DNA from: Dictyostelium discoideum
Lineage: Eukaryota
DNA: 64,000 nucleotides
Direction: 5' to 3'
Assembly (NCBI GenBank): GCA_000004695.1
Contig: CM000154.2
Span: 4,448,001 to 4,512,000, forward strand
In this document: piece after piece, positions 1 to 64,000 of the stretch
Position numbering within the stretch: the first letter of the stretch is position 1
How the letters are laid out: each line of letters begins with the position of its first letter
The notes under the pieces: model-generated
The model's database searches: none
Told to the model about the DNA's origin: nothing
Seen by the model: the letters and a program-made list of their open reading frames with translations, nothing else
Position numbers and translations under genes: made by a program

Positions 1-16
1 CTGTATTTTGTACCAT
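1..16 (-). CDS. Start of a further PKS paralog (first codons M-V-Q-N-T), gene body lies left of the window
   Basis: Reverse complement of 1..16 reads ATG GTA CAA AAT ACA G, which matches the MVQNTDNN start of PKS copies A and C. The flanking 5' region (140-205) carries the same conserved upstream motif as the other copies. Confidence 0.5.
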
Positions 17-140
17 TTTCTCTTTTTATAAATAATATAAATATAAAATAAAAATAAAAATAAAATAAATTTGAAATTTAAATTATTGTTTAATATAAAT
101 TTTTAAAAAGAAATAAATAAAAAAAAATTAAATTTTGGTT

Positions 141-205
141 GGTTTATTATAAACTGTTCATTTTTAGTTCATATTAAATTAAAATTAAAACTGATATATT
201 TAACA
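141..205. promoter_or_regulatory. Conserved proximal upstream motif of the PKS paralogs (copy belonging to the PKS gene that starts at 16)
   Basis: aaactgttcatttttagttcatattaaattaaaattaaaactgatatatttaacagcttgcttac lies 125-190 bp upstream of the ATG. The same motif lies at the same distance from the PKS-A and PKS-C ATGs (10979..11046, 34381..34448). It is absent upstream of PKS-B. Confidence 0.5.
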
Positions 206-853
206 GCTTGCTTACTAAAATTTGTAAGAGGGGTGGGGGTGTGGTAAAAGTTTTTCGAAATGAAGATTAAAAAAAAAAAAAGTAATATAAAAAAAAGGGT
301 TAGATTGTATTGATTAGATATTACCTGTAACAATATTTCTATGAATATCTTGTTATATTAATAACCCAATTTATTTTTAGTATACTTTACAATACAATAA
401 TTATCGTCTCATTAAATTAAAAATTAATAATTATAAAATATTCAATTTTGATAATTAATTACCATTTTATACTAAATTTTATTTAATTTTTACTACGTAT
501 GTACATTTTTATTTAATTAAATTAATTCAAAAATTTTAATTCTCCACTTGTCAGATATACACTAAGATTTAGATAATGATACTAAGGATAGAGAGAATAA
601 TTTTAAATTCAATTCTTCATACTAAATAAGATCAAATTAAAGAAATTATTGATAATTATTATATTAATAATAAAAATCAATCACTTTTTCTAAATATTTC
701 CCAACTCCAACCAGATTGAATTAGATGTAAAAGATAGGATTTTGAAGATATACATTATCTCATTTTTTAATTTTTTTTTTTTTTATTATTACTTTGATAA
801 ATATTTTTTTAGTTATTTTTTATTAATTTATTATTATTTAATATTATGTTTTT

Positions 854-1384
854 TTAGTTACTGTTACTATTAATATTATTTAAAATGATTGATTCATTAA
901 TTTCCCAATCTTGATGATTATATGAACCAATTGAAATTAATAATTCTTTTGTGCTATTTGACATTTTGAATAAACTATTGATTTTAAAAGTTGATATCAA
1001 TAAATTTTGATTATCATGAATGTGGAATGCTGAATATCTTTTTGATGATTTTCCATTTGATTTTGAAACTAATTTAATCCATTCTTGGTAATCGATTTCT
1101 TTGCAATTAAATTTATTTTCTAAAAACTCATAAATTGATTTCATTTCAATTGAATTACCATTTAAACTGTAAATTGAAATTGGTTTTGATTTATTTTGAT
1201 TCCAACTGTTTTCATTGAATATTAAATCAATTGTGGTTTTAGCTATAGTTGTAATTGGAGTTGTGAAAATTGGTTTATGAATATTTGGATAATAACCAAT
1301 CTCTTTTGAAACTTTTAATAAAAGTGATACGAAATCATTTGAATGACCTATACCTGTTATTGGATTTGAGAATATATCTGAATT

Positions 1385-1475
<91 letters not shown>

Positions 1476-4400
1476 GTAATAATAATATTAATAATAATAA
1501 TAATAAAATGTTTATTTTATTAGAATCTATAAATTTAATATTAAAGGTTAATCATATATTAAATATTACATACCAGGTGGTCTAATAATGATTGATGGTA
1601 TACCTCTTGATTCTGCTGCGTTTGTTAATAATTTCTCTGAAATAACTTTACATTGAATATATCCAATTGGTGTAGTATAAAAATTTGGTAATATATTTGT
1701 TTCTTCAAATGTTTCTCCATCTTTTAATTGATGATTAATAAATACTGCAATTGATGAAAAATGAACTATTAACTTTTGTGAGCTATTATTTGAAACTGAT
1801 AATTTTATAACTTGATTGATGCTGTCAACATTTACAGTTTTACTTTCTTCATAATTTGATTTTAAATTTAAATCTGCTGCTGAATTTATAATAATATCAC
1901 ATTCATTTGAAAGTTTTAAATAATCTTGTTCAGTCAAACCAAATTTATCTTTTGAGACATCACCAATCATTGGAATGATTTTAATTAATTGATCTTCACT
2001 TATTTGTTTATTGTTATTTTCACTGTTTTCAATATTACTATTTAATTTATCATTTGACATATTACCTGTACGATTGATTATTTTTGTTAATCTTTGATTT
2101 GGTGATTCTTTGTTCATATCTATTAATTGATGTTTTTTTAAATTATTAATAATTACATCGATTGGATTTGTTAATTTTGAATTATTTCTAATTAAACAAT
2201 AAATTTTTGAGATATTGTCCATTTTAATTAATTCTGTTAATAAATATGCACCCAAAAATCCTGTTGAACCTGTTAGGAATATTGATTTATTATTATTATT
2301 ATTTAATATATTTTTAATTGAATATGGTCTTGAAATGATTGATTCATTTAATTTAATTTCATTTTTAATAAATTCATCAAGTGATTGTTGTTCTTTTTTA
2401 ACTAAATTGTTATTATTATTGTTATTTTTGTTTTTGTTATTATTGATATGAGCCGATTTAATAATTTCAATTGATTGATTGATTTTATTATTTTGTAATT
2501 GTTGAATTGTGATAAGATTATGACCTATTTGATTATCGATAAAATTCTTTAATTGTACAATCACTAAGCTATCCATACCATATTGTGTGAGTTGAAGGTC
2601 TTCATTGATTTTAGATTCATCAATTGATAATAATTCACAAATCTTATTTAAAATTGTTGAACGAATAATTTCATTATTATCACCACCATTACCACTAGAA
2701 GAAGATTTGATTTGGCTTAATTTTTTAGAAATATTAATTTGATAATCGAATTTTGTTAGGAAATGATTTGTTAAAGTTGATGGTAAAACTTCAAAATTGA
2801 AATCTGATAAGCAATAGTTAGGATATTGATGTTGATTTTGAATGAATAAATCTAATGAACTAATAACGAGTTGAGGTGAGAATAGTTTTAAAATTGAACT
2901 CTTGAACATTGTTTCAATTGCATTATTACGTGATATGAAACCAGTTGATGATATCGCACCTAAATTAATGGCTAAAGATGGTAATCCAATTGAATGTCTA
3001 TACTTTGATAATGAATCGATAACACTACATGCACTAACATAACAACATTGTTGATCTGATCCAAATATTGAAACTATTGATGATGCCATTATAAATTGTT
3101 TGATATTCCATGAACGATTAATTGATTGATTGTGAAGATTGATTGCTCCAATTGTTTTAGCACCATGTGCATTATTTAAACGATTCATATCAACTTGTTG
3201 AACATCACCAATATCATTCATAAATGCAAAATGAATGATTGAATCAATATTTGTAATATTTTCATTTAATTCTAATTGATTTAATACTTGATTAACTTTA
3301 TTTGAATCTTCAATATCGATTTGATTGAAATGGAATTTAATATTATTATCTTTTTTAAATTTGCTTTGATTGATTAATAATTCTAATTCCCATTTTAATT
3401 TTGATTTTGAAAGTATTATAATATTTTCAATTGAATGGTTTGAATATTTAACCAAATATTTTAATATTTCTAAAACAATACCAGTTTGACCAGTGAGTAA
3501 AATATTTTTACCAATATTTAATTTTGAAATATCATATGAATGTTTCATTATGATTTGATTGTTATTACTTTGATAATTATTATAAACTCTATTAAATTCA
3601 TCTTGATTATGATTAACAATGATTTTACCAATATGTTTTCTTTGATTTATATATTCAATTGCATCTTTAAATTGATTATTTGAATATTCAATGATTGGTA
3701 CACTTAACTCTAATTCATTTGAATTGATCATTTTGATAATTTTCTTTAAATAGCTTTTGATTAATTTGCTTGGGAAATCTACGACTTCTACGTTATTGTA
3801 ACCCATATTAAACTTGTAATGATTGTTTGTCATATAATCATTTGGTGTGAGATGGGTGATACTTAAATCAACGATACATCCTGACATATTTAAACATTGG
3901 AAATTTGAATCCATATACTCTGATGATAATGTATTTAATATTATATCTACACCTTGTTGATTTTGTTCAACTACACCTAATTCTATTAATTTATTCTTAA
4001 TCTCGTAAACATAATCTTTATTACGAGATGAATAGATAGCAGTAATTAATGATCCATATTTCTTTGTTAAGTATTCTTCTTTATCTTTTGAACCAACTGT
4101 TAAAAATATATAACCTTGATGTTGTTTACTTTTTAATAAATCTAAAGATGATATACCGACACCACCTGCTGCTGAATGAATTAAAATTGATTCATTTGAT
4201 TTTAAATTACCAATACTATAGATACTATGTAATGATGTAATATAAATAGATGGTATTGATGCTGAAACTGAATGATTATAATTTAATGGTTTATAATAAA
4301 TAAAATTGAAATCTATAATAACATGTGAACTATTTGTTTTTGAACCAATACCACAAACTTGATCACCAACTTTAAATTTCTTTACATTACTACCTAATCT

Positions 4401-7400
4401 TGTAATTATACCACTAAAGTCATTACCAATGTTTGGATTATCAATACCAATACCATTTTCAATTTCATACTCTTTACCATATTTAATATCTAAATCTGTA
4501 CCAATCATGCCAATATACATTAAATAATCTTTATAATTTATACCATTTGCCTTAACTTCTATCTCTACTTCATTTGAATTTAATTCAGCTTTTTTACTAT
4601 ATAATTGATATTCTAAATTTGAATTTAATTGAATATATAAATTATCTTTATTGGTTTCAAATGATTCAGATTGGAATATACTTTTAATATTATTTGATCT
4701 TCTACAATATCTTTCATAGTATACTTTATTATTATTAATTGTAAATTCTTTTTGAATATTATTATTTGGATTGATTAAATAATTGATTAATGATAATTGT
4801 TGATTATTTTCAATTGAAACATTATCATAATTTAAAATATATAAATCTAATTGTGGGAATTCAACGAAATAACGAGCAGCACCAATAATTGATGATGATA
4901 AATAATTATCAGTGCTTGAATTTAATGATAATAATAAATGTTTGAAATTATTTGATAATTCTAATTTTAATATTAATTGATTAATTTGAATGTATTCAAA
5001 TGTGATTTCTTTGAAATTAAAAGTATTCATTGTTGATTCAATTGATTTTAAAAATATTATTAATGTTTTATTACAATCATCTTTATTTTGATTATTTGTG
5101 ATCCATGATTGAAATTCATTATAATTATTAATATTAATGATTTTATGTTTTAATTCTTGATTTGATCTTATTAAATCAAGAATACTACTGCTGCAACTAT
5201 TTCTATTTTTATCATTACTATTATTATTATTGCAAAATAAAATGATATTATTGAAAGAATTTAATTGATCTAATGATATTGATTGTTCTGAAATGATTTC
5301 ATTAATTGTTGGTTTTCTAGTTTGAATTAAAAATAGTAAATTATCATTACCAGACATTATTGTATCTCTATAATTACATTGATTTAAAAGGTTGATCCAT
5401 TTCTCTTGTTTCATACAACATCTATCAGGTCTTAATTCGATATCACTATCAGAGGATGGCCACCATTGTGAAAAACAACCGAAAATTGAATCATAATAAA
5501 ATGATTTGTATGGTGGTTCTATATATAAAAGTTGACCATTTGGTGTTAATATATTATGAATTTCATTTAATGTTGGTTTGAGTTTCTTAACGACATGCAT
5601 AACATTTGACATTACAATGAAATCATAATAGGATGCTTTAAGATCTTGATCTAATAATGGTTTCTCTAAATCTAATACACGATAGATAATATTTAAATTG
5701 TTATGATTTGTAAATGATGAAAACTTTTCTTTAATTTCAGCAAAAAATGATGCAGATACATCACTCCATGTAAATTCTATATTAATGATTGATGTTGTAC
5801 TATTATCGTTTAATAATTTACAAATCTTTTCTAAAATTAATAAACTAAGACTACCAGTACCGCCACCTGCTTCTAATATACGAAATACAATTGGTTCATT
5901 TAAAATTGGTTTTAGAGTTTCGACTATAATTTCACTTAATAAATTATTCAATGGTTGAACTACTCTTGAATTCTTATAAAAGTCATCTAAAAAACCACTT
6001 TCAAATAATGATTGTGGTGTATCTGTAATGGAATCATCATCTTTTAATGGGAATAGCTGTTTTGCCATTATTTTAGTTGTTCTAATATATAACTCTTCAT
6101 GTTTGGATTTAATATTACTGTGATTATTGTCATGGTTAAGAATATTACTATATCTCTTTAAATTTTCAAAAATGAATTTGAAAAGATTTTCATTTGCTAA
6201 ACTATTATAATATAATTGTTTGAATTGATTATATTCTAATGTTGTTAATGATTCTAAATTAATACTTGGAGATCTATTATTAATGTGTTTATAAAATAAT
6301 GACAATAATAATTCATTTGAAATGAATTGATTATCTTCTTCTTTGACACTAAATTCATCCACACTATATAAATGTTTGAATTGTTCAGGTTTGTTAATGA
6401 TAGAATCTTTTAATTGAAGATATGGTGTATAGATATCATTTGATGGTGGCTTACAAATTATTGTGCTATCAGGATTGGAGCCAAGTGAAACTAAAGCGCA
6501 AACTACATTTGAGATATCAACTAATAATGTACCATTTGGAAGTATGACTTTAACTGATACTGAATATGTTTGAGAATTGGTTCTTGGTTTAATATCTGAA
6601 AAAACATATAATTCTTTAATACTATCATCATCACTATTATTATTGTTGTTATTTTTATTTAATAATGGAATATTTGAAGAGTAAAATTTGAAAGCTTCAA
6701 TTTTATCAAGTACGACTGGTTGTGTAACTGCAACTAATGACCCATGTAAACAAGTATCTAAAATTGCTGCATTAAAGAATGTATTCATATTGTTATTGTT
6801 GATCAAATGATTATATTCTTTTTGATTATAAATTTCATTTAATGATACTATTGCTAATGAACAATTATTACCGATATAACATTGTTTTACACCTTGAAAT
6901 AAACCTTTGTATGTTAAATTTGTTTTAATTCTAATAGTTTCATAAAAATCTTGTTTTGACATGCTTGTAAAATTACATTTATCTTTTAATGATTGAATAT
7001 TAATTAATTTGTTACTGGTGATACTGTTATGTTTGGTTAAACTAAAATTACCAAGAGATGATAATATCCATTGATTTGTTTTTTGATCTTTGTAATGACT
7101 TTTAATATTGAATTCATTCTTTGATAATGGTGCAATTATAGTTTGTAAACATTGATTATTACCTTCTGTTAATACTAATGGTGATTTAAATTCTAATGAG
7201 CTAATTGTAATATCTTGATTTGGATAAATTGATAATAAATTATGAACATATCCCATTCCTGGATAATAGAATTTATCACTAACTTGATGACCTTTTAACC
7301 ATTGGAATGGTGATTTCTTGATATCGATAAATGTTTGATATGATAGATATGGTGAATCTGTATTATTACCAAGGTTATTAATGGATGGACCTTCACTTTT

Positions 7401-9226
7401 AATCTTTTCAAGTGATGAGTTTAGTTTAAAGTATTCTTTATCATCCCATTGGTAAAGTGGTAAATTATTTAATTTGGTTGTGTTACTAATGTTGTTGTTG
7501 TCATTGATTAATTGTGATTTGAAATTAATATCAAAATTATTATTGACATATAATAAAGAGATTGTCTTTAAGAATTCATTATAATCATTCTTCTTTTTAT
7601 TTAATGGTGAATAGATTGTAATGTTTTTACCATTATTAAAGTAACTTGATTGAGTTGATTTCATTTGATTTAAGTAATATTGTAATGTTGGATGTGGTGA
7701 AACTTCAATGAATGTAATTTCATTACCCATATCATTTGATTCGATATGTTTGTAAAGATTTGTAATTGTTTGTGTGAAATATACTGGTTGAATAATATTA
7801 TCAAATACATAATTTGCATTGAATGGTGAAGTTTGATGATTGAATAAATTGGTTGTAACTGTTGAAAATACTGCTATCGATGGTTGTTTCGATGAAATAT
7901 TTAATGAACATACTTCATCTTTAATCATTTGTTGACTTGATGTATGAAATGATGATAATGATCCTAACATTGAACAAAAGATATCATTTGATTTGAATTC
8001 ATTGGTAATTTCATTTAATAAGTCTTCATTACCTGCGATAACGATTGATGTTGGTGAATTGTAACATGCAATTTCTAATGATTTATATTTAGTTGTAGAT
8101 TGATATTTATTAATGAATTCATCTGAACTAATATTAACTGATAACATTCTACCTGTACCTGTGGTTCTATTTTGAGCTACTGATCTATGGTAAGTCAAGT
8201 AACATAATGTTTGAAAATCAATCATACCTGAACAATATGGCGATGATACTTCACCAAGAGAATGACCAATGATAATATCTGCTGAAACACCCCAATGTTT
8301 ATATAATTCATAGAGTGATACTTGAATGATAACATTTGCAGGTTGTGCTAAAATTGGTTGATGAATTGATATTAAATCTTTATCATCAATTGATCTTAAT
8401 TTATCTAAAACTGAATAACCATAATATTTGAATAACTCTTTATCGAATCTATTGACAGATTCTCTAAATATTGGTTCATTATCATATAATGATAATGCCA
8501 TTTTATTATATTGTGAACCTTGACCACATAATACCATTACTGTGATTGGTGATTTCTTTTTTTCAACTGTAATATTTGAAATTAAATTATCACTATTATT
8601 TAATTTGATTTGATTGCTTTCATCTTGAAATTCATTCCAATCACTTGCGATTATAACTGATTTTTGAATTAATGATGTTGATTTGAATTTAATTTGATTA
8701 TATACAAATTCTTTGAAACTTGTTGTTGTTGGCGATGAGTTTGAATTTGAATGTTTAATTATTGATGATTTATAATTATTTAATGATGTTGATGAATTGC
8801 TTGAGAGTGGTATTAAATATTTCTTTTTTTCATTTAAATTATTATCAATTTCCATTTTGTGATAACCATTACCATTACCATAACGACTAAGATTATTTTT
8901 AAATTCAGATAATATTAAACAAACATTTGAACCTAAATAAAAATTGATAATTTTAAATTGTTAATATAAGTTATTTGTATAAAAAGTATGTAATGATATA
9001 TTTACCAGTAACACCGAAATTATTAATTAACATGACAGTTGATTTATTTTCATTAAATTTAATTGGTTCAGTGACAACTTTTAATCCCCATTCTTTAAAA
9101 TTAATTAATGGATTTGGTTCTTTGAAATTAATATTTTGAAGAAATAGTTTATTTTTAAACATTAAACAACATTTAATTAATGATGCAACTCCTGAACATG
9201 CTGTTATTATTTATTATTATTTATTT

Positions 9227-9266
<40 letters not shown>

Positions 9267-10868
9267 AATAATATTAAATGTTAGTAATTAATGATTGACT
9301 ATGGTTATTATTGATCTAAGTCTAATTTTTAATTAATTAGCTTACCTTCAGTATGCCCAATATTTGATTTAATTGATCCAATTAAAACTTGTTTATGATT
9401 ATTATTTGTTGTTGCTGGTGCTTTATTGAAAACTCTTGATATACCTTCTAATTCTATTGGATCACCAGTTGGAGTACCAGTACCATGAGTTTCACAATAA
9501 TCAATATCAGATTCATTGATTTGACCATTGGTTGATTTGATTGCTAATTTGATATTTTCATACTGAGATGATTTTGATGGTGAATAAAAGTTTAATTTAT
9601 CAAAATTACCATCGATATTTGAACTTGATCCTTTGATTACACAATAGATATTATTTGAATCTTTGATTGCATCTTTTAATTTCTTTAATACAACGATACC
9701 AACACCTTCTGAACGAACATAACCATCAGCATCCGATGAAAATGTATGACATCTACCTGTTGGACTTAAAAGACCTAATTGTGTAAATGATTTTGAAATG
9801 TGTGGATCTATAAATAAATAAAAATTATTTGATAATTAATATATTTGTTTTAATTTTTTTTTTTTTTTTTTTTTATTTTTTTTTTTTTAATTTTTAAATT
9901 TATCACATACCTAATATAAAATTAACACCACCAACAATTGAAACATTTGATTTATTTGATTTAATTGAATTATATCCACAATTAATTGCATTTGATGAAC
10001 TTGAACAAGCTGTATCAATTGTTAAATTTTCACCTCTATTTTTTATAAAAAAATAATCACGATAATAACAATTAGTATTATAATTAAGTTTTTAGTGTGT
10101 GCCAAAAAAGATAAATCAAAAACATACCTAAAATCAAAGCAATAACCAATTCTATTTGCAACGGAATGAGTTGATGAACCAAAAATATTATTTTGAGTTT
10201 CAAATGATGATTTTTGAAGATTATTATAATCAATAGTACTACTACCAATAAATGTACTTGTATTGGTACCACGTAAACTAATTGGATCAATACCACTATC
10301 TTCTAATGCTTCCCATACACCTGTTTGTTGATTTTATTTTAAAAAACATTATTAATGGGTAAATGAAAAAAAAATGAAAAAAAAAATTTGGTGGTTATTT
10401 TTTATTTTTTTATTTTTTTTTTTTGGTTGGTTTCATTTTTATATTTTTTGGCGCCAAACCTGATGAAAATTTCCAAAACACTTATAATGAATACATACAT
10501 TTTAATAAAAATCTTTGTTGTGGGTCTATTGAACTGACATTATCATTGCTTGGATTAATTGCAAAGAAGATTGGATCAAATTGTTTCCATTCATCAAGTG
10601 GAAGTAAACCAGCAAACTTTGAAGCAATTTCACCATTTAAAAAATAATTATCAGACCATCTTTCAGAAGTTGTAACGATTCCATCCAATCCATTCAATAA
10701 TTCATTAAATAATTGATTTGGTTTGGAAATTGATTCTTTTAAACTACCACTTGGAAATCTTAAACCAATACCAATAACTGCAACATCACCACTACTACCA
10801 GCATCATCATAATCATTTATATCCCTTATTAATTGATTGTAAGTATTATTATCTGTATTTTGTACCAT
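854..10868 (-). CDS. Highly reducing type I polyketide synthase, copy A (KS-AT-DH-cMT-ER-KR-ACP-R), 7 exons, about 3075 aa
   Basis: Exons (minus strand) reconstructed from the ORF track plus GTATGT/GTAAGT...AG splice signals: 10868..10499, 10320..10128, 10035..9911, 9807..9346, 9200..9006, 8932..1574, 1377..854. Phases are consistent across all junctions.
Domain motifs:
- KS: N-terminal [13 protein letters not shown], active-site DTACSSS (exon 3), [12 protein letters not shown] and NIGHTEG (exon 4)
- AT: GQGSQ (about 8511-8525) and GHSLGE (about 8250-8267)
- DH: [15 protein letters not shown] (about 7289)
- C-MT: [13 protein letters not shown]-binding (about 5857-5884)
- ER: HSAAGGVG (about 4160-4185)
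- KR: LLTGQTGIV (about 3480-3510)
- ACP: GMDSL (about 2565-2578)
- terminal reductase: [14 protein letters not shown] (about 2249-2280)
The last intron (1378..1573) holds an (ATT)n microsatellite. Confidence 0.9.
1387..1506. repeat. (ATT/AAT)n microsatellite inside the last intron of PKS-A
   Basis: About 40 perfect trinucleotide units between the donor (GTATGT at 1573) and the acceptor (AG at 1378). The same repeat sits at the same intron position in PKS-C (24705..24800). Confidence 0.9.
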
Positions 10869-11100
10869 TTTCTTTTTTCTTAATAAATTAATATAACAAA
10901 TTAAAATAAAATATAATAAAATAAATGTGATATTTAAAAATTAAAATTAATAGAAAAAAAATAAAAATTAAATTTTATTTTAAACTGTTTAACAATTTTT
11001 AGTTCATATCAAATTAAAATTAAAACTGATATTTTTAACAGTTTTGCTTACAAATTCAAAGAAGATCTGGGTGTGCTGATATTTATTTGGGAAAAATGAT

Positions 11101-11137
<37 letters not shown>

Positions 11138-11650
11138 ACAGATTGCACAGGTATAGTTTAGATTTATTTATTTTTAATTTATATAAAATCAAAATCATAA
11201 TATAACCCCCACTCCCAACATTAATAATTAATTTTATTCTTATTTTAACAATTTTTTTTTTTTTTTTTCATAAAGTTTAATATTTTCGTTGGAATTAATG
11301 ATTGGTTTTAAAATTTATAAAAAAACAGTTTATTGCAACCACATTTGTACAATAATAATTTTATCTTTTTTTTAATTGGAAAATGGTTATCAAAATTCTA
11401 ATAATGAATTTAATTTTTTCTGTTGTTTTAAAACGTTTCAAGTGTGTTTATTTTTAGAAATAATAAAAAGTTTATTAATTAATTAAAAAAAAAAAAAATT
11501 TGGTGGTTGATTTTTTTTTTTTTTTAAAAAAAAGATGTTAAATTTTAACCCAATTCCCCCATTTAAAGATCAATTTATTTTAACAAACAAAACGTTTTTT
11601 TCAATAATTTTTTTTAATATTATTTTATATAAAAAATAGTCCCTACTCTT
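10869..11650. repeat. About 780-bp conserved PKS upstream block (near-identical copy at 34269..35045)
   Basis: The sequence from the ATG of PKS-A to about 11650 is almost base-for-base identical to the sequence upstream of PKS-C. It includes the about-65-bp motif aaactgtttaacaatttttagttcatatcaaattaaaattaaaactgatatttttaacagttttgcttac (10979..11046 and 34381..34448) and a distal about-300-bp module (11281..11595 and 34670..34997). The duplication unit therefore includes about 0.8 kb of 5' flank. Confidence 0.85.
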
Positions 11651-12221
11651 TAAAATAATAAATCATAAAAAATAAAATAAAATAAAATAAAAAAAAAATA
11701 TTTTTTTTTATTTTAGTGATATTACCTTTTTTTATTTGATTTTTATTTAAATTGCCTCGCCGAATTGTTTTCGATTAGTTTTTAAATTTTAAAAAAAATA
11801 TCAAATTCCACTGGAAAATTTATATTATTTTTATCTTTAATTATTTTTTTTGGTAATATAACCATATTTTAATTAAAAAAAAAAAAAAAATAAAAAAAAA
11901 TATTAGAATCAAACCTTTATACTTTTATTTATCAATTAATTTAAAAAAAAGGCACTTTAACAATTGGTGAATAGAATTGTACTATATTAGTTAATAGTTT
12001 TCATGGTGAATCACCAAAATTATTTTTTATATTTAATATCTTAGTTCACATTTTCATAAGATCAAATTTTAGAATTTTATTGTTTGCCATTCATTCTTTG
12101 AAAATGGTTTTTTATTTTAAAGAACAACCAGAAGGGGGTAAATTTTATTTGTGATTTTTATAAAAAAAAAAAAATTAATTCGATTTGATTTATGAACATG
12201 GTCTTCAAATGATTGATTCAT

Positions 12222-15200
12222 TTAATTATTTTTGTTTTTGTTATTACTATTATTTTTATTATTATTATTATTATTATTTTTGTTGTTGTTTTTAGCCGAT
12301 TTAATAATTTCAATTGATTGATTGATTTTATTATTTTGTAATTGTTGAATTGTGATAATATTATGACCTAATTGATTATCGATAAAATTCTTTAATTGTA
12401 CAATCACTAAACTATCCATACCATATTGCGAGAGTTGAAGGTCTTCATTGATTTTAGATTCATCAATCGATAATAATTCACTAATTTTATTTAAAATTGT
12501 TGAATGAATAATTTCATTATTAGCACCACTATTACCACTAGAGAAGGATTTAATTCGATTTGATTTTTTAACAATATTAATTTGATAATCAAATTTTGAA
12601 TGGTATTGATTTGTTAAAGTTGGTGTTAAAACTTCAAAATTGAAATCTGATAAACAGTAATTTGGATATTGATGTTGATTTTGAATGAATAAATCTAATG
12701 AACTAATAACGAGTTGAGGTGAGAATAAATTTACAATTGAACTCTTAAACATTGTTTCAATTGCATTATTACGCGATACAAAACCGGTTGATGATATCGC
12801 ACCTAAATTAATGGCTAAAGATGGTAATCCAATTGAATGTCTATACTTTGATAATGAATCGATAACACTACATGCACTAACATAACAACATTGTTGGTCT
12901 GATCCAAATATTGAGACTACTGATGATGCCATTATAAATTGTTTGATATTCCATGAACGATTAATTGATTGATTGTGAAGATTAATTGCTCCAATCGTTT
13001 TAGCACCATGTGCATTATTTAAACGATTCATATCGACTTGTTGAACATCACCAATGTCTATCATAAATGCAAAATGAATGATTGAATCAATATTTGTAAT
13101 ATTTTCATTTAATTCTAATTGGTTCAATACTTGATTAACTTTATTTGAATCTTCAATATCGATTTGATTGAAATGGAATTTAATATTATTATCTTTTTTA
13201 AATTTGCTTTGATTGATTAATAATTTTAATTCCCATTTTAATTTTGATTTTGAAAGTATTATTATATTTTCAATTGAATGGTTTGAATATTTGATTAAAT
13301 ATTTTAATATTTCTAAAACAATACCAGTTTGACCAGTGAGTAAAATATTTTTACCAATATTTAATTTTGAAATATCATATGAATGTTTCATTATGATTTG
13401 ATTGTTATTACTTTGATAATTATTATAAACTCTATTAAATTCATCTTGATTATGATTAACAATGATTTTACCAATATGTTTTCTTTGATTTATATATTCA
13501 ATTGCATCTTTAAATTGATTATTTGAATATTCAATGATTGGTACACTTAACTCTAATTTATTTGAATTAATCATTTTGATAATTTTCTTTAAATATCTTT
13601 TGATTAATTTACTTGGGAAATCTTCGATATCCACATTACCATAGTTCATATTAAATTTGTAATGATTGTTTGTCATATAATCATTTGGTGTGAGATGAGT
13701 GATACTTAAATCAACGATACGTCCTGATAAATTTAAACATTGGAAATTTGAATCCATATACTCTGATGATAATGTATTTAATATTAAATCTACACCTTGT
13801 TGATGTTGTTCGACTACACCTAATTCTATTAATTTATTCTTAATTTCATAAACATAATCTTTATTACGAGATGAATAGATAGCAGTAATTAATGATCCAT
13901 ATTTATTTATTAAGTATTCTTCTTTATCTTTTGAACCAACTGTTAAAAATATATAACCTTGATGTTGTTTACTTTTTAATAAATCTAAAGATGATATACC
14001 AATACCACCTGCTGCTGAATGAATTAAAATTGATTCATTTGATTTTAAATTACCAATACTATAGATACTATGTAATGTTGTAATATAAATAGATGGTATT
14101 GAGGCTGAAACTGAATGACTACAATTTAATGGTTTATAATAAATAGAATTGAAATCTATAATAACATGTGAACTATTTGTTTTTGAACCGAAACCACAAA
14201 CTTGATCACCAACTTTAAATTTCTTTACATTACTACCTAATCTTGTAATTATACCACTAAAGTCATTACCAATTTTTGGATTATCAATACCAATACCATA
14301 TTCAATTTCTTTACCATATTTAATATCTAAATCTGAACCAATCATACCAATATACATTAAATAGTCTTTATAATTTATACCAGTTGCTTTAACTTCTATC
14401 TCTACTTCATTTGAATTTAATTCATCTTTTTTACTATATAATTGATATTCTATATTTGAATTTAATTGAATATATAAATTATCTTTATTGGTTTCAAATG
14501 ATTCAGATTGGAATTTACTTTTTATATTATTTGATCTTCTACAGTATCTTTCATAGTATACTTTATTATTATTAATTGTAAATTCTTTTTGAATATTATT
14601 ATTTGGATTGATTAAATAATTGATTAATGATAATTGTTGATTATTTTCAATTGAAACATTATCATAATTTAAAATATATAAATCTAATTGTGGGAATTCA
14701 ACGAAATAACGAGCAGCACCAATAATTGATGATGATAAATAATTATCAGTGGTTGAATTTAATGATAATAATAAATGTTTGAAATTATTTGATAATTCTA
14801 ATTTTAATATTAATTGATTAATTTGAATGTATTCAAATGTGATTTCTTTGAAATTTGAAGTATTCATTGTTGATTCAATTGATTTTAAAAATATTATTAA
14901 TGATTTATTACAATTATCTTTATTTTGATTATTTGTAATCCATGATTGAAATTCATTATAATTATTAATATTAATGATTTTATGTTTTAATTCTTGATTT
15001 AATCTTATTAAATCAAGAATACTACTGCTGCAACTATTTCTATTTTTATTATTACTAAATAAAATGATATTATTGAAAGAATTTAATTGATCTAATGATA
15101 TTGATTGTTCTGAAATGATTTCATTAATTGTTGGTTTTCTAGTTTGAATTAAAAATAGTAAATTATCATTACCAGACATTATTGTATCTCTATAATTACA

Positions 15201-18200
15201 TTGACTCAAAAGGTTAACCCATTTCTCTTGTTTCATACAACATCTATCAGGTCTTAATTCGATATCACCATCAGAGGATGGCCACCATTGTGAAAAACAA
15301 CCGAATATCGAATCAAAATAAAATGATTTGTATGGTGGTTCTATATATAAAAGTTGACCATTTGGTGTTAATATATTATGAATTTCATTTAATGTTGGTT
15401 TGAGTTTCTTAACGACATGCATAACATTTGACATTACAACGAAATCATAATAGGATGCTTTAAGATCTTGATCTAATAATGGTTTCTCTAAATCTAATAC
15501 ACGATAGATAATATTTAAATTGTTATGATTTGTAAATGATGAGAACTTTTCTTTAATTTCAGCGAAAAATGATGCAGATACATCACTCCATGTAAATTCT
15601 ATATTAATGATTGATGTTGTACTATTATCATTTAATAATTTACAAATCTTTTCTAAAATTAATAAACTAAGACTACCAGTACCACCACCTGCTTCTAATA
15701 TACGAAATACAATTGGTTCATTTAAAATTGGTTTTAGAGTTTCAACTATAATTTCACTTAATAAATTATTCAATGGTTGAACTACTCTTGAATTCTTATA
15801 AAAGTCATCTAAAAAACCACTTTCAAATAATGATTGTGGTGTATCTGTAATAGAATCATCATCTTTTAATGGGAATAACTGTTTTGCCATTATTTTAGTT
15901 GTTCTAATAAATATCTTTTCAATTTTTGGCTTAATATTACTTTGATTATTGTCATGGTTAAGAATATTACTATATCTCTTTAAATTTTCAAAAATGAATT
16001 TGAAAAGATTTTCATTTACTAAACTATTATAATATAATTGTTTAAATTGATTATATTCTAATGTTGTTAATGATTCTAAATTAATACTTGGACATCTATT
16101 ATTAATGTGTTTATAAAATAATGACAATAATAATTCATTTGAAATAAATTGATTATCTTCTTCGTTGACACTAAATTCATCCACACTATATAAATGTTTG
16201 AATTGTTCAGGTTTATTAACTACTGAATCTTTTGATTGAAGATATGGTGTATAAATATCATTTAATGGTGGTTTACAAATTATAGTACTATCAGGATTGG
16301 AGCCAAGTGAAACTAAAGCGCAAACTACATTTGAGATATCAACTAATAATGTACCATTTGGAAGTATGATTTTGACTGATATTGAATATGTTTGATAATT
16401 GGTTCTAGGTTTAATATCTGAAAAAACATATAATTCTTTAATATCATCATTATTGTTGTTTTCATTTAATGATGGAATATTTGAAAAGTAATATTTGAAA
16501 CCTTCAATTCTATCAAGTACGACTGGTTGTGTAACTGCAACTAATGACCCATGTAAACAAGTATCTAAAATTGCTGTATTTAAGAATTTATTCATATTGC
16601 TATTGTTGATTAAATGATTATATTCTTTTTGATTATAAATTTCATTTAATGATACTATTGATAATGAACAATTATTACCGATATAACATTGTTTTACACC
16701 TTGAAATAAACCTTTGTATGTTAAATTTGTTTTAATTCGAATAGTTTCATAAAAATCTTGTTTTGATATGCTTGTAAAATTACATTTATCTTTTAATGAT
16801 TGAATATTAATTAATTTGTTACTGATGATACTGTTATGTTTGGTTAAATTAAAATTACCAAGAGATGATAATATCCATTGATTTGTTTTTTGATCTTTAT
16901 AATGACTTTTAATATTGAATTCATTCTTTGATAGTGGTGCAATTGTAGTTTGTAAACATTGATTATTACCTTCTGTTAATACCAATGGTGATTTAAATTC
17001 TAATGAGCTAATTGTAATATCTTGATTTGGATAAATTGATAATAAATTGTGAACATATCCCATTCCTGGATAATAGAATTTATCACTAACTTGATGACCT
17101 TTTAACCATTGGAATGGAGATTTCTTGATATCGATAAATGTTTGATATGATGGATATGGTGAATCTGTATTATTGCCAAGACTATGAATGGATGGACCTT
17201 CACTTTTAATCTTTTCATGAAATGAAGCAATTTTAAAGTATTCTTTATCATCCCATTGGTAAAGTGGTAAATTATTTAATTTGGTTGTGTTACTAATGTT
17301 GTTGTTGTCATTGATTAATTGTGATTTGAAATTAATATCAAAATTATTATTGACATATAATAAAGAGATTGTCTTTAAGAATTCATTATAATCATTCTTC
17401 TTTTTATTTAATGGTGAATAGATTGTAATGTTTTTACCATTATTAAAGTAACTTGATTGAGTTGATTTCATTTGATTTAAGTAATATTGTAATGTTGGAT
17501 GTGGTGAAACTTCAATGAATGTAATTTCATTACCCATATCATTTGATTCGATATGTTTATAAAGATTTGTTATTGTTTGTGTGAAACGAACTGGTTGGCG
17601 AATATTTTCAAATGCATAATCTGCATTGAATGGCAAGCTTTGATGATTGAATAAATTGGTTGTAACTGTTGAAAATACTGCTATCGATGGTTGTTTTGAT
17701 GAAATATTTAATGAACATACTTCATCTTTAATCATTTGTTGACTTGATGTATGAAATGATGATAATAATCCTAACATTGTACAAAAGATATTATTTGATT
17801 TGAATTCATTGGTAATTTCATTTAATAAGTCTTCTCTACCTGCGATAACGATTGATGTTGGTGAATTGTAACATGCAATTTCTAATGATTCATATTTAGT
17901 TGTAGATTGATAGTTATTAATGAATTCATCTGAACTAATATTAACTGATAACATTCTACCTGTACCTGTGGTTCTATTTTGAGCTACTGATCTATGGTAA
18001 ATCAAGTAGCATAATGTTTGAAAATCAATCATACCTGAACAATATGGTGATGATACTTCACCAAGAGAATGACCAATGATAATATCTGCTGAAACGCCCC
18101 AATGTTTATATAATTCATAGAGTGATACTTGAATGATAACATTTGCAGGTTGTGCTAAAATTGGTTGATGAATTGATATTAAATCTTTATCATCAATTGA

Positions 18201-20561
18201 TCTTAATTTATCTAAAACTGAATAACCATAATATTTGAATAACTCTTTATCGAATCTATTGACAGATTCTCTAAATATTGGTTCATTATCATATAATGAT
18301 AATGCCATTTTATTATATTGTGAACCTTGGCCACATAATACCATTACCGTGATTGGCGATTTCTTTTTTTCAACTGTAATATTTGAAATTAAATTATCAC
18401 TATTTTCTAATTTGATTTGATTATTTTCATCTTGAAATTCATTCCAATCACTTGCGATTATAACTGATTTTTGAATTAATGATGTTGATTTGAATTTAAT
18501 TTGATTGTGTACCAATTCTTTGAAACTTGTTGTGGTTGTTGGCGATGAGTTTGAATTTGAAAGTTTAATTATTGATGATTTATAATTATTTAATGATGTT
18601 GATGAATTGCTTGAGAGTGGTATTAAATATTTCTTTTTTTCATTAACTTTACTATCAATTTCAATTTTGTGATATTCATTTTCATAACGATTATGATGAT
18701 TTTTTTTTAATTCAGATAATATTAAACAAACATTTGAACCTAAATTAAAATTGATAGTTTTAAATTATTAATATAAGTTATTTGGAATCATTAATGATGT
18801 ATATTTACCAGTTATACCGAAATTATTAACTAACATGACAGTTGATTTATTTTCATTAAATTTAATTGGTTCAGTGACAACTTTTAATCCCCATTCTTTA
18901 AAATTAATTAATGGATTTGGTTCTTTGAAATTAATATTTTGAAGAAATAGTTTATTTTTAAACATTAAACAACATTTAATTAATGATGCAACTCCTGAAC
19001 ATGCTGTTATTATTTATTATTATGAAAAATATTTAATGTTAGTAATGATTTATAGCTCTAAAGTTAATTAATTAACTTACCTTCAAGATGTCCAATATTT
19101 GATTTAATTGATCCAACTAAAACTTGTTTATTATTATTTATTGTTGTTGATGGTATTTTAGCACTATTGAAAACTCTTGAAATACCTTCTAATTCTATTG
19201 GATCACCAGTTGGAGTACCAGTACCATGAGTTTCACAATAATCAATATCAGATTCATTGATTTGACCATTGGTTGATTTGATTGCTAATTTGATATTTTC
19301 ACACTGAGATGATTTTGATGGTGAATAAAAGTTTAATTTATCAAAGTTACCATCGATATTTGAACTTGATCCTTTGATTACACAATAGATATTATTTGAA
19401 TCTTTGATTGCATCTTTTAATTTCTTTAATACAACGATACCAACACCTTCTGAACGAACAAAACCATCAGCATCTGATGAAAATGTATGACATTTACCTG
19501 TTGGACTTAACATATCTAATTGGGTGAACGATTTTGAAATGTGTGGGTCTATAAATAAAATTTTTTTGATAATTAATATATAATTCTAAAATTTTCTTTT
19601 TTTTTTTTTCAAATTTATCACATACCTAATATAATATTAACACCACCAACGATTGAAACATTTGATCTATTTGTTTTAATTGAATTATATCCACAATTAA
19701 TTGCATTTGATGAACTTGAGCAAGCTGTATCAATTGTTAAATTTTCACCTCTATTTTTAAAATAACAATTAGTATTTAAGTTTTATTCTTCCAAAAAAGA
19801 TAAATCAAAACATACCTAAAATCAAAGCAATAACCAATTCTATTTGCAATTGAATGAGTTGATGAACCAAAAATATTATTTTGAGTTTCAGATGGTGATC
19901 TTTGAAGATTATAATAATCAATAGTACTATTACCAATAAATGTACTTGTATTGGTACCACGTAAACTAATTGGATCAATACCACTATCTTCTAATGCTTC
20001 CCATACACCTGCATGTTTGTTAATTTTATTTTAAAAAACATTATTAATGGGTAAATAAATAAATAAATAAAATAAATAAATAAATAAATAAATAAAAGAA
20101 AAAAAAAATTTTGGTGGGTTCATTTTTTTTATTATTTATTTTTGGCCAAACCTGATGAAAATTTCCAAAACACTTAATAAATACATACATTTTAATAATA
20201 ATCTTTGTTGTGGGTCTATTGAACTGACATTATCATAAGTTTGATTAATTGCAAAGAAGATTGGATCAAATTGTTTCCATTCATCAAGTGGAAGTAAACC
20301 AGCAAACTTTGAAACGATTTCACCATTTAAATAATAATTATCAGACCATCTTTCAGAAGTTGAAACGATTCCATCCAATCCATTCAATAATTCATTAAAT
20401 AATTGATTTGGTTTTGAAATTGATTCTTTTAAATTACCACTTGGAAATCTTAAACCAATACCAATCACTGCAACATCACCATCATCATTTCTATCAACAT
20501 CATCATCATCATTTCTATCCCTTATTAATTTATTATTATTATTATCTATATTTTGTGTCAT
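12222..20561 (-). CDS. Type I polyketide synthase, copy B (KS-AT-DH-cMT-ER-KR-ACP), lacks the terminal reductase domain; 6 exons, about 2623 aa
   Basis: Exons: 20561..20189, 20008..19816, 19750..19626, 19548..19081, 19003..18809, 18739..12222. Exon lengths (373/193/125/468/195) match copies A and C. The large exon is near-identical to A and C through the ACP, then stops (TAA at 12222-12224) inside the poly-Asn linker (...[25 protein letters not shown]). In A and C this linker connects ACP to the R domain. Sequence 3' of the stop (12221..11650) has no similarity to the R domain or last exon. Confidence 0.85.
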
Positions 20562-20574
20562 TTTCTCTTTTTAC

Positions 20575-20695
20575 AAATAAATAAAATAAAATAAAATAAA
20601 ATAAAATAAAATAAAATAAAATAAAATAGAATAAAATAGAATAAAATAGAATAAAATAGAATAAAATAGAATAAAATAAAATAAAATAAATAAAT
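20575..20695. repeat. (AATAAAATAG/AATAAAAT)n minisatellite immediately upstream of the PKS-B ATG
   Basis: Tandem ataaaataaa / ataaaataga units. Confidence 0.8.
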
Positions 20696-21574
20696 AAATT
20701 TGATATTTAAATAATAGAAATAAAAAAAAAAATTAAATAAAAAATTTGATGACGTTTATAGTTTTTGAAAAAATAAAAATAAAAAAAAGGTTAGATTGTT
20801 TGGATATTACTTTCAACACAAATAATTAATTTTAATTTTTGTTTTTTTTTTATTTGACCCAAAATTATGTTTTTTTTTATTTTTTTTTATTTTTTTTTTT
20901 TAAAATCTGGTGACTCTATATAAAAAACTATTTAATAGATTTAACTTAATGTATAGTTTGCTTTTGTGTTTGTAAATTTAGAAAAAAAAAAAAAAAATGA
21001 AATGTTGCAACTTTTTTATTTTTTTTGTTTCTATTTGATATCTCTTTTTTGTTATATGTTTACTTTACGAATTTATTACAGAAAAAATATAAATACATTC
21101 ATCTAAAATATAAATGCATTAATCTAAAATTTACATTTTTTCTGAAATCTAAAATTTTATACATTCATCTAAAATATGATTTTTTATTTCAGAAAGTGAT
21201 ACCTTTTGGTCACATATTTTACATGGCACAACTATTGGTGAAAGTTTACTCATTTCAGTCATTTTTAAATTTAAAGATAAAATATATATGTATTAGACAA
21301 AAAAAAAAAAATTAAAAAAATTTATATGAGACTCCTTATTATGTTTTATAAATTTTAATACGACAACAATTTCGACAAAAAAAACATTTTTTTTTCAAAA
21401 AAAAAACTTTTTTTTTCTGAAAATATTACACCCAGACACAAAAAATTAATTTTTCACCACTTTAATGCTGAAATTTTTACACCCTTAATTAGATTATAAC
21501 TTTTTTTTTTTTTTTAATTTATTGTTTTTATTTTTATTTTTGTTTTTATTTTTGTTTTTAAAATTAAATAATAA

Positions 21575-21890
21575 AAAAACAGTTTATTGAAATCAAGATG
21601 TTGAAGTATATTACAAAAGGTACAATGGTCATTTTTTTATTTTGGTTTTTTTTTTAAAATTAAAATAAAATAAAATTAAACAGTTTTCAAAAAATAAATT
21701 AAAAAAACTTTTTTTTAAACTGTTTTCAAGTGCGTTTTTAGAAATAAAAAAAGTTTTTTAATTATTAATAAAGAAAAAAAAAAAAAAAATTTGGTGGTTT
21801 TTTTTTTTTTAATAGAAGGTTAAAATTATTTTAACCCACTTCCCCAAAATTTAAATATATCAATTTGTTTTTAACAAAAACATTATTGGT
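21575..21890. promoter_or_regulatory. Third copy of the distal about-300-bp upstream module (contains TTTGGTGG), here in the divergent PKS-B / P450 intergenic region
   Basis: It shares acagtttattg, aaactgtttt, caagtg(c/t)gttt(a)tttttagaaataa(t)aaaaagttt, aaaaaatttggtggtt and ttaaa(a)ttattttaacccacttcccc with 11281..11595 and 34670..34997. It lies about 90-400 bp upstream of the P450 ATG. Confidence 0.5.
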
Positions 21891-21975
21891 TTTTTTATTT
21901 CATAATTTAAATAGTTTTTTTTTAAAAAAACTTTAATATAAAAGATTCTCAATTTATATATTTTATAATATTACA

Positions 21976-23730
21976 ATGAATACAATATTTACAATTATTT
22001 TAACAATTACAATATTAGTATTATCATTAATATTAAAAGTAAAATTTTAAAATATTATATATATTATTGACTATTAAAAATTAAACACTTACTTATACTT
22101 TTATTTTTTTAAATAGGATTTATTATTTGAAGGTAGGATTAAAAAAATTAATAAATTAATACCTGGTCCTTCTACAATTCCAGTTTTTGGTAATTTATTA
22201 CAAATTAACGCAAAAGATTTCCCAAAAAGTGTAAATGATTTCTATGAAAGATATGGCAAAGTTTTTAGATTAAGATTGGGTAGTGTTGAAATTGTTGTTC
22301 TAACTGGACCTGAAGTTATTGATGAATGTTTTAATAAAAAACATAGAGAAATTTTCAAAGAAAGATATATTAAATTCTCAAGATTTTTGGGTAAAGATTA
22401 TAATATTTTTTCTTCAAATGGTGATTATCATTATGTTCTAAGAGGAATTCTTACAAGTGAAATTACAACAAGAAAGTTAAATAATGGCAGATTAGAATCA
22501 AATAAATTTATTTTAGAAATGTTTAGTAATCTTTGTAAAGATAATAAAGAAACTCTTGTTAAAAATACACCAAATCAAATTAGGATTCTTGCTGTTAAAT
22601 TAATATTAAATTTCACATTAGGAATTGAAGAGAATGACGAAACCATTCTAATCATTGTAGAAAAGATTAAATGCATTTTTGAAGCTGCTGGATTATTAAT
22701 TTACTCTGATTATTTACCATTTTTATTTCCATTAGATATAAAATCAATGTCAAAGAATGATATTATTTCTAGTTACTTTTTTATAAAAGATTTTATAGGT
22801 ATAAAACTTGATGCTATTAAAATTAAATATGAAAAAGAAAATGAATTGAAAAATGAAACTACTGATGAAACATCTTCAAAACTAAACAATATTCCAATTA
22901 TTGAGAATTATTATAAAAATTATTTAGATGGTTCAATTCATTATGATTCAATCTTGTTTTCAATTTCTGATATTATTTTTGCAGCAGTTGATTCAACATC
23001 CAATGGGTTTAGTCTTTTAATTGGTCAATTAATTAATAAACCTGAAATTCAAGATAAAATATATGAAGAAATCATGAGAAATGATGAAAATAATAATACA
23101 AATAATATATCATTTGCTGATCATACAAAATATCCATATATTATTTCTGTAATGAATGGTAATTATCCATATATATATATATATATTGGTATTAATATGT
23201 GTTGATATATTTTTTCAAAAAATAAATTTTGTATTAATTTGAATAATAGAATCATATAGATATAATTCTTCAGTACCAATAACTGAACCGAATAAAACAA
23301 CAGAAGATGTTGAAGTAAATGGATATAAAATTGCAAAAGGTACAATGATAATTAAAAATCTTCGTGGTACACATTTATCAAAAGAGTTTTGGGGTGAAGA
23401 TGCTTTAGAATTTAAACCAGAAAGATTTAAAAATCAACCTTTAAATCAAAAAGGACTTTTTCATTTTGGTGCAGGTATGTTTTAAACTATTTTGAAATGG
23501 GAATCAAAATTTATCACTAATACAATAATAAATATTATTTTATTTAAACAGGAGCTAGAGCTTGTCCAGGAGGAAGATTTACAGAATCTTTTACTTTTAC
23601 TTTTTTGGTGATAATGTTAAAGAATTTTAAAATAGTCAATCCAACTGATATTCCAATTGATGTTGAAGGAGAAGTTGGTTTGGCAATGCAATGTAAACCT
23701 TTTGATGCCTTATTCATAAAACGTAATTAA
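21976..23730 (+). CDS. Cytochrome P450 monooxygenase, 4 exons
   Basis: Exons approx 21976..22038 (MNTIFTIILTITILVLSLILK membrane anchor), 22117..23158 (IPGPSTIPVFGNLLQI..., ORF 22276..23205), 23249..23474, 23552..23730. The spliced product carries the heme-binding signature FHFGAG/GARACPGGRF across the exon 3-4 junction and ends ...KPFDALFIKRN*. Transcribed divergently from PKS-B; the two ATGs are about 1.4 kb apart. Confidence 0.85.
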
Positions 23731-24162
23731 AAAAAAAAAAGAATATATTTTTTATTATTTTAATTATTGTTTTCATTTAAATGTAAATAAAAAAAAAAAA
23801 AAAAATAATATTTAATATATTTGTTTTTTAATTTGGTTTCTTTTATTGTTTTTTTTTATTATTGTTTTTTAATTATTTTTATCATTAATTTTTTTTTTTA
23901 TTGTATTTTTTTTAAGAATTATATTTTCAAGATGGTTATTTTATAATAAACCCAGATATTAATTAAGTGGTCACTTAAAATATTAAATAACCAGTTTGAA
24001 TGATTAAGATAGATCAATTACCTATCACTCATATTATATTTGATAACAAAAATAATAAACAATAAGTAATAATTTTATTGCAATCCTATATAGGATTTTG
24101 GTTTTATCTCTTTTTTATTATTATTAATCTTACTTTGATTAATCTTTTTATTTTATTTTATT

Positions 24163-34268
<10,106 letters not shown>

Positions 34269-34500
34269 TTTCTTTTTTCTTAATAAATAAATATAACAAA
34301 TTAAAATAAAATATAATAAAATAAATGTGATATTTAAAAATTAAAATTAATAGAAAAAAAATAAAAATTAAATTTTATTTTAAACTGTTTAACAATTTTT
34401 AGCTCACATCAAATGAAAATTAAAACTGATATTTTTAACAGTTTTGCTTACAAATTCAAAGAAGATCTGGGTGTGCTGATATTTATTTGGGAAAAATGAT

Positions 34501-34536
<36 letters not shown>

Positions 34537-35049
34537 AGATAGATTGCACAGGTATAGTTTAGATTTATTTATTTTTAATTTATATAAAATCAAAATCATA
34601 ATATAACCCCCACTCCCAACATTAATAATTAATTTTATTCTTATTTTAACAATTTTTTTTTTTTTCAGTTTAATATTTTCGTTGGAATTAATGATTGGTT
34701 TTAAAATTTATAAAAAAACAGTTTATAAATTTATTGCAACCACATTTGTACAATAATAATTTTATCTTTTTTTTAATTGGAAAATGGTTATCAAAATTCT
34801 AATAATGAATTTAATTTTTTCTGTTGTTTTAAAACGTTTCAAGTGTGTTTATTTTTGGAAATAATAAAAAGTTTATTAATTAATTAAAAAAAAAAAAAAA
34901 AAATTGGTGGTTGATTTTTTTTTTTTTTAAAAAAAAGATGTTAAATTTTAACCCACTTCCCCCATTTAAAGATCAATTTATTTTAACAAACAAAACTTTT
35001 TTTTTCAATATTTTTTTTTAATTTTATTTTTTATAAAAAATAGTCCCTG

Positions 35050-37527
35050 TTATTAATTAATTGTGATTTGAAATTCATATTTAAATTATTATTGACAAAT
35101 AATAAAGAGATTGTCTTTAAGAATTCATTATAATCATTCTTCTTTTTATTTAATGGTGAATAGATTGTAATGTTTTTACCATTTTTAAAGTAACTTGATT
35201 GAGTTGATTTCATTTGATTTAAGTAATATTGTAATGTTGGATGTGGTGAAACTTCAATGAATGTAATTTCATTACCCATATCATTTGATTCGATATGTAT
35301 ATAAAGATTTGATATTGTTTGTGTGAAACGAACTGGTTGGCGAATATTTTCAAATGTATTATCTGTATTCAATGGCAAGCTTTGATGATTGAATAAATTG
35401 GTTGTAACTGTTGAAAATACTGCTATCGATGGTTGTTTCGATGAAATATTTAATGAACATACTTCATCTTTAATCATTTGTTGACTTGATGTATGAAATG
35501 ATGATAATAATCCTAACATTGTACAAAAGATATTATTTGATTTGAATTCATTGGTAATTTCATTTAACAAGTCTTCTCTACCTGCGATAACGATTGATGT
35601 TGGTGAATTGTAACATGCAATTTCTAATGATTCATATTTAGCTTTAGATTGATATTTATTAATGAATTCATCTGAACTAATATTAAATGATAACATTCTA
35701 CCTGTACCTGTGGTTCTATTTTGAGCTACTGATCTATGATAAGTCAAGTAACATAATGTTTCAAAATCAATCATACCTGAACAATATGGTGATGATATTT
35801 CACCAAGAGAATGACCAATGATAATATCTGCTGAAACACCCCAATGTTTATATAATTCATAGAGTGATACTTGAATGATAACATTTGCAGGTTGTGCTAA
35901 AATTGGTTGATGAATTGATATTAAATCTTTATCACCAATTTATCTTAATTTATCTAAAACTGAATAACCATAATATTTGAATAACTCTTTATCGAATCTA
36001 TTGACAGATTCTCTAAATATTGGTTCATTATCATATAATGATAATGCCATTTTATTATATTGTGAACCTTGGCCACATAATACCATTACTGTGATTGGTG
36101 ATTTCTTTTTTTTCAACTGTAATATTTGAAATTAAATTATCATTATTTTCTAATTTGTCCAATATTTGATTTAATTGATCCAACTAAAACTTGTTTATTA
36201 TTATTTGTTGTTGTTGTTGTTGATGGTATTTTAGTATTATTGAAAACTCTTGATATACCTTCTAATTCTATTGGATCACCAGTTGGAGTACCAGTACCAT
36301 GAGTTTCACAATAATCAATATCAGATTCATTGATTTGACCATTGGTTGATTTGATTGCTAATTTGATATTTTCACACTGAGATGATTTTGATGGTGAATA
36401 AAAGTTTAATTTATCAAAGTTACCATCGATATTTGAACTTGATCCTTTGATTACACAATAGATATTATTTGAATCTTTGATTGCATCTTTTAATTTCTTT
36501 AATACAACGATATCAACACCTTCTGAACGAACAAAACCATCAGCATCCCATCAAAATGTATGAAATTTACCTGTTGGACTTAACATATCTAATTGGGTGG
36601 ATGATTTTGAAAGGTGTGGGTCTATAAATAAAAATTATTTGATAATTAATATATAATTCTAAATTTTTCTTTTTTTTTTCAAATTTATCACATACCTAAT
36701 ATAAAATTAACACCACCAACAATTGAAACATTTGATTTATTTGATTTAATTGAATTATATCCACAATTAATTACATTTGATGAACTTGAACAAGCTGTAT
36801 CAATTGTTAAATTTTCACCTCTATTTTTAAAATAACAATAAAGTTTTATTGTTCCAAAAAAGATAAATCAAAACATACCTAAAATCAAAGCAATAACCAA
36901 TTCTATTTGAGATGGAATTAGTTGATGAACCAAAAATATTATTTTGAGTTTCAAATGGTGATCTTTGAAGATTAGAATAATCAATAGTACTATTACCAAT
37001 AAATGTACTTGTATTGGTACCACGTAAACTAATTGGATCAATACCACTATCTTCTAATGCTTCCCATACACCTGCATGTTTTTTGATTTTATTTTAAAAA
37101 ACATTATAAATAAATAAATTAAATAAATAAATAAATAAATAAAAGAATTGAAAAAAAAAAATTTTGGTGGGTTCATTTTTTTTATTATTTATTTTTTTGG
37201 CCAAAAAACACTTAAAAAATACATACCTTTAATAATAATATTTGTTGTGGGTCTATTGAACTGACATTATCATAAGTTGGATTAATTGCAAAGAAGATTG
37301 GATCAAATTGTTTCCATTCATCAAGTGGAAGTAAACCAGCAAACTTTGAAACGATTTCACCATTTAAATAATAATTATCAGACCATCTTTCAGAATTTGT
37401 AACGATTCCATCCAATCCATTCAATAATTCATTTAATAATTGATTTGGTTTGGAGATCGATTCTTTTAAATTACCACTTGGAAATCTTAAACCAATACCA
37501 ATCACTGCAACATCACCATCATCATTT
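35050..37527 (-). pseudogene. Decayed PKS fragment (KS exons 1-4 plus part of the AT region) with an internal deletion, in-frame stops and a truncated 5' end
   Basis: ORFs 37212..37505 ([13 protein letters not shown]... KS N-terminus, truncated upstream of DDGDVAV) and 35031..35774 (AT-domain segment). Exon 2/3/4 homologs lie at about 37075-36165. Exon 4 carries a stop (...PTGKFHTF*WDAD, about 36545). At about 36164 the exon-4 homolog is fused directly to sequence from the start of the AT region; exon 5 and the 5' part of exon 6 are deleted. The AT part has a stop (DKLR*IGDKDL, about 35940). The 3' end is joined abruptly at about 35050 to the conserved PKS upstream block (aaaaatagtccct|gttatt...). 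Confidence 0.8.
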
Positions 37528-38666
37528 CAAAAAAAAACGAAACAAAGAAATAAACGAGAATTTATACATATAATAAATAAATCACTGTTATATCTTCACC
37601 GCCACATTCATTCCTCTTAATTTTACCCTATTTTTGCTCAATAAAGCAAGGGCTATCGTCCTATATACTTTTCAACAATGGCTGATTATCACTCAACTGA
37701 ATTACAGTTAAATCATACAGATAACAACACAACCAATACAAATAGTACCTCCACAACCTCAACAACAAAAAACAAAAGTGCAAAAATCGACACACCTAAA
37801 AAACAAAGGACTTGATAATCAATTAGATATCATTGCACCTCCATCAATCACAAGACCACTCTCTTTCTTAGAAAAAAACAATAACACCATCAACATTAAG
37901 TGTTACTTTAATCAACCACACATCCGTGAAGAATTAAACTCTATAGATGACACAAGAATTCAACAAATTCACAAAAACATTCACAAACTCTTGGAAGATA
38001 TACTGTCGCCATCAGCATTTAAAATAATTGGTGCAACTGCCTTCGTAAATTGCAACGTCGATAAATTAACTTCAATAATCAACCTTCAAAACCAACTTGC
38101 ACTAAATATCGATAAACTCAACTATAGATTCGAAATATCATCAAATGATTATGCAATCATTAAAACATTCATTCAAACGACTCACCCAAACATGCAAACT
38201 ATGCAATTATAAACAACCTCACCAAATTCTCTAGTTGTACATCAATTAAATCATTTACTGTCACATACTCATATGCTGTTGCGTTTAAAAGCTACATTAT
38301 AACATATCATCTAATTGATCACACACACAACATTGTTGATCAAAAGATCGAACAACCATCTGGTATCACAAGATATATCAAAGCTGCAACACGTAGTATC
38401 ACTAAACACAAAATTCAACATGCAAAAAATGCAGATATGGCAACAACTATAAAAAATGCCCTCACAAACCCAAATATTAACAAAAACAATCAACCACCAA
38501 AAAACAACATTAACACCCCACCAATCAACGAAATTGCAAATTCCAATCGCAATAATAACCCACTTCAAAATAGTGTTTCAAAAGCTACACTAAATGAATT
38601 ACTTGATATTAACAATCAATCCCAAAACAATAATTAAATTTCACGCAAATGTGATTCTTCAAATAA
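37528..38666 (+). mobile_element. Retrotransposon-like fragment (A/C-rich sense strand, frameshifted ORFs), probably a degenerate non-LTR (TRE-type) element 5' portion; its right end is lost in an assembly gap
   Basis: Composition changes abruptly from about 80% AT to A/C-rich, T-poor sequence exactly where the PKS pseudogene exon 1 breaks off (about 37527). Open frames in two phases (MADYHSTELQLNH...*, then 37778..38212 MQKSTHLKNKGLDNQ..., then 38437..38637) are typical of a decayed ORF1 of a Dictyostelium non-LTR element. Family assignment is not possible from memory. Confidence 0.45.
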
Positions 38667-38766
38667 NNNNNNNNNNNNNNNNNNNNNNNNNNNNNNNNNN
38701 NNNNNNNNNNNNNNNNNNNNNNNNNNNNNNNNNNNNNNNNNNNNNNNNNNNNNNNNNNNNNNNNNN
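38667..38766. other. Assembly gap (100 N)
   Basis: Run of exactly 100 N. Confidence 0.99.
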
Positions 38767-39582
38767 TTTTTATTTTTAATTAAATCACAAATATCATTAT
38801 AGGTTCATAATAAATCTTGAGGACCTTAGAAACTATTCGTTATTTTTTATTTTTTTTTTTTCTTTTTTTTAATTTTATTAATTATCTTTTGTCATTTAAA
38901 AATAAAATTTTTTTTTTTTTTTATTTTAATTAAAATCGAAAATCCCAAAATAAAATGAAAAAAAATCTTAATTTTAATTTTTGGGATTGAATTAAGATTT
39001 ATACTCCCCTACCTTTTTTTTATTTAATGTTGATTGGGGTGAAAAAAAAAAAAAAAAAAAATATTTTGTTTTGATTTGTTTTTTTAATTTATTTTTATTT
39101 TATTTTATTTTTTTTTTTTATTTTTAAAAAAATCAAATTTTTGAATTCAAAAATAGTATTTGCACACCATGCTTTATTAAAAAAAAATCATTTTATATAT
39201 AAAAAAATCATTTTATATTTATAAAACCACTTCAAATAATTGGTATCAAGAATAAAAAAAAAAAAAAAATAAAAAAGAAAAAAATAAAATTAAAAAAAAA
39301 ATTTATATATATTATTAAATATAATAATGAAATAAAAAAATTAATATATATTTTTATATATTTATATATAGTGCATTTTACTAAAAGTAAATCAAGCTAA
39401 TTAGTATGTAGTGTTTAAAAAATTTCTATTTTTATTTTAATATTATTTTTTAAATTTTTTTTTTTTTTTAAAAATATCTTCTCTTTCTGTCCCCCTTTTT
39501 TTTTTTTTTTTTTTTTTTTGGGGGGTTTTTATTTTGGAATAAAAAATTATGTTTCCTCTTTTCATCTATTTATAGAAGAAAA

Positions 39583-39618
<36 letters not shown>

Positions 39619-39858
39619 CTTTTACTTACCACCCAAAACAATTATTCAAAATTATATTCAGAAATATTATTTAATTTAAATTTCCAATAAAATCAATATT
39701 ATTTCAATTATTATTATTATTTTTAATTTTTATATAAATATAAATAAAAATTAAAAAAAAAATAATAATAATAGTTAATTTAAAATTATAGAAACAAAAA
39801 AAAAAAAAAAAAACAAATAATTTAAAATTATAGAAACAAAAAAAAAAAAAAAAAAAAA

Positions 39859-41174
39859 ATGGAAGGAGTATTATCATCATTATTAGCATCATCATTAATT
39901 GTTGGATTTCCATCATTAATATTTGTATGTTCAATATTAATTTATTATTATTTATGTGTTATGAAAAAGAAAATTTCATCAAAAGATTCATTACCACCAG
40001 TGATTGGGGTATATATAATGAGATGTATTTATTCAATAACTCAATATTGGGAGATGATAATACCACAAATTAAATTATACAGAATTTCCAATGATTATAT
40101 TGTTTTTCAATGTTTATCTGTGGTTTTCACATTAAAAGTAATGGATTATTTAAAAGATGGACCTAAAACCATTAGAGAATTATCACAATTAACAAAATCA
40201 AGTGAAAAGAATTTATTTAGAGTAATGCGTGCTCTAACTCAAGAACATATTTTTAACTATAATCAAAGTAATCAAACATTTTCATTAAATTCATGTTCAA
40301 AACTATTAACTTCACCACCACCACCATCATCATCTCCATTTGAACAAAATGGTATATTATCAACAAATGATGAAGAATTAGGATGTATATTTTCAATGTT
40401 AAGTTATCCAACATTTATTGATGCATGGAGATCATTAAAAGAATGCATTGAAAGTGGTGTTAGTGGTTTTCAAGCAAAGCATGGTATGACATTCTTTCAA
40501 TATATTGATGAAAAAGATACTTATATTAAAAAGATATTTGATTCTGCAATGAGACAAAGAATTATGCAACTAAAATACATACACAAATAATCAATGGTTA
40601 TGATTTTTCAAAGTATAAAAAAGTTTGTGATATTGGTGGAGGTATCGGATTCCTTGGCTTTGAAATTGTGAATCACAATGCCAATACGTGTGTATGTGTA
40701 TTAGAGTTGGAGGAGACTGTTAGAAATGGGTTAGAACAAAGTAAAGTAGATGAAAAGAAGCAACGTATAATTGAGGAACAAAGATTGGTTTTTAAAACTG
40801 GTAATATGTTTATACCAAGATCAATCCCATCTGCAAATCTTTACATTATGATGCAAGTTATTCATGATTGGAATAACAATGATGCAATTAAAATTCTATC
40901 ATCTGTTGCATCAACTATGAGAATGGAGAGAAACCACACTGGTCAATCTCCAAAATTATTAATCATTGATTCAATCCTTGATGATAATATCAATAATGAC
41001 ACCTACAAACGTTCATGTATACCTGATATCATAATGATGGCAATTGTAGGTGGTGAAGAAAGAACACTTTCACAATGGGGTCATATAATTAAAGAAAGTG
41101 GTTTACAAGTTTTAACAATTAAAAAATTTAATCGTCCACCATTTTTATCATTAATTGAATTAACAATTCAATAA
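39859..41174 (+). CDS. Class I SAM-dependent O-methyltransferase (plant/COMT-like OMT family); reading frame broken by a 1-bp deletion in an A run near 40585-40588
   Basis: The N-terminal frame (ORF 39859..40590) has the dimerisation-domain-like segment QIKLYRISNDYIVFQCLSVVFTLKVMDYLKDGPKTIRELSQL and ...KKIFDSAM. The C-terminal frame (through 41174) has IINGYDFSKYKKVCDIGGGIGFLGF (SAM motif I), FKTGNMF, ANLYIMMQVIHDWNNNDAIKIL. The two frames meet at cacaaa|taatcaatggt. Adding one A restores ...KYIHKIINGYDF.... The true start is uncertain: the hydrophobic MEGVLSSLLASSLIVGF... at 39859 may be real, or the start may be an internal Met near 40019/40049. Confidence 0.75.
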
Positions 41175-41218
41175 AAATAATAAATATTATTATATGTTTT
41201 TTTTTTTATTTTATTGAT

Positions 41219-42816
41219 TTATTTTTCAAAATGTTTATCTAAATTTGTTAAAGATTTATCTAAAATTTCAAAACCTTCTTTTAATTCTTTTTCATTAATT
41301 GTTAATGGTGGATTTGTAAAGAAGGATGACCAACGGCAAAGTGTGTATAAACCATTTTCAACGAAATCTGAGGATAGTTTAGTCATGGCTGGGTGTGGTG
41401 GACCATTGTATTCGATGAATGGGTCACCATTTGAATTCTTTTGAAGTTCAACGATACCGAATAAACCTAATGAACGGTAACCTTTGACTGTTGGATGACG
41501 TTGTTTCAATTGTTCCATATGTTTTTTCATTACTGGTTCTAAAGTTTTAACATTATCCAATACACGATTCTTTAAGAAATATTGTAATGCGGCATATGCT
41601 GATGCTAATGTGACTGGATGACTATTGTAAGTTGAGCCAATGCCAATTGGGTTGACTTTAAAGTGGTCAGCAATACGATCACGACAGCCAACAGCACCCA
41701 ATGGGAGGTAGGCACCATTGATACCTTTTGCCATTGTGACGATATCTGGAATTACCTCTTCTTGGCTATTCATAAAACCAAACATTTCACCAGTTCTACC
41801 GAATCCATTCATAACTTCATCGCAAACCATGAGAATGCCAGTTTCGTCGCAAATCTTACGAATACCTTCGAGATAGCCTTTTGGTGGCTTGAGAATACCA
41901 TTGGTGCCGGTTACAGGCTCAATGAAAATTGCAGCGATATTTTTGGCACCCTCATAGGATATGGTTTCACGAAGATATTTAAGTGAGATTTCTGTGATTT
42001 GCTCTTCAGTTTCACCCCATTTAAAACTGTATGGATATGGATCCATAAAGTGGACAACACCACTTGCACCAGGCTCGCTATTCCAACGACGTGGATCGCC
42101 TGTTAATGTCATTGCACCCAATGTTGCGCCATGGTAGGAACGATAACGTGCTAAAATCTTATGACGACCAGTGAAAAGACGTGCCATTCTCATTGCGGTT
42201 TCATTTGACTCTGCACCACCACTTGTGTAGTAGAAATGGTTGATATCACCTGGGAATAAATCTGCTAATAACATTGATAACTTTGCTTTAATTGGTGTTA
42301 CAATTGAACATGGATAAGCATAAGCAGCTGATCTCAATTGTTCTTCAATTGCTTTAATAACTTCCTCTGGTACTGTATGTCCAAGATTTGAACACATTGC
42401 TTGTGAATTGAAATCAATATATTTCTTACCATCTGTATCATAAAAATAAACACCTTCACCTTTTTCCATAATTAATGCTTTATTTGCTGCTGCTTCTGTT
42501 GGATTCCATGAAAATAATGTATTATCTTTAATTGTTTGAATAATTTCTTTTTTATTAAATTTTTTTTCTGAAATTTTTAAATGTTTTTTATAAATTTCTA
42601 ATTAAAAATAAAAATAAAAATAAAAATAAAAATAAAATAATTAGAATAAATTATATAAATATTTGGATTATTTTTTTTTTATTTTATTTTTTTTTGATTT
42701 TATAATTTACCATCATAATTAACTTTTGATGAAAAACTACATTGAGTTGATTTAATTGAATTATTAATTAAAACTGATGTGGTTTTAATATTTTTAATAA
42801 CACCTCTTGTGATCAT
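41219..42816 (-). CDS. Class-III (omega) PLP-dependent aminotransferase, AGXT2 / GABA-T / beta-alanine-pyruvate transaminase-like, 2 exons, with a probable N-terminal mitochondrial presequence
   Basis: Exon 1 about 42816..42711 (MITRGVIKNIKTTSVLINNSIKSTQCSFSSKVNYD, donor GTAAAT). The intron holds an (AAAAT)n repeat. Exon 2 about 42597..41219 (ORF 41219..42469 extended upstream: ...IYKKHLKISEKKF...MEKGEGVYFYDTDGKKYIDF...). Class-III aminotransferase signatures: YTSGGAESNETAMRMAR, IAAIFIEPVTGTNGI, MVCDEVMNGFGRTGEMFG, VTMAKGINGAYLPLGAV (PLP lysine in MAKG). The stop is 45 bp from the OMT stop; the two genes are convergent. Confidence 0.85.
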
Positions 42817-43235
42817 TGTTATTGTTTTTTCTTTTTAAATTTACAATGAGGGAAAATTCAGAAAAAAAAAAAACTAAAAACTAAAAACTAAAAAATAAAA
42901 AATTAAAAAATAATTAAAAAAAAAAAAAAAAAAAAAAAGCGATTAGCTGGTTCAGATATTTTTCAAATAAAAAATCAAAATTAAAAAATTCAAAAAAAAG
43001 TCAAAACGATCAAATTACACCAAACTTTATTTGATTTAAAAAAAGAAAGATTTTTTTATTTTTTTTATTTTTTTTTTTTTATTTTTTTTTTTTATTTTTA
43101 TATAACTTTTAGAATTATTATTATTTTATTATTATTATTTTTAATTTGGGAGCACAAAAGTGATAATCTGGTGTTATTTATAGATACCCATTTATATAAA
43201 TATTAATGTTGGATTATGATGTAGGTGATGTGGGG

Positions 43236-43335
43236 NNNNNNNNNNNNNNNNNNNNNNNNNNNNNNNNNNNNNNNNNNNNNNNNNNNNNNNNNNNNNNNNN
43301 NNNNNNNNNNNNNNNNNNNNNNNNNNNNNNNNNNN
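43236..43335. other. Assembly gap (100 N)
   Basis: Run of exactly 100 N in the 3' flank of the alg7-like gene. Confidence 0.99.
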
Positions 43336-43379
43336 ACGGGGGAGACAGGGGACAGGGGGAGTAAATTATCATCGATGAA

Positions 43380-44842
43380 TTTAAAAGAAAAATGGAGCCA
43401 AAACATATCTAATACCAAAACCAACACATGAACATAAACCTTGGAATATTAAAAGATAAACACAGAGTTGTCTTTCAGTTAATGGACCAGTAATCATTAA
43501 AAGTAAATTTATAATTGTGAGATTAGTTGGAATTGCTTCCATTTTACCAGTTTCTGGATTGAATTTTGGAACTCTATGTCTTGGACATGGAATTATACCA
43601 AATAACTGTGGTACTGAATAAAGAAAATTTAAAATCTTTTTATTTAAATAAAAAAAAAAAAATTAGTATATTATTTATTATTTATTATTTATTATAAATA
43701 TATTTTAAAAAAAACTTACTTGAGGAATAAAGAATAATAATAAAGTTTTACTAAAATGACAAAGGATTGCAACTACAGCAAAACACATACCAGAGAAATA
43801 AGTATATGTATCACCGACAAATACACGAGAAGGATACCAATTGTAAAAGAGTAAAGAGATCGTTGTGAAAAGGAATGGTATCATTAAAATTAGTGAAAAT
43901 AAATGTGGTGAAACTGATGAGAGTGCCGAGGAGGAGAAAGAGGAGGAAGAGGGTACTGACGATGCAATTGTTAATTCTATTAAATTATGAATAATGATTG
44001 ATGTAGCTATTACAACTGATTGACCAACTTCCAAACCATTAATACCTGCTAAAATATTGATACTGTTGGTACAAAAGATTGCCAACATTAATAAATAGAT
44101 ACGATAAAAGATACCCAAATCAAATACAACACCCAACCATTCCCTTAATGGTACTGGGAAATTAATATCTGGTACAACTACGGTTGTACCACCTGCATAT
44201 GCCACTAATAATGGTAAACTTGCAAACATTGGTAATATCAATTTATATCTCCATCTTAAATTTAAAACGTCATCTCCAAATCCTAATAAAATCATAAAAC
44301 AAATTGATGTCAATGCTGCATTATATTCACTTAATTGAATTGTCTCTGGGAATGAAAACCATTGAAATGTTTGAAATAATATGACACATACTAAATAAAC
44401 TACTGCAACACAAATACCTAATGATTCTGGTCTATTTAAAAATAAAAAAATAAAAAAAAAAAAAATAAAAAAAATAAAAATAAAAAAAATTGGGGGGGTG
44501 GGAGAGAGTGGGTGAGTGAGAGGTTTGTAATTTAATTGAGGAAAAAAAAAAAAAAAAAAAAAAAAGAAAACCCTTATAATAATTATAATATATTTACATT
44601 TTCTTACCGGAGAATTTAGGGTCACCTTTTTTATTTAAATCCATACCAGTTAAATTTGCTTGTGAAGTTAAATCTGCAACTGATGGTATTAATTTATAAG
44701 TTAACAAACCTGCACCAAATGAAAAGAAACCACTTTGTACTATGATCCATTGAAGTGATACATTTGGTAAATAGATTAATAATAGAATTGGTGGTAAACA
44801 ACAAATACCAATAAATCCTAATAATGATTTATCAAATATCAT
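43380..44842 (-). CDS. alg7: UDP-GlcNAc:dolichyl-phosphate GlcNAc-1-phosphate transferase (GPT / ALG7 / DPAGT1 family), 3 exons
   Basis: Exons approx 44842..44608 ([15 protein letters not shown]...KGDPKFS), 44426..43720 ([12 protein letters not shown]...[12 protein letters not shown], donor GTAAGT), 43605..43380 ([26 protein letters not shown]...*). Family motifs: [55 protein letters not shown]. Confidence 0.85.
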
Positions 44843-45171
44843 TTTTTTTTTTTTTTACACTTTTATATATGTTTCTATTTTTTTTTTTTTTTTTTTTTTT
44901 ATTATTATTATTCTTCTTATTATTTTTATTATTATTAAATTTATTATTATTATTATTATTATATACAAAATGAAAAAAAAAAAAATTAAAAATAATCAAA
45001 AAAAATGAAAAAAAAAAAAAAAAATGAAATAAAAAAAAAAAAAAATGAAATTAAAAAAAAGATTTTTAATTTAGCAAAAATAAAAGATGAGTCATTCTAT
45101 TTTTTTTATTTTTATTTTTTTATTGTTTATTAATAATTTAAATTATTTAAAAAAAATCCGAAGAAAAGAAA

Positions 45172-45213
<42 letters not shown>

Positions 45214-45411
45214 AGAGTGAGAAAAAAATTCATATTTATTGTATATTTATTATTAGGGTTATTAACCTTATAGTAATAAATCACTATTTTTTTTTTTTTG
45301 TTTTTTTTTATTTATTTTTTTTTTTTTAAACAATTAATTTTATTTCTAAAAAAAAAAATTAAAGTATGGTACCAAGAATGCAAACTAAATTTTTTTTTTT
45401 TTTTTCTTTAT

Positions 45412-45454
<43 letters not shown>

Positions 45455-45656
45455 GTTTAAATTGTGGTAAGAAATAAAAATACCACTCGGCATTTTTTTT
45501 CATTTTTTATTTTTTTTTTGAAAGGGGTTAAAAAAATAAAAAAAATAAAATAAAATTTTGTAAAAATAAAAAAGGGGCCACCCTTTAAAATCATCACTTT
45601 TTTTTTAAAATTTTTTTTTTTTATTTTTTTTTATTTTTTTATTGCGAAAAACACAA

Positions 45657-45694
<38 letters not shown>

Positions 45695-46152
45695 CAGAAA
45701 ATTTAAGTGTTTTGTTTATTTTATTTATTTTATTTATTAATATACTTTTTTTAAAAAAAAAAAAAACAAAAAAAAAAAAAAACACCCAAAATTCCTAAAA
45801 AAGGTAAATAAAAATAATAATAATAATAATAAAAAGATAAAAAACAAGAAAAAAACAACTGGAAATCAGTCCGTTTTTACACTTTTTTTTTTTTTATTTC
45901 TTTCTTTCGAAGAACAATTATTTTTTATTTTTTTTTTTTTTTTAACTATTTAATAATAATGTTTAAAACAAAACAAAAAAAACAAAAAAAAAAAAAACAA
46001 AAAAAACAAAAAATAAACAAAATAATTATTCCTGTTTGATAACGAAATACGGCACTACACTTTAAAGAGCACTCTAAATCAACCAGGTTTTTTGAAAGTT
46101 TTTTCATATTTTTTAATTTTTCAATTTTCAATTTTTTTTTTTTTTTGTTGCC

Positions 46153-46186
<34 letters not shown>

Positions 46187-46356
46187 CACTAAAATTATTT
46201 TTATTAATATTAATACCAAAATTAAAAAAAAAAATTCATTTACATCTGAAAAATCAGTTTTTAGATTAGATTTTTAGTTTTTTTTAGAATTTTTTTTTTT
46301 TTTTTTTTTTAGAATCTTTTTTTTTTTTTTTTTTTTTCCAAATTAGACACGTATAA

Positions 46357-49035
<2,679 letters not shown>

Positions 49036-49204
49036 GGCAAAATTATAGCTCAAATAATAAATCCACCATTTTCCATTCCTCATCATCACCATCATCACCA
49101 CTCTCTTCCCACTCCTACTCCTACTCCTCCCTCTCCTCCTCTTTTTCTTTTTTTAGTTATTGCCAATGGTAATTTTATCAAAAGTAAAATAAGAACCTGG
49201 GAAG

Positions 49205-49238
<34 letters not shown>

Positions 49239-49686
49239 AAAGTGCAAAAAAAAAAAAAAAAAAAGTGAAAAAAGAAAAAGAAAAAAAAAAAAGGTAAAAA
49301 AAAAAAAACAAAAAAAAAAAAAACACACACAATCCATCAACCAACAAAACCTCAGATTATTATTTCTTTCCTCCCTTTTGAAAAAAGTAGTTTTCTCCTT
49401 TTTTTTTTTTTTTTTTTTCTTTTAATGTGGCAAATAAAATTTTATTTTTAAGACATAATATATAACATGTTATTTTATTTTCTTATTTTTTTTTTTTTTT
49501 TTTTTTTTTTTCAGAATGGTAAAAGTAAAATTCTGCAAAAATTATTTTACTTTTTTTTTTTTTTTATTTAAAAAATTAGAAAATATCTAGTAAAAATCAA
49601 CTTTTTTGTCCTTTCGTTTTTTTATTTTTACTTTTTTGTATTATATTTTTTTTTATATTTTTTTTTTTTTAATAGTGATAAAAATA

Positions 49687-49742
<56 letters not shown>

Positions 49743-50014
49743 ATGAGTGATAAGAAAAATATTAAATAATATTACTTTATTTTATTTTATTATTTTATAT
49801 TTTATTTTATTTTATTTTATTTTATTTTAATTGAACTTGTAAAATAATTGATATTGAAAACCCCAAATTAATAGTTCTGTTGGTATGCTTGGACAATAAC
49901 ACTGAAAGAATCTGATTGCTTACATTATTAGTTTACGTACGAATATAAAAAGACTCTATTTTTAGCAGCAGTTAAAAAAGTTTTTTTTTTTTTTTTCTAT
50001 CCAAAACCGTTAAA

Positions 50015-50052
<38 letters not shown>

Positions 50053-50886
50053 TTTTTTTTGTTTTTAGAAAAGTAAATAATATTAATAACGGTTTTCATA
50101 TTTTTTTTTTTTTTTTTTTTTTTTATAAAAATTATAAAATTAAATAATAAATTTATTATAATATAATTATATTTGGTTGGACCCATTAAAAAAAAAAAAA
50201 AAAAAAAAAAAGAGGAATAAAAAATTTTATAAATCTAGATTTGGATTTCATTTTTTTTTTTTTTAATTATTTTTTTTAATTTTCTTTTTTTTTTTTTTTA
50301 TTTTTTTTTTTACACATATTTGATATAGATATATATATATAATACACAACAAAGTTTTATTCATTGTGCAAATATCAAATCAATTTCAAGTCATTGTTGG
50401 AAATAATATTATTAACAACAATAATAATAATAATTAATAACAATAATACTAATATTAAAATAACAACAATAAAATAGCAAGGTAATTCATCAAATAAAAT
50501 GGAAATTTTTTTTTTTTTTTTTTTTTGATATATGAAAAAAAAAAAGTTTATTATTTATTCCATTATTATTTTCTCACTATAAAAACATTGTTTTTCATTT
50601 AAATAATATAACTAATAAAGGCTAACAACACAATGTCATCATTAACATCATCACCATATCATCATTTTATTTTTAACAATAATTTTGTAATCTAAAATTT
50701 TTGAAAAATAAAATATAAATAATAATTTGAAAAAAAAAAAAAAAATAAAAATAATAAAGGAATGGTTTATTAAAATAAACATTTCTTTCCATATTGTGTG
50801 AGCCTATAAATGAATTGTTTTTTTAAAAAAATAAAAAAAATAATAAAAAAAATAAAAATAATAAAAATAATAAAAATAATAAATAA

Positions 50887-50925
<39 letters not shown>

Positions 50926-51747
50926 TAAATATATTTTTATATATATAAAAATAACTTACGTTAAAATTCCACACTCACTCAAACCCACACATATTTACAC
51001 CCACTTCGCTCACCTAAATAAATAAAGATTTATTGTGTGGCAGTTTATTTTTAATTTTTTTTTTTTTTTTAATTTTTTTTAATTTTTTTTTTTTTTTTTT
51101 TTTAATAATTTCATTTAAATTTACTATCACAAAATAAAAAAAAAATAAAAAAAAAATAATAATTAAAAAAAAAAAAGAAAAAAAAAAAAAACAATCAATT
51201 TATTTTAATTAAAATAAAAAATAAACACATAATAAAATTTTAATTAATATAAAAAATATATATAACTACATAAATCCATTTTAGAAATAATAAATAACTT
51301 ATTTATATAAAAAAGTTAAAAATATCACATACTAATAATAACTCTTTTCCAAAAAAAAAAAAAATAAAAAAAAAAATAAAAAAAAAAAATATATTTTTTT
51401 TATTTTTGTCCAATACTTGATCAAATTTTTTTTTTTCATAAAAAAAAAAAAAAAAAAATCATATTTTTTTATTTTTTTTTTTTGCTTGTTTTCGAAATTA
51501 TCAGTACCAAAATCCAGTTATCAATAAAAATAAAACAAAAATACGATAAAGAACCAACAAAAAAAATTTTTTTTTTTAAAAAAAAAAAAAAAAATCAAAA
51601 ATTAAAAATTAAAATCATAATAAAACCGTCAACAACCAATAATAATAATAAGAATAAAATATTATAATAATAATAATAATAAAAATATAATAATATAAAT
51701 TTTATTTTTTATTTTTTTTTTAATTTATAAATTTTATAAAAAATAAA

Positions 51748-53978
51748 ATGAAATCTATATTAAAGAAAGCAAAACATTTCTTTCACACCAATGAAACAGT
51801 AAATGGAGAAAATGGTGGTGAAAAAACAGCAAAAGAGAGTGAAAGTCAACAACACCACCAACAACAACAACAACATGATGAAAATGGTGCAAACCCACCA
51901 GACCAAGGAGTTGATGAAGCATCAAATGTATCACAATCTCAACCAACTACATCAGCATTACAAACTTCAACCTCATTACAACCATCATCATCATTACATC
52001 AAATTCCTCAATCACAATCTAGCTTAGAATTAACAACTAATCCAACACAACAACTACCAACAACACCAACCAAACAATTACCAACACCACCACCACCACA
52101 ACAACCACATTCACAACAACAACAACAACAACAACAACAATCACAGTCACAATTAAATAATAATGATATTAGTATAAGTACAAATACAAATAATACAACA
52201 AATAATACAAATAATAATAATAATATAGATTCAACACTAACAACACCAGTACCATCATCAGAGAATTTGGCAACATTATCAACATCAACAACTAGTGAAC
52301 AACAACCAAACTCTCAACCAACACCAAATAATACAAATACAACAACTTCACCACCACCATCATCAGCTTCAACTTCAAATTTATCAACATCAACTACTAC
52401 AACTACCACAACAACTACAACTACAACAGCAGCAGCAAATGAAAATACAAATACAACACAAGAACAAACTGTATCACCAAATAAACCACCACAACCACCA
52501 AATGCATTATCACAATCAACAACATCATCATCAACATCATCAACATCATTATTAAGTAGTACATTTTCTAAATTTAAAATTAAACTTGGTAGCGGTTCAA
52601 CAAAGAATAAAGATTCATCATCAGCACCAGGAACACCACATATAAATAATAATAATAATACTGTATCATCATCAAATAAAAATAGATCAACCCTAGTTAT
52701 AACACCAGGATCTGTAAATAATAATAATAACAACCAAAACAATCATAAAAATAATAATACAACACCAGATCACCCTCCAGAAGAACAAAAACCAGTTGAA
52801 AAGGAAGTGATTACAATTGCAACATTGGCAGATTTCCCTGAAGATTGTCAAAAGTTAATAAGAATATCTGGAATTCCAGAAGAGAAATTAATTAAAAATA
52901 TTCAAATTTTAGCATACGTTTTACATTTTAGAACGGGTAGATTCTTTAAATTGGTTGACGAACCACCAAGAGAACCCAGAAAGAAATTTGTATCTGAAAG
53001 ATTTAATGATGGTGAAAAGTTACTTGAACCTGTTGAACCAGCTTTACTAAAGAAAATGTATAAAGATTCTGATCAAGTTGGTAAAGGGTAAGTTTAAAGA
53101 ATTCTTTAATATTTTTATTAAAAAAGTATTTATATATTAATTTTTATTATTTTTTTTATTATTTTTTTTTTAGTGGTTTTGGTACAGTTTATTTTGCAAA
53201 AAGTACAAAAGAAAAAAGATTAGTTGCAATTAAAAAGATGCCACATGTTACAAAGAGACAACAACAACAAAATTTTAGAGAGGCAGCAATTTTAGCAAAA
53301 TGTGATCATCCAAATATCGTAAAATTACATACATGTCATATTGATAAGGATAGTAATCTATGGATAGTTATGGAGTTTATGGAGGGTGGTACATTTGAGG
53401 AGGCAGCAAAGGCATGGAAATTCAATGAGAATAATTTAGCATACGTGGCAAAAGAGTTGTTGAAAGGGTTACAATATTTACACGAAAATCATATGGTTCA
53501 TAGGGATTTGAAGAGTGCAAATATTATGATGAGCGTTGAGGGTAAGGTCAAGTTAATCGATTTCGGTCTATGTGAAGACGTTGCCACCTCGACACCAATG
53601 CATATGGTGGGTTCACCATTTTGGATGGCACCAGAGATGATTCAACAAAAATATCATTCAACTCCTGTCGATATTTGGAGTTTTGCAATCTCTCTTTTGG
53701 AAATGGCAAATCAACGTCCACCAATGATGGAATCTGCCGTAAAAGCAATGTTTACTGTGGCCACCGATGGTGCTACCGGTTTCGATGATCCTGCACTTTG
53801 GTCTGATTGTTTCAAGGATTTCCTATCACTTTGTTTAAAACAAGATCCAGCTGAACGTGCTACTGCCGAAGAACTTTTAAAACATCCTTTCATTAAAAAA
53901 GCTGATTCAAGAGATAATATGGAAAATATACTTAAAAAGATTTTCCTTACAAATTCTTTAATGAATTCTGGTTTCTAA
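51748..53978 (+). CDS. STE20/PAK-like serine/threonine protein kinase with a long low-complexity N-terminal region; 2 exons split inside the glycine loop
   Basis: Exon 1 51748..53087 (ends ...QVGKG, phase 2, donor GTAAGT). Exon 2 53174..53978 (GFGTVYFAKS...). Kinase motifs: GKGGFGTVY, VAIKKM, HRDLKSANIMM, DFGLCE, GSPFWMAPEM, DIWSFAISLLEM. The N-terminal about 440 aa is Q/T/S/N-rich. Confidence 0.85.
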
Positions 53979-54020
53979 AAATAAAAAAAAACAAAAAAAA
54001 AAAAAAAACCAAGAAAAAGA

Positions 54021-54057
<37 letters not shown>

Positions 54058-54109
54058 CTAAAAAGAAAATAAGAATTAGAAAAAAAAAAAAAAAAAAAAA
54101 TTTAATTGG

Positions 54110-54150
<41 letters not shown>

Positions 54151-54664
54151 TATCTATATCCTTTTGGAATTTATAAATTATTTGTTCATTTTATTGTAAA
54201 TTATGGAATGAAGATATTTTTTTAATTTTTCCAAGTTAATCACTTAAATGTAATACCATATCCAAAATAATAAATAAAAAAACAGAAACAAAAAAAAAAA
54301 AAGTAAATTAATAATAATAATAATAGTAACAGTAATATATATTATTCATTTAAAATTGTCTAGTATAAAAATAAATAATATTAAATAAACAAAAAATAAT
54401 TCTAAAAAAACTATTTTTAAATTTTCTTTTTTTTTTTTTTTTTTTTTTTCAATTATTTTAATTAATTCTTTTTTTTTTTTTTTTTTTTTTTGATTTTATT
54501 CATTCTTTTTTATTTTTGGGTTGTAATAGTTTTATTTACAATTGGAAGATGTTTAATATGAATGTATAAACGTAATATTAAACCGTCCATTTTTTTTTTT
54601 TGTCATTAAAAAATAATTTTTGTCGTTGTTTTTGTTGTTGTTTTTATAATTATTATTAAATGAT

Positions 54665-54910
54665 TTATTCAACAACTAATTTATTTGTTGAATACATTGA
54701 ATTGATAAATGCTTGTCTTTTGACCATTTCTAAATTTTTAAGAGCATCTTGAATTAATTCTTTTGTTTCGTTTTGGTCTTTATTTTTATTTTCTCTAAAA
54801 CCAACAGATACTCTACGTAAGGAGTATTCTCTAAAATTATAGCTTGAAAACTTTTTTGATTCTCTTACTAATGAACGATATAAATGTAAAACTACTGATT
54901 TTTGTGACAT
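54665..54910 (-). CDS. isd11: LYR-motif protein, ISD11/LYRM4 ortholog (Fe-S cluster assembly accessory protein), 81 aa, single exon
   Basis: MSQKSVVLHLYRSLVRESKKFSSYNFREYSLRRVSVGFRENKNKDQ...RQAFINSMYSTNKLVVE matches the ISD11 pattern (LxLYRxxLREsKkFxxYNfRxYxxRRxRxxFREnKN ... YSTdKLvvE). Confidence 0.8.
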   Translation of the reverse strand: MSQKSVVLHLYRSLVRESKKFSSYNFREYSLRRVSVGFRENKNKDQNETKELIQDALKNLEMVKRQAFINSMYSTNKLVVE

Positions 54911-54936
54911 TCTTGTTGTTAAAACGTTTTAGTTGA

Positions 54937-54970
<34 letters not shown>

Positions 54971-54992
54971 AAAAATCTGAAAAAAAAAAAAA

Positions 54993-55038
<46 letters not shown>

Positions 55039-55175
55039 ATTTTCAAAAAAAGAACATTAATTTGTTGGCAAAAGAACAAAGTTCGTTTTAATTTAAATTG
55101 ATTAAAATTTTTTAATACCTCATCTTATCTTATTATTATATTTTTTTAATGGGTTGTTTAATTGAAAATCAATTT

Positions 55176-55272
55176 TTTATTTTATTTTATTTTATTTTAT
55201 TTTATTTTATTTTATTTTATTTTATTTTATTTTATTTTATTTTATTTTATATTATTTTATTTTATTTTATTA
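55176..55272. repeat. (ATTTT)n microsatellite in the isd11 / B-box gene intergenic region
   Basis: About 18 tandem ttttattttat units. Confidence 0.85.
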
Positions 55273-56172
55273 ACCTTTGTCGGAAAAAAATAAACAATTC
55301 GGTACCGAATAATTACTATCTAAATTAAAAAATTATTAATGTATAGTAATCATTATTTTTTTTATTATTTTTTTTTTTTTTTTTGTTGATATTTTTTTAA
55401 ACCATCCATTAATCAATAAAATTTGATGATAACGAAAGAAAAAAAAAAAAAAAAAAAATTATTTTGAAATAATTTACTAATTTTTTTTTTTTTAAAAGTA
55501 ATCTTTTATTTTTTACAATACACAAATTATTATAAAATTAGATTTTATTATTTTGTGAAAGCCTCAAATTAAGGGAACACCAATTCCATTTTTTTTCTTT
55601 TTAATTAAAAGAAAATATCTTTTTTTATTTCTCATTTTTTAATTTTTTTTTATAATCAAACCTATTTTTTTTTTTGATCAAAATAAAAATCATTTTTTTT
55701 TAATTATTTTTTATTTTACGGTTACTTTCAAATATAAATAACATGTCAGAAGATTTATACTCAGAGCTTATCGCTTCGCAAGTAGGTATAATTAATAATA
55801 ATAATATTTTTTTAATTTTATTTAATTTTTGAAAAAAAAAAAAATTTCTATAAATTTTAAAAAAAGGTTAGGGGTGGAAATTTATAAATTTATTCTATAA
55901 ACAATATTGAATTACTTATTAATTTTTTTATTATTATTTAATTTTTTTTATTTTCCACCCCAAATTATTTTTAAAATTAATCTTATTTTTTTAAGTTCAA
56001 TTACATTAAACAATTTTTTTTTTTAATTTTTTTTTTTTTTTTTTCTTTTTTTTTTTTAAATTTCTCAATTTTAATAATCAAATTTTTTTTTTTCTATTTT
56101 TTTTTTTTAATTTTCAGATTTATTTTTATAATTTTTTGATAAATAAAAAAACAAAAAAAAAAAAAAAGGAAA

Positions 56173-56181
56173 ATGATTTCA

Positions 56182-56275
<94 letters not shown>

Positions 56276-56779
56276 TTAAAACTGATGATAATAATAGGTG
56301 TTCTCTTCATCCAACACAAGATTTTATTTTTTTATGTCAAGAATGCGAATTAATTCCATGTTGCTCACATTGTATAGCTATTAGTACAGAAGATAATGAT
56401 CATTCTGGTCATAAAGTTGATATTTTATTAGAGCCAATACTACATGAATTATTTGATAATTTCAATGGTGAAGTATACCCAAGGGTGAATGAAAAACTTG
56501 AAATGTGTAAATCATTATTAAATGAATCAAATAATAAATTTAATCAAATTAAAGTTAATTATGATAATAGTGTAATTTTATTAAAGGACAAATTCCAAGA
56601 GTTTCTAAATTTAATTCGAGTTTTAGAGAGATCAATTCAAAATACTTTGAAAACCACCTACGAGAAAGATATAGAAACTTGTGAAAATATTTCATCCCTA
56701 TTAAATAATAATATTGAAATTCTCACTAAAATTTTAAAAAGTAAAGAAATTTTAAATACTAATGAAATTGAAAATCATG

Positions 56780-56830
<51 letters not shown>

Positions 56831-58552
56831 GAGATAAAACAAAAGAAATACTTAAACAATATCAACTTTCATTATTACACACAAAAAAAGATATTGGTAG
56901 TATTGTAAATAATAGTTTTAAGGACTATAAAAATATAACACTGTTATTCAATGATTCTAGAATTTCTGATATTAAAGAATCTTTAAAATTGATTCATTCA
57001 TTTGAAAATCCAAATGAAAATCCAAATGAAAATCAAATTGAAAATCAAATTGAAAATAAAATTGATGAAATTTCTAAAATTATTTATAAAGAAATTAAAT
57101 TAAAAGAAGAAAAAGAAAAGGAAGAAAAGGAAGAAAAGGAAGAAAAGGAAGAAAAGGAAGAAAAAGTAGAAAATGATGAAAAAGAAGAAAAACAAGATAA
57201 AGAAAAAGAAATAGAAAAAGAAGAACAAATAATAAAATTATATGAAAAAGATCATATAGATAATAATGAAAAAGAAAAAAAATTAAAATTTAAAGAAGAA
57301 ACATTGTATAAAAAAGAAGATTTATTTAATGTTAATGAAATTGAAAATAATGAAACAACATTAGAAAATTTTAAAGTTGGTGATAATAATTTATTTATCT
57401 CTTTTGAAGAAATTAAAAAAAATGAAAAAGAAAATGAAAATATTGGAGAAAAAGAAGAAATTTATGGGAATGGGTTAGTTAGTATTGATATTAAAGAAAT
57501 TGAAGAATCTTCAAATCAAATTATAAATAATAATTATAATTTTAAAACTGATATTAATAATTATCCATATATTCCATGTAAGTTATTAATTTTAATTTTT
57601 TAATAATTTATTCTAAAAACTAAAATAAAAAATTTAACTTTTTGCTTTATTTTTTATTTATTTTATATATATTTTTTTTTTAGGGAGGGGAATTAAAATT
57701 TATATATTTTCAAAAGATAAACCATTCCCAAATAAGCCATATGAAAATTGTGGAATTGCATTTGGTAGTGATTGTGGTAATGTTTCAAAATTAAGCATTT
57801 TACCATCATTTCAGAGTGTTTTATTATTGAATGGATTTGATCAAAGTTTGAAACAAGGTGTAATACCAAATGGTGTAAAATCCATATTAATTCATGATAT
57901 TAAACAGCCATTATTTTCATATTCATTTCCACCATCTGTTGAAACTATAATATTTGGGAATGGTTTCAACCAAATGATAACACCAGGTGTGATCCCAGAA
58001 AAAGGTATTGCTACTCTTTTATTTGGTGATATAAAACAACCATTATTTGCAAAATCAATACCCAATGATATATGTTGTATTTCATTTGGTAATGGGTTCA
58101 ATCATTATTTATCACCAGATGTTATTCCAAATGGTATAACTTTTTTATTTTTACACGAAATTAAGAAACCCTTACAAAAAGGTTCAATTCCCTCAAAGAC
58201 TAAAAGTGTAATATTTGGTAATGGTTTCATTCATCCGTTAACACCTGGAATCATACCAGAGGGAGTAAGAGTCACTTATTTCAATGATATTAAAAAACCA
58301 TTAGTAAAAGGTTCAATTCCAAATACTGTTGAAAGTGTTATCATTGGTAGTGATTTCAATCAAACATTATCCATTGGGATCATTCCTTCCAGTGTAAAAA
58401 ATATAAGTTTTTTAGGTATTAAAAAACCATTAGATCATTTATCAATTCCTGAATCTGTTGAAACTGTACAAATAATTCATGGTTTAAAACATTTGTTAGA
58501 GCCTTGTAAACTATCCAAACACATTAAAATTATTGAATTAAAAAAAAAATAA
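56173..58552 (+). CDS. B-box zinc-finger plus FNIP-repeat protein (Dictyostelium-specific family), 2 exons; N-terminal poly-Asn, central E/K-rich coiled region
   Basis: Exon 1 56173..57577 (poly-N; B-box CSLHPTQDFIFLCQECELIPCCSHCIAISTEDNDHSGH; (EEKEK)n at about 57107-57150; donor GTAAGT). Exon 2 57684..58552 holds about 10 tandem about-22-aa FNIP repeats (FGNGFNQxLxPGVIPxxVxxLxFxxIKQPL). Confidence 0.8.
56191..56277 (+). repeat. Coding (AAT)n microsatellite (N-terminal poly-Asn, about 29 residues) of the B-box/FNIP gene
   Basis: Perfect aat repeats directly after the ATG (MISNNNNN...). Confidence 0.85.
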
Positions 58553-58599
58553 ATTAATAGATAAAAAAATAAATCAATAATTAATAAAAAAGTAGTTAT

Positions 58600-59130
58600 A
58601 AAAGTTTTATTTTACCATCTCCTACCAAAGGTATATGGTCGATGCATATATTTCTATCAAGTTTTTGAAAAATTAAATAACCTATTAAATGACCTATTCT
58701 ACCATTACTGTCAGCAAATGGGTGAATGTAAAGAAACATTGAATAAAACTATAATGCAAAAACCACAGGAAGTATTGTTGAATTATTTTGCTAATTCTAT
58801 TAACTTTGATAATAGTGGTGAAACTTCTTGTATATATGTACGTGTAATAACCAGCATGCTATAATTGGAGGATCCTATACTAACATGATTTTTATAAACT
58901 AGTAATAATAGATGTTTACTAATTAGAAGAGTTATAAACTTTATTGGCTTATTAAGAATCGATAAATACTAATACAAATTTTGAGGGTTTTAGTATAAAT
59001 ATTTGTTAAGGAATTTTATACCATTTTCATCATCCATTTTGAGTGCACATTCTCAAGCGAAAACATTTGAGAAAAATAATAATTCCACATGGTCAGGGTA
59101 TCCAATAAGTTTAATTTCGAAAATAAATGT
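58600..59130. other. Compositionally atypical segment (higher GC, no homopolymer runs) upstream of PKS-E; possible degenerate mobile-element remnant
   Basis: It differs from the surrounding about 85%-AT intergenic DNA. It has no long ORF and no recognisable tRNA cloverleaf. It cannot be classified without a database search. Confidence 0.25.
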
Positions 59131-59515
59131 GTAATGAAAAAAATAAATTACCAATATTAAAAAATTTAAAAGTTTAATTAATTGTTAATATTAAAACCTT
59201 GGTGTAATAGATATATAATTAGTAATTAATTAGTAATTATTATTGAAGCTAAATAATAATATTTAAAAATAGATTTATTATTATATTTTTTTTAAAATTT
59301 GAAATAGATCTATTTAAAAATGTAGATTTGAGTATTTAATATTCGTCAGAAAAATGTGGGTTAAAAAAAAAAAAAAACTAATTAGGGTAAATCTATAAAA
59401 ATGTAATAAATAAAAAACCCAATTTGGAGTTAAATTTTTCTTTGGATTCTTTCTATATTTTTTTAATTTTAAAATTTTAATATTAATTTAATTTTTATTA
59501 AGAAATAAAGAAAAA

Positions 59516-61235
59516 ATGAAAGAAAATAGTTACAACACAAGTATTCATAGTAATAAAGTTAAAAATTATGACGATGCTGATAGTAGTGGTGATGTTGCAG
59601 TGGTTGGTATTGGTTTAAGATTTCCAAGTGGTAATTTAAAAGAATCGATTTCAAAACCAAATCAATTATTTAATGAATTATTGAATGGATTGGATGGAAT
59701 AGTTTCAACTTCTGAAAGATGGTCTGATAATTATTGTTTAAATGGTGAAATCGTTTCAAAGTTTGCTGGTTTACTTCCACTTGATGAATGGAAACAATTT
59801 GATCCAATCTTCTTTGCAATTAATCCAAGCAATGATAATGTCGGTTCAATAGATCCACAACAAAGATTATTATTAAAATGTATGTATACTATCATTGTCG
59901 AATTGAGTCAAAAAAATTTGTGTTTTACTCCACCAAAAAATTTTTATTTTTTTTTATTATTTTTATTTTTTTTTATTTTTTTATTTTTTTGTGCAATACT
60001 TCTGGTCAAAAATAATTTTTTATTTTTTTTTTTTTATCAACAGTTGACAATTATCTTTAATTAAAATGTTTTTTTTAAAAAAAATCAATCCATTAAAAAT
60101 TTAAAACATGGATATTTTTTTAAAAAATTTAGATATTTATATTTATTTATTAATAATGTTTTTTTAAATAAAATCAACAAACAGGTGTATGGGAAGCATT
60201 AGAAGATAGTGGTATTGATCCAATTAGTTTACGTGGTACCAATACAAGTACATTTATTGGTAGTAGTACTATTGATTATAATAATCTTCAAAAATCACCA
60301 TTTGAAACTCAAAATAATATTTTTGGTTCCACAACTAATTCCGTTGCAAATAGAATAGGTTATTGCTTTGATTTTAGGTATGTTTTCTATTTATTTTTCA
60401 TTACTATAACCATAATTTAAAGAATTATATTAATAATTAATTAATTATCATTTCTTTTTTTTAAAAATAGAGGTGAAAATTTAACAATTGATACAGCTTG
60501 TTCAAGTTCATCAAATGCAATTAATTGTGGATATAATTCAATTAAATCAAATAAATCAAATGTTTCAATCGTTGGTGGTGTTAATTTTATATTAGGTATG
60601 TGATAAATTAAAAAAAAAAAAAATAAAAAAAAAAAGAATTATATAAATTAAAAATCAAATAATTTTTATTTATTTATATTATTATTTATTTATAGACCCA
60701 CACATTTCAAAATCGTTCACCCAATTAGATATGTTAAGTCCAACAGGTAAATGTCATACATTTTCATCGGATGCTGATGGTTATGTTCGTTCAGAAGGTG
60801 TTGGTATCGTTGTATTAAAGAGATTAAAAGATGCAATCAAAGATTCAAATAATATCTATTGTGTAATCAAAGGATCAAGTTCAAATATCGATGGTAACTT
60901 TGATAAATTAAACTTTTATTCACCATCAAAATCATCTCAGTGCGAAAATATCAAATTAGCAATCAAATCAACCAATGGTCAAATCAATGAATCTGATATT
61001 GATTATTGTGAAACTCATGGTACTGGTACTCCAACTGGTGATCCAATAGAATTAGAAGGCATATCAAGAGTTTTCAATAATAAAGCATCAACTACAAAAA
61101 CTAATAATAATAAACAAGTTTTAGTTGGATCAGTTAAATCAAATATTGGACATACTGAAGGTAAGTTAATTAATTAAATATAAATAACCAAAGTCAATCA
61201 TTAAATACTAACATTAAATATTGTTTATAATAATA

Positions 61236-61302
<67 letters not shown>

Positions 61303-64000
61303 GCATGTTCAGGAGTTGCATCATTAATTAAATGTTGTATAATGTTTAAAAATAAACTATTTCTTCAAAATATTAATTTCAAAGAACCAAATCCATTAAT
61401 TAATTTTAAAGAATGGGGATTAAAAGTTGTCACTGAACCAATTAAATTTAATGAAAATAAATCAACTGTCATGTTAATTAATAATTTTGGTATAACTGGT
61501 AAATATATACATCATTATATTGTTAAATTTTATTATTATAAAATAAATAATTAATATTTTAATAATGTCATTTATATAGGTTCAAATGTTTGTTTAATAT
61601 TATCTGAATTTTGTAGTGATCAATTTAGAAAAAGTAATGATTATCACAAAATGGAAATTGATAATAAATTTAATGAAAAAAAGAAATATTTAATACCACT
61701 CTCAAGTAATTCATCAACATCATTAAATAATTATAAATCATCAATAATTAAACATTCAAATTTAACACCATTCTCATCACCCACAAGCTTTGAAGGATTT
61801 ATATGTAATCAAATTAAATTCAAATCAACATCATTAATTCAAAAATCAGTTATAATCGCAAGTGATTGGAATGAATTTCAAGATGAAAGCAATCATATTA
61901 AATTAGAAAATAGTGATAATTTAATTTCAAATATTACAGTTGAAAAAAAGAAATCACCACTCACAGTAATGGTATTATGTGGTCAAGGTTCACAATATAA
62001 TAAAATGGCATTATCATTATATGATAATGTACCAATATTTAGAGAATCTGTCAATAGATTCGATAAAGAGTTATTCAAATATTATGGTTATTCAGTTTTA
62101 GATAAATTAAGATCAATTGATGATAAAGATTTAATATCAATTCATCAACCAATTTTAGCACAACCTGCAAATGTTATCATTCAAGTATCACTCTATGAAT
62201 TATATAAACATTGGGGCGTTTCAGCAGATATTATCATTGGTCATTCTCTTGGTGAAATATCATCAGCATATTGTTCAGGTATGATTGATTTTCAAACATT
62301 ATGCTACTTGACTTACCATAGATCAGTAGCTCAAAATAGAACCATAGGTACAGGTAGAATGTTATCAGTTAATATTAGTTCAGATGAATTCATTAATAAA
62401 TATCAATCTACAACTAAATATAAATCATTAGAAATTGCATGTTACAATTCACCAACATCAATCGTTATCGCAGGTAAAGAAGACTTATTAAATGAAATTA
62501 CCAATGAATTCAAATCAAATGATATCTTTTGTTCAATGTTAGGATTATTATCATCATTTCATACATCAAGTCAACAAATGATTAAAGATGAAGTATGTTC
62601 ATTAAATATTTCATCGAAACAACCATCGATAGCAGTATTTTCAACAGTTACAACCAATTTATTCAATCATCAAACTTCACCGTTCAATGCAGATTATGCA
62701 TTTAATAATATTCGCCAACCAGTTCGTTTCACACAAACAATTACAAATCTTTACAAACATATCGAATCAAATGATATGGGTAATGAAATTACATTCATTG
62801 AAGTTTCACCACATCCAACATTACAATATTACTTAAATCAAATGAAATCAACTCAATCAAGTTACTTTAATAATGGTAAAAACATTACAATCTATTCACC
62901 ATTAAATAAAAAGAAGAATGATTATAATGAATTCTTAAAGACAATCTCTTTATTATATGTCAATAATAATTTTGATATTAATTTCAAATCACAATTAATT
63001 AATAACAGTAATAACCATACAAACCAATCAAATAATTTACCACTTTACCAATGGGATGATAAAGAATACTTTAAACTAAACCCATCACTTGAAAAGATTA
63101 AAAATGAAGGTCCATCCATTCACAGTCTTGGTAATAATACAGATTCACCATATCCATCATATCAAACATTTATCGATATCAAGAAATCACCATTCCAATG
63201 GTTAAAAGGTCATCAAGTTAGTGATAAATTCTATTATCCAGGAATGGGATATGTTCACAATTTATTATCAATTTATCCAAATCAAGATATTACAATTAGC
63301 TCATTAGAATTTAAATCACCCTTGGTATTAACAGAAGGTAATAGACAATGTTTACAAACTACCATTGCACCATTATCAAAGAATGAATTCAATATTAAAA
63401 GTCATTATAAAGATCAAAAAACAAATCAATGGATATTATCATCTCTTGGTAATTTTAGTTTATTCAAACATAATATTGAAAATAATGAATCAATTAATAT
63501 TCAATCATTAAAAGATAAATGTAATTTTACAACTATATCAAAACAAGATTTTTATGAAACTATTAGAATTAAAACAAATTTAACATACAAAGGTTTATTT
63601 CAAGGTGTTAAAGAATGTTATATCGGTAATAATTGTTCATTAGTAAAAGTATCATTAAATGAAATTTATAATCAAAAAGAATATAATCATTTAATCAACA
63701 ATAGTAATATGAATACTTTTTTTAATACAGCAATTTTAGATACTTGCTTACATGGAGTATTGGTTGCAGTTACACAACCAATCGTACTTGATAGAATTGA
63801 AGCTTTCAAATTTTACTCTTCAAATATTACATCATCGAATATTAGTAATAACGATACAATTAAAGAATTATATGTTTACTCTGAAACTAGAGCAAGAACT
63901 AATTCTCAAACATATTCAGGATCAATTAAAATCATACTTCCAAATGGTACATTATTAGTTGATATTGGAAATGTAGTTTGCACTATTGTTGGCTCCAATC
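59516..64000 (+). CDS. Type I polyketide synthase paralog E (diverged copy, same exon structure), 5' partial; runs out of the window within the DH/linker region
   Basis: Exons: 59516..59879, 60185..60377, 60471..60595, 60696..61160, 61304..61498, 61580..>64000. Exon lengths 193/125/465/195 and phases are identical to copies A-C. The N-terminus differs ([39 protein letters not shown]). Protein identity to A-C is roughly 85-90% by eye (e.g. [10 protein letters not shown] vs [10 protein letters not shown]). An (AAT)n microsatellite sits in intron 4 (about 61225-61300). Confidence 0.85.

Follow-up and report, generated by a model that had tools for sequence, protein, structure and literature searches.

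The window analysed here, a stretch of 64,000 nucleotides of Dictyostelium discoideum DNA (GCA_000004695.1, contig CM000154.2, positions 4,448,001 to 4,512,000) with a G+C content of approximately 22%, harbors several type I polyketide synthase (PKS) genes, and similar sequence recurs upstream of some of them. One further copy lies between a PKS gene and a divergently transcribed cytochrome P450 gene (Table 1). This raises the question of what the repeats are: separately deployed regulatory modules, a shared bidirectional element that couples the P450 to the PKSs, a short interspersed repeat, or promoter DNA that was inherited when genes were duplicated together with their spacers. Zucko et al. 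are said to have described, in 2007, how PKS genes expanded in tandem within individual Dictyostelium lineages (cited in PMC3188802). We conclude that the apparent modules are very probably paralogous copies of one ancestral PKS/CYP514A head-to-head spacer, spread by nested tandem duplication, and thus inherited promoter DNA.

Repeated sequence upstream of the PKS genes

The initial annotation, made from the sequence of the window, described a proximal motif of about 65 bp lying 110-190 bp upstream of three PKS start codons. The motif was indeed found upstream of PKS-0, PKS-A, and PKS-C, at measured distances of 111-189 bp from their minus-strand ATGs (Table 1). When compared with dinucleotide shuffles, the match between the PKS-A and PKS-C copies gave a z score of 22.7, and that between PKS-A and the region upstream of PKS-0 (U0) a z score of 13.9. 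The recurrence of a longer distal module could likewise be reproduced, with a z score of 51 for 11281-11595 versus 34670-34997 (dinucleotide shuffles). Its third copy, at 21575-21890, is approximately 74-75% identical to those of PKS-A and PKS-C (z score of 9.8), and BLAST aligned 11423-11587 with 21710-21878, that is, the distal module of PKS-A with the P450-side copy. Scores of 81-88 were obtained for this copy; the maximum among 120 real AT-rich windows taken from the other spacers of the window was 41. Its proposed distance of some 100-400 bp from the P450 start was also borne out, at 86-401 bp with the coordinates of the initial annotation and at 43-393 bp upstream of the CYP514A4 ATG with those of our profile. 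For PKS-A, the corresponding module occupies the stretch from 411 to 776 bp upstream of the start codon.

Table 1. Coordinates of genes, spacers, and repeated elements in the window
Feature	Position	Strand	Basis or remark
PKS-0 (type I PKS)	ATG 16	minus	gene body left of window
Proximal core, PKS-0 copy	141-205	minus	old paralogue, ~74% to PKS-A copy
Strong G-box GGGGTGGGGGTGTGG	230-244		adjoins PKS-0 core
Super-unit 1 (PKS-A, UA, PKS-B, spacer, CYP514A4)	818-24133		colinear diagonals versus super-unit 2
PKS-A (type I PKS)	ATG 10868	minus	
UA, full PKS-A upstream block	10869-11644	minus	proximal core, G/C boxes, type-A distal module
Proximal core, PKS-A copy	10979-11046	minus	profile and conservation island
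Distal module type A, PKS-A copy	11279-11644		P450-less; nhmmer 303.6 bits
PKS-B (type I PKS)	12222-20561	minus	divergent partner of CYP514A4
PKS-B/CYP514A4 head-to-head spacer, 1414 bp	20562-21975		PKS-B minus, CYP514A4 plus
Spacer part, microsatellite	~20575-20700		
Spacer part, remnant 'ggttagattg...'	20789-20816		
Spacer part, 367-bp extra segment	21096-21462		
Distal module type B	21583-21933		P450-side third of PKS-B/CYP514A4 spacer; nhmmer 208 bits
CYP514A4, intact cytochrome P450	21976-23730	plus	tblastn
CYP514A4 exons (n = 4)	21976-22038, 22117-23157, 23249-~23476, ~23548-23730	plus	
Super-unit 2, in-window part (PKS-C, UC, fragment F, retroelement start)	24134-38666		
PKS-C (type I PKS)	ATG 34268	minus	
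UC, PKS-C upstream block	34269-35048	minus	recent twin of UA
Proximal core, PKS-C copy	34381-34448	minus	
Distal module type A, PKS-C copy	34672-35048		nhmmer 310.8 bits
PKS fragment F	35048-37518		
PKS-E	ATG ~59504	plus	

The repeats therefore exist as described. The proposal of a modular architecture built from separately deployed elements did not survive: the proximal and distal modules of PKS-A and PKS-C lie within one continuous block, and a nested tandem duplication of gene plus spacer, with later deletions, explains the pattern of presence and absence. A single HSP of 95% identity and approximately 1.18 kb joins 10467-11644 to 33866-35048, starting inside PKS exon 1 and spanning both modules.

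The P450 protein encoded from position 21976 matches CYP514A4, and CYP514A1 falls in the same 90% protein cluster. PKS-B is without the C-terminal reductase domain and without the proximal core, and it looks partly degenerate. Upstream of PKS-0 only the proximal part is present, the distal module being absent from its flank, and PKS-E has neither module, as is also the case for the PKS that follows CYP514A1. Since PKS-E and the latter PKS are without both modules and PKS-B is without the core, the elements are not required by every member of the family.

Sequence of a second assembly was available for parts of the locus. A contig of GCA_054883475.1 (CM142511.1; L012) differs from window positions 11976-33718 by 1 mismatch, positions 1-3602 of a further sequence (L011) equal 35065-38666, and positions 1-2596 of L009 equal 61405-64000. 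Accordingly, neither L012 nor the initial 3.6 kb of L011 was counted as an independent copy, both being the locus of the window itself as represented in a different assembly. To the right of window position 38666, the window and GCA_054883475.1 differ in structure.

Duplication history of the locus

The upstream blocks UA and UC are 98.5-99% identical per 200 bp without gaps. Introns and the 3' flank of PKS-A and PKS-C are 97-98% identical, and coding stretches range from approximately 90% to 99.5%. Because the upstream identity is about that of introns and the 3' flank, the PKS-A and PKS-C copies carry no signal of selection. Homology between the two genes covers 818-10390 and 24134-33666 in addition to the upstream block, and the whole 23.3-kb super-unit is colinear on diagonals 0, +83, -5574, -6249, +127, and -217. 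These offsets are explained by two events, a 5.6-6.2-kb deletion inside fragment F and the insertion of an approximately 6.4-kb retroelement at codon 27 of exon 1 of the same fragment. Super-unit 2 was extended with L011, which belongs to an assembly that continues the window; in GCA_054883475.1, the unit continues into a copy of the spacer and CYP514A1.

The spacer beside CYP514A1 is an approximately 95% copy of the entire PKS-B/CYP514A4 spacer (95.1%, ungapped), including 80 bp from a PKS exon 1 that is dead, its ATG having been destroyed. From the distal module through most of the P450 gene, the identity between CYP514A4 and its CYP514A1 paralogue is 94.5%. As the entire spacer was copied at CYP514A1, the right edge of the distal modules of PKS-A and PKS-C (11644 and 35048) is a deletion breakpoint and not the boundary of an element; in UC, the breakpoint adjoins the minus-strand PKS fragment F. 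No convincing similarity to a P450 residue was found past 11644 in the PKS-A copy.

Two types of distal module can be distinguished, type A in the P450-less positions upstream of PKS-A and PKS-C and type B beside the P450. They are approximately 74% identical to one another, and both are already present in L001, the syntenic locus of a divergent strain; judging from these sequences, the split between the types is older than the duplication that separated PKS-A from PKS-C. The bodies of PKS-A and PKS-B are 92.6% identical with introns included, and this homology ends approximately 90 bp upstream of the ATG, a pattern that points to likely gene conversion of the gene bodies with the spacers spared.

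The comparisons show the following history. An old tandem duplication of a PKS together with its spacer gave rise to the two spacer lineages, type B and type A. A recent tandem duplication of 23.3 kb then copied PKS-A, UA, PKS-B, the spacer, and CYP514A4 into PKS-C, UC, PKS-F, a spacer, and CYP514A1, and the near-identical copies at PKS-A and PKS-C are its product. Later deletions account for the absence of a proximal core upstream of PKS-B. The core is lost in the AX4-type PKS-B spacer but kept in the orthologues L001, L002, and L003, and an (AATAAAATR)n microsatellite fills part of the shortened stretch. At nucleotide resolution, the locus displays birth-and-death dynamics: genes have been truncated, stretches deleted, a retroelement inserted, and gene bodies likely homogenised by gene conversion.

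A minus-strand PKS stands head to head with a plus-strand P450 at the orthologous position in D. firmibasis, D. citrinum, two D. cf. discoideum, and a second strain of D. discoideum, and this arrangement is seen in L001-L005 and L011. D. citrinum harbors three tandem P450/PKS units in which the PKSs have decayed. In L001, both modules lie in the P450 spacer, and both are also present upstream of an A-like PKS. We searched 327 kb from six genomes with profiles of both modules, and all matches lay solely 5' of CYP514A genes or of PKS genes that belong to this subfamily. Hits for the core occurred only 94-275 bp upstream of PKS ATGs and in constant orientation, and hits for the distal module occurred only on the far side of PKS spacers. 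Wherever a CYP514A gene is present and no insertion intervenes, 43-158 bp separate its ATG from the end of the distal module; in L003, an insertion has widened this distance to 773 bp. Core and distal blocks can also be recognised at a related PKS that is located on another contig (L010). In the profile search, no module copies were found in the unrelated loci L007 and L008 or in the other AT-rich spacers of the window.

Between the window and L001, the modules are 82-92% identical (90% for the type-B module and its ortholog), introns 76-97%, and exons 94-99%, so that no constraint on the modules is seen in this comparison. Identity between these orthologues was accordingly rejected as proof of constraint, the modules being at about intron level at that distance.

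Candidate elements and alternative readings

In gene orientation, the proximal core of PKS-A has the sequence GTAAGCAAAACTGTTAAAAATATCAGTTTTAATTTTAATTTGATATGAACTAAAAATTGTTAAACAGTTT; a TATA-like A/T box comes next, and then an oligo-T run. At every PKS that has the core, such a box and run come directly downstream of it. A TATA-like A/T box with an oligo-T run is the classic layout of a Dictyostelium core promoter. Across seven old copies, the core forms an island with a mean pairwise identity of 0.58-0.73, compared with 0.25-0.5 in the flanks on both sides. An alignment-free test gave a similar picture: 12-mers of the core were common to 4.47 of the 6 other copies, with an expectation of 1.47 and a maximum of 1.89 in shuffles, and 12-mers of the flanks were shared by 3.87 versus an expected 3.18, which is accounted for by low complexity. 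The island could partly reflect mutational bias, as information-rich sequence slips less than the A/T runs that surround it. The core contains GTAAAACTGTTAAAAATATCAGTTT, which is kept even in D. citrinum, and shows the dyad symmetry AAACTGTTAA...TTAAACAGTTT. On this basis, the core would be a promoter-proximal control element of the PKS genes, bound by a sequence-specific factor that is probably a dimer. Myb-type (YAACKG) and GATA readings of the core were set aside and are no more than leads, because on visual inspection the conserved bases do not match the canonical sites in every copy. A literature search that combined the words AACTGTT/AACAGTT with Dictyostelium gave primer-type matches only. 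An argument for orientation-independence from a flipped core in D. citrinum was also rejected, since the PKS remnant concerned is without exon 1 and lies in a rearranged region.

Three blocks of the distal module, GTTTTCAAGTG, AAATTTGGTGGTTTTTT, and TTTTAACCCACTTCCCC, are kept across types and species, and AAAAACAGTTTATT is kept even in D. citrinum. The type-B module contains three copies of AAACNGTTT together with TTTGGTGGTT and TTTTAACCCACTTCCCC. A further word, TATAAAAG, occurs at 21937-21944 in the PKS-B/CYP514A4 spacer. Among the words of the modules, a palindrome of 9 bp, AAACNGTTT, stands out most. All seven of its sites in the window lie inside modules, and 22 of the 33 sites in 236 kb fall within the 13.4 kb of these spacers. 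Its density is 1.64 per kb in the spacers versus 0.06 per kb in other AT-rich DNA, approximately a 27-fold difference in counts that are inflated by the homology between copies. Each P450-adjacent module has three to five sites, at positions that are partly non-homologous; the corresponding spacers have none in D. firmibasis and one in D. citrinum. The distal module would represent the P450-side half of the spacer, a putative promoter or upstream activating region of the P450 with a homotypic cluster of AAACNGTTT, and in the P450-less positions at PKS-A and PKS-C it would be a carried-along relic that possibly, but not necessarily, still influences the PKS.

G-boxes were considered as paired sites of the GBF heptamer consensus, (T/G)G(T/G)G(T/G)G(T/G) (PMC2257962). 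We found 2 sites of this type in UA, 2 in UC (each approximately 780 bp), and 1 in UB, with a background of 0.9 per kb; a strong cluster is present in U0, and one box has a conserved position beside the core. As the enrichment is weak, GBF/G-boxes were rejected as the main shared element. There is a small chance that the core and the AAACNGTTT clusters together constitute a cluster-specific cis-code, in which a dedicated, probably dimeric factor would activate the PKS subfamily and its CYP514A partners and the type-A modules would be working PKS enhancers. If true, this would be an amoebozoan counterpart to the pathway-specific regulators of fungal secondary-metabolite clusters.

A different relation between the two genes had been suggested by the initial annotation, which raised the possibility of a shared bidirectional element. 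In its full form, the distal module drives both PKS and P450 and is kept at PKS-A and PKS-C because the PKS needs it, and this we find doubtful. In its favor, species and paralogues alike have kept the head-to-head arrangement, the P450-less type-A modules predate the ACTFIR strain split (87-88% identity), and co-expressed head-to-head pairs of terpene synthase (TPS) and P450 (CYP) genes are found in this organism (PMC6524965). However, the distance of the module to the P450 ATG is tight (43-158 bp), whereas that to the PKS ATG varies from 333 to 1372 bp. The spacer tolerates both a 367-bp indel and a PKS partner disrupted by a retroelement while the P450 side remains intact, and the persistence of the type-A modules is no better than intron level. 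What stands of the initial reading is that these sequences are PKS 5' regulatory DNA, that the proximal motif is a conserved promoter-proximal element, and that the P450-adjacent copy lies in a head-to-head spacer whose arrangement is conserved; what does not is an architecture of separately deployed modules. Because the PKS/P450 spacer has been kept in paralogues (CYP514A4 and CYP514A1) and in related species, a shared or a P450-side promoter role is plausible, and coupling of the two genes through the P450-adjacent copy is, as far as sequence can tell, likewise plausible. At the other extreme, the copies might be shared only through recent duplication and gene conversion, with no regulatory function in any block. 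The identity of the PKS-A and PKS-C copies equals that of neutral DNA from the same duplication, the modules are about as similar between orthologues as introns are, and PKS-B, PKS-E, and the PKS after CYP514A1 do without one or both modules. Complete neutrality is nevertheless unlikely, since the core is recognisable in seven copies whose flanks have drifted to background, by the alignment-free test as well, blocks D1, D3, and D4 survive along with the core in D. citrinum and at an unlinked PKS locus, and AAACNGTTT is found repeatedly at positions that are not homologous. For the distal type-A relics by themselves, pure neutrality is possible.

The remaining alternatives concern the nature of the repeated DNA. 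The dyad symmetry of the core and the occurrence of modules in several places would be compatible with a mobile element, MITE- or SINE-like, that landed near these genes by chance, the short interspersed repeat that had been offered as the other explanation. However, the modules have no terminal inverted repeats or other terminal repeats (A/T-run complementarity only) and no visible target-site duplications, colinearity with the homology of the neighbouring genes holds for every copy, searches for tRNA genes and Rfam families gave no match, and no copies occur in approximately 65 kb of other AT-rich spacer DNA, in L007 or L008, or anywhere beyond the 5' flanks of PKS and CYP514A genes in the 327 kb from six genomes. 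Likewise, no further copies of the 20830-21500 segment or of the other spacer remainders were found in the sequence searched. A mobile origin is hence so improbable that it can practically be set aside. Transcription of the core, as a structured RNA or hairpin or as the start of a 5'-UTR intron, is somewhat less remote and still very unlikely. The 5' edge of the core has a splice-donor-like GTAAGC, conserved in 7 of 8 copies, approximately 165 nt before an AG beside the ATG, and the span to this AG has the length and AT content of a typical Dictyostelium intron. A mini-uORF, ATGAACTAA, is also found within the core. Against a transcribed core, no stable fold was found (z scores of +0.1 to -1.5, with 0 compensatory pairs), the C-boxes do not, by eye, fit the DUSE consensus of the class I RNA type, no Rfam hit was obtained at the gathering threshold or at an E value of ≤1, and 65 conserved bases far exceed what a splice donor needs. 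Descent of the modules from one ancestral PKS/CYP514A spacer, by nested tandem duplication, is the reading that we favor.

Relation to known gene pairs and PKS expansions

The apparent modular promoter architecture is, on this reading, the footprint of nested tandem duplication, a caution for studies that infer regulation from upstream repeats where a gene family has expanded recently. The analysis also resolves the chromosomal PKS cluster of D. discoideum around CYP514A1 and CYP514A4 into PKS/P450 head-to-head units that are conserved in relatives. The 65-bp core and AAACNGTTT provide two small targets for promoter dissection. In the literature searched, a single preprint mentions CYP514A, and we found no description of the PKS-CYP514A pairing, of the core and AAACNGTTT as cis-elements, or of a joint duplication of defined upstream elements and P450 partners with PKS genes. 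Possibly new are a species-conserved PKS-CYP514A pairing and two candidate cis-elements, AAACNGTTT and the core of 65 bp. The case overall is ordinary in principle, one of paralogous promoter DNA with one candidate new cis-element.

The closest precedent for the shared spacers is the sigN family of D. discoideum, in which inverted gene pairs have been duplicated and the spacers that they share are conserved (PMC2257962). In both systems, tandem amplification has taken place with the intergenic promoter inside the duplication unit, which is why paralogues share conserved spacer blocks, and in both, G/C-rich putative factor sites lie between divergent genes. The divergent genes of the sigN family are paralogues of each other, whereas those described here encode unrelated enzymes, a PKS and a P450. 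Furthermore, the sigN blocks are GBF-type G-boxes; in the present spacers, GBF heptamers are only weakly enriched and AAACNGTTT is the most distinctive word.

For the gene pair itself, the nearest parallel is provided by DdTPS8-CYP521A1 and other TPS-CYP pairs of Dictyostelium, which are arranged head to head and for which, in the case of TPS8/CYP521A1, co-expression and consecutive catalysis have been shown (PMC6524965). There as here, a core enzyme of secondary metabolism stands head to head with a P450 across a spacer of approximately 0.6-1.4 kb, and some of the pairs adjoin tandem or partial duplicates. The present locus differs in that it combines a type I PKS, as the core enzyme, with a P450 of family CYP514A, in that the pairing is known from sequence, and in that the spacer measures 1.4 kb versus 580-685 bp in the D. 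discoideum TPS-CYP pairs (PMC6524965). By analogy, the head-to-head units conserved in relatives suggest a possible biosynthetic partnership of PKS and P450 like that of the TPS-CYP pairs.

The PKS genes of Dictyostelium have undergone lineage-specific expansion and include closely related paralogues (PMC3188802). The locus agrees with the birth-and-death evolution of these expansions, which appears here in the form of fragments, truncations, and a retroelement insertion. Studies of PKS expansion have treated the coding sequences, whereas at this locus the upstream elements and the P450 partners were duplicated together with the PKS genes.

The interrupted partner of CYP514A1 and the right edge of the cluster

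Our results show that the PKS fragment F, from which a deletion has removed 5.6-6.2 kb in comparison with PKS-B, is split at codon 27 in exon 1 by a retroelement of ~6.4 kb with an RVT_1 ORF. Beyond the insertion, assembly GCA_054883475.1 (locus L011) continues with the first 80 bp of F exon 1, in which the ATG is destroyed, and then with a spacer and CYP514A1, the P450 paralogue of the next tandem unit. Because the start of exon 1, the spacer and CYP514A1 follow one another across the insertion, F is, as judged from this arrangement, the former divergent partner of CYP514A1.

The window and GCA_054883475.1 agree as far as position 38666 and diverge inside the retroelement (window 38667-64000 compared with L011 and a further locus, L009). 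To the right of 38666, the window runs on into ordinary genes and then into the plus-strand gene PKS-E. Bases 61405-64000 of this gene have a 100% match in GCA_054883475.1, but there the relative orientation is inverted and the location is not colinear. The disagreement is due either to a structural variant or to differing assembly of the repeat.

An O-methyltransferase-like gene is located just outside the edge of the PKS cluster. Its predicted product could be a further tailoring enzyme; its upstream region contains 0 AAACNGTTT sites and 0 modules.

Coordinates of features in the window and in the compared loci
Feature	Position	Strand	Remark
PKS-B	window 12222-20561	minus	stop at 12222, directly after the ACP region
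(AATAAAAT[A/G])n microsatellite	window ~20575-20700		directly upstream of the PKS-B ATG
367-bp extra segment	window 21096-21462		PKS-B/CYP514A4 spacer
PKS fragment F and retroelement	window 35048-38666; L011 2454-8859
O-methyltransferase-like gene	window 39859-41174	plus	match to Pfam dimerisation domain
L010 upstream blocks	L010 9518-9810		D. discoideum strain ACTFIR, different contig

PKS-B, its paralogues and its spacer

The C-terminal reductase/NAD-binding domain (~800 bp) that is present in PKS-A and PKS-C is missing from PKS-B, whose annotated length is 2623 aa versus ~3000-3100 aa in its neighbors. As the PKS-B promoter also lacks the proximal core, the 65-bp element found upstream of PKS start codons, PKS-B may be decaying.

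In a comparison of window 2319-10960 with 12193-20656, the gene bodies of PKS-A and PKS-B, introns included, are 92.6% identical. This homology ends ~90 bp ahead of the ATG; farther out, the spacers are only ~74% alike or unalignable. Together with the mosaic identity of PKS-A and PKS-C, which varies between 90 and 99.5% along their length, this pattern suggests gene conversion among the PKS paralogues.

In the spacer between PKS-B and the intact P450 gene CYP514A4, the microsatellite lies within a shortened stretch in which the proximal core of other copies is lost; a shorter form of the repeat occurs in the CYP514A1 spacer. The latter lacks the 367-bp segment and is elsewhere 95% identical. 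This segment could not be aligned to the syntenic locus of a divergent strain (L001), and no further convincing copy was found in the window or in loci L001-L008.

The proximal core in its copies and at related loci

A splice-donor-like GTAAGC stands at the start of the proximal core (10979-11046 in the PKS-A copy) in seven of eight copies, and a putative two-codon uORF, ATGAACTAA, is read within the core in six of the eight. In D. citrinum (L004, 1-12000), three P450 genes lie in tandem, and after each comes a PKS or PKS remnants with extensive deletions. Proximal-core sequence lies flipped beside the third P450, adjoining a PKS remnant that has lost exon 1. Outside the main cluster, L010 harbors a truncated related PKS of 1175 aa, part of whose exon 1 is 94% identical at the nucleotide level; upstream of it lie the proximal core and blocks D3, D4 and D5 of the distal module, the P450-side part of the PKS/CYP514A spacer, in non-colinear order.

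Follow-up and report, generated by a model that had tools for sequence, protein, structure and literature searches.

Fungal highly reducing polyketide synthases such as LovB and LovF are iterative enzymes with the order KS-AT-DH-MT-ER-KR-ACP, and their chains are removed by separate enzymes (LovG and LovD). A survey of the 40 synthases of Dictyostelium discoideum found offloading domains 3' of the ACP on 21 of them; two of these domains are chalcone synthases and the remaining ones are probably thioester reductases. The other 19 have no C-terminal release domain (PMC12828403). In that survey the role of principal fatty acid synthase falls to Pks16, which was modelled from KS to ACP, and Pks5 is named the dictyodene synthase (PMC12828403). 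With 19 of 40 synthases lacking a release domain, an ACP-terminated highly reducing synthase is thus nothing unusual in this organism. We take Pks5 and Pks16 to belong to these 19, going by protein lengths and by comparison with the architectures that the survey describes. The gene considered here, pks31 (PKS-B), likewise ends at its ACP and has no built-in release domain. Unlike Pks16 and Pks5, it is a recent offshoot of a reductase-bearing lineage, in which 35 nt of the reductase start persist as a scar.

The window, by which we mean the whole stretch of 64,000 nucleotides that was analysed (contig CM000154.2 of assembly GCA_000004695.1, positions 4,448,001 to 4,512,000), has a GC content of about 22% and contains several large, near-identical genes that lie clustered on the minus strand. 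In the exon models for A, B and C each splice junction has one GT..AG solution that keeps the frame. The genes and the parts of pks31 to which we refer below are as follows.

854..10868, minus strand: PKS-A, which is pks30 (DDB_G0290701), 7 exons, 3075 aa, an exact match to UniProt Q54FQ2; terminal-exon ORF 1566..8855
1574-2405 together with the last exon, 854-1377, minus strand: reductase of PKS-A (NAD_binding_4)
12222..20561, minus strand: PKS-B, which is pks31 (DDB_G0290703), 6 coding exons, 2623 aa, KS-AT-DH-MT-ER-KR-ACP
20561-20189, 20008-19816, 19750-19626, 19548-19081, 19003-18809 and 18739-12222, minus strand: exons of pks31, with GT..AG junctions
12222..18515, minus strand: terminal-exon ORF of PKS-B
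12258..12533, minus strand: complete ACP domain of pks31, aa 2521-2612 (Pfam ACP_SdgA_C, profile positions 3-94 of 95, E=7.7e-33)
12225..12293, minus strand: Asn/Lys-rich tail of pks31 (AAT/AAC/AAA repeat); its homolog in A and C is the linker between ACP and reductase
21976..23727, plus strand: cytochrome P450 cyp514A4, divergent from pks31, the synteny anchor for other genomes
24163..34268, minus strand: PKS-C, 7 exons, 3101 aa, with reductase, last exon 24163-24695; terminal-exon ORF 24870..32219
about 59456 to the end of the window, plus strand: a fourth synthase

PKS-C is probably pks32, going by protein lengths. Within the window the neighbours of pks31 are a P450, an O-methyltransferase and a class-III aminotransferase.

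The translation of PKS-B is exactly that of XP_635590.1 / UniProt Q54FQ1, the 'Probable polyketide synthase 31' of D. discoideum AX4, so that the short gene model of 2623 aa is already part of the public annotation. Pfam places KS at residues 29-412, AT at 585-908, Methyltransf_12 at 1466-1581, ADH_N and ADH_zinc_N_2 at 1894-2212, KR at 2251-2434 and the ACP at 2521-2612; DH_N at 973-1061 reaches 26.2 bits, slightly below the cutoff of 27 bits. By architecture, with seven domains detected by Pfam in the expected order, pks31 is an iterative highly reducing type I PKS. Its catalytic motifs (DTACSSS, ETHGTGT, NIGHLE, GHSLGE, GGGTGS and GMDSL) are intact in the translation, GHLE in place of GHTE being a frequent variant of the KS motif. 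The Ser of GMDSL to which phosphopantetheine is attached is residue 2561 (12411-12413). The protein stops 11 residues beyond the Pfam match to the ACP, at a TAA in 12222-12224.

The closest relatives of pks31 are next to it. Pks30 and PKS-C, both KS-AT-DH-MT-ER-KR-ACP-TR, resemble B from about 95 bp 5' of the ATG through the ACP at 92-95% DNA identity, as the initial annotation had said in claiming near-identity up to the ACP, and they share with B the structure of exons 1 to 6, the cluster and the strand. The individual alignments give 92.6% between B and A over 12193-20656 and 95.4% between B and C over 12224-16466. RNA-seq reads may map ambiguously among paralogs as similar as pks30, pks31 and PKS-C.

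Unlike these two, B is without the whole thioester reductase, about 450 aa encoded by the last part of exon 6 and the entire exon 7. The reductase of A and C runs to ...IIRPP, where an intron with an (ATT)n repeat separates it from the seventh exon. NAD_binding_4 (PF07993), the thioester-reductase type of release domain, is found in the tail of A with E=7.8e-46; Pfam gives no match to PF07993 in pks31, which is hence not a thioester-reductase-terminated PKS. A tblastn search with the 452-aa reductase of A recovered both parts in A and in C and none in 10800-12221, where the best match has E=1.3 and lies on the wrong strand. Earlier statements that B is a natural variant without a release domain, that it has no seventh exon and that nothing resembling the reductase follows it are all borne out by these searches. 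The same is true of the statement that the Asn-rich linker differs in length (15 aa in A, 22 aa in C), and this linker is indeed a hypervariable microsatellite.

The place of the break is a different matter. Two claims had been made here, namely that the truncation lies inside the poly-Asn microsatellite and that unrelated sequence follows directly after the stop of B. Neither agrees with the pairwise alignment of the tail of B with A and C. The features of this region are as follows.

12193..12227, minus strand: remnant, 35 nt long, of the beginning of the reductase region, containing the TAA of pks31 and read in a shifted frame
11752..12192, minus strand: 3' sequence of B without counterpart in A or C
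10869..11751, minus strand: upstream flank of A, 95% identical to the upstream flank of C up to 11644

The Asn run of B is followed by AATTAAATGAATCAATCATTTGAAGACCATGTTCA (12227 down to 12193), and 33 of these 35 bases are identical to A and C, where the counterpart is the codons directly ahead of the nucleotide-binding motif of the reductase. The local alignment score of this remnant is 62. None of 300 composition-preserving shuffles came up to this value; they averaged 33 and scored 53 at most. Homology to A and C therefore ends at about 12192, some 30 nt beyond the stop, past the repeat and within ordinary, non-repetitive sequence of the reductase start. The TAA itself derives from TTA-AAT (Leu-Asn) codons read in the shifted frame, and B lacks about 45-60 nt of coding sequence that are present in A and C. 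Read in the A/C frame, B has a C>G change that produces a TGA seven codons later.

The end of B shows at least two changes, a deletion in the linker with a frameshift and a distal break. The initial annotation had the release domain lost by recombination or deletion in a repetitive linker. The distal break lies outside the AAT/AAC repeat; the Asn repeat may have helped the smaller linker deletion, whose junction such simple sequence does not allow to be placed. In the 3' flank of B, AATAAA motifs occur 73, 106 and 141 nt beyond the stop (12144-12149, 12111-12116 and 12076-12081). A search for this flank at other loci at first returned low-complexity matches alone; its homology to the flanks in wild strains was spotted by eye and then seen with BLAST.

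We fetched the same place in other Dictyostelium assemblies, with cyp514A4 as the anchor. GCA_054883475.1 is 99.98% identical to the window over 28.3 kb that include the 3' end of pks31, with one mismatch and one gap, and its gene calls come in the same order (3101 / P450 / 2623 / 3075). De novo assemblies from Nanopore and Illumina reads, AX2 among them, have been published (PMC12745789). We infer that GCA_054883475.1 is one of these, and the same paper would connect the locus-tag prefixes of the assemblies to the strains AX2, CR116C/OT3A and M4B/S6B.

The two wild, diverged D. discoideum assemblies, ACTFIR and ACTFIW, also have a gene without reductase at this position, and in each of them it is damaged. 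The order in ACTFIR is a pks30-type gene (3075 aa), a short synthase remnant, the P450 and a 3103-aa synthase; the remnant stops at the Asn repeat, has no reductase, carries a CAA>TAA nonsense codon in the tail of the ACP and has lost 3.65 kb, the equivalent of B 13455-17108. The order in ACTFIW is the P450, a 2244-aa synthase and a 3070-aa pks30 ortholog. Here the short gene, again without reductase, ends in poly-Asn followed by SSIHHENN*, and an in-frame deletion of 1149 bp (383 codons; B 16395-17543) takes out the end of the AT and the DH. Both assemblies join the Asn repeat straight to the AX4 sequence at 12011 and below, so that positions 12012-12206 are missing and the 35-nt scar, kept in AX4, is lost. 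Since both wild orthologs are damaged, and differently, pks31 is evidently not required.

Outside these strains, in 'D. cf. discoideum' ACTFIZ, the gene next to the P450 is an intact reductase-less synthase of 2600 aa, and within about 270 bp of its end comes a stretch with weak similarity to the upstream flank of A. Between B and this gene dS is 0.118 and dN/dS 0.39. Its tail resembles codons of the reductase start, but 38 of 300 shuffles score as well, and a distal breakpoint common to ACTFIZ and AX4 is suggestive only. In 'D. cf. discoideum' ACTFIY the P450-adjacent gene has 3083 aa and, judged by this length, a reductase. The D. citrinum locus is rearranged, with P450s interleaved with PKS fragments that keep the reductase, and no clear counterpart of pks31 was found there; hence the distribution of the short gene seems limited to the discoideum clade.

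That this clade shares a gene without reductase at one and the same position argues for one old event. Together with the scar that contains the stop codon, the shared synteny argues for a reductase that was lost once, long ago, in a reductase-bearing lineage. The patterns of derived sites do not allow the orthology of the AX4 and ACTFIZ short genes to be proven, because paralogs within a genome share more of them (40 sites between two ACTFIZ paralogs) than positional orthologs do (10 sites between the AX4 and ACTFIZ short genes). One of the two possibilities offered in the initial annotation, a very recent pseudogene, is wrong in its timing: the reductase-less state is found at the same syntenic position in GCA_054883475.1, ACTFIR, ACTFIW and ACTFIZ.

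How did the short gene originate? An old rearrangement took away everything from the start of the reductase region onward and joined pks31 to sequence leading into the upstream flank of the next synthase. In our opinion, this was probably a tandem duplication of the unit 'upstream flank + gene up to reductase start', which would at a single stroke yield a short copy followed by a full one. Such a duplication fits because the upstream flank of A (10869-11751) is itself a diverged copy, 64-67% identical, of the upstream flank of B (20562-22038); no P450 coding remnant was found when we looked for one in the flank of A. An in-place deletion would look similar and is, to us, the less probable origin. 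A second copy of the B type adds to this picture.

35048..37528, minus strand: fragment E, a piece of a B-type PKS pseudogene, about 2.5 kb

Fragment E is nearest to B (97.2% and 93.3% identity), and it adjoins the upstream flank of C just as B would adjoin that of A if 11645-17305 were deleted. From this junction it seems that a pair, 'short synthase + full synthase', was duplicated as a block. The difference between flanks at 64-67% and coding regions at 92-95% identity further points to coding bodies that, unlike the flanks and tails, undergo concerted evolution across the paralogs.

Is the gene in AX4 still functional? It has no stop and no frameshift in 2623 codons (7.87 kb). For the 173 substitutions private to B, 11.8 stops would be expected under neutrality with B's own mutation spectrum, and none is seen (P=8e-6). 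The synonymous fraction of these substitutions is 0.36, against 0.24 for neutral change (p=2e-4). Along the B lineage dN/dS is 0.43, the highest value of the three paralogs (A has 0.25 and C 0.32), and its excess sits in the KS-AT third. A pseudogene is expected to carry disabling mutations or to evolve neutrally. Neither applies to pks31 of AX4; the ACTFIR ortholog is a pseudogene by this definition and the ACTFIW ortholog arguably one.

Our main reading, to which we would give a probability of roughly 55%, is that pks31 is a working but dispensable ACP-terminated synthase, a paralog of the reductase-ending pks30 and PKS-C, which is offloaded in trans. The enzyme would be made in AX4 and would build a reduced, possibly methylated chain on its own ACP. 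This chain would then be taken off by hydrolysis or by a separate acyltransferase or thioesterase, and not by a reductase of pks31's own. The initial annotation had proposed that B would need a partner in trans for release, which is a reasonable idea, and trans-type offloading of this kind would likewise have to apply to the remaining ACP-terminated synthases of D. discoideum, for example Pks16. In architecture pks31 is like LovB and LovF; no candidate for a trans-acting thioesterase or acyltransferase was identified in the window. Given release other than by a reductase, the product of pks31 would exit as an acid or an acyl conjugate, as opposed to the products of pks30 and PKS-C, for which an aldehyde or alcohol is expected. 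Finally, the gene would be dispensable and in the course of being lost in some wild strains.

The strongest alternative is that pks31 is a relic without function that lost its release domain long ago. Its body in AX4 would then owe its intact look to repeated gene conversion by pks30 and PKS-C, and the other strains would show what really becomes of the gene. Gene conversion could indeed keep a dead copy looking intact and lower its apparent dN/dS. The signs of concerted evolution described above (coding regions more alike than flanks, and within-genome paralogs sharing more derived sites) agree with this explanation, as do the independent large deletions in the two wild D. discoideum assemblies, with a nonsense codon in one of them, the fate of fragment E, a B-type copy already reduced to a 2.5-kb stump in AX4, and the dN/dS of B, the highest of the three paralogs. 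However, the 173 B-private substitutions have survived conversion and there is still no stop among them. The diverged sister lineage has an intact reductase-less gene of 2600 aa, evolving at a dN/dS of 0.39 relative to B. A missing release domain is in itself not disabling, as 19 of 40 synthases are without one (PMC12828403), and a single-sentence statement in PMC12625978 lists pks31 among the transcripts that change during aggregation. On balance we find the relic explanation possible but doubtful.

We hold it to be very improbable that pks31 cooperates with its neighbours, by forming a dimer or by transient docking, so that its ACP is unloaded by the reductase of pks30 or PKS-C; the initial annotation had named the R domain of the neighbouring paralogs as one possible partner. 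These synthases act as dimers. The regions of KS, DH and ER that form dimers are near-identical among the three, the genes are adjacent and on the same strand, and B has a complete ACP whose sequence is close to that of A and of C. On the other hand, the reductases are described as appendages tethered behind the ACP, most likely as monomers (PMC12828403), and many other ACP-terminated synthases of Dictyostelium have no such paralog from which to borrow. As for an artefact of assembly or annotation in which a reductase exon was missed or misplaced, we give it hardly any credence: tandem paralogs more than 92% identical do misassemble easily, but GCA_054883475.1 has the same sequence apart from one mismatch and one gap in 28.3 kb, tblastn finds nothing reductase-like in the 1.35 kb ahead of the pks30 start, and three other genomes have a reductase-less gene at the same place.

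The gene is already annotated, its short architecture is public and its kind is common in D. discoideum; the presence or absence of the reductase tail across the 40 Dictyostelium synthases has also been surveyed (PMC12828403). The details that are new, namely the out-of-frame scar, the old shared loss, the polymorphism among strains and the concerted evolution, are context rather than discovery. It could further be supposed that selection has kept the de-tailed pks31, for its changed end group (an acid or acyl conjugate) or for use of the neighbours' reductase in trans as a heterodimer. We consider this improbable; were it true, the intact and broken wild alleles would be a natural on/off polymorphism for one metabolite. 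The added value is in our opinion modest and evolutionary: pks31 has stayed intact in some lineages while breaking independently in others, and the trio of pks30, pks31 and PKS-C provides a natural comparison for the role of the terminal reductase in product release by amoebal synthases.

Based on our comparison of the three paralogous synthase genes, pks30 (A), pks31 (B) and PKS-C (C), their coding regions are 92-95% identical, whereas the upstream flanks (10869-11751 against 20562-22038) share an identity of only 64-67%. Further, derived sites are shared more among paralogs of the same genome than among positional orthologs of different genomes. Taken jointly, this gap in identity and the sharing of derived sites within a genome are strong signs of gene conversion restricted to the coding bodies of A, B and C.

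There is also a partial copy, whose nearest relative is pks31:

35048-37528, minus strand: fragment E, a 2.5-kb PKS piece containing the KS exons and part of the AT

At 35047|35048 this fragment meets the upstream flank of PKS-C, in a layout that is the pks31-pks30 arrangement minus 11645-17305. Given this match, it is suggested that a pair of the kind "short PKS + full PKS" was duplicated as a block. The leftmost stretch of the window, 1-296, is similar to the PKS genes in their 5' flank and initial codons (74% to 10853-11132), and a further synthase gene probably begins here and runs leftwards.

In two assemblies from wild D. discoideum, the ortholog of pks31 has lost internal sequence, and the deletion differs between the two:

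ACTFIW, L010 1616-8971: in-frame internal deletion of 1149 bp
ACTFIR, L004 4504-8926: internal deletion of 3.65 kb and a CAA>TAA nonsense codon

A single 3' junction is common to both orthologs, and AX4 12012-12206 is missing there. In one assembly of 'D. cf. discoideum' (ACTFIY) the synthase adjoining the P450 gene has 3083 amino acids (L005 1-8486), thus, judged by its length, it carries the reductase. Such a gene could represent the ancestral condition; alternatively, unequal crossing-over could have fused pks31 and pks30.

In the reductase coding region of the two reductase-ending synthases, the last intron is mostly a long (ATT)n microsatellite:

1387-1520: last intron of pks30
24704-24804: last intron of PKS-C

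Next to these synthases lie the following genes:

39859-41174, plus strand: O-methyltransferase with Dimerisation and Methyltransf_2 domains
41219-42469, minus strand: class-III aminotransferase

The aldehyde from reductase release could be transaminated to an amine, hence the cluster might yield polyketide amines.

In D. citrinum (L008) three P450 genes are interspersed with PKS fragments of short length, and KR and NAD_binding_4 are retained in one of these fragments. The cluster turns over fast from species to species.

Follow-up and report, generated by a model that had tools for sequence, protein, structure and literature searches.

The 64,000-nucleotide stretch analysed here (the window) belongs to chromosome 5 of Dictyostelium discoideum AX4 and carries a cluster of polyketide synthase (PKS) and P450 genes. 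Our reference within it is PKS-B, whose six-exon model is residue-for-residue equal to 'Probable polyketide synthase 31' (pks31, DDB_G0290703, Q54FQ1), a probable highly reducing type I iterative polyketide synthase with KS, AT, DH, MT, ER, KR and ACP domains by Pfam. Among the PKS models pks31 alone was matched by exact look-up, the model of PKS-C giving no match, and a literature search on pseudogenes of pks29, pks30 and pks31 found none, returning fungal papers only. Adjoining the upstream region of PKS-C is a dead, decayed duplicate of pks31, which occupies window 35048-37528 on the minus strand. PKS homology on that strand ends at 37528, and from 37529 the sequence becomes A/C-rich (GC skew -0.31 to -0.40), running as a mobile element into a scaffold gap, on the right of which lies omt10. 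The features are as follows.

20561-20189, 20008-19816, 19750-19626, 19548-19081, 19003-18809 and 18739-12222, minus strand: the six exons of pks31, encoding 2623 aa
34269-35047, minus strand: upstream (promoter-side) block of PKS-C, homologous to the PKS-A upstream block at 10869-11644
35048-36157, minus strand: AT-domain segment of the pseudogene, part of exon 6 (Pfam Acyl_transf_1, E = 1.4e-39)
36158-37528, minus strand: KS segment of the pseudogene (Pfam ketoacyl-synt, E = 4.7e-53, and a truncated Ketoacyl-synt_C)
37528-37227, 37071-36879, 36820-36696 and 36621-36158, minus strand: exon 1 remnant, exon 2, exon 3 and partial exon 4 of the KS segment
37529-38666, plus strand: 5' 1138 bp of a TRE3-type non-LTR retrotransposon, on the strand opposite to the pseudogene
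38667-38766: 100-N scaffold gap, which cuts the retroelement
43236-43335: 100-N gap, the second N-run of the window

In a BLASTN comparison of 35000-38666 with the window, the closest paralogue of the pseudogene was pks31, and the other paralogues aligned less well. The AT block, 35048-36157, matches pks31 17306-18414 at 97.2-97.3% identity, and the KS block, 36156-37528, matches pks31 19089-20491 at 93.3% identity, or 96.6% with gaps excluded. Because these alignments exceed 1 kb at 93-97% identity, chance is excluded for the sequence observations. The two genes have in common their exon-intron positions, a pks31-type upstream region and a divergent P450 neighbour. By base-level alignment projected onto pks31 codons, we mapped the following lesions and junctions.

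36553-36551, minus strand: nonsense change TCA>TGA at codon 254, in the KS part
35942-35940, minus strand: nonsense change TCA>TAA at codon 632, in the AT part
end of exon 1, at the exon 1 donor, minus strand: 1-nt deletion at codon 125
near 36114, minus strand: frameshift by insertion of one A in the AT segment
36157/36158: internal deletion junction, 674 bp missing, equal to pks31 18415-19088
35047/35048: 3' deletion junction, about 5.66 kb missing, equal to pks31 11645-17305

The pseudogene also carries a 6-nt in-frame insertion relative to pks31, has lost its ATG to a 1-nt deletion together with codons 8-12 (at the start of exon 1, read in a second assembly described below), and is without everything past about codon 933. 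Only ketoacyl-synt, the truncated Ketoacyl-synt_C and Acyl_transf_1 are left of its Pfam domains. Compared with pks31, it has thus kept neither the ATG nor the C-terminal extension of KS, nor any of the DH, MT, ER, KR and ACP domains; it contains two nonsense codons and no fewer than two frameshifts, and a retrotransposon splits it. A functional type I iterative PKS has an uninterrupted reading frame with KS, AT and ACP as a minimum; here the frame is broken and ACP is gone, and the KS-AT remnant is predicted to be non-functional. Over 760 codons, 19 synonymous and 56 non-synonymous changes separate it from pks31, a ratio that is roughly neutral, as expected without selection. A match to the Fluoride riboswitch at 35779-35837 was dismissed as chance similarity in AT-domain coding sequence, its score of 23.7 bits comparing with a gathering score of 34.

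The 674-bp deletion runs from within exon 4, whose end is lost, to ~325 nt into exon 6; exon 5 and both introns 4 and 5 are gone whole, and with them codons 384-560, which cover the KS C-terminus and the linker. The ~5.66-kb deletion takes the DH, MT, ER, KR and ACP domains with the 3' flank. At the resulting 35047/35048 junction, the AT segment runs into sequence that self-BLAST (33866-35048 against 10467-11644) places at 95% identity with the 5' end and upstream region of PKS-A. In a three-way junction alignment, the sequence common to both sides amounts to 2 nt (TG) at 36157/36158 and 1 nt (T) at 35047/35048, and with only 1-2 nt in common the junctions point to illegitimate or microhomology-mediated joining and not to homologous recombination between paralogues. 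The initial annotation had described a PKS pseudogene with stops in its KS and AT parts, a fusion of KS exon 4 to the AT region with exon 5 deleted, and a 3' fusion to the conserved PKS upstream block; all of this is borne out, and the alignment to PKS-B that it had proposed for mapping the breakpoints located both deletions. It was also right that PKS homology stops where a retroelement-like sequence begins.

That sequence belongs to a mobile element, as the initial annotation had supposed, and not to a single-copy gene. A 149-nt 5' UTR is followed by ORF1 (gag) from an ATG at 37678. With its frames corrected, ORF1 aligns along 100% of the query, at 89% identity, with the D. discoideum gag protein AAD43056.1/Q9Y1H6 (E = 3.6e-174), and its matches comprise eight protein clusters, that of AAD43056.1 and seven others from D. 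discoideum. AAD43056.1 is, we take it, the accession of the TRE3 paper, Szafranski et al. 1999. At the DNA level, five copies with 93-96% identity lie in two unrelated loci, and the element is 96.5% identical to a copy associated with tRNA-Gly. Intact gag copies of AX4 encode 402 aa; relative to intact copies, ORF1 here has lost 29 nt at 37802 and 1 nt at 38180 and has gained a stop by GAA>TAA at 38635-38637. In AX4 this copy is annotated as gene model DDB_G0290713, which is spliced from the ORF1 remnant 37678-38637. The window lacks the other 5.26 kb of the copy, cut off at the gap, together with what follows it, namely the remnant of exon 1, the upstream region and a paralogue of the P450 (P450').

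These parts can be read at the locus of ACTFIT_001678 on chromosome CM142511.1 of GCA_054883475.1 (hereafter L001), a gene model of this very element copy. L001, from a near-identical strain, matches window 27673-38666 at 99.9% identity and is free of Ns; what follows the insertion can be read in this assembly alone, the corresponding sequence being missing or placed elsewhere in AX4. In L001 the element spans 9852-16247, 6396 bp in total, has no LTRs and ends in a 22-nt poly(A) at 16226-16247. Its ORF2 encodes an APE endonuclease (Exo_endo_phos, E = 3.3e-13), then a reverse transcriptase (RVT_1, E = 9.9e-31), and by eye its translation shows a Cys/His-rich C-terminal stretch, a candidate zinc finger. 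ORF2 is split into pieces and also carries a 1.14-kb foreign insert, which accounts for the length of 6.4 kb. Published lengths are 5229 bp for TRE3-A/Tdd-3 and 5279 bp for TRE3-B (Spaller et al. 2016, PMC5006619). Without the insert, the copy would measure ~5.0-5.3 kb, which fits TRE3-A or TRE3-B and weakly excludes TRE3-C (4734 bp). With two frameshifts and one stop in ORF1 and an interrupted ORF2, the copy is presumably dead.

Whether the element belongs to TRE5 or TRE3 was decided from sister copies at two unrelated loci of the ACTFIT assembly (L004 and L005). TRE5 elements sit ~50 bp upstream of a tRNA gene, with the 5' end facing it (PMC5006619, PMC3159450). In four of the L004/L005 copies the 5' end is readable, and three of the four start downstream of tRNA genes in the same orientation, at 45 bp from tRNA-Met, 67 bp from tRNA-Gly and 87 bp from tRNA-Phe; one sister copy has a 14-bp target-site duplication directly after the B-box-like GTTCGATCC. 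Since this placement matches the published behaviour of TRE3 (PMC5006619), we assign the family to TRE3. The 5' end of the element in the window is full-length and aligns with those of the other copies.

The flanks of the element establish how it came to lie in the PKS gene. The two copies of the target-site duplication are located as follows.

37519-37528, plus strand: left copy, tcatcatttc, 10 bp, or 11 bp with the preceding a
L001 16248-16257, outside the window: right copy, tcatcatttc, directly after the poly(A)

After the right copy L001 reads ...tatcaacatcatcatcatcatttctatccc..., the exact continuation of pks31 exon 1, and this exon 1 sequence matches pks31 from 20492 onwards, supplying the missing first ~80 nt. 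The native sequence itself contains a near-repeat of tcatcatttc; the right flank matches from the first occurrence, and the duplication is therefore real. An empty, uninterrupted site would read ...caccatcatcatttctatcaac.... Taken together, the complete 5' end of the element, its poly(A) of 22 nt and the target-site duplication of 10-11 bp indicate a simple target-primed insertion. The TRE3 element is thus inserted ~80 nt into exon 1, and the gene is split by it, not 5'-truncated. KS-only gene models of D. discoideum ACTFIR and ACTFIW and of D. citrinum were considered as counterparts and set aside as other paralogues, as they share 79-87% identity with the KS segment of the pseudogene and resemble PKS-A or PKS-C more closely.

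Past exon 1, L001 continues with an upstream region of the pks31 type (89% identity with window 20609-20997) and then with P450' (97% identity with window 21463-23519); overall, L001 16328-19236 matches window 20609-23777 at 89-97% identity. Within the window, self-comparison matches 818-11644 (PKS-A and flanks) to 24134-35048 (PKS-C and flanks) at 94-95%. The repeat unit is window 818-24133, matching 24134 onwards; pks31 has its counterpart in the pseudogene, and the P450 at 21463-23777 has its counterpart in P450'. The array is thus a ~23.3-kb tandem segmental duplication, with PKS-A, pks31 and P450 as unit 1 and PKS-C, the pseudogene and P450' as unit 2, which ends after P450'. Because the pks31-type upstream region and P450' lie beyond the element, the TRE3 junction is inside unit 2 and not at its edge.

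The same comparison bears on the AX4 reference at the gap. In CM142511.1, omt10 (window 39859) is found on the forward strand at 4.551 Mb, and window 27673-38666 is found reversed at 4.606-4.617 Mb. A second, more divergent strain assembly has the same layout, and in both newer assemblies every PKS gene of the array is on one strand. The 38.6-kb block left of the AX4 gap is inverted in both and lies ~55 kb from omt10, and what precedes the equivalent of window 38767 in these assemblies is unique DNA that contains neither PKS nor TRE sequence. The sequences flanking the AX4 gap thus do not adjoin each other in the newer genomes, and the AX4 join reflects either an error of scaffolding or a rearrangement specific to AX4. 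For users of the PKS/P450 cluster this is a practical warning that AX4 chromosome 5 coordinates are unreliable at this gap.

TRE3 elements have been described as 'always' located ~100 bp downstream of tRNA genes, and Table 1 of the same study counts 60 of 67 TRE3-A and 39 of 43 TRE3-B copies as tRNA-associated (PMC5006619). The copy studied here has PKS exon 1 as its flank and lies outside the position expected ~100 bp (14-305 bp) downstream of a tRNA gene. ARAGORN predicted no tRNA gene in the 64-kb window; neither ARAGORN nor Rfam at gathering threshold predicted one in the 21 kb of L001, and Rfam gave none in window 33000-40000 at E <= 1. There is no A box near the insertion, and a cryptic tRNA or exact B box close to it was considered and rejected, the nearest exact B-box core in the window being >4.8 kb away. 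Proximity to a tRNA gene is a property of a copy and family membership is decided by sequence; the assignment to TRE3 therefore stands without a tRNA. This copy is a rare, clean exception to tRNA association, with its target-site duplication inside a coding exon.

Could the site nonetheless have been chosen? We think it unlikely, though worth stating, that a candidate B-box-like site for the RNA polymerase III factor TFIIIC, created by substitutions specific to exon 1 of the pseudogene, attracted the element. The motif concerned, GTTTGGAGATCGATTC, occupies 37448-37463 on the element's strand and precedes the element's 5' end by 66-81 bp. It has two mismatches to the published B-box pattern GTCnnnnGTTCRAnYC (PMC3159450), which the paralogues match less well at this site, and about 0.025 such two-mismatch matches are expected per 215-bp target window. 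However, the motif was found post hoc and serves as a lead only; it is a poor match to the canonical GGTTCGAATCC, a 9-nt B-box core with one mismatch occurs ~0.87 times per strand-kb, and both a tRNA gene and an A box are absent around it. We lean towards a bona fide tRNA-independent retrotransposition of TRE3 into a protein-coding exon, which may have been guided by a cryptic B box, with such hits surviving in redundant recent duplicates. If this is true, the targeting of TRE3 to RNA polymerase III genes is leaky.

For the locus as a whole, the explanation that we hold very probable is a decayed pks31-like member of unit 2, disrupted by a TRE3 insertion, two illegitimate deletions and point changes. 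A redundant tandem duplicate would have been free to decay neutrally, and the lesions may have arisen in any order. By target-primed reverse transcription, a TRE3 non-LTR retrotransposon entered exon 1, in the orientation opposite to the gene. Two deletions, illegitimate and with microhomology of 1-2 nt, removed 674 bp and ~5.66 kb, the latter comprising all that lay 3' of the AT domain, and point changes brought two nonsense codons, the loss of the ATG and no fewer than two frameshifts.

The initial annotation had told this history differently, with the retroelement truncating the PKS copy at its 5' end, the junction marking the likely edge of the duplicated unit and non-allelic deletion, read here as homologous recombination, removing the missing parts. 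Within the window alone that is a natural reading, as PKS homology ends at 37528 and nothing PKS-like follows the gap, but in L001 the element is followed by the second tcatcatttc, the remainder of exon 1, the upstream region and P450'. Misassembly of L001 at the poly(A) end is in turn argued against by the exactness of the duplication, and the 1-2 nt shared at the deletion junctions speak against recombination between paralogues. We therefore regard this alternative as very improbable: its picture of a decaying array holds for the pseudogene, the deletions and the retrotransposon, and fails for the truncation, the unit boundary and the non-allelic mechanism. Harder still to credit is that the KS-AT chimera is an assembly artefact, produced in AX4 by the collapse of near-identical PKS paralogues. 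The region does sit in an array of 93-97% identical paralogues and adjoins a scaffold gap, at which the AX4 join conflicts with two newer assemblies. However, an independent chromosome-level assembly repeats all junctions, stops and the element at 99.9% over 11 kb, and its annotators split the locus likewise into KS-only and AT-only gene models. The decayed pks31 duplicate of unit 2 remains the reading that we prefer.

Taken together, the locus combines ordinary gene decay with a known retrotransposon family, its one mildly unusual feature being a tRNA-independent TRE3 insertion. It offers a textbook snapshot of a redundant duplicate dying in a secondary-metabolism array by transposon, illegitimate deletions and point mutations, and the clean, duplication-flanked TRE3 outside a supposedly obligatory tRNA niche bears on how strict 'safe-haven' targeting is in Dictyostelium. 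Set against its family, the element resembles other TRE3 copies in its ORF1 (89% to gag), in an ORF2 with APE followed by RT, and in its short 5' UTR, poly(A) and target-site duplication. It differs in lying in a protein-coding exon with no tRNA gene in the window or L001, and its target-site duplication measures 10-11 bp, whereas that of the one canonical TRE3 copy examined measures 14 bp. The event is also similar to exon disruption of the LINE-1 type, in which a coding exon is interrupted by a non-LTR element that is complete, ends in a poly(A) and is flanked by a short target-site duplication. Unlike in that system, TRE elements normally avoid damage to genes by targeting RNA polymerase III genes, and the gene struck here is a redundant tandem duplicate.

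ORF2 of the TRE3 copy, the non-LTR retrotransposon lying inside exon 1 of the pks31-like pseudogene, is split between its endonuclease and reverse transcriptase (RT) parts by a 1.14-kb AT-rich insert. The insert occupies positions 11990-13130 of L001, the corresponding locus in the gapless ACTFIT assembly (GCA_054883475.1), within the stretch that the window gap conceals, and includes a long run of poly(A) as well as the beginning of a Q-rich ORF (MSTNNNEDIDNDELQQQ…). The canonical TRE3 copy at the unrelated locus L005 has no such insert. On the pseudogene side, a B-box-like motif, GTTTGGAGATCGATTC, at 37448-37463 (+) precedes the TRE3 5′ end by 66-81 bp. This motif is specific to the pseudogene, its paralogues reading GAAATTGATTC at the same position; picked out post hoc, it is a possible candidate for a cryptic TFIIIC site. 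A fluoride riboswitch match at 35779-35837 (+) scored 23.7 bits, below the Rfam gathering score of 34, and falls inside AT-domain coding sequence; we judged it to be due to chance.

Among the polyketide synthase genes, pks31 stops (12222) directly after its ACP domain. PKS-A and PKS-C have, in addition, a C-terminal NAD_binding_4 (thioester reductase-like) region and one more intron at the 3′ end, and pks31 has neither. The C-terminal regions compared with the pks31 end were:

1566-2348, PKS-A
24870-25649, PKS-C

In two newer assemblies the sequences that flank the AX4 scaffold gap (Ns at 38667-38766) are separated: the 38.6-kb block to the left of the gap is inverted and lies ~55 kb from omt10, and a single strand carries all array PKS genes. 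Either AX4 chromosome 5 is mis-scaffolded here, or it carries a rearrangement specific to AX4. To the right of the gap, at 40559/40560, an A-run is one A shorter in AX4 than in the ACTFIT assembly (99.7% identical), and the single-exon omt10 reading frame is thereby broken into two ORFs:

39859-40590, first omt10 ORF
40668-41174, second omt10 ORF

The difference may be an AX4 reference sequencing error or a genuine frameshift.

The make-up of the PKS/P450 array varies strongly from strain to strain, as seen in other D. discoideum strains (L006, L008), and also differs strongly in the sister species D. citrinum (L007). Each of these three loci holds additional PKS genes broken into several gene models, including KS-only pieces of 367-434 aa; from these split models, fragmented or decaying PKS copies seem to be common in the cluster.

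Follow-up and report, generated by a model that had tools for sequence, protein, structure and literature searches.

A class-III aminotransferase near reductase-domain polyketide synthases of Dictyostelium discoideum is very likely a housekeeping, presumably mitochondrial enzyme

The aminotransferase Q1ZXC3 of Dictyostelium discoideum is encoded at positions 41219-42816 of a 64,000-nucleotide stretch of genomic DNA (contig CM000154.2, referred to here as the window) that also contains polyketide synthases (PKSs) ending in reductase (R) domains. We find that it is very likely a housekeeping enzyme unrelated to these PKSs. The fuller description that we favour, and hold to be probable when taken as a whole, is that of a vertically inherited, mitochondrial omega-amino-acid transaminase of primary metabolism with beta-alanine/beta-aminoisobutyrate as the most probable substrates. 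That the gene lies close to PKS genes is most likely a coincidence brought about by recent gene duplication and a gap in the assembly.

Results

The aminotransferase gene proposed in a first-pass annotation of the window was confirmed with its exact coordinates, on the minus strand and in two exons. Exon 1 (42711..42816, minus strand, 106 nt) begins with the ATG at 42816 and supplies codons 1-35 plus one nucleotide, encoding a presequence-like N-terminus, while exon 2 (41219..42597, minus strand) encodes the remainder of a eukaryote-specific N-terminal extension together with the whole class-III core and closes with the stop codon at 41221-41219. In the splice model the two are separated by an intron of 113 nt with 5% GC (42598..42710, minus strand, GTAAAT...TTAATTAG), and the reading frame is kept across the exon junction (G|AA, Glu36). 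The spliced product of 494 amino acids shows 100% identity over 100% of its length to XP_001134511.1 / Q1ZXC3, annotated as 'aminotransferase class-III [Dictyostelium discoideum AX4]', and the model is valid because the spliced and the annotated protein are the same. The GC fraction of the gene (0.346) is the highest in the window, that of the PKSs being 0.235, and this codon and GC bias lends weak support to a housekeeping character. Our literature searches found no paper mentioning Q1ZXC3 and, for Dictyostelium combined with 'aminotransferase class-III', nothing specific to the gene.

Q1ZXC3 is a class-III aminotransferase, that is, a fold-type I PLP enzyme: residues 74-484 match Pfam PF00202 with E=7e-76 and 255.9 bits (cutoff 30.5), covering positions 8-402 of the 403 in the profile. 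Lys326 in the motif TMAKGI (codon 41726..41728, minus strand), invariant in 24/24 aligned family members, is presumably the PLP Schiff-base lysine, a catalytic role that we assign from the conserved position in class-III aminotransferases. Asp295 in the motif CDEVM (codon 41819..41821, minus strand) would, by analogy with the family, be the partner of the PLP pyridine nitrogen (N1). Both motifs align with the same motifs in the solved structure 6jix and are invariant in the 24 family members. Further upstream lies the subfamily signature RYRSYHG ... TGDPRRW (residues 186-207; 42083..42148, minus strand), whose invariant Arg186, Arg188, Arg205 and Arg206 suggest that it may serve in acid-group binding. 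The pattern [AS]RYRSYHG[GA], which the scan selected as one of the two best conserved peptides, retrieved 596 confirmed relatives.

Within NCBIfam, the best model for Q1ZXC3 by a wide margin is PRK06062, a model tuned to bacteria, with 429.8 bits (under its cutoff of 472) compared to 292.5 for the next model. The score with the GABA-T model TIGR00700 was 194.5 against a cutoff of 506.65, which places the protein outside this group, and the curated acetylornithine and putrescine aminotransferase models likewise score it far under their cutoffs. A corresponding picture emerges for solved structures, where GABA-T structures match at 156-181 bits versus 333 bits for 6jix. The first-pass annotation had seen the closest kinship in AGXT2, beta-alanine-pyruvate and GABA transaminases. 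Of this, the assignment as a class-III omega-transaminase stands, and the substrates likely overlap with those of AGXT2/GABA-T; the nearest relatives, however, belong to the PRK06062/taurine:2-oxoglutarate aminotransferase (6jix) group and to bacterial enzymes from pyrimidine clusters.

In order to follow the gene across the social amoebae we compared seven sequenced dictyostelid species, D. discoideum and six others. Single orthologs with 71-85% identity are found in D. purpureum (85%), P. violaceum (81%), T. lacteum (80%), A. subglobosum (76%), H. album (75%) and C. fasciculata (71%), and no closer paralogs appear among the best 120 matches. In a neighbour-joining (NJ) tree the Dictyostelia are recovered with 100% bootstrap support and an internal branching that follows the accepted species groups, and the eukaryote-like sequences are monophyletic with 98% bootstrap. 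The clade bearing a presequence comprises Dictyostelia, other amoebozoans, choanoflagellates, Gefionella and Rhodelphis; proteins of Myxococcota and Planctomycetota from pyrimidine-catabolism clusters are 50-52% identical to Q1ZXC3. Judged by tree and copy number, the aminotransferase is ancient, eukaryote-wide, vertically inherited and single-copy. It is also better conserved than the adjacent O-methyltransferase (OMT), with 85% versus 67-73% identity to the D. purpureum counterparts.

The N-terminus encoded by exon 1 (MITRGVIKNIKTTSVLINNSIKSTQCSF) had been described as basic, hydroxylated and acid-free, and it is so: the first 30 residues carry a net charge of +4, no Asp or Glu and 10 Ser/Thr, and the first acidic residue of Q1ZXC3 is found at position 35. 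The same character is shared by 7/7 dictyostelid orthologs (net charge of the first 30 residues +3 to +5, 0-1 acidic residues), and Arg-rich equivalents of the extension occur in Gefionella, choanoflagellates and Rhodelphis. The bacterial homologs (439 aa), in contrast, have an acidic start without the extension, and a conserved Trp accordingly sits at position 60-78 in the extended orthologs versus 18-26 in bacteria. At GRFY|SS and TRSY|SN, respectively, the T. lacteum and D. purpureum N-termini fit the R-3 processing motif, whereas the putative D. discoideum cleavage site CSF|SS has no Arg at -2/-3. The helical moment of the D. discoideum presequence is unremarkable, the maximum hydrophobic moment of 0.5-0.7 overlaps that of controls, and a literature search on the Dictyostelium mitochondrial proteome found no proteome dataset. 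Taken together, the N-terminal features point to a mitochondrial location of Q1ZXC3. The N-termini of the window PKSs carry net charges of -2 to -6, from which a cytosolic location of these synthases appears likely.

The arrangement of the window at first sight invites a different interpretation, namely that Q1ZXC3 works as omega-transaminase together with the R-domain PKSs, turning a reductively released polyketide aldehyde into a primary amine, following the logic of CpkC-TR/CpkG. The pairing of a TR domain with a class-III omega-transaminase is proven in actinobacteria, although R domains can also release alcohols without a transaminase (PMC5365063). The 12-residue R-domain motif reported earlier indeed occurs twice on the minus strand, at 25574 and 2273, each time inside an NAD_binding_4 domain (E 1e-37 to 1e-40) at the C-terminus of one of two HR-PKSs, and the presence of the OMT gene and a P450 fragment near the aminotransferase makes the region resemble a biosynthetic cluster. 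The first-pass statement that the aminotransferase lies next to R-domain PKSs is accurate in that such PKSs are present in the window, but the nearest intact one, PKS C (24870..34268, minus strand, with its N-terminus at 34268 and its terminal R domain marked by the motif at 25574), lies about 7.0 kb from the 3' end of the aminotransferase gene, and the nearest R motif lies 15.6 kb away.

The interval between the two genes contains three elements. The first is the OMT gene (39859..41174, plus strand; Dimerisation and Methyltransf_2 domains), convergent with the aminotransferase gene and with 44 bp between the stop codons; the second is a scaffold gap of 100 N (38667..38766), which divides the OMT/aminotransferase block from the PKS array; and the third is a decayed PKS remnant (35031..37505, minus strand) with an acyltransferase fragment (35031-35999) and a KS N-terminal fragment (37212-37505), 91% identical to PKS D. 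The 5' part of PKS D itself (59516..64000, plus strand, KS domains), the fourth copy of the PKS family, lies on the far side of a housekeeping block. PKS A, B, C and D are mutually 87-92% identical in amino-acid sequence and are therefore recent duplicates, which bracket unrelated housekeeping genes: an alg7-like Glycos_transf_4 (GT4) gene, a PABP-like gene and a kinase. The main exon of the GT4 gene lies at 43705..44625 on the minus strand, and one source gives its product as UDP-GlcNAc:dolichyl-phosphate GlcNAc-1-P transferase. An independent D. discoideum assembly is colinear with window positions 52982-38767 and then diverges exactly at the gap. At this site it contains no PKS; in its place is a gene for a 364-aa non-PKS protein that is absent from the window and is the ortholog of the gene following the OMT in D. 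purpureum.

The neighbourhoods of the orthologs show a similar independence. Within 10 kb, no PKS was found in D. purpureum, H. album, A. subglobosum and C. fasciculata, and an R-domain PKS is found near 0/6 of the other dictyostelid orthologs. D. purpureum shares the convergent aminotransferase-OMT pair (OMT 67-73% identical), and the C. fasciculata ortholog has three ECH_2 (3-hydroxyisobutyryl-CoA-hydrolase-type) genes on its flanks. In P. violaceum and T. lacteum, a Steely-type hybrid PKS with a type III PKS end and no R domain directly adjoins the ortholog, the order on gap-free contigs being GT4 - aminotransferase - hybrid PKS, with the GT4 81-86% identical. These hybrids share no more than 24-27% identity with the window PKSs, and the Steely-type hybrid PKS releases its product by cyclisation, not as an aldehyde. 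We considered and rejected PKS D as the counterpart of the T. lacteum hybrid (87-92% identity to PKS A-C, ~27% to the hybrids), as well as the T. lacteum PKS as a Steely1 ortholog, since it reaches only 117 bits to 2h84.

Set against the presence of two R-domain PKSs in the window, the proven actinobacterial pairing and the immediate PKS neighbour of the P. violaceum and T. lacteum orthologs, these observations make a polyketide-aldehyde to amine route highly improbable. The enzyme is kept one-to-one at 71-85% identity in species without a PKS nearby, and where a PKS does adjoin it, this is a non-orthologous hybrid with release by cyclisation. The R-PKS copies arose by recent duplication, in contrast to the ancient, eukaryote-wide aminotransferase, and the physical connection between them spans a scaffold gap and is contradicted by the independent assembly. 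The presequence-like N-terminus would also separate the enzyme from the acidic, likely cytosolic PKSs, close bacterial relatives reside in primary catabolic operons, and alcohol release from R domains would dispense with a transaminase. Searching the literature for Dictyostelium PKSs with a reductase domain and an aminotransferase, or for reductive release, we found nothing specific. A one-to-one ortholog, PKS-independent synteny and mitochondrial targeting, which the first-pass annotation had itself named as speaking against the polyketide route, are essentially what we see, the targeting being putative, while its alternative of a housekeeping mitochondrial transaminase agrees with the single dictyostelid orthologs, their R-PKS-independent neighbourhoods and the shared presequence-like N-terminus, as far as sequence can indicate.

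The PKS adjacency in two other species, together with the copies 7-17 kb away in the window, nevertheless exceeds chance expectation, which we would roughly put at a few percent for one species, and is not fully explained. One could envisage a conserved link to a Steely-type hybrid PKS/OMT pathway in Group 3/4 dictyostelids, perhaps through the supply of precursors, in line with the gene order seen on the gap-free contigs of P. violaceum and T. lacteum and with the convergent aminotransferase-OMT pair kept in D. discoideum and D. purpureum. We regard such a link as very improbable. A single ancestral synteny block is the simplest account because the housekeeping GT4 gene (81-86%) belongs to it, and convergent genes have no shared promoter. 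Moreover, neither D. purpureum nor the independent D. discoideum assembly retains the PKS at this position, and Group 1/2 species keep the enzyme without a PKS. We also know of no evident chemical role for a transaminase in the resorcinol/phloroglucinol products of Steely-type enzymes.

The gene context of bacterial relatives provides information on the substrate of what we take to be a housekeeping enzyme. We scanned the neighbourhoods of 82 bacterial loci with 43-52% identical homologs using unbiased neighbour clustering; several of the top neighbour ORF clusters proved to be antisense artefacts in high-GC genomes and were set aside. An aldehyde dehydrogenase is directly adjacent on the same strand in 34/82 loci, and in the two representative loci scanned it is a CoA-acylating methylmalonate-semialdehyde dehydrogenase (MMSDH; TIGR01722, 511-542 bits, above cutoff). 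As MMSDH is the commonest immediate neighbour, a 3-carbon semialdehyde product is indicated. At least two genes of reductive pyrimidine catabolism (counting dihydropyrimidinase TIGR02033, CN_hydrolase, PreT/PreA and NCS1 permease) lie within 8 kb in 28/82 loci, while in 48/82 this interval is devoid of pyrimidine genes, an amino-acid permease taking their place in 13; the second individually inspected bacterial locus had no clear gene context. In D. discoideum the dihydropyrimidinase has been characterised (PMC5832032) and the beta-alanine synthase protein detected (PMC3546656), and the organism therefore possesses the upstream pathway. Resting on context in bacterial proteins that are only ~50% identical, the assignment of beta-alanine/beta-aminoisobutyrate as substrate has roughly even chances of being right.

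Two other substrate classes have to be weighed against this assignment. A mitochondrial taurine (or hypotaurine):2-oxoglutarate aminotransferase is suggested by the best PDB match, BkToa (6jix; E 2.5e-98, 333 bits), the sole biochemically characterised relative and as such a point against beta-alanine, and by many metagenomic relatives labelled 'taurine--2-oxoglutarate transaminase' by JGI. We judge it unlikely. No sequence in the tree is more distant than BkToa (40% identity, long branch), compared to 50-52% for the pyrimidine-cluster proteins of Myxococcota and Planctomycetota; we assume that the JGI labels most likely stem from automatic annotation transfer and not from assays; and among the top neighbour clusters of the 82 loci there were no taurine-specific genes such as those for sulfoacetaldehyde acetyltransferase or a taurine transporter.

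Class-III transaminases are notoriously promiscuous, and this leaves room for a housekeeping mitochondrial enzyme with a different small amine or amino acid as substrate, be it GABA, an ornithine-like compound, a diamine, or a range of compounds as in an AGXT2-like scavenger. The loci devoid of pyrimidine genes and those with an amino-acid permease are compatible with such an activity, as is the example of AGXT2, which is promiscuous and mitochondrial (PMC9309667). With scores far under the cutoffs of the GABA-T, acetylornithine and putrescine models, and with MMSDH as a neighbour that implies a 3-carbon semialdehyde product, we give this alternative a small chance.

Discussion

In the scheme that we consider best supported, the enzyme is nuclear-encoded; the N-terminal presequence of about 30 residues would direct import into mitochondria and then be removed, and the mature enzyme would act as a homodimer with PLP on Lys326, by analogy with the solved relative. 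Its amino donor would be a small omega-amino acid; beta-alanine and beta-aminoisobutyrate, with which the reductive breakdown of uracil and thymine ends, are the most probable candidates, singly or together. The amino group would pass to a 2-oxo acid; we infer 2-oxoglutarate, as in the solved relative, or pyruvate as amino acceptor. The resulting malonate or methylmalonate semialdehyde would then be oxidised by a CoA-acylating methylmalonate-semialdehyde dehydrogenase. That the enzyme, or a cytosolic fraction of it, additionally aminates aldehydes from Dictyostelium R-domain PKSs strikes us as very doubtful; if it did, this would constitute the first polyketide-amine (alkaloid-type) pathway in Amoebozoa, and the placement of PKSs in D. 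discoideum, P. violaceum and T. lacteum would reflect that link.

The locus represents a cautionary case for cluster mining in social amoebae, as an apparent combination of R-domain PKS, OMT, P450 and transaminase dissolves once orthologs, paralog age and the assembly gap are taken into account, which is why an amine product of the R-domain PKSs should not be predicted from the transaminase. A modest by-product of the analysis is an uncharacterised eukaryote-wide clade of presequence-bearing class-III transaminases, whose bacterial relatives are found where pyrimidine-degradation clusters encode the beta-alanine aminotransferase. Its members may reasonably be proposed for the last step of pyrimidine catabolism in Dictyostelia, other amoebozoans, choanoflagellates, Gefionella and Rhodelphis.

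Amongst solved structures, BkToa (6jix) is the best match, aligning with residues 78-491 of Q1ZXC3. BkToa and the PRK06062 group have the RYRSYHG and GDxRRW signatures, the catalytic Lys and the Asp in common with Q1ZXC3, although the RYRSYHG and TGDxRRW motifs, invariant in the aligned eukaryotic and bacterial members, read CYRSYHG and SGDWRRF in BkToa. The differences are considerable: the ~40% identity to BkToa was obtained on a trimmed alignment, Q1ZXC3 carries an N-terminal extension of ~50 residues and scores under the PRK06062 cutoff, and its closer bacterial relatives are found outside taurine contexts.

The likeness to PydD, which serves as beta-alanine aminotransferase in bacterial clusters for reductive pyrimidine degradation (PMC7332683), concerns gene position. 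Bacterial homologs with 48-52% identity occupy the PydD place in clusters, next to dihydropyrimidinase, a beta-ureidopropionase-like CN_hydrolase, a PreT/PreA-like dihydropyrimidine dehydrogenase, a uracil-type permease and MMSDH, whereas in Dictyostelium the gene lies apart from the pyd genes. Eukaryotic genes are not organised in operons.

Human AGXT2, ABAT and plant PYD4 are mitochondrial class-III transaminases for beta-alanine, beta-aminoisobutyrate or GABA (PMC9309667). They belong to the same Pfam family as Q1ZXC3 and share its predicted compartment, and their substrates and role in the last step of pyrimidine catabolism probably overlap with those of Q1ZXC3. As judged by the GABA-T model and by GABA-T structures, Q1ZXC3 nevertheless belongs to another subfamily; the structure of the plant GABA-T POP2, for instance, matches at 181 bits versus 333 for 6jix.

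CpkG, finally, resembles Q1ZXC3 in being a class-III PLP omega-transaminase, and in the window the latter likewise lies near R/TR-domain PKSs. The two differ in that conserved co-clustering with a TR-PKS is missing across the orthologs of Q1ZXC3, which bears a mitochondrial-type presequence and has its relatives in primary catabolism.

Gene structure, family assignment and conservation of the aminotransferase

The window has approximately 22% GC and short, AT-rich introns, as is usual for Dictyostelium. The class-III aminotransferase gene lies on the minus strand, where exon 1 (106 nt, ATG at 42816) is followed by an intron of 113 nt (42710-42598, GTAAAT...TTAATTAG, 5% GC) and by exon 2, which runs from 42597 to the stop codon at 41219. 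The spliced 494-residue protein is identical (100%, full length) to the D. discoideum AX4 protein 'aminotransferase class-III' (XP_001134511.1, UniProt Q1ZXC3), which validates our gene model as well as the coordinates 41219-42816 of the first-pass annotation. Its description as a class-III omega-transaminase is equally borne out by a match to Pfam Aminotran_3 (E 7e-76) and by an alignment of 24 family members (mean column identity 59%), in which the Schiff-base Lys326, Asp295 and the signatures RYRSYHG and TGDxRRW are invariant. Arg186, 188, 205, 206, 303, 410 and 457 are conserved in at least 90% of the aligned sequences, a set that would be consistent with binding of acidic substrates rather than hydrophobic aldehydes. 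The further suggestion that AGXT2 and GABA transaminases are the closest relatives is only approximately right: the top curated model is NCBIfam PRK06062 (429.8 bits, under its cutoff of 472), and in the same curated-model search the protein stays far under all cutoffs for GABA-T, acetylornithine and putrescine aminotransferases. Amongst solved structures, the taurine:2-oxoglutarate aminotransferase BkToa of Bifidobacterium kashiwanohense (6jix) ranks first with 333 bits, compared to 159-207 bits for amine transaminases, plant GABA-T POP2 and omega-amino-acid:pyruvate transaminases.

A single high-identity ortholog occurs in each sequenced dictyostelid (D. purpureum 85%, P. violaceum 81%, T. 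lacteum 80%, A. subglobosum 76%, H. album 75%, C. fasciculata 71%), with no closer paralogs among the best 120 matches, and N-terminally extended homologs are also found in Synstelium, Mastigella, Gefionella, three choanoflagellates, Rhodelphis and Trimastix. A neighbour-joining tree built on 442 columns with 200 bootstraps unites all eukaryote-like sequences in a single clade (98%) and recovers Dictyostelia as monophyletic (100%), with internal branching that matches the accepted species groups (Group 4 with P. violaceum and T. lacteum 98%, H. album with A. subglobosum 100%). Such a pattern marks an ancient enzyme that has been inherited vertically under strong purifying selection, whereas tailoring enzymes usually show a patchy distribution and evolve fast.

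Dictyostelid orthologs share a presequence-like N-terminus

Bacterial family members are approximately 439 residues long and start about 17 residues ahead of a conserved (F/Y)(S/T)W motif; over the first 30 residues their net charge is -1 to -2, and the first acidic residue comes at position 4-7. All seven dictyostelid orthologs have some 45-60 extra N-terminal residues, the first 30 of which have a net charge of +3 to +5, none or one acidic residue (first D/E at 30-45) and 6-13 Ser/Thr. A basic, hydroxylated and nearly acid-free composition is common to all seven, and Arg-rich counterparts occur in Gefionella, choanoflagellates and Rhodelphis. The dictyostelid extension closes with a conserved aromatic-Ser-Ser/Thr/Asn followed by NY(N/D)EIYxKH. 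T. lacteum (GRFY|SS) and D. purpureum (TRSY|SN) match the established R-3 MPP/Icp55 pattern; the D. discoideum N-terminus has no Arg at -2/-3. With N-termini of net charge -2 to -6 in the four HR-PKS copies of the window (PKS A-D), composition supports a matrix-targeted transaminase and probably cytosolic polyketide synthases (PKSs).

The extension varies elsewhere in the family. Choanoflagellate homologs and one metagenomic homolog (P0023, P0028, P0029, P0032) carry a conserved VNxLYxPG and then a Cys-rich patch (such as CTRSPCICANP, CTHNPCVCSP, CQRPPCSCDG; alignment columns 30-80) in a eukaryote-specific linker between presequence and catalytic core, at the position occupied by NY(N/D)EIYxKH in dictyostelids. 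The extension of the homolog from the anaerobic protist Trimastix marina (P0044) is acidic (net charge -2) and not presequence-like, and this protein may differ in localisation.

Polyketide synthases in the window and at the orthologous loci

The first-pass annotation had set a housekeeping mitochondrial function against a biosynthetic one, in which the enzyme would convert aldehydes released by neighbouring R-domain PKSs to amines. Such PKSs do exist in the window: the R-domain motif occurs twice on the minus strand, at 25574 and 2273, inside the NAD_binding_4 domains that end two AT-DH-MT-ER-KR-ACP-R synthases. PKS A spans approximately 1566-10868, PKS C 24870-34268, and PKS D starts at 59516 (59516-64000 in the window). 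The long ORF of PKS B (approximately 12222-20561) stops right after the ACP with no R-domain motif behind it, so either its release domain may have been lost or this copy may be a pseudogene. On the plus strand, a cytochrome P450 ORF fragment (22276-23205, profile positions 41-327 of 462) separates PKS B from PKS C; as a candidate for tailoring the products of these PKSs it is more plausible than the aminotransferase. A decayed remnant at 35031-37505 is 91% identical to the PKS family. Past a 100-N gap (38667-38766) follow a convergent O-methyltransferase gene (OMT), the aminotransferase, an alg7-like GT4, a PABP-like and an unknown gene, a kinase, and B-box and FNIP proteins. PKS D shares 87-92% protein identity with A, B and C; the R-type PKSs are thus very recent duplicates on both sides of a run of unrelated housekeeping genes, and the four copies and the remnant point to tandem or segmental duplication in the very recent past.

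In an independent D. discoideum assembly at chromosome level (L003), colinearity with the window extends from 52982 to 38767 and breaks off exactly at the N run. Over the following 7.5 kb of L003, tblastn (E<1e-3) detects no PKS sequence; this stretch carries a two-exon gene for a 364-residue protein, which is absent from the window. Its positional ortholog in D. purpureum (59-63% identity) is the gene that comes after the OMT (L003 14045-21598 compared with L001 15913-17147). Aminotransferase, OMT and the 364-residue gene therefore represent the conserved Group 4 order, and the apparent PKS distance of 3.7-7 kb in the window hinges on an unsized scaffold gap or a strain-specific rearrangement. 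In L003 just 12 bp stand in place of the other N run (43236-43335). The OMT begins (39859-39965) with MEGVLSSLLASSLIVGFPSLIFVCSILIYYYLCVM, a strongly hydrophobic segment resembling a membrane anchor, which is unusual in a normally soluble family.

The first-pass annotation had proposed synteny independent of PKS genes as part of a test against the biosynthetic role, and for this test we fetched 10 kb to either side of each ortholog. In D. purpureum, H. album, A. subglobosum and C. fasciculata no PKS lies within this range, and tblastn with the window PKSs returned nothing at these four loci. In P. violaceum (L004 12215-20768, minus) and T. lacteum (L005 12434-20633, minus), on gap-free contigs, a large PKS is directly convergent with the ortholog; it is only 24-27% identical to the window PKSs and ends in a chalcone-synthase-type domain (Chal_sti_synt_N/C), which makes it a Steely-type (type I/type III) hybrid, whose product leaves by cyclisation rather than in aldehyde form. 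This type III domain is distant from Steely1 (117 bits to 2h84) and nearer to 4b0n. The other flank of the aminotransferase is a housekeeping Glycos_transf_4 gene (alg7-type, 81-86% identical) in D. discoideum, P. violaceum and T. lacteum. The simplest reading is a single ancestral synteny block in the Group 3/4 branch, and we tentatively attribute the PKS adjacency there to this block lying in PKS-rich genomes.

The 90%-identity protein cluster of the aminotransferase also lists alg7-type proteins of about 400 residues from several Dictyostelium assemblies. Unrelated in sequence, they look like a database clustering or listing artefact; their locus tags, consecutive with those of the aminotransferase genes, incidentally confirm the adjacency in D. 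firmibasis and D. citrinum. Three ECH_2 genes of the 3-hydroxyisobutyryl-CoA-hydrolase type flank the C. fasciculata ortholog (L002 8281-17608); one is unusually long (1129 residues), and the locus may be a small catabolic gene neighbourhood.

Pairing of a terminal reductase (TR) domain with an omega-transaminase is a real biosynthetic logic, as in CpkC-TR/CpkG, where the TR domain by itself over-reduces the aldehyde to the alcohol (PMC5365063); an R domain hence needs no transaminase. The conserved co-clustering that defines that system is not seen for the Dictyostelium aminotransferase, as no R-domain PKS lies within 10 kb of its orthologs in the six other species, and we consider a partnership with the PKSs very unlikely. 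Single orthologs, PKS-independent synteny and presequence-like N-termini instead make the assignment as a housekeeping, mitochondrial-type transaminase well supported. This is an ordinary finding, with the lesson that cluster calls spanning assembly gaps demand caution.

Bacterial gene context and candidate substrate

In Myxococcota, a 52% identical homolog lies in an operon with genes for a CN_hydrolase, dihydropyrimidinase, NCS1 uracil-type permease, aldehyde dehydrogenase, and PreT-like and PreA-like proteins. A scan with the family alignment as query, using one genome per bacterial species, added 80 further loci (43-52% identity; 82 in total). An aldehyde dehydrogenase lies within 8 kb in 46 of the 82, directly adjoining on the same strand in 34. 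One or more pyrimidine-catabolism genes occur in 34 loci, two or more in 28 and three or more in 19, with enrichment in the closest relatives (15/28 versus 13/54), and an unbiased clustering of every neighbouring ORF arrived at these families again. Pfam/NCBIfam scans of representative loci confirmed a CoA-acylating methylmalonate-semialdehyde dehydrogenase (MMSDH; TIGR01722, 511-542 bits, cutoff 448.5), dihydropyrimidinase (TIGR02033, 618 bits) and the Fe-S domain of dihydropyrimidine dehydrogenase.

Beta-alanine or beta-aminoisobutyrate is our leading substrate hypothesis. Taurine or hypotaurine is a live alternative given the structural match to BkToa, although the neighbour-ORF clustering of the 82 loci returned no taurine-specific genes. 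With beta-alanine or beta-aminoisobutyrate as substrate, the precursor would be imported and its presequence removed; the enzyme would then alternate between the PLP-Lys326 aldimine and PMP, passing the amino group to 2-oxoglutarate (as in BkToa) or pyruvate, and MMSDH would convert the resulting semialdehyde to acetyl- or propionyl-CoA. The methylmalonate/malonate semialdehyde node is common to valine, thymine and beta-alanine catabolism, and the three ECH_2 genes of C. fasciculata fit this node. As a by-product, an uncharacterised clade of eukaryotic transaminases gains a candidate assignment.

Bacterial Pyd clusters encode PydD, a beta-alanine aminotransferase, together with MSDH (PMC7332683), and the bacterial relatives of our enzyme occupy this PydD and MSDH position. 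Upstream enzymes in D. discoideum include a dihydropyrimidinase (PMC5832032) and a beta-alanine synthase protein (PMC3546656). In animals and plants the equivalent step is performed by mitochondrial AGXT2/ABAT and PYD4 (PMC9309667); the Dictyostelium enzyme seems to be their counterpart, either non-orthologous or only distantly related.
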